NCBI GenBank assembly: GCA_021786945.1
Contig: JAJYMK010000001.1
Coordinates: forward strand, 794-64,793
DNA length: 64,000 nucleotides
DNA from: a bacterium
GTDB lineage: Bacteria; Patescibacteriota; Minisyncoccia; UBA6257; 02-FULL-45-10c
Reading direction: 5' to 3'
A program made the position numbers and the translations under genes. Under the pieces are notes generated by a model. That model was not told the DNA's origin. It worked only from the letters and a program-made list of their open reading frames with translations, and searched no databases. Positions 1-64,000 of this stretch are shown here, one piece after another (within the stretch, counting starts at the first letter, position 1; each line of letters opens with the position of its first letter).

Positions 1-878
1 ACAAAGTAATCATCCATCCATTTCCTATAAGATGCAATAACTGGTTTTCCGCAGGCCATGGCATCTAAGATAGTCATTTGTCCACTACAATCAGAACCGT
101 CAAAATAAAAATCTTCATTTCTAGACGGAACAATTACTAACCTAGCGCCTTGATATAATTTACGAATAGTTAAATAATCCAAATTATAAAAAATCTCTAT
201 ATTTTTAGGCAAGTCAATAATATTGTTTATATTCCTTTTAGAGCAAACAATTTTTACCTTGATATCGCTTCCCTTAAAAGCTTCTATTAATGTTTTGTAA
301 TCTCTTCCGTTATCTCTACCCACGCTTAAAATATAATCACCATTTTCATGTGTTGGATAAAAAAAATTTTTATCCGTTCCAAAACAAACAACCGATAATT
401 TATTTTCTGGTATACCGATAGATATTAAAAATTTTTTTTGCCAAGTAGATAAACAAATAATTTTATAAGAAAACTTATTTAAAATCCAAGAAATAAATTT
501 TTGTTTACCCCTACTAGATCTTTTTAATAAATTTGTTAGATGTATATTAAAAACAATCCATTTATTATTAGGCCGACCAAACAAACCCTTAAAAAACAAA
601 AGGTTGAGAGCAACCGAAGAAAATATGTAATCGTATTTAAAAATTTTAAAAAAATATAATAAAAAAACCTGATTAAATCCAAATAACTTTCTAAATATTT
701 GCTCAAATTTAAAAGAAAAATCATTGCTAATATCAGCCACATCAGCTTTAAAATTATTATTTTTAATATAATTAAATCCAAATAAAGCAGTATCCGGAAC
801 GATACCTCTTAAATATTCTTTAAAATAAGCTATTCTATTAGCGCCGGCATAGATAAAAACAATTTTCTTATTATTCAT
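1..878 (-). CDS. Glycosyltransferase family 1 (GT4), 5'-partial (gene continues beyond the window start). Start codon ATG at 878-876.
   Basis: I translated the minus frame from ATG at 878 by hand. It is open to position 1 and ends with ...SDCSGQMTILDAMACGKPVIASYRKWMDDYFV, the GT4 C-terminal nucleotide-sugar-binding motif (E..DAMA.G.PVIAS). The track ORF 536..781 is in a different, spurious frame. Partial ORFs are not listed by the track. Confidence 0.8.
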   Translation of the reverse strand, partial: MNNKKIVFIYAGANRIAYFKEYLRGIVPDTALFGFNYIKNNNFKADVADISNDFSFKFEQIFRKLFGFNQVFLLYFFKIFKYDYIFSSVALNLLFFKGLFGRPNNKWIVFNIHLTNLLKRSSRGKQKFISWILNKFSYKIICLSTWQKKFLISIGIPENKLSVVCFGTDKNFFYPTHENGDYILSVGRDNGRDYKTLIEAFKGSDIKVKIVCSKRNINNIIDLPKNIEIFYNLDYLTIRKLYQGARLVIVPSRNEDFYFDGSDCSGQMTILDAMACGKPVIASYRKWMDDYF

Positions 879-987
879 AGTTTAATATTTCAAATATTTT
901 TTAAGTTGTTTTTTATTAAAAAAATAACTTAAAAAATAAAGCATTTAGGCTGTGATTTTTTAATAACAAAATCTCTTAATTTATTTT

Positions 988-1626
988 TTAATTCTTACAA
1001 GACAAAACCTTTACATCGATATATTTATCCTTTTTAAAATAAATTATTTGGCAAGAATTAAAAAATTTATCATATAAACTATTCGGCATTGCCTTGGGAA
1101 TATCTATATATAAAACATTACCAACAAAGTTTTTAAAAATCGACTCGTAACTATTTTCAAAGCCCGGAACGGCATAAATCCTTCTTTCATATTTTCCCAA
1201 CTGTCTTATTTCGTTTCCACCATTATCGTTATAAACCATAACTTTTTTAATATCAGGATTGTTTCTTATAAATTCTACGGAATTTCTTATAAGCTCAGAC
1301 GTTGACCCGTTTATCTTTCCAAATAAATATTCTTCAATAAAAACTCCATTATAAAAAATTCCAACAACCAATAAAGAAATCACACAAGATTTAATTAATT
1401 TTTTATTAAACAAAGATAAACCCATAAAAATAAAACTCAATAACCAATTTAAGCTTATAAATAACCAAGACACGTAAAAACCCAACGGCCCAGATCCCCC
1501 AAAAAACGGAAAAAGAAAATTCCACCTCAAACTAAATACCCGCCCCATCCATTCTTCTTTTGGATAAAGCGGGGGAACAAAATGAGGCAAAAATTGAAAC
1601 GCAAAAAATAGCATACTTAAAATCAA
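988..1626 (-). CDS. Membrane-anchored protein with a soluble C-terminal domain. Probably the C-terminal part of the upstream GT-C transferase (split or translationally coupled, ATGA overlap).
   Basis: 212 aa. N-terminal hydrophobic helices, then a hydrophilic domain. 4-nt overlap (ATGA) with 1623..2666 on the same strand. The combined length of about 559 aa matches PMT/ArnT-type GT-C enzymes. Confidence 0.45.
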   Translation of the reverse strand: MILSMLFFAFQFLPHFVPPLYPKEEWMGRVFSLRWNFLFPFFGGSGPLGFYVSWLFISLNWLLSFIFMGLSLFNKKLIKSCVISLLVVGIFYNGVFIEEYLFGKINGSTSELIRNSVEFIRNNPDIKKVMVYNDNGGNEIRQLGKYERRIYAVPGFENSYESIFKNFVGNVLYIDIPKAMPNSLYDKFFNSCQIIYFKKDKYIDVKVLSCKN

Positions 1627-2666
1627 AACAATGAAAACATTTTTTTATTTACCGGCTCTTTATTTTGATAAAAAATATCAGAAATAACCACACCAGAGAT
1701 TATACAAAGCGGCAATATTAAAAATTGAAAATATCTATCCAATGCGCCAGTAGAAAAATCAAATAAAACGAGATAAAATATTAAGCCCCCGACTATAAAC
1801 AACCAAAAAATTCTCAACTTTTCAGCGATTTCTCTACTCATCCAAAATATAGGTAATAAAAGCAACGGCGAAATATAGATTAATGCTTTAAAAAACTGTA
1901 TAAAGATTTGTAAGTAATTTCTATTGGAAAAAACAATAAAATGAATCCAATAAGAGAAAGACTTTGTTAGATTAAAATACGGAAAAATAAATCTAGACCC
2001 AATTAATACTATTACTAGAAAAATCGACAATCCTCCAACTCCAAAAAAAATATATTTAAATAGCCTTCTTCTTTTCTCTATTGATCTGCTTTGTGAATAA
2101 AAAAAATCAAATACTATAGTACCAATCGCTATAATAAAACTCAGCTTTACCAAAAAACCCAAAATAATTGATAATAAAAAAGCCGCAAACCAAAGGATTT
2201 TATATTTAAATAAAACTGATTCACGCCAGTTAATATAAAAGATTACGGACAATAAGAAAAAGAATGGCAAAATTTGACCGTCGGTGTCAACCATTAATGA
2301 AGCGATTACAGAAAATCCGGAAATTGCATATAAAAAAGAACTTATAAGCGCCGATCTGTCATTAAATATTTTTTTTACTAAATAAAATAATAAAAATAAA
2401 TTGAAAATAGAAAATAAAAAAGGGGTGTATCTAAAATTTTCATATCCAAAAATTTTAGCAGTGTGGGAATAAATAAACTCACTAAGTGGCGGATGAGGTA
2501 TGCTTCCCGGCACGGTAAGCTCCGGATTCATTAATATAGGCCACTTATACTCATCTTGATAGTAGGAAATATGCAAACCCGGAATTCTGATGACAATTAA
2601 TAAAATCAGAATTAGGCCAAATAATAAATTTTTATTCTTTAAAATATTATTCATTTTTTTTGGCAA
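1623..2666 (-). CDS. GT-C fold glycosyltransferase (PMT/ArnT-like, polyprenol-phosphate-sugar dependent), membrane domain.
   Basis: 347 aa. About 9-10 predicted TM helices. A DE motif in the first extracytoplasmic loop (SYYQDEYKWP), as in GT39/GT83 enzymes. Adjacent to a DPM1-like GT2. Confidence 0.6.
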   Translation of the reverse strand: MPKKMNNILKNKNLLFGLILILLIVIRIPGLHISYYQDEYKWPILMNPELTVPGSIPHPPLSEFIYSHTAKIFGYENFRYTPFLFSIFNLFLLFYLVKKIFNDRSALISSFLYAISGFSVIASLMVDTDGQILPFFFLLSVIFYINWRESVLFKYKILWFAAFLLSIILGFLVKLSFIIAIGTIVFDFFYSQSRSIEKRRRLFKYIFFGVGGLSIFLVIVLIGSRFIFPYFNLTKSFSYWIHFIVFSNRNYLQIFIQFFKALIYISPLLLLPIFWMSREIAEKLRIFWLFIVGGLIFYLVLFDFSTGALDRYFQFLILPLCIISGVVISDIFYQNKEPVNKKMFSLF

Positions 2667-3288
2667 TTATTAACATTTGTCCGGCAAAAGGCTTAAATGG
2701 CGAACCGATATACATTCTTACCATAAACGGTAAAATGGGCAAAAACGATGGCCTAGAATTCATAGAAAATGGCAAAAATTTTGGCATTTCATGTATTATT
2801 TTAAAATTATAATTTAACAACGTTTCTTTTAAAGATACATCATCAAATATTTTTTTATGAGTATGATCATCAAAATATTTTTTTGCCGAATAGCGATAAT
2901 TTGGCTGTATTAAAATCAAAACACCATCATTCTTTAGAACTCTTCTTATTTCATTTAAAGTCTTTATAATTTCTTGATCAGTAAAATGCTCCAATAAATT
3001 ACTAGCATGAACTACATCAATTGATTCGTTTTTTATTAAACCAAGATTCCACGCTGGAGCATTTATCATTTCAACATCTTTTGCGGCGTACTTTGGTAAT
3101 TCCGGAGAAATATCAACGGCGTATTTTTTACTGGCCTTAAAATTATTTATAAAATTACAATATCCAGCACCCAAATCTACAACGGATGATTTATTCGTAA
3201 TAAACTTATTTAAATAATTGACTATTTCTTTCCATACAATATTTCTGGATGAATCAAAAATATATCTTGATTGATAATATGAATCCAT
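2647..3288 (-). CDS. Class I SAM-dependent methyltransferase
   Basis: SAM-binding motif I VVDLGAGYCNF (cf. VLDLGCGxG) and motif post-I. 213 aa. Confidence 0.7.
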   Translation of the reverse strand: MDSYYQSRYIFDSSRNIVWKEIVNYLNKFITNKSSVVDLGAGYCNFINNFKASKKYAVDISPELPKYAAKDVEMINAPAWNLGLIKNESIDVVHASNLLEHFTDQEIIKTLNEIRRVLKNDGVLILIQPNYRYSAKKYFDDHTHKKIFDDVSLKETLLNYNFKIIHEMPKFLPFSMNSRPSFLPILPFMVRMYIGSPFKPFAGQMLIIAKKNE

Positions 3289-3291
3289 AAA

Positions 3292-4005
3292 TTAAATCTC
3301 AATGAAACGATACTTTATTATTAAAAAAATCATCTTAAATCCCAGTTTAGCAGCCTTAAAAATATTACCAGTATACATCGACTGACCGATGCGAGGTTTA
3401 AATATAATCGGAATTTCAATTGGGTTAAGACCACACCTTATCAACCAAATCATTAATTCTGGTGAAAAAGTTCCACTCCCATTAGACAATTTAAATAATG
3501 GTTTAATTTTTTCTAGGGCCGAATGAGAAACTAATTTATATGTACAACCGACATCCGTAAGACTGGGTCCATTATGTAAAACTTCTAGAAATTTTGCTAC
3601 AGCCCAATTCCCGAACCTTACCGGAAAAGGCATAAAAGCTCCGGACCAAATCGCCGCTCGAGAAGTTCTGGTGCCAAAAACAACTTCAAAGTTATTACTA
3701 TAATCCAAAAATTTAATTAGATCATTAGGATCAAAAGTTCCATCAGCTTCAGCTATAATAATTAGATCTCCAGTAGATTCTTTTAAGCCCCTCATAATAG
3801 AATACCCATAACCTTGGTTCGGCTCTTTAATATGTCTAGCTTTAGTTTTTTCGATTTCTTCAGAAGTTTTACCCAAAGCATTGTTATTAATAGCTAAAAC
3901 CTCATCTACAAATCCAGTATTAAAAAAACCATTTATTATAGTAGCTATACTATTTTCTTCATTATAAGTAGGCAAAACAATGCTTACTTTTTTATTTTGA
4001 TACAT
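3292..4005 (-). CDS. GT2 glycosyltransferase, dolichyl/polyprenyl-phosphate mannose (or glucose) synthase-like (DPM1/GtrB-like).
   Basis: N-terminal VSIVLPTYNEENSI (GT2 signature), DxD-like IIAEADG. 237 aa is the typical size of DPM1-like enzymes. Confidence 0.8.
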   Translation of the reverse strand: MYQNKKVSIVLPTYNEENSIATIINGFFNTGFVDEVLAINNNALGKTSEEIEKTKARHIKEPNQGYGYSIMRGLKESTGDLIIIAEADGTFDPNDLIKFLDYSNNFEVVFGTRTSRAAIWSGAFMPFPVRFGNWAVAKFLEVLHNGPSLTDVGCTYKLVSHSALEKIKPLFKLSNGSGTFSPELMIWLIRCGLNPIEIPIIFKPRIGQSMYTGNIFKAAKLGFKMIFLIIKYRFIEI

Positions 4006-4043
4006 AAATTTATAGATATAATAACACTTCGAAAAAAGAAAAT

Positions 4044-5099
4044 CTATTTGAACAAATTCTTAACTAATTTATTCAAGCTATGCTTATTTATAACAATGTC
4101 TCTAAGCTTCTTATTAGGCACCTCTCTCTCTTTTATATTTAGAGATAATATATTTTTTAATTGAAAAGCTATGTTTTTATCACTTTCTCTTTCCAAAACA
4201 AATTCTTTATCAATTTCATCATTTAGACTTTTATTAGCAACCAAAACCAAAGACTCACAAGCCATGGCTTCAAATATGGTTTTATCCATACTCCCGCTAG
4301 GGGTTAAATTAACATAAAGTTCGTATTTATTATACAAATCAACAGCTTCTTCGTGTTTAACAGAACCAATAAACTCAACTTTATTTTCTAAATTATATTC
4401 TTTAACTTTTAATTTTAGGCCCTCATAATATCCAATATCTTTAGGAAGCGGATCGCCAACAATGAGAGCTTTAAAAGTTATACCATCTTTATCTAATAAA
4501 TTTAAAGCTTTAATAAACAAATCCGGCTTTTTTATCGGAGAAATTCTGCCTAAAAATAAAATAGAATTTGGTGTTTTCTTGATTTCCGGCTTCCTTCTAA
4601 AAAAATCTGTATCTATACCTACTGGCATAATCTCGGTTTTCTTAAATCTTGCCGTATAAGAATATTTTGAAGTGCAAAAAACTCTATCGGAAACCCAAAC
4701 CGCAAAATTAGTCAAAAAAGATCCGTAGGGATGGTTTCTCCATAACATTATTTTTTTACCTAATAATTTCCATAATTTCCAACCCAAAAGCGCATACTCC
4801 TGATTCATATGCACAAAAACGGCATCATAATTTTTCCTTTCCTGCCAAATATATTTATAGAATCTATATACAAATAAAAACTTGCTAAAAATATGCGAAT
4901 AATACGAATGGCTACGAATATATTCTTCTTTACCAAGAGACAAAACCGTAACATTGGATGGCAAACTATATTCCCCCTTTTCTAAGCAAACAACCGTCAC
5001 TTTTTCGCAGTTTTTAGAAAACTCTTCCGTCCACCTATGAAAGAAGCCAAGAATTGGATCGTTTATGTCTATTTTCTGCGTTACTATTAATAATTTCAT
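4044..5099 (-). CDS. GT4 glycosyltransferase
   Basis: C-terminal FEAMACESLVLVANKS motif (E..EAMA....V). 351 aa. Confidence 0.75.
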   Translation of the reverse strand: MKLLIVTQKIDINDPILGFFHRWTEEFSKNCEKVTVVCLEKGEYSLPSNVTVLSLGKEEYIRSHSYYSHIFSKFLFVYRFYKYIWQERKNYDAVFVHMNQEYALLGWKLWKLLGKKIMLWRNHPYGSFLTNFAVWVSDRVFCTSKYSYTARFKKTEIMPVGIDTDFFRRKPEIKKTPNSILFLGRISPIKKPDLFIKALNLLDKDGITFKALIVGDPLPKDIGYYEGLKLKVKEYNLENKVEFIGSVKHEEAVDLYNKYELYVNLTPSGSMDKTIFEAMACESLVLVANKSLNDEIDKEFVLERESDKNIAFQLKNILSLNIKEREVPNKKLRDIVINKHSLNKLVKNLFK

Positions 5100-5147
5100 G
5101 TATATGATACTAATCTACAAATTTTATAAGAGTGCTACGAATAAAAA

Positions 5148-6011
5148 TTATCTTAATTTAATCTTTTTGCCGTAAACACCCATTAATAAATCTAAATCTT
5201 TTTTGGATTTTATCAATAATTCAATATTTTTCCGTTCAATAGCCGAAAGAACCGTAATTCCGGCTTTGTCTTTTTTCATTTCTTTTTTATAAAGCCTGGT
5301 TAAAGCAGCAAAATCTTTTATAAAGCAATGCCCTCCACCCCCGCGGCCATTTTTATGAACCGGATTTACATGCATTGGGCCAATCCATGGATCCACAACT
5401 ATTAAATCGCCTAAAACTTTCCAATCTGCACCTATTTTTTGAGATAAATCATACAAAATATTCATAAAAACAACTTTTGAATAAAAGAAACAATTTCGGG
5501 CATATTTAAAAAGCTCGGCTTCCCTAGCCATGCAAATTTTCTCGGAATTACTCTTTGGTAAAATATCTAAAACCATTTTAGCTTTGGCGCGATAAATAGC
5601 ACTATTAATCGGAATGCCGATTATATTATGATGCGGGGACGCAACATCTTTAGCGGCAGTAGCCTCAGTTAAAAATTCCGGGGAATGCATAACAAAAATA
5701 TCCGGATTTTCTTTTTGTAATTTTTCTGTCGAACCGGGAATTATAGTTGATTTAATAACGGCAATCTTACCACTTCCAACTAATTTAATAACCTTTTTTA
5801 CAATACCCAAATTAAATCCCTTGGAAGTTGTTGGAGTTGGAACGGCAATAAAAACAATATCGCAATTTTTTATTTTTTCTTTGTTTCCAATATATGGCTC
5901 TTCCTGAGAGTAACGGACAACATTAAAACCCCTCCTTTCAAAGTCGTCAGCATAATTTTTGCCAATCCAACCCTGGCCAATAAAACCTATTTTTAAATTA
6001 TTTTTTATCAT
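5148..6011 (-). CDS. UDP-glucose/GDP-mannose dehydrogenase family protein, C-terminally truncated (lacks the UDP-sugar-binding domain).
   Basis: Rossmann GFIGQGWIG. SPEFLTEATAAKD matches NPEFLREGTAIKD of UGDH. Catalytic-Cys motif GGGGHCFIKDFAAL matches GGSCFPKD. The protein ends about 60 aa after the Cys motif (287 aa versus about 390-440 aa for UGDH). Confidence 0.65.
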   Translation of the reverse strand: MIKNNLKIGFIGQGWIGKNYADDFERRGFNVVRYSQEEPYIGNKEKIKNCDIVFIAVPTPTTSKGFNLGIVKKVIKLVGSGKIAVIKSTIIPGSTEKLQKENPDIFVMHSPEFLTEATAAKDVASPHHNIIGIPINSAIYRAKAKMVLDILPKSNSEKICMAREAELFKYARNCFFYSKVVFMNILYDLSQKIGADWKVLGDLIVVDPWIGPMHVNPVHKNGRGGGGHCFIKDFAALTRLYKKEMKKDKAGITVLSAIERKNIELLIKSKKDLDLLMGVYGKKIKLR

Positions 6012-6012
6012 T

Positions 6013-7125
6013 TTAAATAATTTGTTTATATAACTTCAAATACCTTTCCTTGGTCATTAAATTTTCAGATACTTTAATACTATTTTTACTAAAATAGACC
6101 AATTCCTCTGTATTGGACATCAAAAAATCGACCTCCCTGATCATCGCAGATTCATCTCCCACAGGAACAACGATTCCGTTTTCTTTGTTTTTTAAAACCT
6201 CCCCAGCCAAACCAACGTCTGTCGTGACAACCGGCAATCCCGCCGCCATAGCCTCAATGACCGTTCTACCATAGCCCTCATAATTTGAAGTTAATAAAAA
6301 TAAATCAGCTGTTTTGTAATAAGATACCAAATCATCGGACCAGCCCTCAAAAACAACACTATTATTAATTTTTAAGCGTAAAACTAAATATTTAAGTCTA
6401 GCCTCCTCAGAACCAGAACCAACTATTATCAATCCAAGCTTTGGATGCTTCTTAACTAATTCCGACATCGCTTCTATAGCTAAGCCAATATTTTTTTCCT
6501 TTGTAATTCGCGAAGACATTAAAATTATAAAATTGAATTGCGGATACTTCTTATGAAGATCTGTTTTAATTGGGGCTGTTTTAATCACTTCAACATCTAC
6601 AAAAATAGGAAGCACTATAATTCTATTTAAAATTGAAGGTTTAAAATTAGAAATTAATGAGTGCTTGATTCGTTCCGAAACTACCCGAATTTTATCAGCG
6701 CGAGGAATTATAAATTTAGCCAACGAAACCCTAAATTTATTTAAAAAGGACTCTTGCCAAAAATATGGACTCAAAAAATCCGTATGGATCTGAATTTGAA
6801 GCGATAAATTATATATTTTTTTAAGCATCCACCCTGCTAAGCCCGCCTCGAAAGGATCTTGAGAAGAAATAACAATGTCTTTATTTAAAATTATTGATTT
6901 TGAAATTTTATATATACCCCAAAGATAAAATAATTTACAAAAATGATTCGTAGGATATACAAAAATATTTTCCCCTATTTTTGTCTTTTGATTTTTTAAT
7001 TTTTTACCGGAAAAAACTATTACATGGATTTCTTGAAATAATTTTCCATAATCCAAATATCGGTTCCATACGTCGGAACCCTCTTTAAACAAATTTCTAT
7101 CAGAGCCAATAACTAATAATTTCAT
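6013..7125 (-). CDS. GT4 glycosyltransferase
   Basis: EGYGRTVIEAMAAGLPVVTTDVGLAGEV motif. 370 aa. Confidence 0.8.
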   Translation of the reverse strand: MKLLVIGSDRNLFKEGSDVWNRYLDYGKLFQEIHVIVFSGKKLKNQKTKIGENIFVYPTNHFCKLFYLWGIYKISKSIILNKDIVISSQDPFEAGLAGWMLKKIYNLSLQIQIHTDFLSPYFWQESFLNKFRVSLAKFIIPRADKIRVVSERIKHSLISNFKPSILNRIIVLPIFVDVEVIKTAPIKTDLHKKYPQFNFIILMSSRITKEKNIGLAIEAMSELVKKHPKLGLIIVGSGSEEARLKYLVLRLKINNSVVFEGWSDDLVSYYKTADLFLLTSNYEGYGRTVIEAMAAGLPVVTTDVGLAGEVLKNKENGIVVPVGDESAMIREVDFLMSNTEELVYFSKNSIKVSENLMTKERYLKLYKQII

Positions 7126-7131
7126 AAAAAA

Positions 7132-8220
7132 TTATATTGACTTTAACAATTCAGATAGGCGATTCAGCATAGTTTCAAGTGAAAATCTAGCTAATTCTTT
7201 GTGGGAATTTTCTATAAATTTGCTCTGTAGTTGCTCATTTTTAACAACTTTCAAAATAGCGTCTCTCAACTGGTTTTTATTATTATATTCAACCAATAAG
7301 CCATTATAGTCATTTTTAATCAATTCGGGGTTGCCTCCAATATTTGTGGTAACTACAGGCGCGCTATTCTGCATAGATTCTAAAATAATATGAGAAAGTC
7401 CCTCGTACGATGTATTCAATGCAAATACTTTGGCTAAACCAAAATATTTATGCATTTGTTCATGATTTAAACCACCCAACAAAACAACTTTATTATCTAA
7501 TTTAAGGTTTGAAATTAAAGATTTAAGATTATTTTCTTCCGGACCAACCCCGGCAATAAAAAGTTTGAAATCGTCAGGCAATTCCCGCATAACTTCAATC
7601 AATAAATCAAAACCTTTCCAAGGCACCAATCTTCCCGCGGAAAAAATAATATTATCTTTTTTAATATTTGGTTTAGAAATATCACCTTCCAAAGAATTAT
7701 AAATTACCGTGATTTTTTCTTCGGATACACCCCATTTTTTGACAATGCCTTTCAAATACTCACTAGGCACAACAATTTTATCAGCTTTATCCGCAACCCA
7801 TCTTTCAATACATCTCCTTAATTCAGTTATAAATGAATATTCTTGAGACTGAAAAACCTCGAGAGTTACCAATTCAGAACTAAAACTTTTAATCTGTAGT
7901 TGCTCCCAAGCATAATCACCCACAATCTTAAGTAAAAACTTCTTGTTCAAAAATCTAGCAACCAAAGCCGCTGGCAAACCAACGCTTACAGGATCTTGAG
8001 CATAAAGCATATCCACGCCAAAAGATCTTTTTAAAACCTTAAAAAAATAAACAATATGCCTTATTCCTCTAGGCCATCTCCTGACGTCGCCGAAGCTCAA
8101 AACTTCAACTTCAAAGCCACGCTTTGGAAGCTCATCTTTTAATAATTTGCTATATGTAGCTGGACCCCCGATATCCGGAGGATAAATGCCGGTACAAATC
8201 AATATACGAAGAGAAGACAT
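7132..8220 (-). CDS. GT4 glycosyltransferase
   Basis: EGLSHIILESMQNSAPVVTTNIGGNPELI motif. 362 aa. Confidence 0.8.
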   Translation of the reverse strand: MSSLRILICTGIYPPDIGGPATYSKLLKDELPKRGFEVEVLSFGDVRRWPRGIRHIVYFFKVLKRSFGVDMLYAQDPVSVGLPAALVARFLNKKFLLKIVGDYAWEQLQIKSFSSELVTLEVFQSQEYSFITELRRCIERWVADKADKIVVPSEYLKGIVKKWGVSEEKITVIYNSLEGDISKPNIKKDNIIFSAGRLVPWKGFDLLIEVMRELPDDFKLFIAGVGPEENNLKSLISNLKLDNKVVLLGGLNHEQMHKYFGLAKVFALNTSYEGLSHIILESMQNSAPVVTTNIGGNPELIKNDYNGLLVEYNNKNQLRDAILKVVKNEQLQSKFIENSHKELARFSLETMLNRLSELLKSI

Positions 8221-8303
8221 AATTTAAAATTTAATATTTAAGATTTAAGAATGATTTAATGATTTAATGATTTAAGGATTTAATAATTTAATGATTAAAA
8301 GAG

Positions 8304-8684
8304 CTATTTTTTAAAATCAGAATGTCGTAATAAGAATTTTCTAAAGTTAGATAATTTTATAGAGATATTTTCTAAATTATTATATAGCTCATCAAATTGC
8401 TTTTTATCTATATACTTATTATCCAGCAAAATATACAAAATACAACGCACTTCTCCGGCCGAACCCTTTGATATATTAATGAAATTAGCAAATTCTTTAT
8501 TAGAGCTCCTCTCAAAACCCTCGGCTATATTCAGCATTATTGAATAAGCCGATCTTTTTAATTGATCCGTCAGAGAAAAATCCTTTCGCAATTTCGCACT
8601 ACTCTCTATTAATTTATAAATTTTGTTTACTAGCACTCTTGATTCCATCCATATAGGTAAATCTTCAAATTTAGAAATATTCAT
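8304..8684 (-). CDS. Four-helix-bundle protein (23S rRNA intervening-sequence protein family).
   Basis: MLNIAEGFERSSNKEFANFINISKGSAGEV matches the NIAEG..R....F..FL.IA.GS..E signature of the TIGR02436-type four-helix-bundle family. 126 aa. Confidence 0.75.
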   Translation of the reverse strand: MNISKFEDLPIWMESRVLVNKIYKLIESSAKLRKDFSLTDQLKRSAYSIMLNIAEGFERSSNKEFANFINISKGSAGEVRCILYILLDNKYIDKKQFDELYNNLENISIKLSNFRKFLLRHSDFKK

Positions 8685-8729
8685 GAGAAAAATATTTAAT
8701 ATTTAAGATTAAAAAATAAAATTAAGGGT

Positions 8730-9869
8730 TTATAAACTATAAATTCGTTCTGTTTCGGAGACCATTTTTTCTAAGCTGAATTTATCTTTTACAATTTCCT
8801 TAGCTTTTCGGGAAAGCTCTTTGGCTATTTCTTTATTTTCTATTAATCCACCGATAGCTCGTGCTAAAGCTTCAGGATTTTTCTGGGAAACCATAAGTCC
8901 ATTTTCGTGGTTTTTAATCATTTCCGGTATACCCCCGGCTTCAGTTACCACAATAGGAAGCTCTGCGGCCATAGCTTCCAAAAGAATATAAGGAAGACCC
9001 TCCTTAATCGAGGACATAGCAAAAACATCGAAAGCTTTTAGATATTGGGCGTCGTTGCCGCTCGGAGAAATAATAAAGAATCGGTCAGATAATTTAAGCT
9101 TTAAAATTAAAGATTTAAGATTACTTAATTCTAGGCCGTCGCCAATTATAAAAAAGTATGTGTTTTTTACAAATTTTGCCGCCCCTATAAATGTTTCGTA
9201 ATTTTTTTCTTTGACCAATCTGCCTACCGACCCAACCCACTGATATTTCTCTTCTAATTTTGAAACTTGTGGTGAGTTTACCGAACCATCATTAAATATT
9301 TTAATCATTAAATCTTGTCTTGATTCTTTTTTTGATAAAAACTTCATATCCGCATTTATTCCGTTATGTATAGTGGAAAGTTTTTCTTCTGGGCAAATAT
9401 CATATTCAAGCGCTAAGTTGTAGTCGTATTCGGACACGCAAATTATTTTATCCTGAAATTTTGCCGCAAATTTATGCAATAAAACATAAAACTGACGGAC
9501 AAACTTGCTAATTTCGTTTGTCGGATTAAATACCCAACCATGCGCAGTAAATACCACCCTTATTTTTTTATTAAAATTTTTATTGTATATAGCAGCGGCA
9601 AGAGATCCTAAAACTCCGGCCTTAGAACTATTCAAATGTATAATATCCGGATTTTCTTTCTTGAAAACATTTACCAATTCAAATATAGCCATCCAGTCAT
9701 TGAAAAACAAAAACCACGGATAGGTTTTATTTGAAAGCCATCTCACCTCCCTATCTCCATATAAAACTCGGGAATCGAATTTATTTTTATCCAAATTATC
9801 CGCTAAATCTTTAACGTACTTCTGCGCCCCGCCTATGCCTGATTTAGTTAAAATATAAAGAATCTTCAT
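8730..9869 (-). CDS. GT4 glycosyltransferase
   Basis: EGLPYILLEAMAAELPIVVTEAGGIPEMI. 379 aa. Confidence 0.8.
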   Translation of the reverse strand: MKILYILTKSGIGGAQKYVKDLADNLDKNKFDSRVLYGDREVRWLSNKTYPWFLFFNDWMAIFELVNVFKKENPDIIHLNSSKAGVLGSLAAAIYNKNFNKKIRVVFTAHGWVFNPTNEISKFVRQFYVLLHKFAAKFQDKIICVSEYDYNLALEYDICPEEKLSTIHNGINADMKFLSKKESRQDLMIKIFNDGSVNSPQVSKLEEKYQWVGSVGRLVKEKNYETFIGAAKFVKNTYFFIIGDGLELSNLKSLILKLKLSDRFFIISPSGNDAQYLKAFDVFAMSSIKEGLPYILLEAMAAELPIVVTEAGGIPEMIKNHENGLMVSQKNPEALARAIGGLIENKEIAKELSRKAKEIVKDKFSLEKMVSETERIYSL

Positions 9870-9931
9870 AATACAAATAAAATACTAATATTATACGGAT
9901 TTTACGAATAACTACGAATATTAATTAAGAA

Positions 9932-11119
9932 TTATGATTTTAATGAATTAAAAATTCTGTCCATTTTTTGAGCTACAACATCCCAAGAATAATGAGAAAT
10001 TACTAACTCCGCGGCATTTTTGACTACTTTGTCCCTCAAATCTTTATGGCTTAATATGTAGCTAATTTTTTCTGCCAAATCTTCAGGATCTTCAGGGTTC
10101 ATCAATAAACCAGTCTGACAATTAAATAAGAAATCCGTTATTCCTCCAATCGGGGTCCCGATAACTGGAACTTCCGCAGCCATAGCTTCCAGAAAGGAAT
10201 TACCTAGACCCTCCGATCGCGAAGCACGTACAAAAACATCGGAAATCCTGAAATAAATCGGCAAATCTTTTTGCGGAATTTGGCCCAAAAAGATAATTTC
10301 CCTATCCAGTTTTAATTTTTTTATTTTTAATTTTAACTTATTTAATTCCGGCCCATCACCGATAATTAATGCTTTTATATTGGGCTTTATTTCTTTTACT
10401 TTAGCTATAGCCTCAATCAAAATATCTACTCCGTTTTTATAAACTAGGCGAGAAGTGGTTAAAACCACATACTCATCCGTAATTCCAAGATTATCCCTTA
10501 ATAATTTGAGTTCTGATTCTTTGTATTTTGTTTCAAACAAATCTATATCAACTCCATTAGGTACTACTTCAATTGGACATTCGGCGCCTCTTTTTATTGC
10601 AAAGTCGGCCAAATACTTACTGATTGACTGTATAAAATTAGCTTTTTGAATTATTTTTTTTCCAAACCAACCCACTAGCCCAAATTTTCCCAAAATTAAA
10701 TATTTTTCACTGTCACCTTCCTGCAAAGTGAGAAGCAACGGGACTGAAGGATGATTAAGTTTAAACAATAGCGCGGCAATTCCGCCATAGGAAGCCATTA
10801 AAGCCCAAACAGCATCAAACCTTTTATATTTATGAATATTTTCAGCTTCTTGCCAGGCTTTGTATATATATGAAATTTTTCCCCAAATACGGCCATAATA
10901 TTTTTTAGTTCCGGATTTTCCTATTTTAATATCTCTACCAAAACCAACACGAATAATATCAAAGTTTTCACCTCTTTCCAAAGAAAGCCAGTTTCGGTTG
11001 AATTTATAGGTAAAAATATTGAAATTTTTACCTTTTAGGCGACTTACCATCTCTCTGGCGGCTATTTCCGCTCCGCCCTCAAAGGGACTGTAAGCAAGAG
11101 TAAATAAAGCAATATTCAT
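9932..11119 (-). CDS. GT4 glycosyltransferase
   Basis: EGLGNSFLEAMAAEVPVIGTPIGGITDFL. 395 aa. Its upstream 35 nt are nearly identical to those of the preceding GT4 gene. Confidence 0.8.
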   Translation of the reverse strand: MNIALFTLAYSPFEGGAEIAAREMVSRLKGKNFNIFTYKFNRNWLSLERGENFDIIRVGFGRDIKIGKSGTKKYYGRIWGKISYIYKAWQEAENIHKYKRFDAVWALMASYGGIAALLFKLNHPSVPLLLTLQEGDSEKYLILGKFGLVGWFGKKIIQKANFIQSISKYLADFAIKRGAECPIEVVPNGVDIDLFETKYKESELKLLRDNLGITDEYVVLTTSRLVYKNGVDILIEAIAKVKEIKPNIKALIIGDGPELNKLKLKIKKLKLDREIIFLGQIPQKDLPIYFRISDVFVRASRSEGLGNSFLEAMAAEVPVIGTPIGGITDFLFNCQTGLLMNPEDPEDLAEKISYILSHKDLRDKVVKNAAELVISHYSWDVVAQKMDRIFNSLKS

Positions 11120-11304
11120 GGATACAAATAAAATACTAATATTATACGAGTTTTAACGAATGGATACGAATCACTACGATGCGAATTAATATGTAATAGC
11201 TATATTATAACAAAATACTATACAAATAGGTTACGAATTTATGAATACGAATAAGGACAAATGTGAGTTAATAAATAACTAAAAAGATTTAAAGATATAA
11301 AAAC

Positions 11305-11330
11305 AAAAACTCCCCTTTCGGGGAGTTTTT
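11305..11330. terminator. Bidirectional rho-independent terminator (AAAAACTCCCC-TTTC-GGGGAGTTTTT).
   Basis: Perfect 11-bp stem, 4-nt loop, A/T runs on both sides, immediately 3' of the surface-protein gene. Confidence 0.8.
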
Positions 11331-11367
11331 GCAGTCATTCCGAGTTTTAAAGTCGGAGCTCAAGAGA

Positions 11368-14300
11368 CTAAGGAACCAAGGTGATATTGCTCCATGCCGG
11401 CATTGTAGTAATGGCCGGGTTATGAGCGATACCTTTAGACACTCCATCAGACCAGCTGTATTCAGGCATAGAAACGTTGCCACTAATTGTATTAGTGGAT
11501 GTAACTTTCTGAGCTGAAGTAAGCGGAGTCATGTAGAAGGAAATGTTCTTGGAGCTTCCAGCGGTGATCACAGGAACATTGGTCAAAAGATCAATGGCCT
11601 TAGAAACACCAAAGGTAACTGTAGTTGTGCCCAATGTCTTACCGTTATCGTTATCGTAAACGGTTAGAGTCGTTGAGGTCGCTGTTGAGGTAGCGTTGTA
11701 AACATTCAACAAGATAGTTGTTGAAGCAAGAGTCAAATCCTGCAATGCAGAAGGAGAGCTATTGCTAAATACAACTTTACCAATAAGTGTACCGATGCTG
11801 TCAGTTGTACCAACGGTAGTTCCGCTAGTAGCGACGCTCAATACGCCCTTATAGATAGTGAATGTTGCACCACTGTCAACATGCGAAGTCAATGTATTGG
11901 CCGCATTAGAAGCAGCGCCAGAATACATTGCGCTAAGGAATCCTGCATCAACTGTATCTCCAGAAACAGCATTGTTAATTCCGTTAATATCAGCAACCAT
12001 GCTAAGAGTGACATTGCCGTTCTGAGGAACAACTAATGCACCCGAAGGAATGGTGAAGGTTAACGCAGTGCTTGTTCCAGCCAAACCGCTGATAGTAGAA
12101 CCAACTTGAGTGGTTCCATTCATCAACTTAATGTTGGCAAGATCAGCAGCAACCGTGGAAGTAGCGATAACAGATACACTGGTAACACTGAGACCTTCGT
12201 TGTTGTCAGCAGATAACTTGAAGCTGGCAAGCTTGAGACCAGAAAGGCCCATAGCCACCTGTTGTGAAACGGGAGAATCCGGAGACAAAGCAGCAGACAA
12301 AGTACCAGCAGCATTAACAGCTACTGTTTGTCCAGCTGGAGTGCCAGACAAAGTCTTGCTGGAGTTAGATGACATACCGGTTGCAGAAGCTCCTGTTAAG
12401 GAAACAACTGTAGCGGCAGACGAAGTAGCTCCGCTAATGGTATCAGCATAAACATCAACTATAGCGCTACCGCCAGCAGCAATAGCTATCGGGCTGGAAA
12501 CGCTAAAGGTGTAAGGCTGATCATTAGCCAAGGTTGTCTGAGTATAGCCAATCTGAGTGCTACCATTCAAAACTTTCAAGTTTTGGAAGTGGTTAGCAAC
12601 GTTAGAAGCGGCTGTTTTAAGAGTAACGCTAATAACGTTAGCTCCTTCAGCAGCACCGGCAGACAAAGAGAATGATCCGATCTTTACGCTCTGAGCGCCA
12701 GATACTGTGATAATGTTACCAACAGCATTGTTGACGGTCGCAGAGAAAGAGGCGGAGCTAGCGCTCAATGAATTACCAGACTGAGCCGGAACTGTAACGC
12801 TGGCCAAAGAAGTGTAGCCCTGACCGGAGCCAGAAACCAAATCACCTTCAATAGTACCAGTGTAACCAGAGATTACATCAGCTTTGATAGACAAAACTCT
12901 TGTCTGACCAGCAGGAATGATGTAATTCAAATTGGTTAAATCAGTTTGCTTTGCAGCATCGGAAGTAGATCCCGAAGAAGCCAATGTTCCAATTTGAACA
13001 CCCTGATCATCAACTAACTTCAAATTGTTCCAAACTGTATTCTCAGCTTGAGAACTGTAAGAAATCTTGTATGACAAGGCTGTTATGCGGACAGCTTCAC
13101 CAGCAGCGGCGAAGTCGAAGCTAGCCAATGTTTGATTGGTTGAGCCAGGAACAACGTAGTTAGCTGGAGAATTGGCATCCTTGGAAACTGTAAGTGTTCC
13201 CTGAGAAACGGAAACTTGAGATCCGTTAATTGGGAAGGTTCCGGTGGATGAAGCGCCGACATTGTAAGACATATCTGTGCTTACGACATCATAAGAGCGC
13301 TGGATTGTTAAAGTGAAGTTACGATTAACGCCACCAACAACATCAGCATAAACCATCAAATTGACGGTTTGACCGGAAGGAATCTGCAAAGGATTGCTGG
13401 ACAAGTCAAAGACAACTGTACCATCAGCATTCAAAGAAAGAGCGGTGGCGCCAACTTGGACGGAACCGTTCATTAATTTGATGTTAGCCAAATCGGTAGA
13501 AGCATTGATTGTACCAGTTTCGGTAAGCTTGACGGATTTTACGCTTACAGCGCTATTATTAGCCTGCATGGAAAATTCACCAGCCAAGAAATTGGTAGAA
13601 CCAGCATTTACCTGACCGCCAGTAACGATATCGTTAAGAGCGAGTGTAGCTAAAGCCGGATTGGTGACGGAAACAGCAGTCATAACATTGCTGAGCATCG
13701 GGAAGTTGCCCGATACTGTAGCGCTGGCGGTAATATCGGAAGCAGCATTAACATTCCAAGAATATGTATGGGATGTAGTAACACTAGAGAGAACGTCAGC
13801 GGCAACGGTAATAACTTTTGATGTACCAGCTTTTACTGTGAAGATACCAGCTGGAAGAGAGAAGGAAGCCTTACCATTGGCTAAGCCAAGGTTTGTGGCC
13901 AAAACCTTACTTCCATCCATCAAGTATACATTCTGAATGTCGTTATCGCTGGAGAGACCTCCGCGGTAAACATTCATAGCGGTAACTGTAACATCGCTAG
14001 CACCAGCGGACATATTCAAGTTCAAGAAAGGAACTTGGGTAGCGCCAGCTGGAAAATTACCAGAAACAGGATTGGAAGAAGCAACGCTTACAGACAATCC
14101 AGATCCGGACGGGGTTACTACAGTTCCGGTGGAACCAGTGGAAGTACCAGTGGAACCAGTGGAAGCAGAACCCATAGCAGACAATTTGGCTCTTGTTTTA
14201 GCGCCAAAGTATCCAGCGGCCGGGGAAATTCCCTGAGCAGCTTGGAATTTAGCGAGAGCGGCCTTAGTAGCGTTACCAAAATAAGTGGTCTCGTTACCGG

Positions 14301-14631
14301 CGGAACCAGCTCCGCTAGTGGCTACAGCATAACCGGAAGCATTCAAGAATTTCTGCAAATCCATAACTGCAGCTCCTTTACTACCAACGGTGAGGTCGCT
14401 GGAAGACAAAAGGGAAGCTGGAACAGCGCTAGAAGAAGCAGAAGATCCAGAAGTGCTCAATTGGCTTTGCATAGCCGTAATTTGTGCCATCAAAGCAGCA
14501 ATCTGAGCCTGCAACTCTTCAACGGTAGCACCGTGAACAGAAGACGGGATCAAAGAAGCAGCTCCTGAGAGCGACAAAACTGTAGCTATTGAAACTACAG
14601 AAATTGAAACTTTTGTAATTAATTTACTCAT
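11368..14631 (-). CDS. Large secreted Ser/Thr/Ala/Gly-rich surface protein with N-terminal signal peptide, coiled-coil segment, peptidoglycan-binding (PG_binding_1-like) module and long internally repetitive beta-rich region. S-layer/fibril-like candidate.
   Basis: 1087 aa. Signal peptide MSKLITKVSISVVSIATVLSLSGAASLIPSSVHGA. PG-binding-like DLQKFLNASGYAVA...YFGNATKAALAKFQAAQGI. Repeated module ...ANIKLMNG(S/T)(V/T)QVG(A/S)T... occurs at least twice. GC visibly higher than in neighbouring genes, consistent with the Ala/Gly/Ser/Thr bias. Confidence 0.8.
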   Translation of the reverse strand: MSKLITKVSISVVSIATVLSLSGAASLIPSSVHGATVEELQAQIAALMAQITAMQSQLSTSGSSASSSAVPASLLSSSDLTVGSKGAAVMDLQKFLNASGYAVATSGAGSAGNETTYFGNATKAALAKFQAAQGISPAAGYFGAKTRAKLSAMGSASTGSTGTSTGSTGTVVTPSGSGLSVSVASSNPVSGNFPAGATQVPFLNLNMSAGASDVTVTAMNVYRGGLSSDNDIQNVYLMDGSKVLATNLGLANGKASFSLPAGIFTVKAGTSKVITVAADVLSSVTTSHTYSWNVNAASDITASATVSGNFPMLSNVMTAVSVTNPALATLALNDIVTGGQVNAGSTNFLAGEFSMQANNSAVSVKSVKLTETGTINASTDLANIKLMNGSVQVGATALSLNADGTVVFDLSSNPLQIPSGQTVNLMVYADVVGGVNRNFTLTIQRSYDVVSTDMSYNVGASSTGTFPINGSQVSVSQGTLTVSKDANSPANYVVPGSTNQTLASFDFAAAGEAVRITALSYKISYSSQAENTVWNNLKLVDDQGVQIGTLASSGSTSDAAKQTDLTNLNYIIPAGQTRVLSIKADVISGYTGTIEGDLVSGSGQGYTSLASVTVPAQSGNSLSASSASFSATVNNAVGNIITVSGAQSVKIGSFSLSAGAAEGANVISVTLKTAASNVANHFQNLKVLNGSTQIGYTQTTLANDQPYTFSVSSPIAIAAGGSAIVDVYADTISGATSSAATVVSLTGASATGMSSNSSKTLSGTPAGQTVAVNAAGTLSAALSPDSPVSQQVAMGLSGLKLASFKLSADNNEGLSVTSVSVIATSTVAADLANIKLMNGTTQVGSTISGLAGTSTALTFTIPSGALVVPQNGNVTLSMVADINGINNAVSGDTVDAGFLSAMYSGAASNAANTLTSHVDSGATFTIYKGVLSVATSGTTVGTTDSIGTLIGKVVFSNSSPSALQDLTLASTTILLNVYNATSTATSTTLTVYDNDNGKTLGTTTVTFGVSKAIDLLTNVPVITAGSSKNISFYMTPLTSAQKVTSTNTISGNVSMPEYSWSDGVSKGIAHNPAITTMPAWSNITLVP

Positions 14632-14966
14632 GTTTATTTTTAATTTGATCTTTTCTTAAACGAATTTCAGTCGACGAAATTTTTTGTGTTTAAGAAAAAA
14701 TTATCTTTCTAATTTTCTTTTCTTTCTAAAAAAATTATTTTTACGCTACTCTCTTCATACCCGTAGGCACAAGAGATCGACCTTGCGTAGTTTCGAAATA
14801 ACTTTCTCGGTATCTTTACCCGTACGTTTATAAAAAACGCATGTGGGTTTGCACCAACATCCAAGATGGATATTTGACACCCCCACACCGATTGCAACAA
14901 TTCATGAAATACTGTGAGGATATTTCATTACAGCAATAGGTGTGGGGGAAAAAATTTATTAACCTA

Positions 14967-14999
14967 TAAAAGAAAAGTCTCGCTGTTTAGAGCGAGACT
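14967..14999 (-). terminator. Rho-independent terminator for the upstream minus-strand gene (AGTCTCGCT-CTAAAC-AGCGAGACT + U-run on minus).
   Basis: 9-bp perfect stem. The run AAAAGAAAA on plus is a U-run on the minus strand. It sits about 270 nt downstream of the 15274..16113 gene stop. Confidence 0.65.
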
Positions 15000-15273
15000 G
15001 AATACACCAAATATGAAAACCTAAAGCTGCTTTGCTTTAAGTTTTAATTTGGAAGATTCAGCCTCACACTAAATCTTCTGGTTTATATAATAATTATATA
15101 TTTATTTTTTCAAATTCGCAAAACTTTGAAATTGTGAATAATTTATACAACTTTAAAGCCTTACAAAACTTATTAAATATAACGAACTTCGACCTAATTT
15201 ATTACACTTGATTTACGAATAATATGGTACCAATCTGCGAATGTATGCGAATGATCTAAACCAAGAAAAAGAG

Positions 15274-16113
15274 CTAATTCTTTTTGGGTATATAACTGGT
15301 ACCCGGACCGCTGTTACCCACCCTTTCTATCACCCCCTGATCACACAACTTTTGGAGATCATATCTTAAAGTTCTTTCACTTACTCCCGGAAACTGACTA
15401 ACCATATCTTTTACCGACACTCTTCCAACTTGCCTAACCCTGTCTGCGATTAAATTTTGCCGAATTGCTGAATTGCCGCCGCCGCTAACTGCCCCATTTT
15501 CCGAAATTATCTTTTTTATAACCGGCTTACTAATAAATGATTCTTGTTCTGATTTTTTTATGGATTCTTCACCGTCGGAATAAGCTTTTGCAACAATTTC
15601 TTTTTCTTTATCTATTGTAGCTATTTGGGTTGAAATTGCAGAGGTCGCTTCTTTTGCCGAATTAATTTCTTTTAGAGAATCTTTAATTGCCGAATTACTC
15701 TGACTGCTGCCCTGTTCTATTACTGCAGGCGGCATTGAAAAAATAGATTCAAGATTTAAATGCTCTATTGCAAAAGGATTTGCAATTGCCGAATTGCCGA
15801 ATTCTTTAATTGCCGAATTAAAAACATCTAATTCCTTCAATAATATATTTGCGTTTACGGTTTCAATTTCATACAAAGTATGACCAATCCTAACCAACAC
15901 ATCTAAAGCAGAAATACTTTTAAAGGTCCTGATAAGAGAAACTTTGTCGGCAGCGTCTTCGGTAGCAACGGCCACATTTTCCAAAAACTCGAAACTTAAC
16001 CTCTCTATTCTATTTCTAAGCTCCTCCCTTTTTATATAAAAAGACACCCTATTGAGGGCGTATGAAATTTCACGAGCTTTTTTCTTTAAAAACTCAGGAG
16101 TTATGGAAGACAT
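15274..16113 (-). CDS. Hypothetical protein with C-terminal DeoR-type winged-HTH DNA-binding domain (putative transcriptional regulator).
   Basis: C-terminus RQNLIADRVRQVGRVSVKDMVSQFPGVSERTLRYDLQKLCDQGVIERVGNSGPG resembles the DeoR N-terminal HTH (..V.V.EL...F.VSE.TIRRDL..L...G.L.R.HGGA). N-terminal 200 aa helical, no recognisable family. Confidence 0.5.
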   Translation of the reverse strand: MSSITPEFLKKKAREISYALNRVSFYIKREELRNRIERLSFEFLENVAVATEDAADKVSLIRTFKSISALDVLVRIGHTLYEIETVNANILLKELDVFNSAIKEFGNSAIANPFAIEHLNLESIFSMPPAVIEQGSSQSNSAIKDSLKEINSAKEATSAISTQIATIDKEKEIVAKAYSDGEESIKKSEQESFISKPVIKKIISENGAVSGGGNSAIRQNLIADRVRQVGRVSVKDMVSQFPGVSERTLRYDLQKLCDQGVIERVGNSGPGTSYIPKKN

Positions 16114-16358
16114 TTTAAATACGAATATTTAGACAAATAATTACGAATGAATACGAATTTCAGAATTAAGAGGTTTACGGAGACTGTCGGATTGGGCGGA
16201 TCTACAAACAACAGAGATAATAATACTCGAAATCCGGCAAAAAATCAAGTGGCGAATACTAAATATTAAACCAACATTAACGAATGTATACGAATTAATA
16301 TATACAAATTAATAAAAGATAAAAAACAAATAAAAGATACAATTTGAACTCGTAAATA

Positions 16359-16742
16359 TTATTTATCTATTCTTATAACCCTAATAGGTTTCAAATATTT
16401 ACTTCTAAAATTAACTAGGATTCCCAATTTTAAAAAAGCTTGTTGAAGATAATTTTGTATTTGCCTAAAATTATCGCTAGTTATAAACCGCTTGGATTTT
16501 AATTCTAAAACTATTTTTTCATCCACTATAAAATCCAAAATATTTCCAGAGTCGCCAATAGCCACCTCTCTTTTATAGGGTAATTTTATTTCTTTAAATT
16601 TTTTCTCAATCAGATCCCCATATTGTTTTTCTCTGGAATAAGATCCTAACTCATTGTGTACAGCAAAAAGAATTCCGGTAATCGTATAAGAAAGTTCTGG
16701 ATAAATAATTTTATCGCTCAATATTTTTTTATTCGTAGTCAT
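16359..16742 (-). CDS. GxxExxY-family protein (PD-(D/E)xK nuclease-like fold).
   Basis: LSYTITGILFAVHNELGSYSREKQYGDLIEKKF...ILDFIVDEKIVLELKSKRFITSDNFRQIQNYLQQAFLKLGILVNF parallels the GxxExxY family pattern (..VH.ELGPG..E.VYE.AL..EL...G......DF.V...I.VELKA.....H..Q...YL...GL..GLLINF). 127 aa. Confidence 0.7.
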   Translation of the reverse strand: MTTNKKILSDKIIYPELSYTITGILFAVHNELGSYSREKQYGDLIEKKFKEIKLPYKREVAIGDSGNILDFIVDEKIVLELKSKRFITSDNFRQIQNYLQQAFLKLGILVNFRSKYLKPIRVIRIDK

Positions 16743-16775
16743 TCGTAATAAGTATACAAAATTTAATTCGTATAC

Positions 16776-17519
16776 CTATATCTTCCACTTAGTAAAAAAG
16801 AAAATGACGAAAAACGATAAAACCAAAACAATTAAATTTTTTATTATTAATTTTTTGGTTACCAAACCTCTAAAATGATTTACCAGAAAATCCATACCAA
16901 GATAAAAAATTACCATTGCCAAGGTTGCCGAATTTATAAAACCAAACGGCAACAAAGAAATGACCCAAACAATTTGCAACATAACAAATGCGAAAATTAA
17001 TGCGGCGAGATTATAACGCTTTGGAAAAGTTGCATAAAGCCAAAAGAGCCACTCGCGGACCAACAAAAACAAAACTAAAAAAATCGACAGAAATTTTACC
17101 GGAAAAAGAAAATATTTATCGGCTAGAAAATAAGACAAAAAAACCGAATAAACCAAAAAAAGATTTTTTATGTAATTCCATTCAAAACGATGGGTAAAAG
17201 CAAATTCCTTTATACCCAAAGAAATATAGAATAAAAACGAAAAGAAAATTACCGATAACAGTAAAAATTCGGGGTGGCTAAGCTGACTGATCCCATAAAG
17301 AGAAGAAGCCAAAAGAATTAGAAATGAAGAAAAGTTTTCTAGATTGTTTTGGGTATGATTGCGGAAATATAAAATAAAACAGGCTAAAAGAAAAACAAAA
17401 ATAGGCAGAGTCATGAAATCCGACGTCCTTACCCACAATAAAAGCCCGGCAAATATAAAACTCTTAAGAATTAATCGCAATTGAACGGTTTTCAAAACCG
17501 ATTTTAATTTTTGCACCAT
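16776..17519 (-). CDS. Polytopic membrane protein, hypothetical (real start probably the internal Met MTLPIF at 17417, which removes the overlap with clpB).
   Basis: About 7 hydrophobic helices. The annotated start overlaps the clpB 3' end by 56 nt. Starting at the internal Met avoids this. Confidence 0.45.
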
Positions 17520-20148
17520 TTTTTAATTCTCCTTTAATCATTTTATCGGCCAATTTATCAACTATGGTCTTTTGGATGAGCCTCTTTAAATGTCTGGCTC
17601 CATATTCAGGATTGAAACCATTTTCAACCAAATATTCCAAGGCATCTTTGTCTATATTTATTTTAAAGCCCTTATTTTCCATTTTTTTCTTAATAATATC
17701 TACCTGCAACTCTACAATTTTTCTGATATCTTCCTTTTTAAGAGGATTAAATACCACAATTTCGTCTATTCTATTCAAAAACTCCGGTTTAAATCTCTCC
17801 CTAAGAGCTTCCTGAATCTTATCTTTGAACTCCCCTTCCTTGGCTTCAGCTTCGGAATCAGCGGCAAAGCCAAGCGTAGAAAGCTGCCTCATATATGGAG
17901 CGCCTACGTTGGAAGTCATAATAATAATAGTATTTTTGAAGTTAACTACTCTGCCCTTACTGTCGGTTAAACGGCCGTTATCCAAAACCTGAAGCAGAAT
18001 ATTGAATACTTCGGGGTGAGCTTTCTCGATTTCATCGAAAAGAATAAGGCTATATGGCTTATGCCTGATAATTTCGGTTAATTGTCCACCTTCATCATAA
18101 CCAACATAGCCCGGAGGCGAACCAATGAGTTTGGAGGTAGAATGCTTTTCCATATATTCAGACATATCCACCCTGATTAAAGCCTTTTCGTCGTTGAACA
18201 TGAATTCCGCCAAAGCTTTTGCAAGCTCGGTTTTACCGACACCAGTGGGACCAAGGAACATAAATGAGCCAAGCGGCCTATTTTCATCGGAAAGTCCGGC
18301 TCTGGCACGCCTTAAAGCGCTGGCCACTGCTACAATTCCTTCATTTTGGCCGACCACCCTGCTTTCTAAAGCCTCTTCAATTTTTACCAACTTGGTACTT
18401 TCGGATTCCAACATTTTGGTAACCGGAATACCCGTCCACCTAGCCACAACACTGGCTACATCTTCTTCGTCCACCATTTCTTTTATGAATCTATCGGCGG
18501 TTTTCTTTATTTTGGACTTTCCGGACTTAGAGCTTTCCGTATCTTTCAATAAGTATTTCTTTTCGAAGGCCTTGTATTCTTTTTCTGCCTGAGGGAGCTC
18601 GCCGTAAATAATCTTGGCCACTCTTTCCAAATTAGCGTCACGCTCGGCCATTTCGGCTTCACGTTTCAAATCGTCTATTCTTTTTCTAAGCTTGTTATGA
18701 TCCTCAAAAAGCATTTTTTCCGCACGCCATTTTCCAGAAAGGGCCTCATTTTCTTCTTTGAATTTGGCGATTTCTTTATTAATGGCTTTCATTCTGGCTT
18801 TACTTGCAGCCGAACCCTCTTTCTGCAAAGCGGACTTTTCTATTTCTAATTGAGTAATTTTTCTCCTGACGTGATCTATTTCCTGAGGCAAACTTTCACT
18901 TTCCAATCTTCTGGCGGCGGCAGCCTCATCTATAAGATCCACGGCTTTATCCGGCAAAAATCTGTCGGAAATATATCTAGCAGACAAATTTACCGCGGCA
19001 ATAATAGCCTCGTCACTGATTCTCAAGCCATGATGGAGTTCGTATTTTTCTTTAAGACCACGCAAAATAGTAATGCTATCTTCAATAGTTGGCTCTTCAA
19101 CCAAAATAGGCTGGAAACGTCTTTCCAGAGCCGGATCTTTTTCAATATGCTTCTGAAATTCTTTTAAAGTTGTGGCGCCTATAGCATGCAGCTCGCCCCT
19201 GGCCAAAGCCGGCTTCAATAAATTTGAAGCATCCATAGCACCTTCGGCCGAACCCGCACCAACTATCGTATGAATTTCATCTATAAACAAAATCAATCTG
19301 CCGCTGGCATTTTGAATTTCCTTTATAAAAGCCTTCAATCTGTCTTCAAATTCACCACGGAACTTTGTACCCGCAATCAACGAACCAATATCTAATGCAA
19401 TGATTTCTTTGTCTTTAAGCGGTTCAGGCACATCTCCCGAAACTATTCTTTGGGCCAAACCTTCTACAACAGCGGTTTTACCAACACCCGGCTCACCTAT
19501 CAAAATAGGATTATTTTTTGTACGTCTGGAAAGAACCTGGATAATTCTTCTAAGCTCCTCTTCCCTGCCAATAACCGGATCAAGCTTACCCTGCTTAGCT
19601 TTGTCGGTAAGGTTTACCGCATATTTTTCCAAGACTTGAAATTTACTTTCCGGAGTTTCATCAACTATTCTGGTTGATCCCCTGAGCTGGGCAAGAACCT
19701 TAATTGCGCCTTCATAATTTACTCCGGCTTTCTGCAAAACCGTCTGGGCTTCGGACGGAGTCCATAAAATACCAACTAAAAGATGCTCGCAAGAAACAAA
19801 TTCATCTTTTTGGGCCAATGCAAATTTAGCGGCTTTTTCCAAAATCTGAATAAGCTCCTGAGAAAGATAAATCTGACTGATACTGGCTGCAGCCGGCGCA
19901 GAAGAAAGCATTTTGGGAAGTTTATTTAATTCACCCTCGATACTTTTATCCAAAAGATTAAGATTTACTCCGTTTTTGGTTAAAATGGGCTGGACCAAAG
20001 AACTGCTATCCGAAATTAAAGCAGACAACAAATGAAGCGCCTTGAATTCGCTGTGATTTCTAGAAGCGGCCAATTCCTGGCCATTTTGCAAAGCTTCTTG
20101 AGCTTTTATGGTAAAACGATTGTTGAAACCGTTGTTATTGTTTTTCAT
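17464..20148 (-). CDS. clpB: ATP-dependent chaperone ClpB (class 1 AAA+ disaggregase).
   Basis: 894 aa. Two Walker A motifs ([16 protein letters not shown]). Clp-N domain. Long middle coiled-coil between NBD1 and NBD2, which is ClpB-specific. No ClpP-binding IGF loop seen. Confidence 0.95.
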
Positions 20149-20258
20149 GGATTTTATACAAATTTACAAATAATAAAGGGTTACGAATGAATACGAATAT
20201 AAATACAGTGATTTAAAATACTAAAACCCTCTTTTATTATTTTATCATAATAAAAAAA

Positions 20259-20285
20259 TTAGCACTCTGTCAATTAGAGTGCTAA
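20259..20285. promoter_or_regulatory. CIRCE operator (HrcA binding site) TTAGCACTC-N9-GAGTGCTAA, perfect match, about 110 nt upstream of clpB.
   Basis: Sequence read directly: ttagcactc tgtcaatta gagtgctaa. An extra right half-site with identical spacer flank (tcaattagagtgctaat) lies at 20367-20383. A 10-bp inverted repeat cgacaagctc/gagcttgtcg (20291-20300 / 20352-20361) sits between them. Confidence 0.85.
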
Positions 20286-20407
20286 TAGTTCGACAAGCTC
20301 ACTATAAAATACAGGGCTAAAAATTTATATAAAAATAGCTATTCTCGTCCCGAGCTTGTCGAGGGATCAATTAGAGTGCTAATTTAATATTTTTGCCTAA
20401 AACAATT

Positions 20408-20653
20408 TTACAATTTATTGATATCGGTATTAAGGCTGTTCATTTCGGTATTTAAATCACCCAAATTCATGGAATCTAAACCCTGCTGAACATCGGCGGA
20501 AATATTTTCCGTAGCAGCTCCCCCACTAACACCTTCGGTGCCCATAGGAGCCTTAGAGCCCATACTCATATAAATTGCAATAGCAACAACAACTAGAACT
20601 ACAGCCAATACAATTAACCAAACCATCTTCTTAGAATTTTTTTGTGGTTCCAT
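20408..20653 (-). CDS. Small single-pass membrane protein, hypothetical.
   Basis: 81 aa. TM helix WLIVLAVVLVVVAIAIYM. Gly/Ala-rich exposed tail. Confidence 0.4.
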   Translation of the reverse strand: MEPQKNSKKMVWLIVLAVVLVVVAIAIYMSMGSKAPMGTEGVSGGAATENISADVQQGLDSMNLGDLNTEMNSLNTDINKL

Positions 20654-20665
20654 AATTTATTGTAA

Positions 20666-21565
20666 TTATTTAATTTTATTGTACTCAATCAAAGCCTTGG
20701 TAACTGCGGAATGAGCAACCTGAATTAAATCTTTAACAGAACTCAAGTCTTTATTAAGAGCTGTTCTTGTGGCCGAAACATCGGCTTTAAGATTGGCTTC
20801 GGTGGTAACAGTTATTGTGTATGTTTTCTGAGCCTGAGTTTCAATAGCTGATTTTGCGGCCGAAATCGCATTGTTAGCATCGCTGATGGCGCTATTTACG
20901 GCGCTCAAATCTTTTCCGGTAGAAGAAGCTGCAACAGCACTAACACCGGAAACTATTTTTGCCAAAAAAGAATCCAATTGCGAGGTGGCATTGGTCCATC
21001 TGTCAATAAAACCACTGTTAATTTTGGCTATATTCTGATCTACATTTTCTACAGCGGCTACTTTTGTTTGATTTTTTATAGCCTGAAGTTTTGTCTGCAA
21101 TTCCTGTCTGGCTTGAGCCTCTTTTGTCTGAGCTTCAGCCCGTAAAGAATCTACATTTGACCTAAAAGCATCTCTTTCTTCCTGCATCTTCTGAACAAGC
21201 GATTTTACGGCCTGCGAAGAAGAGGCTGTACCGGAAGCAACCATAGTTCTGATTTCATTTCTAATTTCTTCTCTTGATTGCATTAATTTTTCCTGCTCAA
21301 CCTTAATTTGATTTTTAAGTTCAGTCTGAACTCCTTGGTTGGCTGTTTTAACATCCTCCCTTAATTGAGTTCTTACGGGCTGAGAAGAGGTGGCTCCCAA
21401 AAGACCAGTGCCGGGCTCATGAATTTGAGCTTGGGTCTGCACTCTTTCCATTTCTCCGTTTTGTGCCGGAGCGGCGCCAGATGCTCCATTGCCCATCATT
21501 TGGGCGTTTGCAACCAAACCCAATGACATAGTAAGGGCGGTTAAACCAACAATAATTTTTTTCAT
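20666..21565 (-). CDS. Secreted coiled-coil protein, hypothetical (signal peptide; Gln/Ala/Glu-rich heptad regions).
   Basis: 299 aa. Signal peptide MKKIIVGLTALTMSLGLVANA. Long helical low-complexity segments. Confidence 0.5.
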   Translation of the reverse strand: MKKIIVGLTALTMSLGLVANAQMMGNGASGAAPAQNGEMERVQTQAQIHEPGTGLLGATSSQPVRTQLREDVKTANQGVQTELKNQIKVEQEKLMQSREEIRNEIRTMVASGTASSSQAVKSLVQKMQEERDAFRSNVDSLRAEAQTKEAQARQELQTKLQAIKNQTKVAAVENVDQNIAKINSGFIDRWTNATSQLDSFLAKIVSGVSAVAASSTGKDLSAVNSAISDANNAISAAKSAIETQAQKTYTITVTTEANLKADVSATRTALNKDLSSVKDLIQVAHSAVTKALIEYNKIK

Positions 21566-21643
21566 TTTTATTTATGTTTTAATTTTATTTATAATAAACC
21601 TGCTTACATCGCCTTAAACAGGCATAAATTTATTATACATCTT

Positions 21644-22894
21644 TTAAATATTTCTTTCCTCCAGGGTAACATCCAATTTTATTTCCTTTCCATTTCTTAA
21701 AACGGTTAAAGAAATTTTATCCCCTACCTGATATTTCTGAATCAAGGAGGATAAGGAATTATTTTCATCTATTTTTACCCCATCAACCTCGGTAATGATA
21801 TCTTCGGCTTGCAGTCCTGATTTTTCCGCAGGAGAATTCTTTACGACAGCGGGACCATCCTGATTTCCGCGGACTAAAGCTCCTCGCTTTACCGATAATT
21901 TTTCTTTTTCGGACAATTGATCGTCTAGCGCCAAATATCTAACACCCAAATAAGGAGTCAAAATCTTGCCACTCTTTTTTACCGATTCAATATCATTTTT
22001 TGCTTTATTTATAGGAATCGCAAAACCAACACTCTGAGCCCCAGAAACAATAGCGGTATTCATACCTATTACTTCGCCCTTCAGATTCAAAAGCGGGCCG
22101 CCGGAATTTCCCGGATTGATAGCGGCATCAGTCTGAATCAAACCATCAAGATTTTCCGCGCTCCCCAACCCATCAGAAGCCGTAATTTTTCTGTATAAGC
22201 CCGAAATAACTCCGGTAGAAACCGTATTCCTAAATTCACCCAAAGCGTTGCCTATAGCTATAGCCGTCTGACCAAGTTTCAAAGAATCGGAATCGCCCAA
22301 TTTTAACGGCTTCAAACCATTAACAGAAATTTTCAATACGGCGAGATCCTGAACGCTGTCTCTGGCTAAAACCTCTGCATCGTATTTTTTACCATCATTA
22401 GTCAAAACCGTATATTCAGCTTTTTCATCCGAAACAACATGTTTGTTGGTAAGGATAAGCCCGTCTTCCGAAATGACAAATCCACTACCACCGCCAACCT
22501 CCTGTTTCTTTGTTCCTTTTTGGCAGGGCTGAGTAAAATTTAATCCTCCGCCGAAAAATTGCTGAAATTCTTCCGGTAAATTTTCATAAGGGTTATAAGG
22601 GCACTGCTCAATAACCGGCAAATCTTTGGAAACAATAATAGAAACCACCGACGGAGAAGCTTCTTCGACTGCTTTTATGACCGCCTGCTCATGAGCATCT
22701 TCGGAATCATACATAACGACAGCTTTCGGAGCTTCTATTTTTGTCTCAACCGAAGATTTATTCAAAAACGGCAAATATTTTTGAAGATAATCGGTAAAGC
22801 CCGCCTGAACCACCGACAGATTAGATAAATAAGCTAAGCTAACCAAAACTAAGGCGACCATTAATAAAGAAAAAAACTCTTTCTTATTATTCAT
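21644..22894 (-). CDS. htrA: HtrA/DegP-family periplasmic serine endoprotease with C-terminal PDZ domain.
   Basis: Catalytic Ser in GNSGGPLLNLKGEVIGMNTA, His in LTNKHVV, Asp in DLAVLKI. PDZ at the C-terminus. N-terminal membrane anchor. Confidence 0.9.
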   Translation of the reverse strand: MNNKKEFFSLLMVALVLVSLAYLSNLSVVQAGFTDYLQKYLPFLNKSSVETKIEAPKAVVMYDSEDAHEQAVIKAVEEASPSVVSIIVSKDLPVIEQCPYNPYENLPEEFQQFFGGGLNFTQPCQKGTKKQEVGGGSGFVISEDGLILTNKHVVSDEKAEYTVLTNDGKKYDAEVLARDSVQDLAVLKISVNGLKPLKLGDSDSLKLGQTAIAIGNALGEFRNTVSTGVISGLYRKITASDGLGSAENLDGLIQTDAAINPGNSGGPLLNLKGEVIGMNTAIVSGAQSVGFAIPINKAKNDIESVKKSGKILTPYLGVRYLALDDQLSEKEKLSVKRGALVRGNQDGPAVVKNSPAEKSGLQAEDIITEVDGVKIDENNSLSSLIQKYQVGDKISLTVLRNGKEIKLDVTLEERNI

Positions 22895-23025
22895 AGTAGA
22901 AATTAATTATAAAAATTTAATTTTTAATAATGTAAAATCGACTTTATTTAATTATTTTAACCTATTTTATATATACGAACTGAATATACAAATTGTTGCA
23001 TACTCAAAAACATAAAAAGGCCAAA

Positions 23026-24219
23026 CTATAATATATTTTTTATAACCGAAAAAAGTTTGTCAATACTTTCTTTGTCGGTCTGCCTGCCAAAAGAAATTCT
23101 AAGACTCTCACTCGCCTTTTCATCGGAAAAACCCATTGATTTCAATACATGCGAAGGCTTGGCCATACGCGCAGAACAGGCCGAACCGGCCGAAACAGAA
23201 AAACCCGCCATATCAAGTTTGAAAATAAGATCTTTTTTTCCGGAAAAATAAATATTTATATTGTTTGGCAATCTTTTTTCTCCGATTTTTGGACCATTCA
23301 AAACAAAATTAAAATTTTTTAATTTACCCAAAAAATATTGCTGCAATTTAAACAGTCTTTGCGATTCTTTCTTCCTTAAATCAAAGGAAATTTTAACAGC
23401 ATCGGAAAAACCAATAATGCCCGGAACATTTTCTGTACCCGACCTGAGCCCTTCTTCCTGACCACCGCCAAAAATAACAGGAGAAATAAATTTTTCCCCA
23501 AAAAAACTTCCAAAATTTTTGATATACAATAAACCCACACCCTTCGGACCATAGATTTTCTGGGAAGACAAAGTCATCATATCGATTCCAAGACTTTTAA
23601 CATCACAATCCACATAATTGAAAGCTTGGGCGGCATCGGTATGAAACAAAGGGAAGAACGTTTCGCTATTTTTTAATTTTGAATGTTTAATTTTGAATTC
23701 TTTAATAATTTCTGAAATTTCCTTGATTGGCTGAATAGAACCCACTTCGTTGTTTGCATACATTATAGAAACCAAAACCGTTCTCTCATTTAAAAACGAT
23801 TTAAGTTTTTTCAAATCTATAATTCCGTCTTTTGAAACCGGCAGATAAACAACTTCGGCTAAATTTTCTTTTTCTAAATCTTTGCAGGTTTCCAAAACAG
23901 ACTCGTGCTCAATTTGAGAAGTAATAATTCTAGGTTTTACTTTATTTTTTGAAATAAAATTTTTAACAACGCCAATAATAGCCAAATTATTTGCTTCCGT
24001 AGCCGAACCCGTAAAAATAATTTCCCGGTAATCGCAATTAATAAACTTAGAAATAGCATTCCTGGCCTTAAATACAGCCGCCGAAGCTTCCTGTCCGAAT
24101 TTGTGAATTGAACCTGGATTTCCAAAAATTCTAGAATAATAAGGCTGCATAGCTCTAACTACCCCAGGATCGACTGGGGTTGTAGCCGCATAATCGAAAT
24201 AAAATCTTTTATTCTTCAT
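23026..24219 (-). CDS. iscS: Cysteine desulfurase, IscS/NifS group (PLP-dependent class V aminotransferase).
   Basis: PLP-Lys motif SSQKIYGPKGVGLLY. Catalytic Cys loop SAGSACSA. 397 aa. Confidence 0.9.
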   Translation of the reverse strand: MKNKRFYFDYAATTPVDPGVVRAMQPYYSRIFGNPGSIHKFGQEASAAVFKARNAISKFINCDYREIIFTGSATEANNLAIIGVVKNFISKNKVKPRIITSQIEHESVLETCKDLEKENLAEVVYLPVSKDGIIDLKKLKSFLNERTVLVSIMYANNEVGSIQPIKEISEIIKEFKIKHSKLKNSETFFPLFHTDAAQAFNYVDCDVKSLGIDMMTLSSQKIYGPKGVGLLYIKNFGSFFGEKFISPVIFGGGQEEGLRSGTENVPGIIGFSDAVKISFDLRKKESQRLFKLQQYFLGKLKNFNFVLNGPKIGEKRLPNNINIYFSGKKDLIFKLDMAGFSVSAGSACSARMAKPSHVLKSMGFSDEKASESLRISFGRQTDKESIDKLFSVIKNIL

Positions 24220-24475
24220 ATGTTTAAATTAGCAATTTTTCTCTATAATAATAGGCGCAACTCCTTGATCTTTGGCGTATAGATAACCCAAACCAAAAGA
24301 CAACGAAGTAATAACAAAAAATATCCCGAATAGAATGACTTCTCTCTTTTTCAAAAATTCCGATATTTTAACCGCCAATTCCTTTAATTTATTTGACATA
24401 ACCGCGTTTATTCTACTATAATATACAAATAATTAAAACAGAATGATGGGCTAGGAGCCTAAGTTTTAAATAAAT

Positions 24476-24754
24476 ATGGCACATACTAAATCCCTCGGAA
24501 CCAGTAAAAACTTAAGGGAATCCGAGGCTAAAAGATTAGGAGTTAAAAAACAAAATAATGAAGCCGTTAATGCCGGCCAAATTATTATCCGACAAAGAGG
24601 AACCAGATATATTCCGGGAAAAAATGTCAGAAGAGGAGCTGATGACACCCTCTATGCCGCAACTAACGGAAAAGTAAAATTCCGCTCTTCCAAGAAAACT
24701 AAATTTGATGGAAACAAAAGGTATATCAAAGTAGTGGAAGTTGTAACCGCTTAA
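24476..24754 (+). CDS. rpmA: 50S ribosomal protein L27
   Basis: [25 protein letters not shown]...[34 protein letters not shown] is co-linear with bacterial L27. Confidence 0.95.
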
Positions 24755-24777
24755 TCAGACAAACTCAGGACAAAATC

Positions 24778-24806
24778 AAAATCTCCGCTTTTTGCGGAGA
24801 TTTTTT
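24778..24806. terminator. Bidirectional rho-independent terminator between rpmA (+) and ctpA (-): ATCTCCGC-TTTTT-GCGGAGAT + T-run.
   Basis: 8-bp perfect stem followed by TTTTTT. Confidence 0.75.
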
Positions 24807-24808
24807 AT

Positions 24809-26083
24809 TTAAAACATCTTCTTAACTTCTTCCAAGGCCCTTTCTAATTGCGTATCTTTTCCGGCTTTTACATCGTCGTCGGAAATTTTTACTTCAATAT
24901 CGGGAGTGAGACCAGTCTGATCTATAGTGCCGCCATTTGGCATAATCCATTTGGCAATAGTCATTTTAATCTGTGAACCATCTTTAAGAGATTCCATTTG
25001 CTGGACAGTACCCTTTCCGAAAGTCTTTTCACCTATTAATTTCACTTTTCTGTTGTCACGCAAAGCGCCGGCCAAAATTTCAGAAGCAGAAGCCGAGCCC
25101 TTGTTCACCAAAACAACTATAGGCATGTCTTTAAAAGCTCCAGTTCCATTTGCAAAAAATTTAGTATCCGCACCGTCTCTGGGTCTTTCGCTAACCACCA
25201 AAGTGTTTTTATCAAAAACCCAGCCGGCCAAATTTACGGCAACTTCCAAATAGCCACCCGGATCATTTCTTAAATCCAAAACCATTCCCTTTATATTGCT
25301 ATCTAATAAAATACTCATCGCAGCTTTATAAAAAAGAAATGGGGCTTTTTCATTAAAACTGAATAATTGAACATAAGCGACATTTCCATCTTTTACCTCC
25401 CATTTAAGCGTGGGTACGGAAATGGTTTCCCTGGTCAAAGTAACATCGTGGGGCTTGCTGTCGCCATTACTTAAAAGACTTAGGGTAACTTTTGTACCAA
25501 CCTCTCCCCTTATCTTTTTCACAGCCTCGTTAACATCGGCTGTCAAAACAGGCTTGCCGTCAATTCCTAAAATTTTATCTCCAGCTTTAACGCCGGCGCG
25601 TGAAGCGGGCGTATCTTCAAGCGGAGCAACAACAACAACAAAATCATCCTTTACACTTAATTCGGCACCAATACCACCAAATTCACCCTGTATATCTTCC
25701 TCGAATTTCTTGGAATCATCGGGAGACATAAAAACTGTATGCGGATCTTTTGTGGCACCCACCAATCCGCTAATAGCTCCGTACATAAGATCTTTATCGT
25801 TAAGATTGGCGCCGTCTATATATGTAGACTTCAACAAATTCCAAGCCTGCCAAAAAACACCAAAGTCTACACTAGAGGCTTCGTTTGAATCTATATTGGC
25901 CGCTCCCCTTATGACTATATTTTTAGGGTTTTCACTGCTATAGGTATAGCCAGAATAAAAACCGGCCCCAATCAAAACTAAGGAAGCCAAAATAATTCCC
26001 GAAACAACCAAAAACTTATTAAAAAAATTCCTGACGCCATCCCAATTTATTTTAAACTTAACTTTTTCTATTATTTTTTTCAT
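24809..26083 (-). CDS. ctpA: Carboxyl-terminal processing protease (S41 family, Ser/Lys dyad) with PDZ domain.
   Basis: GMVLDLRNDPGG and VVLVNKGSASASEILAGA...TFGKGTVQ motifs. The track start at 26095 is a GTG read as Met (MRGYMKK). The ATG at 26083-26081 (MKKIIEK) is preferred. Confidence 0.9.
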   Translation of the reverse strand: MKKIIEKVKFKINWDGVRNFFNKFLVVSGIILASLVLIGAGFYSGYTYSSENPKNIVIRGAANIDSNEASSVDFGVFWQAWNLLKSTYIDGANLNDKDLMYGAISGLVGATKDPHTVFMSPDDSKKFEEDIQGEFGGIGAELSVKDDFVVVVAPLEDTPASRAGVKAGDKILGIDGKPVLTADVNEAVKKIRGEVGTKVTLSLLSNGDSKPHDVTLTRETISVPTLKWEVKDGNVAYVQLFSFNEKAPFLFYKAAMSILLDSNIKGMVLDLRNDPGGYLEVAVNLAGWVFDKNTLVVSERPRDGADTKFFANGTGAFKDMPIVVLVNKGSASASEILAGALRDNRKVKLIGEKTFGKGTVQQMESLKDGSQIKMTIAKWIMPNGGTIDQTGLTPDIEVKISDDDVKAGKDTQLERALEEVKKMF

Positions 26084-26086
26084 ATA

Positions 26087-26101
26087 CCCCCGCACCTAAT
26101 T
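26087..26101. repeat. Left terminal inverted repeat CCCCCGCACCTAATT of a GIY-YIG mini-cassette.
   Basis: Reverse complement of the right copy at 26369-26383 (AATTAGGTGAGGGGG), 14/15 match. Overlaps the GIY-YIG stop and the ctpA start region. Confidence 0.6.
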
Positions 26102-26356
26102 AATTTCTATACTCTTTTTAATACGACGTTTTAATTGACTAAATGCATTTCTCCTCAATTTCAAATTAACTTCACGCCCCCTTGCATCATCGCCTGATTT
26201 ATAAGCTTCATAATAAACAATTTCAAATGGTCTGCGATTTTTTGTTGACGGCACCAATCCTTTATTATGCTTTGTAAGTCTTTCTCTAAGATTATTAGTT
26301 GAACCAATATATAAATTATTATCTTTTTTACTTTTTATAATGTAAGTATAAAACAT
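26096..26356 (-). CDS. GIY-YIG nuclease-domain protein (UPF0213-like, 86 aa).
   Basis: FYTYIIKSKKDNNLYIGSTNNLRERLTKHNKG...YYEAY..DDARGREVNLK matches the GIY-YIG catalytic core (Y-x10-Y, R, E, N). Confidence 0.85.
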   Translation of the reverse strand: MFYTYIIKSKKDNNLYIGSTNNLRERLTKHNKGLVPSTKNRRPFEIVYYEAYKSGDDARGREVNLKLRRNAFSQLKRRIKKSIEIN

Positions 26357-26368
26357 AATAAAAAAAAT

Positions 26369-26383
26369 AATTAGGTGAGGGGG
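26369..26383. repeat. Right terminal inverted repeat AATTAGGTGAGGGGG of the GIY-YIG mini-cassette.
   Basis: See the left copy. GC-rich 15-mer in an AT-rich intergenic spacer. Confidence 0.6.
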
Positions 26384-26414
26384 TGAATCTTTATTAATTA
26401 TACCACTATATAAA

Positions 26415-27041
26415 TTAATTTCCGCCGAAATCTATATGTTGCAAAAGCTCATACCTCGCTCCATTTTTAGACAAATGGGATTCCATTAGATCTATACCTC
26501 CAGCCATAAAAAACCAATCCAGGTTTTTGAATTCCCTTCCGATTTCCGGCAATTCTTTTTTTGGTATTTCGGTAAACCCACTCACCTGATTTTCAGGTGC
26601 GGGGGTAAATCTTGCCAAAGTGATATGGGAATTGAATTCCCTGTTCTCCAATTTGAACCTTACTTTATTTTTTATAAGTTCATCTTCCAGGGCTATTTTT
26701 AACGAACCTAAACTTTTGGAGGTTTCGGAGGCTCCATTTAGCCAGATCATGCGCGGAGTACCTTTGGGCGGAGCATAAGAAATATCTTCCAAAGTTATTT
26801 CGGGAGAATCAAAACTATCAGCCACGTCTTCCATTGATTTTATAATCGGTAAAATAGCCTCATCTTCCTGATATCCCAAAAATACAAGAGTAAGATGCCA
26901 GTTTTCATCGGGTGTGATGTGAGTTCCGCCAGAAGACACAAAACTTGCCCCTGGAATCAGAGACTCCAAGGCTTCTTTCTTTTTTGAAATTTTTTTTCTT
27001 ATATCTTCAGGAATGTTTATAGCTATAAATAAGCGTCTCAT
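26415..27041 (-). CDS. thpR: RNA 2',3'-cyclic phosphodiesterase (2H family, LigT/ThpR).
   Basis: Two H-x-T/S-x motifs: WHLTLVFLG and SHITLARF. 208 aa. Confidence 0.85.
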   Translation of the reverse strand: MRRLFIAINIPEDIRKKISKKKEALESLIPGASFVSSGGTHITPDENWHLTLVFLGYQEDEAILPIIKSMEDVADSFDSPEITLEDISYAPPKGTPRMIWLNGASETSKSLGSLKIALEDELIKNKVRFKLENREFNSHITLARFTPAPENQVSGFTEIPKKELPEIGREFKNLDWFFMAGGIDLMESHLSKNGARYELLQHIDFGGN

Positions 27042-27090
27042 ATAAGAATTACTGTTAAATGAATTATCGTATTATAATTTTATCATAGAT

Positions 27091-27426
27091 ATGGAAGGAC
27101 TAAACAACATCAAAAAACAATATATTCAGACCCTGATAAAAAGGACAAAAGAAACTAAGATCTATAAACCATTTCAATCAACCGGGCTTGCTTTGGCTCA
27201 AATTCTAAGAGACTACGAACATAAGGCTATTTACATAAGACTGGCCAAAATATATGATAACGAAGAATTAATCAGAAAAGCCAAGGACGTTGCCGAAAGA
27301 AAAAGCATCGACAATAAGGGAGCGTATTTTATGAAGATTTTAAAAGACATCAAGAAACTGGAGAGACCGAAACTTACCTATAAAAAAAAGATTAAAAAAC
27401 CAATTAAATTAAAACTTGGGATATGA
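27091..27426 (+). CDS. Small basic hypothetical protein.
   Basis: 111 aa, Lys-rich. No recognisable motif. 4-nt overlap with def suggests co-translation. Confidence 0.35.
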   Translation: MEGLNNIKKQYIQTLIKRTKETKIYKPFQSTGLALAQILRDYEHKAIYIRLAKIYDNEELIRKAKDVAERKSIDNKGAYFMKILKDIKKLERPKLTYKKKIKKPIKLKLGI

Positions 27427-27914
27427 TTTGGACAATAAATGACAAAGAGCAGGAAAAATTTCTCAGGCGAAAAGCCTCCGAATTTGATTTTTCTAAACAC
27501 GGCAAAAAAGAAATTCGGGAAATAATTAAAACTATGCGCGTAGAAATGACCAAGGCTATTGGCCTGGGGCTAAGCGCTAACCAGCTTGGTCTGGATATGC
27601 GTCTTTTTGTGGCTAAAGTGGAAGGAAAACAATATGCGATATTCAATCCGGAAATAACCAAACTCTCCAAAGAAAGAGTTCTTATGGAAGAGGGCTGTCT
27701 GAGTGTGCCGGAATTATACGGAGTTGTGGAAAGACCAGAAAAAATAACAATTGAGGGGTTTGACGCCAACGCCAAAAAAATAAAAATCAAAGCCTGGGGA
27801 ATTTTGGCCAGAGTTTTCCAGCACGAGACAGACCATCTGAACGGAATTTTATTCATAGATAAAGCCAAAAGCCTTCATAAATACGAATTGCATAGCCAGG
27901 ATCAAAAAATTTAA
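27423..27914 (+). CDS. def: Peptide deformylase
   Basis: Motifs GLSANQLG, EGCLSVPE, HETDHLNG (HExxH). Confidence 0.95.
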   Translation: MIWTINDKEQEKFLRRKASEFDFSKHGKKEIREIIKTMRVEMTKAIGLGLSANQLGLDMRLFVAKVEGKQYAIFNPEITKLSKERVLMEEGCLSVPELYGVVERPEKITIEGFDANAKKIKIKAWGILARVFQHETDHLNGILFIDKAKSLHKYELHSQDQKI

Positions 27915-27919
27915 AACCA

Positions 27920-28873
27920 ATGAAATATGTATTTTTCGGCACGCCAAAATTTGCCGCTATTGTTCTAGAAAAACTTATCGCAGCTGGCCTTGTACCGGTA
28001 GCCTTAGTCTGTAACCCTGATGAACCAACAGGCAGAAAAAAAATACTCACCCCTCCGGAAACCAAACAATTGATTTTGAATAAAAACATAAATATTCCGA
28101 TTTTCCAGCCCAAAAAACTTTCTGAAATAAAAACAGAATTGGAAAATATCGGCGCAGACGCATTTATAGTGGCTGCTTACAACAAAATAATTTCCGAGAA
28201 AATAATAAATATACCGAAATTCAAAACAATCGGAGTACATCCGTCTTTACTCCCCGCTTACCGAGGGCCATCACCCATACAAACGGCCATTATTAACGGC
28301 GATAAAAAAACCGGCGTAGATTTATTTCTTATCGACAAAGAAATTGATCACGGAGCGGTCTTGGCTAGCACTGAATGTGAAATATCGGAAAAAGATAACT
28401 CGGAAAGCTTAACCGAAAAACTCGCTATCCTCGGAGCCGAACTGATAATCAAGGAATTGCCTGAATATTTAGCAGGAAAAACAAAACCAATCGAACAAAA
28501 CCACGAAAAAGCTACATTTACCAGAAAATTCGAAACAAACGACGGAAAAATTGATTTGCCCCCCCACCTATTTCTTGCTGACCAATTAGAACCAAAAAAC
28601 AAATTTAATATTTTTAGAATATTTTCAAATATAAAAAATAAGATATTTGGGTGCGGGGGCGAAGAAAAAGACTCTCCTGAATCAATTTTTAATAAAATCA
28701 GAGGGCTTAACCCCGATCCTGGAGTTTTTACTTTAATAAAAACAAAAAACGGAGAAAAAAGAATTAAATTACTTGAAGCAAAATTAACGGAAGGAAAACT
28801 AGAAATCCTAAAAGTTCAGCCCGAGGGCAAAAAACCGATGTCTTTTAAAGATTTTCAAAACGGAAATCTTTAA
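27920..28873 (+). CDS. fmt: Methionyl-tRNA formyltransferase
   Basis: N-terminal FFGTPKFA, HPSLLPAYRGPSPIQTAIINGDKKTGV (formyl-transferase core), C-terminal Fmt domain. def-fmt gene order. Confidence 0.9.
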   Translation: MKYVFFGTPKFAAIVLEKLIAAGLVPVALVCNPDEPTGRKKILTPPETKQLILNKNINIPIFQPKKLSEIKTELENIGADAFIVAAYNKIISEKIINIPKFKTIGVHPSLLPAYRGPSPIQTAIINGDKKTGVDLFLIDKEIDHGAVLASTECEISEKDNSESLTEKLAILGAELIIKELPEYLAGKTKPIEQNHEKATFTRKFETNDGKIDLPPHLFLADQLEPKNKFNIFRIFSNIKNKIFGCGGEEKDSPESIFNKIRGLNPDPGVFTLIKTKNGEKRIKLLEAKLTEGKLEILKVQPEGKKPMSFKDFQNGNL

Positions 28874-28875
28874 TT

Positions 28876-30390
28876 TTATTTTAAGTTGTTTGTATAACGC
28901 CCTTTTGGCGTAACCCAAAAACCAAGCTTAAACCTTCCTCCCAAAGCCAGACGTGTTTGAGCTTCCAATCCCGGAATAGCGCCGAAAATAATGAGAGTAA
29001 AAGGCATTAAAACCCACTGCAAAAGATAAAGCGCATAATGCCAAATTTTAAAATCTTTCGGTTTTGGCGGCAAAAGAATTACGCTCAAAATAGCCGAGCT
29101 TGCCACGCCGACCATAGACAATGTGAGGATCCACCTGGTAATTTGCGGGAGATTATAAGCCAACACGGTTTTATCGAAAGCAATTCCCCCAATCAATACT
29201 GGCAACCAACCCAAAGCAAAAATAATAATAGCGTTGGTAGCCCAAGAATGAAATCCCTCCAGAATATTGAAAGCCCAATAAAATTTAGTTTTGAAAGAAA
29301 TATTTTTATTTTTCCTGAATCCATCCAAAAGATAGGGAACGTTTTCTACTCCATAACCCCAGCGTCTCTGTTGTTTATAAATATTTATCATTGTTTTCCA
29401 AAATGTCGGCGCAACATTAGCGTCCATGGAAACCGGATAAAACATAGGTTCTACGCGCCAATCTCCGTCATAGTGTAAAAACAACTGCCAAAATATCCTG
29501 GAATCTTCGGAAACTACATCTTTGTGCCAATAACCTATTTCCGCCAAAGCCTTGAATGGCATTGAATGTGAAGAAAAAGTGGTAAGCCTCTCCGGTCTAG
29601 CCTGTTGCATCATATGCCAAAAAGTAGCGGAAAAGGACACAACCCGAGCCAAGGCCGGTGCCTCAAAAATATTGTTTGTAAAAAGAGGGATGGGCTGAAA
29701 ACTTGTTCTCTGCGGCTTATCACAGGTCAAAAATTTATAAGTCAAAAGACTAAAATACTCACCTCCAATTTGCGTATCTACATCAAAAACAGAAACTAGG
29801 ATATTTTCATAATTTAACTTCAGAGGGTCAATAATAATTTTTCGCACCTGCTCAGCGGAATAACTTTCATTGGAACCCTTTCCGGGAATTTCATCCGGCA
29901 AATCTTTTGGGTGAGTGGTAACCAAAAATTTAAAAAATTTATTCCCAAATTCGGCTTCAATTTTTTTTGCTATTTCCACCGAACTCTCCCCTGCACGCTC
30001 CTCGGTAGCCAAAACCACAATCATTTTTTCTTTCGGATAATTTATTTTGATTAAGCTTTCAAAAGATTCTTTCACAACCTCATACGGCTCATTGTACATC
30101 GGTAAAATAACTAAATGATATATTTCTTTCCAATCTATAAAAGAATTATTCAATAAACTCAATTCCTGAAGCCAATTCTTTTTTTCATTTGCCCTCATTT
30201 GTCCAAAAGCAAATCTAAGGTGCAGGGATAAATATAAAGTTTTTAAAAGCCAATAGGTATCAAATAAAATAATAAAAATGGCCGCCCAAAAAGCAGCTTT
30301 CCACGAAACCAAAAACATAAGCAAAAGCGTGAGCCAAGACAGGGTCGCCGGCAAAATTTCGAAAAATCTGATCATAAATATCCAATACAT
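28876..30390 (-). CDS. Processive family-2 beta-glycosyltransferase (cellulose/chitin/hyaluronan-synthase-like) with flanking TM helices.
   Basis: VILPMYNEPYEV (GT2 N-terminal motif), FDVDT (DxD), and the diagnostic QQRRW motif (KQQRRWGYG). Multiple TM helices N- and C-terminal. 504 aa. Confidence 0.75.
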   Translation of the reverse strand: MYWIFMIRFFEILPATLSWLTLLLMFLVSWKAAFWAAIFIILFDTYWLLKTLYLSLHLRFAFGQMRANEKKNWLQELSLLNNSFIDWKEIYHLVILPMYNEPYEVVKESFESLIKINYPKEKMIVVLATEERAGESSVEIAKKIEAEFGNKFFKFLVTTHPKDLPDEIPGKGSNESYSAEQVRKIIIDPLKLNYENILVSVFDVDTQIGGEYFSLLTYKFLTCDKPQRTSFQPIPLFTNNIFEAPALARVVSFSATFWHMMQQARPERLTTFSSHSMPFKALAEIGYWHKDVVSEDSRIFWQLFLHYDGDWRVEPMFYPVSMDANVAPTFWKTMINIYKQQRRWGYGVENVPYLLDGFRKNKNISFKTKFYWAFNILEGFHSWATNAIIIFALGWLPVLIGGIAFDKTVLAYNLPQITRWILTLSMVGVASSAILSVILLPPKPKDFKIWHYALYLLQWVLMPFTLIIFGAIPGLEAQTRLALGGRFKLGFWVTPKGRYTNNLK

Positions 30391-30450
30391 TATACCCCAG
30401 ACTCTGGATTTTTTTAAATAAAAATGCTTAAATAACTAAGCAATAGCCAT

Positions 30451-30525
30451 GGTCCTATCGTCTAATGGCTAGGACATGTCCCTTTCACGGACAAAATACG
30501 GGTTCGATTCCCGTTGGGACTACCA
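30451..30525 (+). tRNA. tRNA-Glu (anticodon UUC), CCA encoded.
   Basis: Hand-folded cloverleaf: acceptor GGTCCTA/TGGGACT, D-arm GTCT-AATGGCTA-GGAC, anticodon stem TGTCC/GGACA with loop CTTTCAC, T-arm ACGGG-TTCGATT-CCCGT, then A-CCA. Confidence 0.85.
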
Positions 30526-30639
30526 AGAATTATTTCCATTAAAAGCGTTCAGGCGTTGATTTTTTATTCACGTGATATTAGGCTTCAGAAAGGACTTTAA
30601 TAAAAAAATAATTAGCAGAATGGGTTCTAAGGAGGAATA

Positions 30640-31146
30640 ATGCTCAAAACATCAATTAGCAATGCTTTATGGGGACTTATAACCATTGTATTCGGGTTAC
30701 TAATAGCAATTTTAGCCATCTCGGTAAAAAGCGCGGCCATTATGCTTCTTGCCGCATTTTTTGCCGGCACTAGCTTGCTACTCTTTGCTTTGTCCGTAAT
30801 CGAACTGGCAAATCATGAAAAAATTGTAGGTAAATATTTCCTTAAAAAATATTCAAGGGAAAGGAGGTTGGCAACTATCTCCAAAGCTGTTTGGCTTTGC
30901 AGAATAGACGACTACCCTGAATGGTGGAAGTCTCAAAAAGACCAAAATCTCGAAAGCGACCATGTAAGTTTTGGTGTTCTTGTCGCTATTCTCGGAGGAG
31001 TCATTGAGAAAGATGATGTGATTAAATATGGCAATCATCTGGAAAGCTGCCAAATATGCCAACATTATTATAAATCATGGATTCCGCTTATTTCCCGCAA
31101 AATAAAAAAACGGGAAAAGACAATAAAACAAAGCGGCCCTTTTTAA
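30640..31146 (+). CDS. Membrane protein with C-terminal Cys/His cluster, hypothetical. Canonical SD (AAGGAGG) 6 nt upstream.
   Basis: 168 aa. Two TM helices. C-terminal HLESCQICQHYY. Followed by a strong terminator. Confidence 0.45.
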   Translation: MLKTSISNALWGLITIVFGLLIAILAISVKSAAIMLLAAFFAGTSLLLFALSVIELANHEKIVGKYFLKKYSRERRLATISKAVWLCRIDDYPEWWKSQKDQNLESDHVSFGVLVAILGGVIEKDDVIKYGNHLESCQICQHYYKSWIPLISRKIKKREKTIKQSGPF

Positions 31147-31162
31147 GGGCCGCTTTTTTATT
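31131..31162 (+). terminator. Rho-independent terminator AAGCGGCCC-TTTTTA-AGGGCCGCTT + TTTTTTATTT.
   Basis: Perfect GC-rich stem then T-run. Confidence 0.8.
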
Positions 31163-31197
31163 TGGCTAATTTTATTTTAATTTATTAAAATAAATAT

Positions 31198-33573
31198 ATG
31201 ACTATACAAATTATTTCCGGTCTAACTTCGGCCGAGGCAGAAAACAGAATAAAAAAATACGGACTAAATGACGTCGAAGAAAAAAGAACCGGGGTAGTAA
31301 AAAAATTTTTAGCCCCGCTCTACTCCCCTATATCTCTAATGTTGCTTGGAGCAGCGCTGCTTTCACGTCTAAGTAACAGAATTTTTGATGCATATTTTAT
31401 TTTAGCTTTATACTTTGTAAATTATTCGGTTCAAAGATGGCAAGAATTTAAGGCCGATAAAGCATTGGAACAAATAAGACAAAAATTGTCTTTTGATGTT
31501 TCGACTTTCCGTGATAATAAATGGTCACCGATAAACGCTAAATATCTGGTTCCCGGAGACAGAATAAGGCTTGGTTTGGGAAGCATAATTCCAGCCGATG
31601 CTACCGTGACTGCATCAAAAAACCTTTCAACAAACGAAGCGGTTCTTACGGGAGAATCATTGCCTAAAGAAAAAAAGATTGGGGATAAAATTTTTTCCGG
31701 ATCTTTTATAGCAACCGGCAATTTGGAAGCTGAGGTGGTGGCCACCGGAAAAAATACTTTTTTCGGTAAAACGATTTTTTCAATTGAAGCTCCAAAACAA
31801 AAAAGCATACTCGAAAAAGACATTCTTACAATAACCAGATTTCTTACTCTTATAAGTTTAGGCGCAGTTGCTATTCTCACGTTTGCCTTACTGATTAAAG
31901 GTTTTGGGATAAAAGACCTTCTCACTCTCGATTTAAGCCTTATAATAGCCGGAATTCCGATAGCATTGCCGGCGGTTATGGCAATTATTCTGAGTATCGG
32001 AGCCGCAGGACTAGCAAAAAAATTAGTGGTTGTAAGAAGACTCTCAGCGCTTCAAGATCTTGCCAATGTAAATATGCTTCTAACCGATAAAACCGGCACA
32101 CTTACTAAGAACAAAATAAGTATTGAGAACATAATTTCATATCAAAACGAATTATCTACTGAAAATATTGTAGAGCTGGCCCGTCTTGCAACGCTCGATG
32201 AAACTCCGGACGCAATAGATTTAGCTATAATTAAAAAATTTGAAGAGATAAAAGGCTCTACCGAAAATGCGGAAATATTAAATTTTATACCCTATGATTC
32301 GGAAAGAAAAAGATCGACGGTTCTTATTCAAAAAGGACAAGAAAAAATTCTAATAAGCATGGGTGCGCCGCAAATCATTCAGGCATTTGATGAATTTCCT
32401 TCCCCGGAATTAAAACAAAAATTTGAAAACGACATAAATGATGCGGCGGCAAAAGGTTTTAGGGTTCTGGCGGTGGCCATAAATAAAAAAAATGCTGAGG
32501 AAAAAAATATGACTATGGCCGGAATTTTATTTTTGGCTGATCCGCTGGATGAAGACTCTAAAGAAGTTATAAAGTTTTTGAAAGAAAACGGAATCGGAGT
32601 CAAAATGCTTACCGGAGACAACGAAATAATTACAAAAAGGATTTCAACAGAACTCGATCTTCCGGGAAAAATACTATCAGTAAAAGAAACGAGGGATTCA
32701 TACAATAAACCCGAAAGTGCCTTAGAGGAAATGAAGGACGCCGCGGCTTTTGCCGAAATTTTACCGAAAGATAAATATGAAATTGTTAAAATTTTTAAAT
32801 CAAAATATATAGTCGCTGCAACCGGTGATGGTATAAATGATCTACCGGCATTAAAAATTGCGAATGTCGGCATAGCTGTTTCGGGTGCTGTTACTGCCCT
32901 GAAAAGTTTAGCCGATATAGTATTACTCGGCCAAGGCCTTTCTGTAATTAAAGACGCCATTATTGAATCAAGAAAAATATTCGTGCGTCTCTATAATTAT
33001 TCAATCTATAGAATATCCGAAAGTTTCAGATTAATAATAACTATCTTGGTGCTGGGAATTATGTATGGATCTTATCCTCTCCAGCCACTGCAATTGATTT
33101 TATTGGCATTTTTAAACGATGTTCCAATTATCTCACTTGCATTTGATAGGGTTAAAATTTCTTCGGAACCGGCCAGAATAAAGACAAGAGAAAGATTTTC
33201 ATTGAGTCTTTTATTCGGATTTGTCGGCATATTGAACAGCATCTGCTTATTTGTTCTGACACTAAACATTCTTCATTTTCCGATTGAAATAATCCAAACT
33301 ATGTTTTTCTTGAAACTAACCATTTCCGGACACGCACTTATTTTTGTGGCCCATACCAAAGAAAGATGGTACAAATTCTTGCCCAGTAAGGAAGTTATTA
33401 TGGCTACTATCGGCACGCAAATAATAGCTACCGGGCTAGCCGTATCCGGCTATTTAATGCCAAGTAAAATATCATGGCCAATGGCTCTCTTTGTGTGGGT
33501 TTGGGCCTTGATATGGATGCAAATAACCGAACTAACAAAAGATCTTCAGGAAAAATTTGTAAAAAAAGATTAA
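31198..33573 (+). CDS. P-type cation-transporting ATPase (P2/P3-type: 10-TM plan with PMA/MgtA/Ca-ATPase-like N-terminus).
   Basis: Canonical DKTGTLT (LLTDKTGTLTKNK), TGDN (MLTGDNEIIT), GDGxND (ATGDGINDLPALKIANVGIAV). N-terminal EAENRIKKYGLND resembles the N-terminus of P-type ATPases of the H+/Mg2+/Ca2+ groups. Confidence 0.9.
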   Translation: MTIQIISGLTSAEAENRIKKYGLNDVEEKRTGVVKKFLAPLYSPISLMLLGAALLSRLSNRIFDAYFILALYFVNYSVQRWQEFKADKALEQIRQKLSFDVSTFRDNKWSPINAKYLVPGDRIRLGLGSIIPADATVTASKNLSTNEAVLTGESLPKEKKIGDKIFSGSFIATGNLEAEVVATGKNTFFGKTIFSIEAPKQKSILEKDILTITRFLTLISLGAVAILTFALLIKGFGIKDLLTLDLSLIIAGIPIALPAVMAIILSIGAAGLAKKLVVVRRLSALQDLANVNMLLTDKTGTLTKNKISIENIISYQNELSTENIVELARLATLDETPDAIDLAIIKKFEEIKGSTENAEILNFIPYDSERKRSTVLIQKGQEKILISMGAPQIIQAFDEFPSPELKQKFENDINDAAAKGFRVLAVAINKKNAEEKNMTMAGILFLADPLDEDSKEVIKFLKENGIGVKMLTGDNEIITKRISTELDLPGKILSVKETRDSYNKPESALEEMKDAAAFAEILPKDKYEIVKIFKSKYIVAATGDGINDLPALKIANVGIAVSGAVTALKSLADIVLLGQGLSVIKDAIIESRKIFVRLYNYSIYRISESFRLIITILVLGIMYGSYPLQPLQLILLAFLNDVPIISLAFDRVKISSEPARIKTRERFSLSLLFGFVGILNSICLFVLTLNILHFPIEIIQTMFFLKLTISGHALIFVAHTKERWYKFLPSKEVIMATIGTQIIATGLAVSGYLMPSKISWPMALFVWVWALIWMQITELTKDLQEKFVKKD

Positions 33574-33639
33574 TTTTTTAAAAAAACCGGTTTGCATAAC
33601 CGGTTTTAAATTGATAGAATTATTTAAAATAAATAAAAA

Positions 33640-33860
33640 GGCGTCGACGCTGCCAACACAGCTGAGCCGGGAGAAGAAAAGTCTGCCGTCGTTAAAACTT
33701 TGGCAAGACACAGTAAACCTCCCCGGGTTTGCCCGTTATAGCTTAATGAGGTTTAGCTAAAAACTAAACAAAGTAAGGTGGCACCGCATTAAATATAAAT
33801 TGAATGCCCTTACAAAGTTATCAAACAGTCGTTGATAATTTTGTAGGGGCATTTTTATTC
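33640..33860 (+). promoter_or_regulatory. T-box riboswitch leader (candidate Asp specifier GAC) controlling aspS by transcription attenuation.
   Basis: T-box sequence AAGTAAGGTGGCACCGCATT (33766-33785) matches the consensus AAnnnGGGTGGnACCGCG. The bulge UGGC is complementary to the GCCA 3' end expected of tRNA-Asp (G73). GACA (Asp codon plus purine) at 33708-33711 lies in the putative Stem I return strand. An intrinsic terminator ATGCCCTTACAAA...TTTGTAGGGGCAT + TTTTTATT lies at 33803-33858, immediately before aspS. Confidence 0.65.
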
Positions 33861-33861
33861 C

Positions 33862-33887
33862 CACACTTAATTAATTAAGTGTGGGAC
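33862..33887. repeat. Perfect 26-bp palindrome CCCACACTTAATT|AATTAAGTGTGGG between the T-box terminator and the aspS start.
   Basis: Read directly. Each arm is 13 nt with no spacer. It sits in the 24 nt preceding the aspS ATG region. Confidence 0.7.
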
Positions 33888-33911
33888 AAATAAAAAAATA
33901 AAAATAAAAAA

Positions 33912-35318
33912 ATGCAAAGAACATATATAAAAGAATTAAAAAATAAAGTTGGGGAAGAAGTCAGTATTTCCTGCTGGGTGGATATAAGACGCGATCACGG
34001 AAAATTAATATTCGTGGATTTGCGCGATATGTCCGGCAAAGTCCAAGCCGTAGCGCTTCCCAACCACAAAGAAGCTGTGGCTGTAGCAAGCACCATAAGA
34101 CCAGAGTGGGTTGTAGAAGTAACCGGCAAAGTGAATCCTCGTCCAGAAAAACTCGTTAATAAAAATGAAGAAAATGGCGCAATTGAATTGGAAATAATTT
34201 CCATAAACGTACTGAATGAAGCGCTTACACCACCTCTTGACCCTCGTGGAGACGGCCGGGAAATAGATGAAGAAGTCAGACTAAAATACCGCTACTTAGA
34301 CTTGCGCAGGCCAAGAATGCAAAAAAATATAAGAAATAGACACAAAGTTTTGAAATTCGTAAGAGACTTCCTTGATAAAGAAGGATTTATTGAAATAGAA
34401 ACACCAAACCTTACCAAATCAACTCCGGAAGGATCTAGGGATTACATTGTCCCCTCCAGACTTGAACAGGGAAAATTCTACGCTCTTCCGCAATCTCCTC
34501 AGCAATACAAACAACTTCTGATGGCCGCCGGAATGGAAAAATATTTCCAGGTAGCCAGGTGTTTCAGAGATGAGGATACCCGCGGAGACAGACAGCCGGA
34601 ATTTACCCAACTTGATATGGAAATGAGTTTCCCAACACAAGAGGAAATAATTCAGCTCAATGAAAAAATGATGATTGAGCTGGTTAAAACCATTTATCCG
34701 GAAAAAGAAATCCAGCAAATTCCATTTCCACGCCTTACCTATAAAGAAGCGATGGAAAAATATAATTCCGATAAACCGGATTTACGAAAAGACAAAAACA
34801 ATCCGAATCTCTTAGCTTTTTGCTGGGTAGTTGATTTTCCGATGTTTGAAAAAACCGATGACGGAAAATGGACATTCACCCACAACCCATTCTCGGCAGC
34901 GCAGCCACAGCACATAGAAGATCTGATGGAAAAGAAAAATATAGAAAACATTCTGGCTGCCCAATACGATATCGCTCTTAACGGCTGCGAAATTGGCGGC
35001 GGCAGCATCCGAAATCACAAACCTGAAGCTCTCAAAAAAGTATTCCAGATTATGGGCTATGAAGACGAAAGAATTGAAAATAATTTCGGCCATATGTTGA
35101 AAGCTTTTGAAATGGGCACACCCCCTCATGGCGGAATTGCCTGGGGTATAGACCGTCTTATTATGTTTTTGGAAAATGAGCCAAATATCCGCGAAGTAAT
35201 TGCTTTTGCCAAAACCGGTGAAGGAAAAGACTTAATGATGGATTCGCCGTCGGAAGTTTCCACCGAACAGCTCAAAGAGCTCGGCATTAAAATAGATAAG
35301 CCAGAAAAAAAGAAATAA
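33912..35318 (+). CDS. aspS: Aspartate--tRNA ligase, short form lacking the bacterial GAD insertion domain.
   Basis: N-terminal OB anticodon-binding domain. Class II motif 2 FRDEDTRGDRQPEFTQLDMEMSF. Motif 3 GGIAWGIDRLIMF. 468 aa versus about 590 aa for the bacterial type. Confidence 0.9.
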   Translation: MQRTYIKELKNKVGEEVSISCWVDIRRDHGKLIFVDLRDMSGKVQAVALPNHKEAVAVASTIRPEWVVEVTGKVNPRPEKLVNKNEENGAIELEIISINVLNEALTPPLDPRGDGREIDEEVRLKYRYLDLRRPRMQKNIRNRHKVLKFVRDFLDKEGFIEIETPNLTKSTPEGSRDYIVPSRLEQGKFYALPQSPQQYKQLLMAAGMEKYFQVARCFRDEDTRGDRQPEFTQLDMEMSFPTQEEIIQLNEKMMIELVKTIYPEKEIQQIPFPRLTYKEAMEKYNSDKPDLRKDKNNPNLLAFCWVVDFPMFEKTDDGKWTFTHNPFSAAQPQHIEDLMEKKNIENILAAQYDIALNGCEIGGGSIRNHKPEALKKVFQIMGYEDERIENNFGHMLKAFEMGTPPHGGIAWGIDRLIMFLENEPNIREVIAFAKTGEGKDLMMDSPSEVSTEQLKELGIKIDKPEKKK

Positions 35319-35319
35319 A

Positions 35320-36360
35320 ATGCCGGATAAAAAAACCAAAATAATTTTATCTATAGAAACCAGCTGTGACGAAACCGCCATCGCTGTATTGAAATGCTCC
35401 GGAAACATAAAAAAACCGATTTTTAAAATTATCGCCAATGAAGTTTCTTCACAAATAAAAATACATAGGCCTTTCGGCGGAGTTGTTCCCAACCTGGCAA
35501 AACGCGAACACATAAAAAATCTTCCGAAGATTTACCAAAAAATAAAAAAAGAAGTTGTTGGGCTAGAAAGGAAAATTGATCTGGTAAGTGTAACAGTAGG
35601 GCCGGGATTGGAACCGGCGCTTTGGACAGGAATCACTTTTGCCCAAGATTTGGCGCAAAAAATAAAAAAGCCATTAATAGGAGCCAATCATATGGAAGGG
35701 CACCTCTTCGGTTTTTTACTTTCGGAGCAGGAAAATAAATTAGATTTTCCGGCTATCGGACTGGTGGTGAGCGGCGGACACACCGTTCTTCTGAAAATGA
35801 CCAGTCTGACCAAATGGGAAAAACTAGGAGAAACAGTCGACGATGCCGTCGGCGAAGCTTTTGATAAAGTCGCCAGAATTCTGGATCTTCCCTACCCCGG
35901 CGGACCGGAAATTGAGAGACTCGCCCTGAGCCTGCCGAAGGGAGAAAAACCATCTATAAACTTTCCCAGACCAATGCTGAATCAACACAACTACGACTTC
36001 AGTTTTTCCGGATTAAAAACTTCGGTGCTTTATTATTTGCGAGACAACCCCAAAACCAATAAAGCCAATATTGCCGCTTCTTTTCAGCAAGCCGCAATAG
36101 ACGTATTAACTAAAAAAGCCATGAAAGCCGCTGAAGAATTTTCCGCCAAATCAATAATTCTCTGTGGGGGTGTAGCCTGCAATAAAACACTGCGTGAAAC
36201 AATCAGAAAAGAATCCGAAAAAAGAGGTTTAAGTTTTTTTGCCCCGGAAATGAAATTTAATACCGATAATGCCGCTATGATAGGCGCAGCTACATATATT
36301 CATATCCTGGCCAAGAAAAAATCACTTAAAATTGAAGCTGATTCAACTTTGAATCTATAA
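35320..36360 (+). CDS. tsaD: tRNA N6-adenosine threonylcarbamoyltransferase TsaD (Kae1/OSGEP family).
   Basis: LSIETSCDETAIAV (metal-binding). GVACNKTLR. ASKHA fold length 346 aa. Confidence 0.9.
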   Translation: MPDKKTKIILSIETSCDETAIAVLKCSGNIKKPIFKIIANEVSSQIKIHRPFGGVVPNLAKREHIKNLPKIYQKIKKEVVGLERKIDLVSVTVGPGLEPALWTGITFAQDLAQKIKKPLIGANHMEGHLFGFLLSEQENKLDFPAIGLVVSGGHTVLLKMTSLTKWEKLGETVDDAVGEAFDKVARILDLPYPGGPEIERLALSLPKGEKPSINFPRPMLNQHNYDFSFSGLKTSVLYYLRDNPKTNKANIAASFQQAAIDVLTKKAMKAAEEFSAKSIILCGGVACNKTLRETIRKESEKRGLSFFAPEMKFNTDNAAMIGAATYIHILAKKKSLKIEADSTLNL

Positions 36361-36438
36361 AAAACAATAATAAAAAATAAAAAGGGCCCAGATCGGGCTC
36401 CTTTTATTTTTTATCAAAAAGTCTCTATAATATAAATC

Positions 36439-38664
36439 ATGAATAAAGAACTTTCTCCGCAATACGACTCCAAACAAATCGAGGACAATATCTATAAAAT
36501 ATGGGAAGAATCGGGATATTTTAATCCGGATAATCTGCCTACAACCCACAAAAAACCGTTTACCATAATAATGCCGCCGCCGAATGCCAATGGCTCTCTT
36601 CATATCGGCCACGCGTTGTTCGTAACACTCCAGGATATAATGATCCGCTATCAAAGAATGAGGGGCCGAAAAACACTCTGGCTTCCGGGTGCAGACCATG
36701 CCGGCTTCGAAACCCAGGTTGTTTATAATAAAAAATTGGAAAAAGAAGGAAGATCTTTCTGGGAAATTCCCCGGGAACAGCTTTATAACGAAATAAAGGA
36801 TTTCACTTTGGCCAATAAAAAATACATGGAAGGCCAGCTCAAAAAGCTCGGCGCCAGCTGTGATTGGTCCAGGGAAAAATTTACATTAGACGAAGATGTC
36901 AAAAAAGTTGTCTGTGAAACATTCGAAAAACTTTACAATGATGGCTTGGTTTACCGCGCCGAAAAGCCGGTAAACTGGTGCACCAAACACCAAACCACCC
37001 TTTCCGATCTCGAAATAAAATATGAAGAAAAACAAGACAAGCTTTACTATATAAAATACAAAGTTTCTCCTTCGGCAAGCTCGGGACAAGTTGATGAATA
37101 TATCGAAGTGGCCACCACCCGTCCGGAAACAATTCCGGCAGATATCGCCGTAGCCGTACATCCCAAATCTAAATGGGCCAAGTTTATCGGCAAAAAAGTT
37201 ATCAATCCCCTGACCAAAAAAGAAATTCCGGTTTTATCCGACATGGTAGTAGATCTTACTTTTGGAACCGGAGCTTTAAAAATTACTCCATTCCACGATC
37301 CCGTAGACTTTATGGTCTGGCAAAATCACAAAAATGAAATAACCATTCAGCCGTTTTCGGTAATAAACCAGTACGGAAAAATGACCGCGGAAGCCGGGAC
37401 GGATTTGGCCGGATTAAAAGTCAAAGAGGCCAGGGAAAAATCCATTGAGCTTTTGCGCCCAGTCCTAGTTAAAGAACCGGAAGACTATAAACACCAAGTT
37501 TCTGTCTGCTACAAATGCGGCACAACAATCGAGCCCAGAATAATGATGCAGTGGTTCGTTAAAATGACGGAAAAACCGGCGGGTAATCCTTCGGCAAAGC
37601 TCAGGACAAGAAAATCTTTGCGCGATCTCGCTGTAGACGCGGTAAAATCAAAAAAAATAAAATTTATTCCTGCCAGATTTGAAAAAATATTCATGCACTG
37701 GATGAAAAACCTGCATGACTGGAATATTTCCAGGCAAATTGTCTGGGGTATACAGATACCTGTTTGGTACTGTCAGGATAAAACTAACGAAATCTGCAAA
37801 AAAAATGATGGAGTGATAGTTAGTTCTAAAAATCCGGAAAAATGCCCACACTGTGGATCCAATAATTTAAAACAAGAAACCGACGTATTTGATACCTGGT
37901 TCTCTTCGGGACAATGGCCATATGCCACATTAATGACCACAAAAGAATGCGATTTTAAAAAATATTATCCGACCGACGTCATGGAAACCGGCTGGGATAT
38001 TTTGTTCTTCTGGGTAACCAGAATGATAATGTTCGGGCTTTATCGTACCGGTAAAATTCCTTTTAAAGACGTCTATCTTCACGGATTAGTACGTGATAAG
38101 GACAGGCAAAAAATGTCCAAATCCAAAGGCAATGTAATTAATCCCTTGGAAGTCGCGGAAATCTACGGCACCGACGCTGTTCGAATGGCGCTTATTGTCG
38201 GTACCACGGCCGGAAACGATCCGATAATTTCCGAGGACAAAATCCGTGGTTACAGAAATTTCGCCACAAAAATATGGAATGCTTCCCGTTTCGTCCTGAT
38301 GAATTACAAAAAAATTGATGTTAAACCAAAACTTACATCAGCCGACAAAAAAAATCTTAAAGATCTTGAAAGTGCCAAGAAAAAAATAACCAAATATTTG
38401 GATAAATACGACTTTAACCATGCCGCCGAAACCGCCTATCATTATTTCTGGCACACCTTGGCCGACAAAGTGATAGAACAAAGCAAACCAAGAATAAAAT
38501 CGGAAAATCTAGCCGACGCTGCAGCCGCTCAAGAAACTTTGATAAAAATTTTGGGAGAATCCATGAAGCTCCTGCATCCATTCATGCCGTTTATTACGGA
38601 ACAGATATATCAAATACTTCCTACTACTAAAGAAAAGTCTCTTTTGATGATAGAAAAGTGGTAA
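36439..38664 (+). CDS. valS: Valine--tRNA ligase (short form without C-terminal coiled-coil).
   Basis: HIGH motif PPPNANGSLHIGHA. KMSKS motif KMSKSKGN. ValRS-type TLQDIMIRYQRMRGRKTLWLPGADHAGFETQ. 741 aa. Confidence 0.9.
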   Translation: MNKELSPQYDSKQIEDNIYKIWEESGYFNPDNLPTTHKKPFTIIMPPPNANGSLHIGHALFVTLQDIMIRYQRMRGRKTLWLPGADHAGFETQVVYNKKLEKEGRSFWEIPREQLYNEIKDFTLANKKYMEGQLKKLGASCDWSREKFTLDEDVKKVVCETFEKLYNDGLVYRAEKPVNWCTKHQTTLSDLEIKYEEKQDKLYYIKYKVSPSASSGQVDEYIEVATTRPETIPADIAVAVHPKSKWAKFIGKKVINPLTKKEIPVLSDMVVDLTFGTGALKITPFHDPVDFMVWQNHKNEITIQPFSVINQYGKMTAEAGTDLAGLKVKEAREKSIELLRPVLVKEPEDYKHQVSVCYKCGTTIEPRIMMQWFVKMTEKPAGNPSAKLRTRKSLRDLAVDAVKSKKIKFIPARFEKIFMHWMKNLHDWNISRQIVWGIQIPVWYCQDKTNEICKKNDGVIVSSKNPEKCPHCGSNNLKQETDVFDTWFSSGQWPYATLMTTKECDFKKYYPTDVMETGWDILFFWVTRMIMFGLYRTGKIPFKDVYLHGLVRDKDRQKMSKSKGNVINPLEVAEIYGTDAVRMALIVGTTAGNDPIISEDKIRGYRNFATKIWNASRFVLMNYKKIDVKPKLTSADKKNLKDLESAKKKITKYLDKYDFNHAAETAYHYFWHTLADKVIEQSKPRIKSENLADAAAAQETLIKILGESMKLLHPFMPFITEQIYQILPTTKEKSLLMIEKW

Positions 38665-38673
38665 AATTATAGT

Positions 38674-39321
38674 ATGGAATTTTGGCCGCTTATATTAGGA
38701 CTACTACCCTCTATCGCTTGGCTGATTTTTTATTTAAGTGAAGATAAGAATCCCGAACCAAAAAAAACGCTCTTTTTAGCCTTTCTAGCCGGAAGCATTA
38801 CAACATTTGTTGTCTTGACTGTCCAAATATTCGCCAATAAATTTGCCATAAATATAGGCATTCAAGAACATAGCCCTGTATCATTTTTTATTTTAGGTGG
38901 CCTGGAAGAACTGTTTAAATTTGGCGCTGTTTATTGGGTTATAAGCAAAAGACCGGAATTTGATGAACCAATAGATGCGATGATATATATGATTACCGCA
39001 GCACTTGGCTTTGCCGCCGTTGAAAATATTTCTGCCGCCTACAGCGCCTCACTTCCTACAGCTCTAGAAACAACGACTTTAAGATTTTTTGGCGCCACCC
39101 TTCTCCACACGCTTTGTTCGGGATTAGTGGGTTATTACTGGGCCAAATCCATATTGAACAATAAAAAAAATATACTTATATTTGGGCTTACTTTAGCAGC
39201 TTTATTGCATGCAATATTCAACTACCTTATAATTAAATATGAACCAGTAATAGTTCCAACAATTTTCTTAATTGTATTTGCACTTTTCATACTTCACGAT
39301 TTTGAAAAGCTCAAAAAATAA
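38674..39321 (+). CDS. PrsW-family intramembrane metalloprotease-like protein.
   Basis: Polytopic membrane protein with EExxK (GLEELFKF), FxxxEN (GFAAVEN) and a conserved His in LLHTLCSGLVGY, the PrsW/CPBP signature. Confidence 0.6.
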   Translation: MEFWPLILGLLPSIAWLIFYLSEDKNPEPKKTLFLAFLAGSITTFVVLTVQIFANKFAINIGIQEHSPVSFFILGGLEELFKFGAVYWVISKRPEFDEPIDAMIYMITAALGFAAVENISAAYSASLPTALETTTLRFFGATLLHTLCSGLVGYYWAKSILNNKKNILIFGLTLAALLHAIFNYLIIKYEPVIVPTIFLIVFALFILHDFEKLKK

Positions 39322-39344
39322 ATCAATTTAAAAAAATAAAAAAT

Positions 39345-39878
39345 ATGGATCAAGATTCCAAAAAATTTTTCGAAGAATTGGCCGGGGCAAACTCCGAAGA
39401 ACCAAAGACTTTAAAAATAACCGATGAGGAAGAATTTGACGAAGAAGAAGATAAGATAGATAAAAAAAATAAAGAAAAAAAGATTAAGAGTATTGCCGCT
39501 GAAAATACAGAAGAAAAAGATGCAAGCAATGAAATTTTTGAAGAAGGAGAGGGTCAACTAACTATTGATGTTTATCAAAATCCAGACGAAATAATAGTTG
39601 AATCAACAATTGCCGGAGTAAAACCAGAAGATTTAGATATCGCCATCACCAACGAAGCCGTGACAATCCGCGGTAAACGAGAAAAACAAGAAACTATTAA
39701 AGATGAGGACTATTTCTATCAGGAGTGTTACTGGGGTAAATTTTCCAGGTCTATTATATTGCCTCAAGAAATAGATTCTGAAAAAGCTACAGCCTCACTT
39801 AAAAATGGAATTCTGACAATAAAACTCCCAAAGCTTAATAGGCAAAAAACCAAAAAACTTAAAGTAAAATTCGATTAA
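39345..39878 (+). CDS. Hsp20/alpha-crystallin family small heat-shock protein with an acidic N-terminal extension.
   Basis: ACD core. C-terminal ASLKNGILTIKLPK (cf. A.Y.NGVL.I.LPK). 177 aa. Confidence 0.85.
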   Translation: MDQDSKKFFEELAGANSEEPKTLKITDEEEFDEEEDKIDKKNKEKKIKSIAAENTEEKDASNEIFEEGEGQLTIDVYQNPDEIIVESTIAGVKPEDLDIAITNEAVTIRGKREKQETIKDEDYFYQECYWGKFSRSIILPQEIDSEKATASLKNGILTIKLPKLNRQKTKKLKVKFD

Positions 39879-39890
39879 ATCCAACCAAAC

Positions 39891-39922
39891 AACCCCCTCT
39901 TTAAAGAGGGGGTTGTTTTTTA
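39891..39922 (+). terminator. Rho-independent terminator AACCCCCTCTTT-AAA-GAGGGGGTT + GTTTTTTAATTTT.
   Basis: Perfect 9-bp G/C stem then T-run. Confidence 0.8.
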
Positions 39923-40008
39923 ATTTTGCATGTACTAGGTTAAAAGTATATAAGTACTTTAAATTTTAAATAAGTAAGTCTGCTGGGACAAATTCTATAG
40001 GAGGGGTT

Positions 40009-40983
40009 ATGAATCTCGGAAAAATCGGGATCATCTTCAATGGCGGTGGTTTTGCCGGTGCCTTCAGCGTGGGATACATAAAAGCGCTGTGGGAATGCGG
40101 CGTAAGGCCTTCGCATGTCCAGGGAATTTCCGTAGGCGCCTTAAACGCCGCGAAAATCCTGGAATATGAAAACGCCAAAGAACTGGAAAAGATTTGGCTT
40201 GAAATAGAAAAGGCCAAAGCTTCAACGGTTTTTAACTGGAAAGATATACCTCAGAATCTTTGGAAAAAAGCGCCTGCGCTTTTTTCAAACAAGGGCCTCT
40301 GGGATATTATCCAGAAATTAGACATGGAGAAGATAGTAAATTCTCCCATGGAGCTGCAAATAGTGACCTACAACGAGAGCAAGGGTGAAAAAGAAGTTTT
40401 TTCAACAAAAAACCAGAGATTTATAAAAAATCCCGGACTGTTCAAGCAAATCATCTTGGCCTCGGCTTCTATTCCAGGGGTTCTGCCCAGAGTAAAAATC
40501 GGCGATGATTTTCACTCTGACGGAATTTATTTTTCTCTGGAACCGATGATTGAAACCGGATGCGATACAATCTTTTTATTCCTTAACGATCAGTATATGG
40601 AACAAAGCCAGCGCTGGGATGAAAGATTGTTCAACATGAAAAACTCCCTTTATGAAGAAGTTGTTTCTTTCAGAATAAAGGAAGTTCTCAAAGAGCATCC
40701 GGACTTCACCTTGATAAATGAGGCCCTCGATGAAGAAACTGCATCTCTGCCACCCATACTAAAAAGGATAAAAAGCATACGCCAGCAGATAAGAAGCATG
40801 GCTGCATCAGTAGTGAACGGCGATGATATAAACTTCGTACAACACCGTATAATCATCCTGAACACGCGAACGCCCATCTCCACGCTTCATGCAACCGCAT
40901 TTGAAGTTGGAGATATCAAAGCCGCAATCGAACAGGGCTACGACCAAGCTTCGGTTTTACTAAAAAAACTTGGTATGTGCTAA
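40009..40983 (+). CDS. Patatin-like phospholipase
   Basis: Oxyanion GGGFAG, nucleophile GISVG (GxSxG), catalytic Asp in SDGIY. 324 aa. Confidence 0.85.
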   Translation: MNLGKIGIIFNGGGFAGAFSVGYIKALWECGVRPSHVQGISVGALNAAKILEYENAKELEKIWLEIEKAKASTVFNWKDIPQNLWKKAPALFSNKGLWDIIQKLDMEKIVNSPMELQIVTYNESKGEKEVFSTKNQRFIKNPGLFKQIILASASIPGVLPRVKIGDDFHSDGIYFSLEPMIETGCDTIFLFLNDQYMEQSQRWDERLFNMKNSLYEEVVSFRIKEVLKEHPDFTLINEALDEETASLPPILKRIKSIRQQIRSMAASVVNGDDINFVQHRIIILNTRTPISTLHATAFEVGDIKAAIEQGYDQASVLLKKLGMC

Positions 40984-40991
40984 AAAAATAA

Positions 40992-41026
40992 TCCCCTCAC
41001 TCGTGAGAGTGGGGGGATTTTATTTT
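40992..41026 (+). terminator. Rho-independent terminator ATCCCCTCACTC-GTG-AGAGTGGGGGAT + TTTATTTTG.
   Basis: Stem of about 12 bp then T-run, directly after the patatin gene and before tRNA-Leu on the opposite strand. Confidence 0.75.
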
Positions 41027-41027
41027 G

Positions 41028-41111
41028 TGCTCGGGGCCGGAATCGAACCGGCACGCCTTTGAGGGCGGCAGATCTTAAGTCTGCTGCGTCTGCCAGTTTC
41101 GCCACCCGAGC
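41028..41111 (-). tRNA. tRNA-Leu (anticodon UAA), class II with long variable arm. CCA not encoded.
   Basis: Reverse complement folds: acceptor GCTCGGG/CCCGAGC, D-arm GCG-AAACTGGCAGA-CGC, anticodon stem GCAGA/TCTGC with loop CTTAAGA, variable arm CGCCCTCAAAGGCGTG, T-arm GCCGG-TTCGATT-CCGGC, discriminator A. Confidence 0.85.
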
Positions 41112-41167
41112 ATTATCCTAACGGACAGATATAAAACATTATAAACAAACTTCTGTATTTTTCAATT

Positions 41168-41240
41168 GAGGCGCGGGTGGGAATCGAACCCACGTATAGT
41201 TGTTTTGCAGACAACTGCCTTACCACTTGGCTACCGCGCC
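41168..41240 (-). tRNA. tRNA-Cys (anticodon GCA), discriminator U73. CCA not encoded.
   Basis: Reverse complement: acceptor GGCGCGG/CCGCGCC, anticodon stem GTTGT/ACAAC with loop CTGCAAA, T-arm GTGGG-TTCGATT-CCCAC. Confidence 0.85.
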
Positions 41241-41264
41241 GGAAAAACTATTTAAAATAATAGG

Positions 41265-41600
41265 TTATTTTTCACTATCAAGCAAAGCTTTTTCGACCGA
41301 TGCCGCATTTTTAAGACCGAAATCAACCCTAAAAGTTATTTCAGGCATAGGCCTTAAATTTAACTTACGATTTAATTTAAACTGGAGATCTTTTTTATGA
41401 TTATTTAAAATTTCCAAAACTTCTTCTGATTTTTCCGAAGGCAATACACTAAAATTTACAATTGCATGTTCCAAATCCTCGTTTACCTCAACCTCAGTAA
41501 TTGTCATCAAAGCTCCCGGAAATTCCAATTCACGCATAATTATCTTGCTCAGCTCTTCCCTTATTAAACTATTCATTCTTTGTGGCCTAAAAAATCGCAT
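41265..41600 (-). CDS. rbfA: Ribosome-binding factor A
   Basis: 111 aa. KH-like ...ITEVEVNEDLEHAIVNFSVL...LNRKLNLRPMPEITFRVD pattern. Located directly downstream of infB, the conserved operon order. Confidence 0.85.
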   Translation of the reverse strand: MRFFRPQRMNSLIREELSKIIMRELEFPGALMTITEVEVNEDLEHAIVNFSVLPSEKSEEVLEILNNHKKDLQFKLNRKLNLRPMPEITFRVDFGLKNAASVEKALLDSEK

Positions 41601-41611
41601 ATCAGAAAATT

Positions 41612-43066
41612 TTAACGCATTATCAAATGATATTCCGGTTTTATATCTAACTCCGAATCAACCAGTAATCCACATTCCTTTCCGGCAGGCACACTGACAG
41701 CGTCCAATTTATTCTCCTGCAAATTTACAACCTTACACGTACCAATTGTTTCTCCCCTGACTTGAATTTCCAACGAAGAATTATTTTTTATTTCTCCGCT
41801 AACTACCCTACCGCCAACTATTTGTTTACCCGATTTCTTTCCAAATACAGCCAAAATTTCCAAATCTCCCGCAATATCACCGGAACCCAAACAAGTAAAA
41901 TAACTTTCGATTGCCTCAATTAATTCATAAATAATTTCTGATGTTATTATTCTGATCTTATTATCCTTAGCCATATTTTCTGCCGCTTTATTAGTCCTTA
42001 CATTAAAACCAAGAACTATAGCCCCTGTGGCAACAGCATTTTTAATATCACCATCGCTTATTTCGCCCACGCCTTCACTAATTATTTCCAGCTGATATTT
42101 ATCTTTCTTGGGAATCTTGTGGACCAATTCCGACAAAGCTTCTAAAGAACCAGAAACGTCCGCCTTTAAGAGCAATTTAATAGTACATCCTCCATCCAAT
42201 TTACAAAATCGTTTCCTTGCTTCCGGACAAGTATTTTTTGCGGTTATTTTTGCGACTTCTTCATCAGACAAATCACCGGCAATAAATTCCTCCCCGACTT
42301 TCGGTAAACTCTCAAAACCTATTATCACGGCCGGACTAGACGGAACCAATGATTCAACTTTATCTTCCAGAAAATTTTCCAAAATTTTAATTTTACCCTT
42401 GGCAGTTGCAGTAGCGATCATATCACCAGTTTTTAAAACGCCATCTTTCAAAATAACACTTACGGTTAATCCCCTTTTTTTATCTTTTTTCGATTCCAAT
42501 ACAACTCCGGCGGCTTTTAATTTTGAATTATAAGTAAGCCCCTCCATTTCAGCGGTAAGTAAGATAAGCTCCAATAACTCACCAATTCCCTCTCCGGTTT
42601 TACTGGAAACACCCTGGAAACTCACATTTCCTCCATATCCCTCAAGCAAAACATCGTTAGCGGCCAAGTCGCTTTTCACCCTTTCAATATCGGCGCTTGG
42701 TTTATCAATTTTTGTAATTGCAACAACGAAAGGAGTCTTTGATTCGTGTAAAACTTTTATAGCTTCTTTCGTCTGAGGCTTCACACCCTCTTCGGCAGCA
42801 ACAACCAAAACAGCAATATCGGCAATAGCCGCTCCACGAACTCTCATTTTGGAAAAAGCCTCATGTCCCGGAGTATCAATAAAAGTAATTTTATTATTGT
42901 TATAAACAGTTTCATATGCCCCAACAGATTGAGTAATACCACCTGCTTCTTTAGCGGCAACGGTAGTATTTCTTATATAATCCAAGAGCGATGTTTTGCC
43001 GTGGTCAACGTGGCCAACAACAACTACAATTGGAGGACGTTTTGAATTATTCTGTGTTTCGGTCAT
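41612..43066 (-). CDS. infB: Translation initiation factor IF-2, short form (G-domain through C2, no long N-terminal region).
   Basis: G1 VVVVGHVDHGKTSLLD. G3 DTPGHEAF. G4 TKID. Beta-barrel domains. 484 aa. Confidence 0.9.
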   Translation of the reverse strand: MTETQNNSKRPPIVVVVGHVDHGKTSLLDYIRNTTVAAKEAGGITQSVGAYETVYNNNKITFIDTPGHEAFSKMRVRGAAIADIAVLVVAAEEGVKPQTKEAIKVLHESKTPFVVAITKIDKPSADIERVKSDLAANDVLLEGYGGNVSFQGVSSKTGEGIGELLELILLTAEMEGLTYNSKLKAAGVVLESKKDKKRGLTVSVILKDGVLKTGDMIATATAKGKIKILENFLEDKVESLVPSSPAVIIGFESLPKVGEEFIAGDLSDEEVAKITAKNTCPEARKRFCKLDGGCTIKLLLKADVSGSLEALSELVHKIPKKDKYQLEIISEGVGEISDGDIKNAVATGAIVLGFNVRTNKAAENMAKDNKIRIITSEIIYELIEAIESYFTCLGSGDIAGDLEILAVFGKKSGKQIVGGRVVSGEIKNNSSLEIQVRGETIGTCKVVNLQENKLDAVSVPAGKECGLLVDSELDIKPEYHLIMR

Positions 43067-43073
43067 TATTTAT

Positions 43074-43136
43074 CCCCTCACCTATTTTTTATATTTACCA
43101 CCTAATTTTTTTGCTTTAAATAATTAGGTGCGGGGA
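43074..43136. repeat. Solo inverted-repeat pair (CCCCTCACCTATTT ... AATTAGGTGCGGGGA) in the infB 5' leader. Same IR family as the GIY-YIG cassette ends, enclosing only about 35 nt.
   Basis: 43074-43088 cccctcacctatttt and 43122-43136 aattaggtgcgggga. An internal 9-bp hairpin cacctaatt/aattaggtg sits at 43099-43130. Confidence 0.55.
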
Positions 43137-43220
43137 TGTACTAAAAATAGCCTTAAAACAGACAAAAGTAAACCCTTAATCTTGAATATGGAACAAAACT
43201 GGTTTAAAATCATTGAATAC

Positions 43221-43310
43221 GGAGGCGTGGCTGAGCGGTCGAAAGCAGCACACTGCTAATGTGTTGAGGGGGAAACCCCTCCGAAGGTTCGAATCCTTCC
43301 GCCTCCGCCA
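43221..43310 (+). tRNA. tRNA-Ser (anticodon GCU), class II, CCA encoded. Integration site of the downstream element.
   Basis: Acceptor GGAGGCG/CGCCTCC, D-arm GCT-GAGCGGTCGAA-AGC, anticodon stem GCACA/TGTGT with loop CTGCTAA, variable stem GAGGGG-GAAA-CCCCTC, T-arm GAAGG-TTCGAAT-CCTTC, then G-CCA. Confidence 0.9.
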
Positions 43311-44830
43311 GATTTCCAACTTTGAACCGTAGAAACTGCAAGGGTTTTCGAGCCCTTTGATGGTTTCGGTGGTTCGAGTTTGGAGACTTGCAAATCCATA
43401 AGAACATCAAAGACTGGCGTCCATATCGGCGTCAGTTTTTGATTACTGACAGTGAACCCCTCAAAACAAAGCTTCATCAATGTGCGTTTTTGATGCATTG
43501 AGCTGGTATTGAACACCTTGTCGGCATGATCCGTGAAGTCCAGTAATTCATTAAATTTCTGCACGAATTTGTCAGACTTGCCCTCAAGCACCCCTAAGCG
43601 GTCCTGATACATTTCCTTCTCCTTTAAAAGCTCGTCCTGAATCTTTATAAAGACATCGGCGTCAATAATACGCTGGGAACGATCCACAACGATATTGCGA
43701 ATTTGTTGCTGAACTCTTATAAGCTCACGCTTGAGACTCTTGCGTTCTTTGTCCTCCTGCTCAAGCCTTTCTTTGGCAAAATATTGAAAGTAAGAATCAA
43801 GCACCTTCTTAAACTTATCAGGTAGATGAACCCGTGATAAATGGTTTGCGACCTGTTCCTCAACGACCTCCCATCTCATGTATTTGCGTTCAGTGCAGTT
43901 TTTGTCCTGCCAGTGAGTGCATGAATAGTAAAGATGACCTTTCTGCATCTGTCCGCAGAGTGTAGACCCACACACTGCACATCTCATAAACCCTGCCATA
44001 GGATACGAATGCTTGCGAGTACGATCGGCGTAATGATTGTGCTGTTGGACTACTTCCTGAACATCATCAAAAAGCTTCTTTGAGATCAAAGGCGGAAAAT
44101 TTGCCTGACAAGTGGCTGATCGAGTTTTTATAAGACCGTAGTAAATTGGATTGCAAAGAAAATGCTCAATTGATTTGCGATTAACATGTTTGCCGGATTT
44201 GCTTTTGAGACCTCGCTTATTAAGTTCGGCCGACAGAGAGTCGTATGAATACTTGCCGGTGGCGTAGAGTTCAAAAGCCAGTTTTATATATGGGGCCCGA
44301 ATGTTATCGATAATAAGAGATTTAGTCTTTTTATCGTTTGTGTACCCAATTGGTGCGTATCCAGGGAATCTGCCACGCTCTACGGCCTCTTTAAGACCTT
44401 TCCTGACCTCCCAGCTGATGTTTTGAGATGTCCACTGGGCAATGGAAGCCATGATGTTCTCAACCAGCTCTCCAGAAAAAGACTCATCGAACTGCTCGAC
44501 TACTGAGACAAGTTTGGCATCATGCTTTTTAAGCATCATCTTAATGGCGGCGTAGTCGGCCACATTACGGCACATACGATCAAGCTTGTGGACTAAGATG
44601 ACATCAACCTTACTATCAGTTTTTGCTCGATGAAGCATTTTCTGAAGCTGTGGACGATCAGTCGTTCTAGCTGATTCGCCCTTTTCCTCATAGATACCAT
44701 CTGGGAGTAAATTCCAGTGATGATCCATTCCGTATTTTTGGCACGCTTTGACTTGTGCCGGAATACTCAATTCTCGTTCGGCCTGACGAGAGGTGGAAAC
44801 ACGGCCGTAGATTAAATAATTTGTACTCAT
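43256..44830 (-). CDS. Large serine recombinase (integrase). The C-terminal about 18 codons are encoded by the complement of the tRNA-Ser 3' half.
   Basis: N-terminal resolvase catalytic domain with YGRVSTSRQ (Ser nucleophile). Recombinase domain. Zinc ribbon CAVCGSTLCG...CTHWQDKNC. Coiled-coil. 524 aa. Confidence 0.85.
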   Translation of the reverse strand: MSTNYLIYGRVSTSRQAERELSIPAQVKACQKYGMDHHWNLLPDGIYEEKGESARTTDRPQLQKMLHRAKTDSKVDVILVHKLDRMCRNVADYAAIKMMLKKHDAKLVSVVEQFDESFSGELVENIMASIAQWTSQNISWEVRKGLKEAVERGRFPGYAPIGYTNDKKTKSLIIDNIRAPYIKLAFELYATGKYSYDSLSAELNKRGLKSKSGKHVNRKSIEHFLCNPIYYGLIKTRSATCQANFPPLISKKLFDDVQEVVQQHNHYADRTRKHSYPMAGFMRCAVCGSTLCGQMQKGHLYYSCTHWQDKNCTERKYMRWEVVEEQVANHLSRVHLPDKFKKVLDSYFQYFAKERLEQEDKERKSLKRELIRVQQQIRNIVVDRSQRIIDADVFIKIQDELLKEKEMYQDRLGVLEGKSDKFVQKFNELLDFTDHADKVFNTSSMHQKRTLMKLCFEGFTVSNQKLTPIWTPVFDVLMDLQVSKLEPPKPSKGSKTLAVSTVQSWKSGGGGRIRTFGGVSPSTH

Positions 44831-44876
44831 ACTTTTTGTTATAAAAAAACAGCAGGGCTCTTGGCGAGCCCTGTGG

Positions 44877-45599
44877 TTAGTATTTTTTTATGTGATAAAT
44901 TAACCGACCTATCGGCTTGACCTCTTCAATAGGGTAGGTCTTCTTAATGCCTGGCTGACTCGTTGTGATCTCTAAAGAGTTACCACGCTTTTTATAATAA
45001 GTCATGATCATTCCGTCTGGCGTATTCAATGCCACGATGTCTCCATCATTAATCTCAATATCCGCATCAAGCATAATCAGGTCGCCGGTGATTATACCTG
45101 CCTCCGGAAATGGAGTGACAGAAACTCTGATACCGAATATACGGTGATCACGCACGATCCCGTTTTTTGGAATAAAAATAAATTCCTCCGCATGTTTGAG
45201 GTGCAGATCAAGATCGTCCACCGGAATCGTGTTGAACAGTGGCATCTTGTAATGAGCAACCTCGTCGGCTGTAATTGTCTTTTTCAATTCCTCCAAACCA
45301 GCCTCCAATTTGTGAGTCATCTCTTCGACACGCTTCTCGCCAGCCTCTTTGATATTAAATTTGTAATCAGAGGAAAGACTAACCTTGTGGATCTTCGCTT
45401 CGGTCCACTGTTTTTTTATTTCATCCTCCGAAGTCTCGTAAGCATTCGCTAAAAGACTCAACTGCTTCTGCGAAGGGAGTCGAGTGTCGTTTTCCAGCTG
45501 GCTGACATAACTGGCAGAAAAGCCAAGGCGATCTGCAATATCCTTGGCTGTCCACTGATTGGTTTCTCTTTGTTTTTTTAGATATGAGCCAAATGACAT
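44877..45599 (-). CDS. CI/LexA-like repressor: N-terminal XRE-family HTH and C-terminal S24 peptidase domain.
   Basis: HTH TAKDIADRLGFSASYVSQLEN. C-terminal S24-like VTPFPEAGIITGDLIMLDADIEINDGDIVAL. Divergent from a Cro-like gene. Confidence 0.8.
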   Translation of the reverse strand: MSFGSYLKKQRETNQWTAKDIADRLGFSASYVSQLENDTRLPSQKQLSLLANAYETSEDEIKKQWTEAKIHKVSLSSDYKFNIKEAGEKRVEEMTHKLEAGLEELKKTITADEVAHYKMPLFNTIPVDDLDLHLKHAEEFIFIPKNGIVRDHRIFGIRVSVTPFPEAGIITGDLIMLDADIEINDGDIVALNTPDGMIMTYYKKRGNSLEITTSQPGIKKTYPIEEVKPIGRLIYHIKKY

Positions 45600-45755
45600 A
45601 TTTTTGTTATTTGCTTAATTAATAATCCTAATTACATCTTAGTATAATATAGCAAATATGTAAAGATTAAGCAAATATGCTTATCCACAAGGACAGTAAT
45701 TGACGAATTAAGCAAAATTGCTTAATATGACTATAGAGGTCTAATTTATCAAACT
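45600..45755. promoter_or_regulatory. Phage immunity region with three operator-like palindromes built from TTAAGCAA/TTGCTTAA half-sites, plus divergent promoters.
   Basis: O3 perfect palindrome TTAAGCAAAATTGCTTAA (45708-45725). O2 TTAAGCAAATATGCTTAT (45669-45686). O1 half-site TTGCTTAATTAA (45611-45622). Confidence 0.7.
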
Positions 45756-45962
45756 ATGAAAAAAACACCAACCAACATTCGACTGAGGGATATTAGAATC
45801 GAGAAAGGGCTAACGCAATACAAACTAGCCCGTATTCTCGGCTTTAAACATAACACAGCGATCAGCCGATATGAGACCGGAAGAAAACGGCCGAATTTGG
45901 AAACCGCCCAGAGAATTGCCCTAGCGTTGGGGGTAAAAGTAGAGGATATTTTTTTGCCTTAG
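45756..45962 (+). CDS. Cro-like XRE-family HTH protein (68 aa).
   Basis: LTQYKLARILGFKHNTAISRYETG, the classic XRE helix-turn-helix. Confidence 0.8.
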   Translation: MKKTPTNIRLRDIRIEKGLTQYKLARILGFKHNTAISRYETGRKRPNLETAQRIALALGVKVEDIFLP

Positions 45963-46041
45963 AAGTTAAGCAAAAACGCTTAATGGAAAAGGTGTGTGAG
46001 GGTCAATAAAAGTGTGAGGTCACTCTTATGAACCAAACCAC

Positions 46042-46320
46042 ATGTCCAAACCAACAAAGGATGAGGAAGCTCTCGTTGAGCTTACCAAAAACGCCTTATC
46101 CGAGGTGCTCGGCCGAGAACCGAGTAAGCAAGAAGTTTGGCGTGTCCATGCTGGCTTTAAACGCATGGCATTCATGCTGTTAGAGCATTTAGATCACATC
46201 AAAAAGTATGACAACGAGAATTCTAATCAAAAGAATAATTCAGAGGATCTGGAAACGGATGACTCGCAAGCCATTAACCCGGAGAGAGCTTTTGGCGAGA
46301 AGGGAGAGCTTGCTGAGTAA
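46042..46320 (+). CDS. Phage hypothetical protein (acidic C-terminus).
   Basis: 92-aa ORF after cro. An alternative overlapping frame, 46208..46420, encodes an Arg-rich 70-aa peptide. Which one is real is unresolved. Confidence 0.35.
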   Translation: MSKPTKDEEALVELTKNALSEVLGREPSKQEVWRVHAGFKRMAFMLLEHLDHIKKYDNENSNQKNNSEDLETDDSQAINPERAFGEKGELAE

Positions 46321-46511
46321 TTTCACAATCCGAGAATTAGAAAACCCGAATATTCGGCGTGGCTTTTGCAGAGCAATGGACAACATCGACCGAGCTCTCC
46401 CGAAATCCAGTGAATGGTAGATAGCACCTTACTCTCCCCTCAATGACGCCAGGCGTGAAGGGAGGAATAAGGCGCGATCTGTGGGTCGGTCACGCCTTTT
46501 TATTCACGGCC

Positions 46512-47078
46512 ATGTCGGACGATAAAATAAAAGTAAGAGATTTAAGAAATGGCGATTGGTTCTGGATTAGCAAAGTACTTCTCGATGAGTATGGAAGCAA
46601 AATTAAACCAATCGGCATCGCTATTTATAATTGCCTGGCTGAACACGCTAATCAGGAGGGTTTTTGTTTTCCATCCCATAAGCTTATCGCTGACAGAATT
46701 GGCTCGAGCGTTTCTAGTGTGCAAAGAGGTATCCGACAACTCATCAAGCTTGGACTAATAAACAAGAAACGCCGAAAATTTTCTAATGTGTATTACCTGT
46801 TGAAAGTAGATAGGTCAGATAGACCGAACTTAAAACAGATCGGTCAGCCTGACCGGCAGTTCGGTCATACAGACCGGTGGGATCGGTCCAATGGACTTAC
46901 TAACAAGAATAAAGAAAAAGATTTAAATAAAAAGAATTACGAGCAAATTAAAAATTTCAAAGAATTAAGGTCGATGTTAGCCGAGAAAATGTCCATTGGA
47001 GGGGTAAAGATAAAAATTATAGACGGTAAGAAGCACATGTGGACGGGACAGAAATGGGTAGCAGTCGAGGATACTTAG
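46512..47078 (+). CDS. Winged-helix DNA-binding protein, phage replication-initiator/DnaD-like N-terminal domain (putative).
   Basis: WFWISKVLLDEYGSKIKPIGIAIYNCLAEHANQEGFCFPSHKLIADRIGSSVSSVQRGIRQLIKLGLINKKRR is a typical wHTH of phage replication proteins. The track start at 46443 lies inside a terminator-like hairpin (GGCGTGA...TCACGCC + TTTTTATT, 46454-46503), so the ATG at 46512 is preferred. Confidence 0.5.
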   Translation: MSDDKIKVRDLRNGDWFWISKVLLDEYGSKIKPIGIAIYNCLAEHANQEGFCFPSHKLIADRIGSSVSSVQRGIRQLIKLGLINKKRRKFSNVYYLLKVDRSDRPNLKQIGQPDRQFGHTDRWDRSNGLTNKNKEKDLNKKNYEQIKNFKELRSMLAEKMSIGGVKIKIIDGKKHMWTGQKWVAVEDT

Positions 47079-47182
47079 ATTGCTTTTAACGGTTCGGGGA
47101 GGAGGTCGAACCCGAGCTTTTAATTGGTCGTTTATTAATCATTTATGATCAGGGCTCAAAAAACCCACAAATAAAAAACAGT

Positions 47183-47503
47183 ATGGATAAATTTGAATCA
47201 AATATTGGTAATTGTCCTCACTGCACAAAAGTCATCTTTAAGAATGGGGCTTTTACTTCTAATGCTTCATTCACGATGCGTTGCCCAAGCTGTCAAAAAC
47301 TTTTAGAAATAGAAGTAAGAACAAAAATTGAGATTACAATTAGGCCTTCTGAAAGATATCTATTGGACAAAAAAATAAAATTAGGAAAATTATCCGTTAT
47401 TTTTGGTTTTACAATGCAACCGCTTAGTGCTCACTGCATGGTCTGTATAATATGCATCGCAGAAACCTGTGGTTGCATATGTTGCCAACCATTTTTTATT
47501 TAA
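47183..47503 (+). CDS. Cys-rich zinc-ribbon protein, hypothetical.
   Basis: CPHC...CPSC ribbon at the N-terminus. C-terminal CMVCIICIAETCGCICC. Confidence 0.4.
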   Translation: MDKFESNIGNCPHCTKVIFKNGAFTSNASFTMRCPSCQKLLEIEVRTKIEITIRPSERYLLDKKIKLGKLSVIFGFTMQPLSAHCMVCIICIAETCGCICCQPFFI

Positions 47504-47597
47504 GCCTTTAATTAAAACAAAAGGAGCTCTTTTGAGCCCCTTTTTTGCCGTTTGTTTGCCCCTTGGGCGAGTTTTCTACACATTTATTAATGGATGA

Positions 47598-49526
47598 TTA
47601 AGTTCTAAATTTATATAATTGTAGACCATTCAAAACAACAATTAGAGTAACGCCAACATCGGCAAAAATAGCCAAAGATAGATTACTTAAACCGAATACA
47701 GCCAAAATTAAGAATATAAACTTAGCGCCTAGCGCAAAATAAGTATTAAATTTTATCTTAGATACGGTCTTTCGACTCAATTCAATCAAATAAGGTATAA
47801 GTTTAAGATCGTCATTCATTAGAGCTATATCTGCACTTTCAATAGCGACATCGGAGCCAAGCGACCCCATAGCTATGCCTACACTGGCTCCCGCCAAGGA
47901 CGGTGCATCATTAACGCCGTCGCCAACCATTGCCACTTTAATATTTTGTTTGGATTTGTCGGTTATGATGTTAACTTTATCTTCGGGCATTTTTTCTGAA
48001 TATATTTCAGATATGCCCAACGCTTGGGAAACATATTTAGCCGATCCGTCATTGTCGCCAGTCACCATGTAACATTTTATCCTCAATTTTTTTAGTTTAT
48101 CAATCGTTGGTCTTGAGTCATTTCTTATTTCATCAGATAAGGCAATTATTCCTTTTACTGTTTTTTCTCCGCCCAAGAATATAACCGTCTTACCTTCTTC
48201 TTCCAGTCTAATTTTTTCGCCCTCCATCTGTTTACTGATTTCAGTATTGTTAAATTGACTTTCAACCAATCCAATTTTTCCCAGGCAGTGTCTGGTATCA
48301 GTGCAGACTGTACAATCTCCTAAAACACCTTCTCCTTGCATTGATTTAAAATTATTAAATTGATGAATCTCTACCTCTTGCGAAACCGCTTTTTCAACTA
48401 CACCTTGTGATAATGGGTGTTCGGAAAATTTACCAAGACCAGCAGAACAGCTTAATACTTCTTCTTTAGTAAAACCATTAAAAGGTATGATATCGGTCAC
48501 TTCGGGTTTCCCCACAGTTAATGTCTTTGTTTTATCAAAACCAATTTCTGTTATTTGAGATAAGTCCTCAATAATCTTACCACCTTTGATCAAAGCTCCT
48601 TTTTGACTGGCGTTACCGAGCGCTGAAAATACTGAGATTGGTGTTGATATCACTAAGGCGCATGGGCAGGCAATAAGCAGAATTGTCAGTGATTGCACCA
48701 GCCAAAATTGCATTGAGCCATTAAGAACAAAGACAGGAACGATAAATAATGCAATAGCAAAAATAGTTACGGCCGGCGTATAATAGCGTGCAAATTTTTC
48801 AATAAATTTTTGTGACTCTGCTTTTTTCTTTACTGCTTCGCCGGTCATGTGAACAATTTTATTCAGGGTTGAGTCTTTTGCCTCTTTTTCGATTTTAATT
48901 TCTAAATAACCGCCATTATTTACTGATCCGGCATATACCTTGTCGCCAATCATTTTACTTTTTGGCAGTGGTTCACCTGTGATTGTCGATTCATCAACCA
49001 GGCTGTCACCAAAAACAATCTCTCCATCAAGACCAATTTTGTCTCCGGGTTTGATTATAATAATTTCTCCAATCCCGACCTCTTCGATTCTTACACTCTT
49101 GCCGGATTTAAGTTCGGCCGTTTTCGGAGAGCTGTTTATTAATTTTTCTAAAGCTAAACGACTTCGCTGAATGCCGTATTCCTCTAAGGCTTCACCCAGA
49201 CCAAACAAAACTACAATGATTGAGGCTTCTTCAAATTTCTGAAGGAATATTGCCCCGATAATTGCAATAGCCATCAAGAGATTGATATCCGAGAAATTAA
49301 ATTTGAATAAATTTTTGAATCCGCTGAGAAATATTTTTCTGCCAAAAATTAAAATCACGGCAATAAAAAACGGAAATCGAATCCACGGACTAAGATCAAT
49401 CGAGAGAAACGAGAGCACTTCCAGCGGAATAATAAAGAATAGTGCACCTACTAACCACCTGATTTTGCTATGTGATGGTTTTATTTTATTTTTTTGTTCT
49501 TTAGAACAATTTTCGCAATCATCCAT
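47598..49526 (-). CDS. P1B-type heavy-metal-translocating ATPase (element cargo) with a non-canonical phosphorylation motif DKTKT.
   Basis: CPC motif LIACPCALVISTP. GDGVNDAPSLA. TGDN-like MVTGDNDGS. DKTKTLT instead of DKTGTLT (I checked the DNA: gat aaa aca aag aca tta). The track start at 49604 overlaps the next gene. The internal Met (MDDCENC, 49526) is preferred. Confidence 0.8.
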   Translation of the reverse strand: MDDCENCSKEQKNKIKPSHSKIRWLVGALFFIIPLEVLSFLSIDLSPWIRFPFFIAVILIFGRKIFLSGFKNLFKFNFSDINLLMAIAIIGAIFLQKFEEASIIVVLFGLGEALEEYGIQRSRLALEKLINSSPKTAELKSGKSVRIEEVGIGEIIIIKPGDKIGLDGEIVFGDSLVDESTITGEPLPKSKMIGDKVYAGSVNNGGYLEIKIEKEAKDSTLNKIVHMTGEAVKKKAESQKFIEKFARYYTPAVTIFAIALFIVPVFVLNGSMQFWLVQSLTILLIACPCALVISTPISVFSALGNASQKGALIKGGKIIEDLSQITEIGFDKTKTLTVGKPEVTDIIPFNGFTKEEVLSCSAGLGKFSEHPLSQGVVEKAVSQEVEIHQFNNFKSMQGEGVLGDCTVCTDTRHCLGKIGLVESQFNNTEISKQMEGEKIRLEEEGKTVIFLGGEKTVKGIIALSDEIRNDSRPTIDKLKKLRIKCYMVTGDNDGSAKYVSQALGISEIYSEKMPEDKVNIITDKSKQNIKVAMVGDGVNDAPSLAGASVGIAMGSLGSDVAIESADIALMNDDLKLIPYLIELSRKTVSKIKFNTYFALGAKFIFLILAVFGLSNLSLAIFADVGVTLIVVLNGLQLYKFRT

Positions 49527-49530
49527 AAAT

Positions 49531-50463
49531 TTAAAATATAATGAATTTATTGAGCACACTTTTGTATACTCTGTAAGGCTTCGGTCCGACAAATGCCTTA
49601 CCATTAATAAATACGGTGGGTGTTCCGTATAGATGTGTTTTTCTTAATTGATTGACCTGATTAGTCACAGCTTCTTTTGTTGCGGAGTCGTTAACACAAT
49701 CATTTATTTTACTGATATCAAAATCAAAATTTTTCAATATCGTATTGATGTATTCGGACTGATAGATTTCCACCTTATCAACAGTAAATAGGTAGTCATT
49801 AAAAGACCAAAATCTATCTCCATATTCCTTATAAACGCAATAACCGACTTCAGATAGAAAATTGGTATTTTCTTTGGCTGGGTAATGAGCGAAAATATAA
49901 TTGGTCTTTTTTTCTCGTACTAACTTTTGAATATCCGGATAAGCCTTTCTTGTGTAGTCGCATTCATAACAGCCGATCAAAACTATCGTATCTTTAGCGC
50001 CGACTTGCTTAGTCGGAAAGGACGATAAGTCAACGCCGTCCAATGATACATTTTTTTCTGATTTTTCTTCAATTCCGCAAGAAGCATTTATTTCAGTCAC
50101 TTTGTTGTTCTCTCCCTTTGGATCAAAAGCACAAAATCCGCTTTGATTTAATCCATTGCAACTACCGTAAAGATAATAGTTATAACCTCCCTTAACGACA
50201 TAGAATGTGCTGGCAATCATAAGAATAAAAAATATCCAGGCAAACACTTCGTAATAACGATTAAAAGCACGAGCCAAAAAGGTTGACCGATTAAGTAGTT
50301 TGGCAACCATGTGGCTCTTAATTTTTTCTTTGAAGCCAGTATTGCACGGACGCAAGGTCACTCTCCTAAACACGCAATCCAGGGCCTCCTTGGCCATTTG
50401 CCTGTGGGTGGCACTGAAAATGCCAAGTATGGAAAATATTATTAAAGCTACAATACAAATCAT
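49531..50463 (-). CDS. Membrane-anchored DsbA-like thiol:disulfide oxidoreductase (CxxC = CYEC) with an N-terminal 2-TM domain bearing two extra Cys pairs.
   Basis: Thioredoxin-fold motifs IGCYECDYT and YGTPTVFINGK (cf. DsbA GVPTFFING). N-terminal TM helices with C..C loops. Confidence 0.6.
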   Translation of the reverse strand: MICIVALIIFSILGIFSATHRQMAKEALDCVFRRVTLRPCNTGFKEKIKSHMVAKLLNRSTFLARAFNRYYEVFAWIFFILMIASTFYVVKGGYNYYLYGSCNGLNQSGFCAFDPKGENNKVTEINASCGIEEKSEKNVSLDGVDLSSFPTKQVGAKDTIVLIGCYECDYTRKAYPDIQKLVREKKTNYIFAHYPAKENTNFLSEVGYCVYKEYGDRFWSFNDYLFTVDKVEIYQSEYINTILKNFDFDISKINDCVNDSATKEAVTNQVNQLRKTHLYGTPTVFINGKAFVGPKPYRVYKSVLNKFIIF

Positions 50464-50473
50464 AATTTTGTTT

Positions 50474-51187
50474 TTAGAAATTTCTAATTTTATTTACTTT
50501 CCAATTCATCAGATGTCTGGTCAGATTTTGATAAATGAACTTTTTTATTAAATTCAGCTTCTGTCTGTGAGCAGGAAAGAAAGAATCTGGATCATCAAAG
50601 ACTCCAAAGTCTTTTTTTACGGCCTCTTTTTGGATATAGGTGTCATTTTCATTCCAATAAATATCTGGGTTTTTGAATTTTTTTGTACCAACACCAAAGC
50701 CACAAAAAGCACCGTCACAATTCTTGAATTTTATTTGTAATTTCTTGATATATTCTAAATCTAAAATAAAACCCTCTATGTTTAACCATTTACCTTTGTA
50801 ATACACTTCCACCCAGCTATGAATAATTTCTTCCGGAGCCAGCTTATACCATATCCCAGTTATAATACCTTTTTGCAATTCTTTATGGATTGTAAATCCA
50901 TGAATCCTGCAAGGAATTCCGATTGCCCGGAGTAATGCCATAAATAAAATCCCTTTTGTATTGCAATGACCATAACCCTCACTTAAAATTTCCGAGGCAG
51001 GAAGGGCATCATCTGCATTATACCCAAACCTAATCTCATCGCGAATAAAATTATAGACTGTATATATTTTTTCTTTGTCGGGGAGGGCTTCCCATTTGTG
51101 GATACTGATTAACTCCTGAATATTCTTGCTGTGAAAATTTAACAAAAGGGTTTCTTCCAAATATTTGTTCATGCTATTATTTGTCAT
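50474..51187 (-). CDS. Transglutaminase-like cysteine protease superfamily protein.
   Basis: Cys in EGYGHCNTKGILFMALLRAIGIPCR. His in HSWVEVY. Downstream Asp. Confidence 0.65.
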   Translation of the reverse strand: MTNNSMNKYLEETLLLNFHSKNIQELISIHKWEALPDKEKIYTVYNFIRDEIRFGYNADDALPASEILSEGYGHCNTKGILFMALLRAIGIPCRIHGFTIHKELQKGIITGIWYKLAPEEIIHSWVEVYYKGKWLNIEGFILDLEYIKKLQIKFKNCDGAFCGFGVGTKKFKNPDIYWNENDTYIQKEAVKKDFGVFDDPDSFFPAHRQKLNLIKKFIYQNLTRHLMNWKVNKIRNF

Positions 51188-52461
51188 ATTATCTTCATAA
51201 TTTTATCCAAACTGTTGATAAAGACGCTCGCTTCTTCCAGGCTGTTGTAGAAATAAAGTGATACTCTGGCGGAATTATAAATTTTCTTATCATTAAACCA
51301 AGAATGAACACAGTGTTGCCCCGATCGAATCATAATATTAGACATCTCATCAAGCATTAAGGCAAATTGGTGCATGTCCACACCATCAATATAAAAAGAA
51401 ATTATACCTGATCTTAAGGCCGGATCACCGGGGCCGATGATCTTTATTTTTGGCCACCTACTGAGCTCATCCGTTATATATTTATTAAGTTCATATTCCT
51501 GCTTTTTTATACTGTCAAATCCCACAGCTTCGAGATATTTAACTGCTTCGCCGAGTCCGATAATTCCGGCGTAATCCTGCAGGCCAGCCTCAAACTTTTC
51601 TGGAGCTTTTAACATTTCATGTTTAGTGTAAGTGGAATACTCAACCGTATCTCCGCCGACCATGAATGGCTCTAATTTTTCCAATAAACTGTATTTGGCA
51701 TAAAAGACTCCAGTTCCGGTCGGTCCTAACATTTTGTGACCAGAAAAAGCGAGAAAATCTACATCTAAATCTTTAGCATCTATTTTTTTATGGGGAGCAC
51801 TTTGGGCGGCATCCAAAAAAACAAGTGCGCCGTTTTCGTGGGCGATTTTTATAATTTCTTTAGCCGGGATAGTCGTGCCATCCAGATTAGAAGTATAAAC
51901 CATTGATATCAATCTCGCTTCTTTTGCCAGCTCTTTATATTTTTCAAGATCAAATGTCCCGTCGTCTTTTGATTTAACAACTCTATGCCTGATCCCTTTG
52001 TTTTTTACCAACATCTGCCACGGAATCAAATTGGAATTATGCTCCTTGTCGGTTGTAAGCACTAAATCACCTTTTACCCATGGGAATGTATGTGCCAGTA
52101 AATTAATGGCTTCTGTGGTATTTCGTGTAAAAACAATTTCTTGTTCGCCAGCATTAATAAACTTGGCAATAATTTGCCTTGCTTCTCTTACTTTTTTTGT
52201 TACTATTTCCCCTAATTTATGAGAACTTCTGCCGGAACAGGCTGGGAATTCAAAATAATATTCATTCATGGCGTCAATGACCTGTCGGGGTTTCAAGCTC
52301 ATACAAGCATTGTCAAAATAGACAATGGGTTTGCCTTTTATTTGCTTACTTACCAGTAGGAAGTCTTTTTTTATTTTTTCGTAATCTAACATGTTTAGAT
52401 ATGTTACTGATCGGGGGCATTTTTTATTGATGCCCCCGATCAATTTTATAATTAGTGACAA
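51184..52461 (-). CDS. sufS: Cysteine desulfurase, SufS/CsdA group (class V aminotransferase).
   Basis: PLP-Lys FSGHKMLGPTGTGVFY. Catalytic Cys in RSGQHCV (cf. RAGHHCA). 425 aa. Confidence 0.8.
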   Translation of the reverse strand: MSLIIKLIGGINKKCPRSVTYLNMLDYEKIKKDFLLVSKQIKGKPIVYFDNACMSLKPRQVIDAMNEYYFEFPACSGRSSHKLGEIVTKKVREARQIIAKFINAGEQEIVFTRNTTEAINLLAHTFPWVKGDLVLTTDKEHNSNLIPWQMLVKNKGIRHRVVKSKDDGTFDLEKYKELAKEARLISMVYTSNLDGTTIPAKEIIKIAHENGALVFLDAAQSAPHKKIDAKDLDVDFLAFSGHKMLGPTGTGVFYAKYSLLEKLEPFMVGGDTVEYSTYTKHEMLKAPEKFEAGLQDYAGIIGLGEAVKYLEAVGFDSIKKQEYELNKYITDELSRWPKIKIIGPGDPALRSGIISFYIDGVDMHQFALMLDEMSNIMIRSGQHCVHSWFNDKKIYNSARVSLYFYNSLEEASVFINSLDKIMKII

Positions 52462-53471
52462 CCTCCATTGCCAGAGCTTCCTGAAGGTGCGACGCCTCCA
52501 CCAAAGCCTGGGGCTGGTGTTTCGCTCGATAATTCAGTAGAACATTCTTTGGGAGGATTATTGAAAGCAGAACAGATAGACTTTAATAAACTTTTACTAT
52601 CCCTTCCGCTTTGGCTTTGAGTGCCATTGATAACCAGTGTTGGCGATCCTTGCACGCCATATTTATTATTGTCGCTTTTAAATATTTCAAATCCCGGGTA
52701 GCTTCCCTTAAACCCAACTTTGTTGTTGAAATTTTCCAACACCTTGTATTCTTTATCGGTTTTAGCAACACAGCTACTGAGTTTAGTTTTATCTACTCCA
52801 GACTGGATAAGACAATTTTCGGCTCCACCGTCACCATCCTTCAAGAAACATTCCAAATAAGTCAAATATTTTGCTGTCTGTTCTTTTTGAATACAGTACT
52901 GATTTAACTGTTCCTTTAATTCTTTCTCACCATGCATGGCATAGTCTGTGAATTTTATCTTAAAGTCAATTTTATCACCCAAGACTTTGGCTACTGGCAA
53001 AATTCCCTTTTCAATCTGAGTCCCGTAAGGGCAGTGACTCATCACAAACAGTTCCACCGCAGGTTTGTCAGATTTCTGTTCGACGGTGGATACAACAGGA
53101 TCAGAGTCTTCTTTTGTGTTTTCTTTACTGCCGGCCACACTATTTTTAATCATCTCAAGAGATTGTGGAAAAAACCTTTTACCATCTTTAGTCACAAAAG
53201 ATTCAATCTTCTGCTCATTGTAGGTCACCTCCAATTTATATAAGTTACCTTCCTTACCTAGCACTTTAACCGTTGCTGACCCTTTGCCCTGTAAAAGTTC
53301 TGAATTCACAAATTCAGTTGATTTAGCCTCAATATCCTTAACTGAAAGCCAAGATGAGGAAGCGAAAGCGTAATACGCAAATCCAGCCAGCCCTGCCAAG
53401 ATAATCCCTGCCGTAATCCCAATTAATAATTGTTTATTCAATATTTTATTTAGTGTCATAATTTTATTCAT
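52452..53471 (-). CDS. Membrane-anchored thioredoxin-fold (DsbA-like) protein with degenerate active site CPYG and a Gly-rich C-terminal tail ending in Cys-His.
   Basis: VMSHCPYGTQ. GSPTLVINGTQ (cis-Pro loop region). N-terminal TM. 339 aa. Confidence 0.5.
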   Translation of the reverse strand: MNKIMTLNKILNKQLLIGITAGIILAGLAGFAYYAFASSSWLSVKDIEAKSTEFVNSELLQGKGSATVKVLGKEGNLYKLEVTYNEQKIESFVTKDGKRFFPQSLEMIKNSVAGSKENTKEDSDPVVSTVEQKSDKPAVELFVMSHCPYGTQIEKGILPVAKVLGDKIDFKIKFTDYAMHGEKELKEQLNQYCIQKEQTAKYLTYLECFLKDGDGGAENCLIQSGVDKTKLSSCVAKTDKEYKVLENFNNKVGFKGSYPGFEIFKSDNNKYGVQGSPTLVINGTQSQSGRDSKSLLKSICSAFNNPPKECSTELSSETPAPGFGGGVAPSGSSGNGGCH

Positions 53472-53529
53472 TAATGTTTAGGTAATAAAAGACTACCCAG
53501 CACAAAACAAAGGTAGTCAACCACAAACA

Positions 53530-53970
53530 TTAATAAATTTTTGGGTTCAAAATCCCAGCCGAGAAAAGAATTACTAGGAGGCTAAGGGGGCCGGGTGATG
53601 GATTAATTTGAAATTTTTGATTACATGAATCACGATCAGAAAAGTTTGTTTTGTTTTTGAAATATCCAAACAGAATAAGCGAAAAGAGTAAGACAAGTAT
53701 TAAAGAAGTCATTCCGTCTGTTTTGATAGTCGCATTAAGAAATTGGGATCTTTCTTGTATGTGCTGGTCGAATGTTTCGCTTACGCAACTATTATCACTG
53801 CAAACTGGTGCACTAAAAGAACAGCCATCTGGTAAGCATATATTCCAAGAAAAAGACAACAGCACCACAAAAGATGTCAAGATAAGAAAAGTGGTAATTA
53901 TGTTGTTTTTTAAGAATCTATGCATATGAATAATTATTCGGGAATATATTCCTGATGACCACAATGACAA
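53530..53970 (-). CDS. Cys-rich membrane protein, hypothetical.
   Basis: 146 aa. Two TM segments. CLPDGCSFSAPVCSDNSC. Confidence 0.35.
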   Translation of the reverse strand: MSLWSSGIYSRIIIHMHRFLKNNIITTFLILTSFVVLLSFSWNICLPDGCSFSAPVCSDNSCVSETFDQHIQERSQFLNATIKTDGMTSLILVLLFSLILFGYFKNKTNFSDRDSCNQKFQINPSPGPLSLLVILFSAGILNPKIY

Positions 53971-54449
53971 GCTGTGCCATCGTTTGTGGACATACTAAAA
54001 TACGACCGCTTAGCGACAATAATTAAATCCGCAAAATTAGGATGGAACGACAAAACTTGCGAATCGGCTTGTAGTGATCGTATGAGCTTTCGGTCCGCTT
54101 CATCCGGTGTTGGGTCAATAGAGCCCGGATGGTTCAATAGAATAATAAACTTCTTGGCCAAAAATAGAGAGAAGTAATGCCACAGCATTTGAGTATCAAA
54201 ATTCTTGGGAGATGATCCGAGGAAAACTTGATGACCGAGGAATAGATTTTTGTCATCAAGATAAATTCCAATAATCTTGGAAACATTCTCGTTTTCCAAG
54301 TCCTTAAGAAATTTATATAAGTCCTCTGGATCACGAACTTGACCCTGAATAGGTAGTTCAACATCAGTCTCAACGATTTCAAATTTCTTCAAATATCGTT
54401 TACCTTCCTGATGTATATTTTCCTCTTTTTTATCTTCTTGTTTTTTCAT
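53934..54449 (-). CDS. RadC-like JAB/MPN domain protein.
   Basis: LLNHPGSIDPTPDEADRKLIRSL matches the RadC JAMM motif H.HPSG.P.PS..D. 171 aa. Confidence 0.65.
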   Translation of the reverse strand: MKKQEDKKEENIHQEGKRYLKKFEIVETDVELPIQGQVRDPEDLYKFLKDLENENVSKIIGIYLDDKNLFLGHQVFLGSSPKNFDTQMLWHYFSLFLAKKFIILLNHPGSIDPTPDEADRKLIRSLQADSQVLSFHPNFADLIIVAKRSYFSMSTNDGTACHCGHQEYIPE

Positions 54450-54468
54450 AGCGATTTCTTATTAAAAT

Positions 54469-55539
54469 TTATATTTTTACATATCTCGTACCACGGCCAC
54501 GCCCGACACGCTTGACCTTACCGAGTTCAACCAGACGATCCAATGCTTGGCGAACCGTACCGAGGGCAATGTCTGTTGCCTTGACGATTTCGCCGGGAGC
54601 CGCCTCGCCGACACTTGAGATATGCTTCCATACCTCAAATTGTTTTGGTGAGAGAGTGTCTTCCACCCTTTCCTCTTCGAGATATGATAATGCTTTTGTT
54701 GCTTGTTCTCTGACAGCTGAAAGAAAAAAATTCAACCAAGGAGAGATTGTGTCGTGATCAGTCTTGAAAGTTTCTTGTGATTTTCGTAGAGCGATATAGT
54801 ATTCATCTTTTCTGCGTTCAACTATTTGCTCGTGAGAAACATACTGAATGAATTGATATCCCGACTGTAAAAGCAATAGATTTGTAAGGACACGAGAAAG
54901 ACGACCATTACCATCTTCGAATGGGTGGATTTTCAAAAACTCAACGATAAAGTTTGCGATGATTAGGAGGTTATGAAAACGATTCTTCTCAAAAGCATCA
55001 TTTGTCCAATCAACAAGCTCATTCATTTCTTTGCCGGTAAGATAAGCTGGTGTGGTTTCAAACATTATTTGAGCAATGTTTCCGTCCAGTCCAAGAACAC
55101 CGACAGTATTCTCTTTCTTTTTATAACCACCACGATGAGCATCGTCTTTGTGTGAATACTTAAGAAGTTGATTGTGAAGTGAAGTGATCAAACTTTCTCT
55201 CAATGGTAAATTCTGATAACTATCAAAAACATTCTGAAGCGTTTCTAAATATCCCTGAACCTCTTGAGAATCACGATCGGCAAATTTTGAGACAGTAAGA
55301 CCTCTCATAACTTTCTCAACCTCTTCATCGGTCAATCTCGCACCCTCAATACGAGTGGAAGCACCGGCTGAAGTGATCAGTGTAGATTTTTTTAGATTGG
55401 TAATGGCTTGCGGAGTCATTCGTAGCCCAGATTTAAATTCACCACGAATTCCGTCAATCTCAGCCAAAAGAGCCACGATCTGTGGATCGGGATTTTTTAT
55501 TCGATGGTCAAATTTGTTGAAAATGTCGTCCATATTCAT
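54469..55539 (-). CDS. Fic/DOC family protein (AMPylator-type) with C-terminal winged HTH.
   Basis: Fic motif HPFEDGNGRLSRVL (HPFx[DE]GNGR). 356 aa. Confidence 0.9.
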   Translation of the reverse strand: MNMDDIFNKFDHRIKNPDPQIVALLAEIDGIRGEFKSGLRMTPQAITNLKKSTLITSAGASTRIEGARLTDEEVEKVMRGLTVSKFADRDSQEVQGYLETLQNVFDSYQNLPLRESLITSLHNQLLKYSHKDDAHRGGYKKKENTVGVLGLDGNIAQIMFETTPAYLTGKEMNELVDWTNDAFEKNRFHNLLIIANFIVEFLKIHPFEDGNGRLSRVLTNLLLLQSGYQFIQYVSHEQIVERRKDEYYIALRKSQETFKTDHDTISPWLNFFLSAVREQATKALSYLEEERVEDTLSPKQFEVWKHISSVGEAAPGEIVKATDIALGTVRQALDRLVELGKVKRVGRGRGTRYVKI

Positions 55540-55860
55540 AGTTTTGGTTGATAATTTAACGCTATAAGTTATATAGTGGATTATAATGGATTACAGCCGT
55601 AAATGCAAGTCAAAGACCTATAAATATCGAAAAGTCCCGAATATGGAGGTTTTATTGGAATATTAGGCTTAAAATTGGGGTTCAAGTACTGGTATTTCCA
55701 ATGTGAATGAAATTATGTTATAATTTAGTCAACTGGTAATGCTTTGCGTTAGTAGCCGTGAAATATGACAGCTTGCTGCTTTTTTTCAATATACAGGTAT
55801 AATAGCGTTAGCTTAGGTAACAGCAAGCTTCATAAAAAACATCCTTTAAATTTATATCTT

Positions 55861-56826
55861 ATGAACAAACAAATTAGTAAAAAATATAAGTCGCTCGACT
55901 TGTTTGCCGGAGTCGGTGGAATAAGGATGGGTTTTGAAAAAGCTGGGTTTGAGACTGTCTTTGGAAATGATTTTGATGCATATTGCAAAATTACCTATGA
56001 TTTAAATTTCAAGGATGTCCCATTAACGGTTGCTGATATTTCAAAAGTTAAAAGCTCCGATCTGCCAAATTTTGATATTCTCCTTGGAGGATTTCCGTGC
56101 CAGCCTTTTTCAATCGCAGGATATCGTAGGGGGTTTCTTGATACAGGACGGGGTGATTTATTTTTTGAAATTGTAAGAATTTTGCGTGACAAAAAACCAC
56201 GAGCAGTTTTTCTTGAAAATGTAAAAAATTTAAAATCACATGATGGTGGAAAAACTTTTAAGATTATCTCTGATGCCCTTGAGGATCTTGGCTATCATGT
56301 AAAGGTAAAAATACTTAATAGCGTAGAATACGGAAATGTGCCTCAGAACAGAGAAAGAGTTTATATTGTTGGTTTCAAATCAAAAAAACAATATGATGCC
56401 TTTGAATTTCCCGAGCCCGTAAAACTAAGCAAAACTATCGCCGATATTCTTGAAAAGAATGTAGACGAAAAATATTATTATACAAATTCACCACTTTATC
56501 CGGAACTCAATAAAACAATCAAAAAAAATAATGTTGTATACCAGTGGCGTCGCATTTATGTTCGGGAAAATAAGAGTGGAGTTTGTCCAACCCTAACTGC
56601 GAATATGGGCATGGGCGGTCACAATGTTCCCCTGATCAGAGATCATAAGGGAATCCGCAAATTAACCCCACGGGAATGTGCAAGGTTCCAAGGATTTCCT
56701 GACAGTTATAAACTTCCAAAAGATTTTCCTGATACGAAGCTTTATAAACAATTTGGTAATTCAGTTACCACAACCGTGATCGAAAGAGTTGCTAAAAAAA
56801 TAAGCAAGGCTTTAGATGTAAAATAG
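55861..56826 (+). CDS. DNA (cytosine-5)-methyltransferase.
   Basis: Motif I LDLFAGVGGIRMGF. Motif IV GGFPCQPFSIAG. Motif VI FLENVKNL. The track start 55765 is probably too early. I prefer the Met (MNKQISKK) at 55861. Confidence 0.9.
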   Translation: MNKQISKKYKSLDLFAGVGGIRMGFEKAGFETVFGNDFDAYCKITYDLNFKDVPLTVADISKVKSSDLPNFDILLGGFPCQPFSIAGYRRGFLDTGRGDLFFEIVRILRDKKPRAVFLENVKNLKSHDGGKTFKIISDALEDLGYHVKVKILNSVEYGNVPQNRERVYIVGFKSKKQYDAFEFPEPVKLSKTIADILEKNVDEKYYYTNSPLYPELNKTIKKNNVVYQWRRIYVRENKSGVCPTLTANMGMGGHNVPLIRDHKGIRKLTPRECARFQGFPDSYKLPKDFPDTKLYKQFGNSVTTTVIERVAKKISKALDVK

Positions 56827-56827
56827 C

Positions 56828-58009
56828 ATGTTTTTAGAAAGACAATCACAAAGTCAGGTTGGTTATTACGAACGGCTCCTAAAGGCCGTTGGTTCGTTGT
56901 CGAATCTTTTCTCAGAATCTCCGGAACCATATCTTGCATCACGAGCTACGGAAAATTTATTTTGTAAAGCTTTTGAAGCTCAGAATCTTTCTCGTTCAGA
57001 CGCTTCAGCTGATGCGTCTAAGGGAAAAATTGGATTTGGTATAAAAACATTTCTTGAGGGAAATGGTAGAACAATGCAAAAGGTTGCGGAATTTAATAGT
57101 GACCATTTGATGTTTGGCACTCTTCCGCCCGAGGAAAAAGTAAGAAAAATCGCTGAACTTAGAAATGAGCGTATTTTAACCACGAAGCGTATTTTTGGTC
57201 TGGATGATCTTATTTATCATTGTATAACTCGTAAGGTGGGGAAAATTATTGTATACGAAACTCCCGCCCCACTTATAGATATAAACAGCATAAGAGATGT
57301 TAAGGTCACCGCAAGAGGTGCTACGATACAGTTTTCTGATTCTAACGCTGAATATTCATTTAATAATTCAAAAAGCACTCTTTATAAAAGATTTATAACT
57401 CCCGATCGAGTACTTCTTGATGTGCCTGTAAGGATTTTAACAGACCCATTTTCTGCTGTAGAAAAATTAATATCAGAAGCTGGTCTTATCTTTGCTCCAG
57501 TCAAAGTTTTACCGCATGTATTCTTACCACTATACTCTATGAGGGGTGGTGTTAAGCGCGTACCAGAGAAAAGCGGATTGAACCAATGGAATGCAGCCGG
57601 TCGGCCACGCGATCCAAATGAAATATATATTCCAATTCCTGTGTGGATTCACCGTAAATTTGACGGTTTTTTTCCTCCTCGGGATGGAGCATTCGAACTT
57701 ACGCTCCCAGACGGAACCACTATGAGTGCCAAAGTGTGCCAAGATAATTCCAAGGCATTAATGAGTAATCCTAATTCAGCATTGGGTAAATGGTTATTAA
57801 GAGATGTCTTAAATTTGAAAGAAAAAGAGCTTTTGTCATATGATAAACTTCAAACCATTGGCCTTGATACGGTTGTAATTTACAAGGTCGATAATGAACA
57901 TTTTGATATTGATTTTACTCGTGTGGGTTCTTATGAGAAATTTGAAATTGAAAATGGTGAAAATAACGAATCAGAAACCGACACAACCCAAGATCAAGAC
58001 GATGAATAA
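56828..58009 (+). CDS. Putative Type II restriction endonuclease cognate to the C5-MTase (assigned by context).
   Basis: 393-aa ORF, stop-start overlap with the MTase (TAGCATG). No recognisable family motif by eye. The call rests on genomic context. Confidence 0.4.
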   Translation: MFLERQSQSQVGYYERLLKAVGSLSNLFSESPEPYLASRATENLFCKAFEAQNLSRSDASADASKGKIGFGIKTFLEGNGRTMQKVAEFNSDHLMFGTLPPEEKVRKIAELRNERILTTKRIFGLDDLIYHCITRKVGKIIVYETPAPLIDINSIRDVKVTARGATIQFSDSNAEYSFNNSKSTLYKRFITPDRVLLDVPVRILTDPFSAVEKLISEAGLIFAPVKVLPHVFLPLYSMRGGVKRVPEKSGLNQWNAAGRPRDPNEIYIPIPVWIHRKFDGFFPPRDGAFELTLPDGTTMSAKVCQDNSKALMSNPNSALGKWLLRDVLNLKEKELLSYDKLQTIGLDTVVIYKVDNEHFDIDFTRVGSYEKFEIENGENNESETDTTQDQDDE

Positions 58010-58304
58010 ATTATGCACAGAAAAAACTATTGTGCTGTTTTTTGAAAAGTAGTATAATGCAATTAACAATCAAATAGAGTTATGCCTCACGAGGCATCCT
58101 GAAAGGAATTCCAAGTTTAAGAGCTTGCGATTAATTATCACTTTTTGTGGTAATCAATCGCAAGCTCTTTTTTGTTTGATTGTTGCCAGCTCTCTGCCAC
58201 GCCCAATAACGGTCGACATCCAATCTTGTTAATCGACCTCACACTGCCCGAGCTCAAGGGTTCGGGTAATAAAAATATACAAGGGATGTGGGCGTGCCAG
58301 AGAT

Positions 58305-59342
58305 TTGAGAATTAAAAAAAATATGTTTAGTAAATTTCAAGCATTGCCGAGTTACTTCGGCGGAAAAAGAAAACTGGTCAAGCACATTTTTAAGCCGATC
58401 AAAAAGACCGAGGGAATTTTTATTGATGCATTCTTGGGAGGCGGATCAGTGAGTCTCTACGCCAAAGCAAAAGGATACAAAGTTATAAGCAACGACATCG
58501 CCTTCCGGTCAGTGATCATCGGTCGAGCGATTATCGCAAACAATTCCGTCAAACTTGAATCCGAGGATTTAGCGAGATTATTTTTTGAAACAAAACACGA
58601 CAGCTTTATAAAAAAGAATTATTGTCCAAAAGTATTCACCACCAAGATTGCCGAATTTTTAGATAACGCTTTCGCTTCTGCCAACAAAGTGGAAAACGAA
58701 ACAAAACGCTACCTTTTATTGCATTTATTGATTAAGTTTATTCTTTCTTGTCGACAGTTTGGAAAGTTTACACACACCCGGGACACGCTGGATTTGGAAG
58801 CTCGAAAATGGGAGTGGCCACTCCGGTCCAAGTCTCACGCCCCAAAGAATTTGCGGATGATACAGAATCCAATGATGACTTTGGAAAAATTAAAAGACGA
58901 AATTAATCATGGTATTTTTGATAACCATCAAGACAATGAAATACACCAACAGGATGTGTTTGATTTTCTCAAACAAGTTAAAGGTAATGTTGTTTATTTT
59001 GATCCTCCTTATCCTGGCTCTTCTGCCTACGAAGTTGAGTATGGGATTTTAGATAACATTCTCGCCAACAAAAAGCTGGATAATAAACCGAGTGGTTTCT
59101 CCAACAACGATGCTGATGAATTTTTAGAAAAAATGCTTGAGTCGGCAAAACATATTCCACAGTGGATCATCTCGCTCGGACAAAACAAAGAGGATGTCGG
59201 AATGAAGCCAGAAAAACTTTTGGCGATGGTGCAGAAACATCGCAAAGCCGAAGTGCAGATGATGGAACACAAATGGAGTGTGGCCAACGCCGGAGGTCGA
59301 AACCAAAGTAATAACATCGAATACATGATCGTAACTTTATGA
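58305..59342 (+). CDS. DNA N6-adenine methyltransferase, Dam/D12 class (orphan, phage-type).
   Basis: Motif I-like LPSYFGGKRKL and FLGGGSV. Catalytic DPPY (YFDPPYPGSSAY). Confidence 0.85.
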   Translation: MRIKKNMFSKFQALPSYFGGKRKLVKHIFKPIKKTEGIFIDAFLGGGSVSLYAKAKGYKVISNDIAFRSVIIGRAIIANNSVKLESEDLARLFFETKHDSFIKKNYCPKVFTTKIAEFLDNAFASANKVENETKRYLLLHLLIKFILSCRQFGKFTHTRDTLDLEARKWEWPLRSKSHAPKNLRMIQNPMMTLEKLKDEINHGIFDNHQDNEIHQQDVFDFLKQVKGNVVYFDPPYPGSSAYEVEYGILDNILANKKLDNKPSGFSNNDADEFLEKMLESAKHIPQWIISLGQNKEDVGMKPEKLLAMVQKHRKAEVQMMEHKWSVANAGGRNQSNNIEYMIVTL

Positions 59343-60148
59343 AAAAAGAAAAAACCGAAATCAAAATAGTGAAAATAAAAGAGTGCGTTCCGAACTGGTG
59401 GAATCCGAACGAAATGAACGCTCGCCAATTTTCATCACTTAAAAAAGCTTTGACTAAATACGGACAAACCAAACCAATACAAGTGGGAGTCTGGCCGAAC
59501 ATGAAAGTCAAAGACGGCTATGTGATCGTGGGCGGATATCACACTTGGAAAGTGCTTGGCGAACTTGGCGAAGCCGAGATTGAAGCCAATATCCACAATT
59601 TCAAAAATGAGGACGAAGCCAAACTTTATGGGTTAACCGATAACATTCACGGTTCAAACCAACAAATAAAACTCGGCAAGCTCGCCTACGAGTTAACCCA
59701 AAACGGATATTCAATCAAAGACATTGCTCAGAATCTTGGCGAGGAAGATATCAATGTCAAAGATGCCCTCGACTTAGTGAAAGATGAAATAGAAAAGAAA
59801 ATGATTGAGCTTAAAAAAGCCGAGCGAGAAAATACTGTCGTTTTGAATTTCATCGTAGACAAAGACCCAGAAGCATCAGCCGATGAATTTATAAAAGCCG
59901 TAACTGCATTTGCGAAAGCAAAAGGCATAAAGGTCGAGAAAGCAGTCAAAGATATAAATAAGCAAAGAGAAACTATCGCTCTAATGAGTTTCAATGTGAC
60001 CAATCCGCAAAAAGGCGTGATAGATGAAGCGTTAAATACCCTGACAAAAGAAACCAAAATGACCGAGAGTGAGGCGATCGCAGAGGTGTGTAGCCGATTT
60101 ATAAATACACAAAACGGCAACATTCAGCAACAAACCGCAACAAAATGA
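59339..60148 (+). CDS. ParB-like nuclease (ParB/Srx N-terminal) domain protein.
   Basis: KIKECVPNWWNPN...KPIQVGVWPN..DGYVIVGGYHTWKVLGELG parallels ParB-N (I.PNP.QPR... PI.V..... Y.LI.GERR.RAA..LG). 4-nt overlap with the Dam gene. Confidence 0.6.
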   Translation: MKKEKTEIKIVKIKECVPNWWNPNEMNARQFSSLKKALTKYGQTKPIQVGVWPNMKVKDGYVIVGGYHTWKVLGELGEAEIEANIHNFKNEDEAKLYGLTDNIHGSNQQIKLGKLAYELTQNGYSIKDIAQNLGEEDINVKDALDLVKDEIEKKMIELKKAERENTVVLNFIVDKDPEASADEFIKAVTAFAKAKGIKVEKAVKDINKQRETIALMSFNVTNPQKGVIDEALNTLTKETKMTESEAIAEVCSRFINTQNGNIQQQTATK

Positions 60149-60567
60149 ACAAAAAAGTTGATATCAAATGCACCAAGTACCAAGAAGCGATTCGCCTTAA
60201 GTATAACGGCGAGTCTTATCCTGTTATTGCCCGAAAGCTTAAAACTCCGGTATCAACAGTTGAGAAATGGTTTGCTTTTGGCGGTTTGCTTAAGGAGGAA
60301 TACGAAACTTATAGAGATGGACAGAACGAAATCAGAAAAAGCCAAGCCGAGTGGATACTGCACAAAAGCGTTGAGACTGCCTCATCGATGCTCGTTGCCC
60401 TTATGGGGAGTCCCGATGACGGCGTAAAATTTCGTGCGTGCAAAGAGATACTCGACCGTGAACTCGGAAGCCCCAAAGAAACCATCGAACATAAAGGATT
60501 ATATGGAACAGGCCTAAGCTATGAACAAATACTCAGAAAAGCCAGAGAGAGACCACCCGACGGTTAA
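60145..60567 (+). CDS. Putative terminase small subunit (HTH protein preceding TerL).
   Basis: 140 aa. HTH-like YPVIARKLKTPVSTVEKW. Position immediately upstream of, and overlapping, the large terminase gene. Confidence 0.45.
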   Translation: MNKKVDIKCTKYQEAIRLKYNGESYPVIARKLKTPVSTVEKWFAFGGLLKEEYETYRDGQNEIRKSQAEWILHKSVETASSMLVALMGSPDDGVKFRACKEILDRELGSPKETIEHKGLYGTGLSYEQILRKARERPPDG

Positions 60568-62167
60568 AACGCTGGTGGATTTCGTGAATTTTTTCGATGC
60601 TGATCCGAGAGAATTCATCGAGGAATGCCTGTTCATAAAGACGAAAGACCAGCAAACTGTTCCTTTAAAGTTTAATACCGCTCAGTACCTGATTTATAAG
60701 AGAATCAAAGAACTGAAAGCCCAAAACAAACCGATCAGAATGATTATTCTTAAAGCCAGACAAGAGGGCGTGTCCACACTTTGCGAGGGTTTGATATTCG
60801 AACGAACCGCAAGGTTTGAAAACAGCAATTCACTGATTGTCGCTCACGAACCTGAATCGACCGATGCGATATTCTCAATGAGTAAACTGTTCTACGACCT
60901 CCTGCCGTTTGATGTTAAGCCAATGCGACGGTACGACAACAAAAAGCAGATGGTCTTTGAGAATCCGGACGAGAAAGGCCGAACCAATAATCCCGGACTG
61001 CGAAGCCGAATGGTTATATCAACCGCCGACAAGACAAAAATCGGTAGAGGTTTGACCATCCATAACTTCCACGGTTCAGAGGTAGCCTTTTGGAAAAATG
61101 CCAAAGCTTTGATGCTCTCAGTACTGCAATCAATTCCGAGCTTACCGAACACTGCCGTCTTTCTCGAATCAACTGCCAACGGTTTCGGTGGTGACGGCGA
61201 ATACTTCTACCAAATGGTACAAGATGCTCTGGCTGGCAAAAACGAATTCGAGCTTATATTCCTACCATGGCACTTGATGCCCGAATATAGCCAACCATTC
61301 GCAAGCGATGCCGACAAAAAGAAGTTTGCCGAAACATTGGACGAATATGAGAAAGAATTGAGAGCAAAAGAAAACCTGACCTATGAGCAATTGAAATGGC
61401 GTAGATGGGCAATCCAAAACCTCTGCGGTGGCGACACGGATAAATTCAAACAAGAATATCCTGCCACTATCGAGGAATCATTCGTTGCCTCAAGTAAAGC
61501 TGTAATTCCGAAGCAGTACATCGAAGCTCAAAGTAAATTCGTCAGACAACCGATAAGAAAACTGGACGACATCCTGATATACGAGGAACCCAACCTGAGA
61601 CATTTCTACAGTCTGGGTGCTGATCCAGCCGAGGGTATCGGACAAGACGATTCGGCGATCACGATCATAGACAAGATGACCGGACGAGAAGTCGGAAGTT
61701 ACATCGGGCAAATCCAACCGGACTTATTTGCCAAGAAAATCAGACAATCAGCCGAACTGTTCAACGATGCTCTGGCAGTAATCGAAATAAACAATCACGG
61801 ACTGGCGGTAATCAACGCTCTCAAGACTGAATACTCAAACATTTACCAACGAACAGTCTTTGACAAAGTCACCAACACCAAGAGAAAAGAGCTTGGCTGG
61901 AAAACCAGCCAAACAACCAAACCTCTGATGGTCGATGACTTCATAGCCGGATTGCGTGACGATGACATCGGTTTGTCGAGTCAATCAACCGTAAGCCAAA
62001 TGATGACATTCGTTCACACCAGTGAAAGCAGTAAGTACGGTATGGGAGCGGAAACTGGACAGAAAGATGATGCATTAATTTCGGCAATGCTCGCATGGCA
62101 AGGATTAAAAGAATTACCAAGCGAGATGCCAATGACACGCAAAGGTCGAACAATAAAACTTTATTAA
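60521..62167 (+). CDS. Terminase large subunit (ATPase + RNase-H-like nuclease).
   Basis: Deviant Walker A KARQEGVST. Walker B/coupling region TIHNFHGSEVAFW. Motif III FLESTANG. Nuclease Asp cluster LGADPAEGIGQDDSAITII. Confidence 0.75.
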   Translation: MNKYSEKPERDHPTVKTLVDFVNFFDADPREFIEECLFIKTKDQQTVPLKFNTAQYLIYKRIKELKAQNKPIRMIILKARQEGVSTLCEGLIFERTARFENSNSLIVAHEPESTDAIFSMSKLFYDLLPFDVKPMRRYDNKKQMVFENPDEKGRTNNPGLRSRMVISTADKTKIGRGLTIHNFHGSEVAFWKNAKALMLSVLQSIPSLPNTAVFLESTANGFGGDGEYFYQMVQDALAGKNEFELIFLPWHLMPEYSQPFASDADKKKFAETLDEYEKELRAKENLTYEQLKWRRWAIQNLCGGDTDKFKQEYPATIEESFVASSKAVIPKQYIEAQSKFVRQPIRKLDDILIYEEPNLRHFYSLGADPAEGIGQDDSAITIIDKMTGREVGSYIGQIQPDLFAKKIRQSAELFNDALAVIEINNHGLAVINALKTEYSNIYQRTVFDKVTNTKRKELGWKTSQTTKPLMVDDFIAGLRDDDIGLSSQSTVSQMMTFVHTSESSKYGMGAETGQKDDALISAMLAWQGLKELPSEMPMTRKGRTIKLY

Positions 62168-62169
62168 AT

Positions 62170-64000
62170 ATGGCAAATACAAAAGAACTACAAAAATTCA
62201 ATAGTGAGTACGATGAAGCCAAGAAAAACTTCTTGTACTACTACAAGCCCGAATTTGATCGGGGTTATAAACTGTTTTCCTCTTACAACGGTGATCGTGC
62301 CGAGCAATTGGAAAAAACAATTGACGGCGAGATCTGGCAGTCAAATGTTTTTATTCCTCAAGTATTTTCATACATCAAAACCTTTTTACAAAAGACAGTC
62401 GGCATAACACCTGACTTCAAGCTCGAGGGTAAAAACAATGAAGCCTTGAAAGACCTTGTGCTGTGGCTTTGGGAGATTGGCATGAGTGACGACTTAGTCG
62501 ACTTCTTCCTGCAAGTATTTATCTGCGGAACTACAATCGGAAAAGACTTCCTCAGAAAAGAAACCAAGAAAAAGAGACAAAAAGAAATCGGTATCATCGA
62601 CAAGATCAAGAAGCTGGTATTCAAGACTGCAACATCCAAGATCGTCTTCCGACCAGACTTTGACCCTGTGGATATTTATAACTTCTATCCACATCCGAGA
62701 ATGAAAAAGATTGCCGATCCATTCCCAGTATTCCATCGCTATGTGCTGACACTGGATGAAATGAAAGCTCAATATCCGGATGTGAACGAAAGTGTGTGGA
62801 AACAATTCCTAAACACTGACGGCGAAGTGGCAAAGTCCGGTGGCGATATCACAGACTATGCTTATGTGCGAAAAGAAGTCTTGATACAACTTAGAAAGAG
62901 TTTGAGAGAAACAACTAAGGCGACAAGTCCGATTGAGGGTAACCCAAACAATCCGGTCCAAATGCCAACGACCAGTGAGAAGTTATTTGAAGTCGTTGAA
63001 AGATGGATTGATGACAGGTTTACTGTATTCCTGCCGATGGACGGCACACCAATAGAAATAAAAGACGGTGACAATCCGTACGACCACGAACAGAAACCTT
63101 ATTCCAGAACTGGATTCTTCCCAAGACCGTTCTCGTTTTACTGGCTCGGTATTCCAAAACTTGTTGACCATTTGCAAGAACTTCTCAACTCCGTAACCAA
63201 CCAAAGAGTCGATGCGGTGACAATGAAAATTCACAGCATGATTGCGGCCGCACCGGTGGCTCTACCCGGATACAAGCAATCAACCATAACAGTCAAACCA
63301 CTCGGAATCTTATGGACTAATGATCCAAACTCAGTCAAAGAACTTAAATTCGGCGATGTTAACTCTTCGGCTTTCGTAGAGCCTGACCACATCAAAGAAG
63401 CTATGAGAATTGCTGTGGGAATAGACGAATTCACCACTACGGCCGGTGTGGACAGAAAAGAAACTGCGACCGTTGCCTCGTTTATGCGAGAAGCAACACT
63501 TGAGGGTGTGAAGTTATTCCTGATCATGCTTCGCAATTCTTACATCATGCACTTTGACCACTGGATCAGCATGATAAAGCAATTCTGGACAAAGAAGTCT
63601 GTAATGCCCGATAAGGCCGTAGCAATTCTGACCAGACACGGACTTATAACCGAAGCAGACGAAAGCGTAAATGGATTGTTTGACGATGAGTACGAGATGT
63701 CCCTCGAATCAACATCATCACTGGCCACATCTTCCGAGCTTAAGAAAGCAAAAGATTTGGAATTATGGGGATTGATTAAAGATGTGAACGAATTAACTGA
63801 TGCCGAAACTGGAACGGTGTATTCAATCAAGAAATTTAAAATATTAATGAAGCTTTTTGAGGATTACGGCTGGGAGCCGACAAACTACATCACCGAACAG
63901 AAACAACCTCCGATCGTACCGACAGATCAAGGTTCAGAAATACCAGCCGGTGAAGCACCTGCCGTTGACCCAAACGAACCCCCAGCACCAGCACTTCCCG
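62170..64000 (+). CDS. Portal-like phage structural protein, 3'-partial (continues beyond the window).
   Basis: Open frame from ATG 62170 to the window end (spot-translated at 63001 and 63961 without stops). The first gene after TerL and longer than 610 aa. The call is mainly by position. Confidence 0.4.
   Translation, partial: MANTKELQKFNSEYDEAKKNFLYYYKPEFDRGYKLFSSYNGDRAEQLEKTIDGEIWQSNVFIPQVFSYIKTFLQKTVGITPDFKLEGKNNEALKDLVLWLWEIGMSDDLVDFFLQVFICGTTIGKDFLRKETKKKRQKEIGIIDKIKKLVFKTATSKIVFRPDFDPVDIYNFYPHPRMKKIADPFPVFHRYVLTLDEMKAQYPDVNESVWKQFLNTDGEVAKSGGDITDYAYVRKEVLIQLRKSLRETTKATSPIEGNPNNPVQMPTTSEKLFEVVERWIDDRFTVFLPMDGTPIEIKDGDNPYDHEQKPYSRTGFFPRPFSFYWLGIPKLVDHLQELLNSVTNQRVDAVTMKIHSMIAAAPVALPGYKQSTITVKPLGILWTNDPNSVKELKFGDVNSSAFVEPDHIKEAMRIAVGIDEFTTTAGVDRKETATVASFMREATLEGVKLFLIMLRNSYIMHFDHWISMIKQFWTKKSVMPDKAVAILTRHGLITEADESVNGLFDDEYEMSLESTSSLATSSELKKAKDLELWGLIKDVNELTDAETGTVYSIKKFKILMKLFEDYGWEPTNYITEQKQPPIVPTDQGSEIPAGEAPAVDPNEPPAPALP

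Follow-up and report, generated by a model that had tools for sequence, protein, structure and literature searches.

A tRNA-Ser prophage of Patescibacteria with a Fic-RadC pair and a putative thiol and metal island

A prophage and its cargo genes

The DNA analysed (the window) is a stretch of 64,000 nucleotides from a Patescibacteria genome, a host assignment in line with the window's ValRS, which clusters at 90% or more with a protein labelled 'Patescibacteria group bacterium'. It contains a temperate phage integrated at tRNA-Ser, identified by its integrase, cI, cro, replication initiator, terminase and portal-like ORF, by similarity to IMG/VR sequences and by the mapped tRNA-Ser junction. 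The phage carries a cargo block of eight minus-strand genes. The features are listed by position in the window and strand, with supporting matches in brackets.

43221-43310, plus: tRNA-Ser(GCT), left attachment site of the prophage (ARAGORN, Rfam)
43256-44830, minus: large serine recombinase, the phage integrase (Resolvase, Recombinase and Zn_ribbon_recom domains; PHROG 95 integrase, 1.5e-96)
44877-45599, minus: cI-like repressor with HTH and S24 peptidase, on the cargo strand (domain/PHROG matches)
45756-47078, plus: Cro-like HTH protein, 92-aa ORF and replication initiator (46443-47078) (HTH_3; PHROG replication-initiation families)
47519-47544, minus: terminator-like hairpin closing the cargo operon, 3' of the ATPase
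47598-49526, minus: ZntA-like P1B ATPase, 642 aa (TIGR01525, 551 bits, cut-off 346; TIGR01512, 484 bits, cut-off 313.5)
49531-50463, minus: two-helix five-cysteine membrane domain (50044-50463) fused to an extracytoplasmic DsbA domain with CYEC at 165-168 and GTPT at 280 (Pfam Thioredoxin_4, DSBA)
50474-51187, minus: cytoplasmic transglutaminase-like (papain-fold) protein, a variable island member (Transglut_core, 59.8 bits)
51184-52392, minus: type II (SufS-type) cysteine desulfurase (Aminotran_5, 373 bits; TIGR01979, 423 bits, below its cut-off of 475)
52408-52442, no strand: G+C-rich hairpin (stem of 12-14 bp) within the 59 nt that separate SufS from the CPYG gene
52452-53471, minus: membrane-anchored monothiol DsbA-like protein (CPYG at 147) with a Gly/Ser-rich tail and terminal Cys (weak Thioredoxin_4/GILT matches)
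53530-53925, minus: small two-helix membrane protein with a four-cysteine loop predicted to face outward (no family match)
53934-54449, minus: RadC-like JAB protein whose metal motif is degenerate, with LNH for HNH (RadC, 35 bits)
54469-55539, minus: SoFic-type Fic AMPylase with an intramolecular inhibitory motif and C-terminal wHTH (Fic, 59 bits; PADLOC SoFic, 4.5e-44; PHROG 5978, 2.7e-52)
55765-58009, plus: type II R-M pair, a Dcm methylase and an NgoFVII-like endonuclease (domain/defence-model matches)
58305-64000, plus: phage late region encoding a D12 methylase, a ParB-like nuclease and both terminase subunits (small and large), followed by a weak portal/adaptor-like ORF cut off by the window end (domain/PHROG matches)

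The integrase ORF overlaps the tRNA-Ser(GCT) gene. A sister phage, L084, is inserted at tRNA-Ser(TGA), and the sequence shared by the two sites is limited to the T-arm/acceptor region at the 3' end and what lies downstream of it. Relative to L084 the R-M pair is an insertion (blastn breakpoints 55609 and 58005). The late region is 80-87% identical to that of the IMG/VR viral contig L172, with the small terminase subunit at 64%. The sequence-only reading had taken the block for phage cargo flanked by phage modules, and we found these modules on both sides: serine integrase, cI, cro and replication initiator on the left, and Dcm with the restriction enzyme, D12 methylase, ParB-like protein and terminase subunits on the right.

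All eight ORFs of the block were present where that reading placed them, and profile searches of each agreed with the family identities it gave. Source-contig gene calls and ORF overlaps set the starts of the ATPase and SufS at 49526 (642 aa) and 52392 (402 aa); for the Cys-rich membrane protein (131 aa) the start is the ATG at 53925, in agreement with the L084 gene call. The cargo genes are tightly packed, with a 4-nt overlap between SufS and the transglutaminase-like gene and gaps of 4-59 nt. The hairpin at 52408-52442 is not a canonical terminator because the coding (minus) strand lacks a T-run there, and promoter-like sites were no more frequent than expected by chance. At 0.372, the G+C content of the block is host-like (0.363 in the host part of the window against 0.417-0.426 in the phage arms) and not intermediate as had been claimed. 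Since the cargo lies on the strand of the integrase and repressor, it is probably expressed in the lysogen.

Two gene units and their recurrence

By comparison with related phages, we interpret the block as two independent units, Fic-RadC and a six-gene island. The island comprises the Cys-rich membrane protein, the monothiol CPYG DsbA-like protein, SufS, the transglutaminase-like protein, the DsbA fusion and the ZntA-like pump. The division follows from two related phages: L172 keeps Fic-RadC and has methylases and restriction-like genes in the island's slot, and L084 has a gene for a 929-aa ATPase inserted between RadC and the island. The eight genes do not form a single module.

The Fic protein carries HPFEDGNGRLSR at 205 and STRIEG at 61, and the RadC-like gene adjoins Fic in L084 and L172 too. 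Of the suggested toxin/defence pair, the Fic half is upheld by the PADLOC SoFic match (4.5e-44); the RadC-like protein matched none of the defence models and its metal motif is degenerate. The Fic gene is probably an anti-phage or host-control gene, and the unit moves with the phage backbone.

The DsbA fusion is a 310-aa membrane protein whose DsbA domain has S. aureus DsbA, BdbD and MdbA as PDB relatives. It has >1100 homologues, of which the named ones are all from Patescibacteria or unclassified, except for one partial protein from an 'Actinobacteria' MAG. Five cysteines (C3, C30, C40, C102 and C111) are invariant across the family. Topology prediction places C30 and C40 in a strongly positive loop, which is probably cytoplasmic, and C3, C102 and C111 at the outer face, before the DsbA domain with its CxxC. 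The membrane domain matched no family in Pfam, NCBIfam or PDB, and its AlphaFold2 model (pLDDT <50) leaves the fold unresolved.

The desulfurase has SGHK and SGQHC, which in SufS contain the PLP lysine and the catalytic cysteine, and its SufS relatives in PDB score ~300 bits. We scanned the neighbourhoods of 80 metagenome loci with the DsbA fusion as anchor, 61 of which were testable for SufS. In 55 of the 61, SufS was the immediate upstream neighbour of the fusion gene; in 6 it lay one gene further away, and none of the 61 lacked it. Divergent fusions (L181, L182) keep the SufS neighbour, on either side. Stand-alone forms in two Nanohaloarchaea genomes (L173, L179) also adjoin SufS, and the archaeal stand-alone member L174 has no adjoining desulfurase. 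In L173, the pair lies among genes for thioredoxin reductase, glutaredoxin, thioredoxin (Thioredoxin_3) and OsmC, a neighbourhood no less suited to a reducing than to an oxidising pathway. SufE, SufU and SufBCD were absent near SufS both in the window's block and in the 80 loci. Given these conserved neighbours without other Suf genes and a host desulfurase of NifS/IscS type at 23026-24219, we regard the island SufS as distinct from the housekeeping enzyme. Judged by these neighbourhoods, SufS and the membrane-domain DsbA are the invariant core of the island, recurring in Patescibacteria and some ultra-small archaea. We found no description of this pair in the literature.

The other island members are less constant. 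The Cys-rich membrane protein, the CPYG protein and the downstream ATPase join the SufS-fusion pair in 13-14 of the 80 loci (13 for the ATPase); most genomes with the pair have no nearby P1B pump, and genes for a cupin and a TerC/DUF475 protein are more frequent downstream of the pair. A Falkowbacteria island has the same gene order, including the transglutaminase-like gene, between tRNA-Ser and a serine recombinase. The set also occurs in changed order (ATPase-SufS-transglutaminase-fusion; L086) and in a chromosomal version (L176). In a control of 80 loci anchored on the transglutaminase-like gene, neither SufS nor DsbA was found (0/80). The expectation that redox, sulfur and metal genes recur together was supported, by SufS near the fusion in 61 of 61 testable loci and by the extended set in 13-14. 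The idea of a module moved by a phage holds in that the phage carries the set; the set is also chromosomal, and the phage version is a mobile, extended copy of a widespread Patescibacteria pair.

The transglutaminase-like protein (AF2 pLDDT 84) has 3isr, a putative Cys protease, as its closest fold and is 55-65% identical to Firmicutes and Spirochaete proteins. Its identity stands as earlier proposed, and its island membership is only occasional: the gene occurred in one of the 80 scanned loci and in three further loci that we looked up, and its slot is elsewhere empty or filled by a methyltransferase. The CPYG protein (339 aa) has a single predicted N-terminal membrane helix. Invariant in its family are C147-P-Y-G, H180, C193, C234, GSPT, C300, C310 and C338, and the C-terminal Cys of the family is CH in the window's protein. 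The Cys-rich membrane protein matched nothing in profile-family searches including Pfam, NCBIfam and PHROG; its family invariants are C-x-P-x-G-C, C, C, E, H and E. The pump is most likely a ZntA-like Zn/Cd/Pb exporter, its best solved relative being ZntA (4umv, 378 bits). It has CPC287, ALGAK and ADVGV, and an unusual phosphorylation motif, DKTKT at 331; DKTKT or DKTRT replaces the near-universal DKTGT in every pump directly 3' of the fusion gene.

Compared with L084, dN/dS is 0.03-0.14 in five of the six island genes (0.044 for the ATPase, 0.033 for the DsbA fusion and 0.066 for SufS) and 0.50 in the Cys-rich membrane protein. This strong purifying selection on five genes, together with intact catalytic motifs, argues that the phage holds a working copy of the island. 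Synonymous divergence differs tenfold between adjacent cargo genes, and the comparisons with L172 and L084 mark the cargo slot as a gene-exchange hot spot.

What the island may do

We favour a composite block of two units in which the island is a thiol and metal module expressed in the lysogen, and give this explanation as a whole a probability of about 0.55. The phage would have acquired the island from chromosomes of Patescibacteria or from small islands with tRNA-Ser and a serine recombinase, the mobile version adding two outward-facing cysteine proteins and a ZntA-like exporter to the core. Judged from its genes, the island most likely forms disulfides or protects thiols in the extracytoplasmic space and also exports Zn/Cd/Pb. 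It may make or protect disulfides of surface or secreted proteins, and the pump may expel thiol-seeking metals (Zn/Cd/Pb) or supply metal to surface proteins; either pump role, if true, would improve the envelope fitness of the lysogen. Mutation of dsbA renders E. coli hypersensitive to Cd, Zn and Hg. More speculatively, SufS could pass sulfane sulfur to the cytoplasmic cysteine pair of the fusion, and this sulfur, as it is reduced to H2S, could act as an electron sink for re-oxidation of the DsbA domain. Such a sink would fit organisms thought to be without quinones; to our knowledge, quinone synthesis and respiratory chains are generally missing from Patescibacteria. There is precedent for the chemistry: DsbA is oxidised in vitro by zero-valent sulfur, which under anaerobic conditions also rescues mutants in dsbB and dsbA (PMC11921322). 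Against the favoured explanation count the gene neighbourhood in L173, the L174 member without a desulfurase, the chance-level frequency of promoter-like sites, the low-confidence model of the membrane domain and the DKTKT motif of the pump, which makes its activity less certain; two membrane helices would also be a small number for a relay across the membrane.

The membrane cysteine proteins might instead reduce, like DsbD/CcdA or Scs, with electrons from cytoplasmic thioredoxin passing through C30/C40 to the outer cysteines. We see a minor chance of this. Surface thiols would in this way stay reduced, or incorrect disulfides made under metal stress be repaired, with SufS in a supporting or separate role. 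The predicted topology, a cytoplasmic cysteine pair plus outward cysteines, follows the logic of a DsbD-type relay, the monothiol CPYG protein resembles an isomerase/reductase partner more than an oxidase, the link to a metal pump recalls Scs/Cop loci, and L173 sets the stand-alone domain and SufS among the thioredoxin reductase, glutaredoxin, Thioredoxin_3 and OsmC genes. A reductive pathway nevertheless leaves unexplained that the invariant neighbour is a SufS-type desulfurase and not thioredoxin. Neither thioredoxin nor thioredoxin reductase is among the conserved neighbours in the Patescibacteria loci, and the closest likeness of the fused domain is to DsbA, BdbD and MdbA, which are oxidising proteins of Gram-positive bacteria. 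It is quite unlikely that SufS is an ordinary auxiliary metabolic gene for Fe-S cluster or thio-cofactor synthesis in phage or host, with unrelated passengers as neighbours. Cysteine desulfurases and P-type transporters of Patescibacteria phages have been catalogued separately and interpreted in this way (PMC12911398), and the enzyme has every motif of a working SufS. Against this stand the lack of SufE, SufU and SufBCD nearby, the NifS/IscS-type enzyme already in the host, the pairing with the membrane protein, which is invariant in Patescibacteria and present in Nanohaloarchaea, and the survival of the set through a change of gene order (L086).

A metal-detoxification device, in which the pump expels Cd/Zn/Pb, sulfide derived by SufS precipitates the metal and the outward cysteine proteins bind it, seems to us very improbable. 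CdS is known to form from cysteine-derived sulfide, the pump shares motifs with ZntA, which is also its best structural relative, and potential metal ligands are conserved in the Cys-rich membrane family (C, C, C, C, E, H, E) and in the CPYG family (H180 and the C-terminal Cys, CH in the window). The core pair is, however, mostly found without a nearby pump and more often with the cupin and TerC/DUF475 protein downstream, and SufS-type enzymes pass persulfide to an acceptor and release no free sulfide. That unrelated phage passengers were assembled by chance is scarcely credible. The hot-spot nature of the slot and the tenfold spread in synonymous divergence would suit such a history, which is contradicted by the neighbourhood counts: the set recurs on different elements and on chromosomes in the same or changed order, the transglutaminase-anchored control lacks SufS and DsbA, and the genes are under strong purifying selection.

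Comparison with known systems

Like DsbA-DsbB (E. coli), BdbD-BdbC (B. subtilis) and MdbA-VKOR (Actinobacteria), the island combines an external DsbA (CxxC, cis-Pro loop) with a cysteine-bearing membrane partner. Unlike DsbB, BdbC and VKOR, this partner has two helices and not four, is fused to DsbA and has its cysteine pair in a probably cytoplasmic loop, and the constant companion is a cysteine desulfurase instead of a quinone-linked enzyme. DsbD/CcdA and the ScsABCD copper-tolerance cluster likewise have membrane-anchored thioredoxin-fold and small cysteine proteins that are co-encoded and metal-linked, and in the island, too, cysteines are predicted on both sides of the membrane. DsbD/CcdA proteins have six to eight helices, intramembrane cysteines and thioredoxin as electron donor; the island proteins show no sequence relationship to them and neighbour SufS.

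Type II desulfurases need a persulfide-accepting partner. The island enzyme shares the type II SGHK and SGQHC motifs with SufS that works with SufE or SufU, whereas its sole constant neighbour is a membrane protein and its score (423) lies below the SufS cut-off (475). The pump has the motifs of ZntA/CadA (P1B-2 Zn/Cd/Pb exporters): CPC, the TM5 lysine (ALGAK), TM6 DxG (ADVGV), TGE, SEHP and GDGVND. It differs from them in having only an N-terminal CENC and no HMA domain, in DKTKT/DKTRT for DKTGT and in a score of 440, far below the ZntA model cut-off of 1240. The Fic protein resembles the SoFic single-gene anti-phage defence in its near full-length PADLOC match, canonical Fic motif, inhibitory helix motif and C-terminal wHTH. 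Here the putative defence gene is phage-borne and paired with a RadC-like gene.

Temperate Patescibacteria phages with cysteine desulfurase and P-type transporter genes have already been catalogued (PMC12911398). That account treats them as separate cofactor or nutrient genes and mentions neither thioredoxin, disulfide nor transglutaminase. The chemistry proposed here is that of polysulfide-driven disulfide formation, where zero-valent sulfur replaces DsbB anaerobically (PMC11921322); there the sulfur comes from the environment and dedicated proteins play no part, whereas the enzymatic donor and relay of the island are proposals only. What appears to be new is the pairing of a SufS-type desulfurase with a two-helix five-cysteine DsbA fusion that carries a previously undescribed membrane domain.

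The cargo block and its prophage

The eight open reading frames that the sequence-only reading had placed on the minus strand at 47598-55539, as a cargo block, are all present, and profile searches against Pfam and NCBIfam bore out every family name it had given them. The genes are as follows.

47598-49526, minus strand: heavy-metal P1B ATPase (the pump), likely true start 49526
49531-50463, minus strand: DsbA/Thioredoxin_4 protein with a membrane anchor and CYEC (the fusion protein)
between the fusion and SufS genes, minus strand: Transglut_core protein
51184-52392, minus strand: SufS-type class V aminotransferase, likely true start 52392
52452-53471, minus strand: second thioredoxin-like protein with a membrane anchor and CPYG (the CPYG protein)
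53530-53925, minus strand: small Cys-rich membrane protein without a family match (CysTM), likely true start 53925
53934-54449, minus strand: RadC-like protein
54469-55539, minus strand: Fic protein with a winged helix at its C-terminus

Little space separates the genes, a terminator-like hairpin lies 3' of the last one, and their strand is that of the integrase and repressor, opposite to the lytic genes. The GC content of the block had been called intermediate; at 0.372 it is in fact close to the 0.363 of the window's host part and lower than in the phage arms (0.417-0.426). Promoter-like sites were not enriched (26 found, 29 expected from shuffled sequence). A G+C-rich hairpin with a 12-14 bp stem (52408-52442) takes up the greater part of the 59 nt that separate the CPYG and SufS genes; it lacks a T-run on the coding strand and so may act in RNA processing or stability and thereby split the operon. 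Converging on the pump is a 106-aa ORF (47183-47503, plus strand) that had no family match. Its two CxxC pairs are arranged much as in a zinc ribbon, its C-terminus is hydrophobic and very rich in Cys (CMVCIICIAETCGCICC), and it is 96% conserved in L084, a sister prophage. In the host part of the window, a 1087-aa protein with a peptidoglycan-binding domain (11368-14631) has a GC content of 0.39-0.46, against 0.25-0.35 in its surroundings. The host is a Patescibacteria bacterium; its ValRS shares a 90% cluster with a protein named 'Patescibacteria group bacterium'.

The element is a temperate tailed phage, with an integrase at a tRNA junction, a cI/cro switch, a replication module, a terminase and a putative portal. 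Next to the large serine integrase, which overlaps tRNA-Ser(GCT), come two regulators, one cI-like and one Cro-like, and then a replication initiator. The cargo is followed on the right by a Dcm/NgoFVII-type restriction-modification pair, a D12 methylase, a ParB-like nuclease, terminase subunits and a portal-like ORF, which has a weak match (1e-5) and extends past the window edge. The window covers the left 20.7 kb of the prophage, and the right end and structural genes lie beyond it. L084 has integrase and repressor proteins 99-100% identical to those of the window (100% for the integrase) and the same island. It carries an additional 929-aa AAA ATPase (PHP/AAA_23/AAA_21; 4364-7153) between RadC and the island and lacks the Dcm/endonuclease pair. 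We considered L084 as a free phage genome and ruled this out, as it is integrated at a different tRNA-Ser. The same phage is found at tRNA-Ser(GCT) in the window (43221-43310) and at tRNA-Ser(TGA) in L084 (17864-17953). These two targets share only the 3' T-arm/acceptor region and downstream sequence, which places the attachment core in the conserved 3' end. Apparently, the phage can use different serine isoacceptors.

The eight genes had been described as one block; the comparison with viral contigs instead separates them into two units. Three contigs in IMG/VR encode a related Fic (77-86%), and one of these, L172, also has the late-region backbone in common. L172 keeps D12 methylase-Fic-RadC, and two methylases and two restriction-like genes replace the other six cargo genes, henceforth referred to as the island. 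Fic-RadC is thus part of the backbone, and the slot that holds the island is exchangeable. The surroundings of Fic-RadC form an exchange hot spot, filled by the Dcm/NgoFVII-type pair in the window (55609-58005) by the two methylases and two restriction-like genes in L172 (7417-12354) and by the 929-aa ATPase in L084. The proposal that Fic and RadC are a defence pair is supported for Fic, a putative defence protein, which matches the SoFic model of PADLOC over nearly its full length (residues 26-354, 4.5e-44), carries the catalytic HxFx(D/E)GNGRxxR motif as HPFEDGNGRLSR at 205 and has the internal inhibitory motif STRIEG. It is not supported for RadC, which had no match among the PADLOC defence models. 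The Pfam fold match of RadC is weak and above cut-off (35.2 vs 22.1). Its JAMM motif is degenerate: in place of H-x-H, then S-x-x-D, it reads LNHPGSIDPTPDEAD, with Leu at the first His and Asp at the Ser; the L172 protein reads ILINHPGSTDPTPDEDD.

We compared the cargo of the window (47598-55539) with that of L084 (2749-13577). The dN/dS values are 0.03 for the fusion protein, 0.04 for the ATPase, 0.06 for the transglutaminase-like protein, 0.07 for SufS, 0.14 for the CPYG protein and 0.50 for CysTM. Synonymous divergence is ~0.09 in the SufS, CPYG and CysTM genes (similar to the backbone), ~0.5 in the pump and transglutaminase-like genes and 1.0-2.7 in the fusion, Fic and RadC genes. This uneven divergence suggests that cargo alleles were swapped by recombination and retained their function.

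Recurrence of the SufS-fusion pair

The DsbA fusion served as the anchor for neighbourhood comparison. It has >1100 homologues at 62-87% full-length identity, and the named ones are all from Patescibacteria or an unclassified 'bacterium', except for one partial protein from a MAG labelled Actinobacteria. We examined 80 metagenome loci with this anchor, 61 of which have enough upstream sequence. In this sample, which like our other neighbourhood sample is biased to close relatives of its anchor, SufS is directly upstream of the fusion gene on the same strand in 55 of the 61 loci, is separated from it by one inserted gene in 6 and is absent from none. A partial SufS abuts the fusion gene in 16 of the 19 truncated loci. 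The recurrence that the sequence-only reading had put forward as its check is found for SufS and the fusion at 61/61 testable loci, and phage, island and chromosome contexts are all represented.

The larger gene set is restricted to closer relatives. CysTM, the CPYG protein and the downstream ATPase are also present in 13-14 of the 80 loci; these are the closest ones and make up about two-thirds of those with fusion identity ≥72%. In Ca. Falkowbacteria (L177/L178), CysTM, an extra DsbA, the CPYG protein, SufS, the transglutaminase-like protein, the fusion, the ATPase and YibE/F follow in the same order as in the window, and the island sits between tRNA-Ser(GCT) and a serine recombinase. Two further loci (L092 and L109) have a similar arrangement. 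Locus L086 has the changed order ATPase-SufS-transglutaminase-fusion and adjoins a serine recombinase. A chromosomal version (L176) is found near SerRS, Alr, PBP2 and MreC, with a methyltransferase in the transglutaminase slot. Loci with fusion identity ≤69% have only the SufS-fusion pair, among housekeeping genes. The same genes thus occur in unrelated contexts and survive order changes (L086, L181), as expected of a conserved module. When IMG/VR was scanned with the alignment of the DsbA fusion, no viral relatives came up, so the island is not common phage cargo in that database.

On chromosomes (L111-L169), the genes that come after the pair commonly encode a Cupin_2 protein (33 loci) and a DUF475/TerC-family membrane protein (24 loci), and in ~10 loci there are type IV pilin-like genes a few kb upstream. 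Such neighbours hint at a link of the pair to metallation or pilus maturation.

As a control, we compared 80 species genomes (L004-L083) with the transglutaminase-like gene as anchor. The gene has an AraC regulator upstream in 44/80 and was rejected as a module anchor, with SufS and DsbA found in 0/80 each. It abuts an HMA-bearing P1B pump in 5/80 (L027, L028, L059, L065, L067). The ~232-aa protein is unusually conserved, with 55-65% identity across Firmicutes, Spirochaetes and Bacteroidota. Matches to models named '(seleno)lipoprotein' and OsmC '(seleno)protein', and a distant transglutaminase homologue with Se_S_carrier as a neighbour, had suggested a selenium reading; it was discarded because the matches were weak, all scores were below cut-off and no selenocysteine machinery was found.

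The five-cysteine membrane domain and other island proteins

The first 140 residues of the fusion protein are an autonomous domain. A full HMMER search retrieved about 310 clusters at 50% identity, many of them ~300 aa long and presumably fused, others stand-alone at 130-165 aa. C3, C30, C40, C102, C111, R21, F16 and G100 are invariant. No Pfam match was obtained even at E ≤1, nor any NCBIfam or PDB sequence match, and by these searches the predicted two-helix, five-cysteine membrane domain is an undescribed domain family. The stand-alone members belong to Ca. Nanohaloarchaea, and in two of these genomes (L173, L179) the gene abuts a SufS-type desulfurase; in L174, a MAG with archaeal neighbour genes, it does not. 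SufS also adjoins two very divergent fusions (L181 and L182; 29-38% identity), on the upstream side in one and on the downstream side in the other. With the archaeal pairs and these fusions, the pairing with SufS is seen in bacteria and archaea alike and in either gene order. Some stand-alone members have long Cys-rich C-terminal tails, such as that in the archaeal-type gene context of L174, where the gene (6001-6489) has exosome and proteasome genes as neighbours and no desulfurase close to it.

Hydropathy and charge predict helix 1 at residues 1-19, a loop at 20-71 and helix 2 at 72-90. The loop carries C30 and C40, has 12 K/R and 3 D/E, and is probably cytoplasmic; from the positive-inside rule only, we infer that C102, C111 and the DsbA domain lie outside. 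AlphaFold2 modelled the DsbA domain with confidence and the membrane domain at pLDDT <50. The DsbA family assignment is supported by CYEC at 165-168, the cis-Pro loop GTPT at 280, Pfam scores of 29.3 for DSBA (cut-off 25.6) and 45.7 for Thioredoxin_4 (cut-off 23.2), and PDB matches to DsbA, BdbD and MdbA at 1e-6 to 3e-10.

SufS, predicted to be soluble, scores 373 bits against Aminotran_5, has the PLP lysine in SGHK at 217 and the catalytic cysteine loop SGQHC (Cys361), and matches SufS relatives in PDB at ~1e-88. Its score against the NCBIfam SufS model TIGR01979 is 422.9, below the cut-off of 475.1. The host encodes its own NifS/IscS-type cysteine desulfurase (23026-24219, minus strand), which makes the phage SufS an extra, specialised copy. 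The host gene lies between those for an HtrA-like protease and a CtpA-like (S41) protease (21644-22894 and 24809-26095), and no membrane cysteine protein adjoins it.

The CPYG protein has one N-terminal helix; besides CPYG itself, GSPT and the terminal Cys of its Gly/Ser-rich tail are among the invariant features. In CysTM, two helices are accompanied by an outward loop in which four Cys and E, H, E are invariant. The transglutaminase-like protein, also predicted to be soluble, scores 59.8 against Transglut_core (cut-off 23) with C75, H123 and D143 invariant. Its fold matches 3isr and factor XIII cores, only as generic transglutaminase/papain cores at TM-score ≤0.48, and a PDB sequence search with its alignment found no match.

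The pump belongs to the P1B-2 class by CPC287, the TM5 lysine in ALGAK and ADVGV in TM6. It scores 551 against TIGR01525 (cut-off 346) and 484 against TIGR01512 (cut-off 313.5), and its best PDB match is ZntA (4umv). Pfam gave no HMA match for it, the N-terminus having only CENC (residues 4-7), and the canonical DKTGT is replaced by DKTKT at residues 331-335 (48526-48540). Pumps directly 3' of the fusion gene all have DKTKT or DKTRT (the window, L091, L092, L097, L098, L101, L104, L106, L109, L176 and L177), whereas pumps elsewhere in those loci have the canonical Cu-type DKTGT. The altered motif marks a distinct clade of predicted pumps.

Functional readings and known systems

What the analysis establishes for the island is its anatomy, its recurrence, its intact motifs and purifying selection on five of its six genes. 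We read it, with a probability of roughly 0.55, as an envelope module expressed in the lysogen that would combine disulfide formation or protection with export of thiol-seeking metals, or with metal supply to surface proteins. In E. coli, mutation of dsbA causes hypersensitivity to Cd, Zn and Hg, and metallation of secreted proteins is a role of certain P1B pumps and TerC proteins.

A tentative and rather unlikely extension is that SufS and the five-cysteine domain constitute a disulfide-forming system needing neither quinone nor oxygen. SufS would deliver sulfane sulfur from cysteine to C30/C40. Passed on across the membrane, this sulfur would serve DsbA as its terminal oxidant and in doing so be reduced to H2S. 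An upgraded version, with the metal pump added, would travel on phages and tRNA-Ser islands. For the sulfur-as-oxidant step there is a chemical precedent: DsbA is oxidised by polysulfide, which under anaerobic conditions rescues dsbB mutants (PMC11921322).

The membrane cysteines joined to a DsbA domain could also be read as a reducing relay of the DsbD/Scs kind, which we consider unlikely; the DsbA domain is accompanied by SufS at every testable locus. More improbable again is that SufS is a plain Fe-S auxiliary gene. Its fold and active site are those of a cysteine desulfurase, and SufE, SufU or another Suf partner was found neither in the block nor among the conserved neighbours of the 80 loci. 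Detoxification by metal sulfide formation would draw on SufS and the pump together and is very unlikely; the more distant loci keep SufS with the fusion and no pump. Chance assembly of the cargo genes, given this recurrence and the low dN/dS of most of them, is scarcely credible.

The envelope-module reading bears on a wider problem. Patescibacteria and DPANN archaea are thought to lack quinones and respiratory chains, and they rely on pili and surface proteins for host-cell attachment; to our knowledge, disulfide-bond formation in these groups has not been worked out. A quinone-free system, if real, would explain how surface proteins fold in ultra-small symbionts without respiratory chains. 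Full-text literature searches found no paper linking Patescibacteria with SufS or DsbA. The SufS-fusion pair is conserved, specific to Patescibacteria/DPANN lineages and absent from the literature searched. Temperate phages and small integrative islands appear to move a complete, selected envelope-maturation and metal-handling set among ultra-small bacteria, the parts of which figured in earlier surveys only as isolated 'metabolic' genes. A 2025 survey lists cysteine desulfurase and P-type transporters individually among the auxiliary genes of Patescibacteria phages and does not mention thioredoxin, disulfide or transglutaminase (PMC12911398).

DsbB and VKOR are four-helix membrane proteins with two outward cysteine pairs and a quinone site, whereas the N-terminal domain of the fusion protein has two predicted helices and no family match, which sets it apart from them. 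We classify the system as joining two known kinds, phage accessory cargo and Dsb-type systems; what is new is the undescribed domain and the conserved gene pair.
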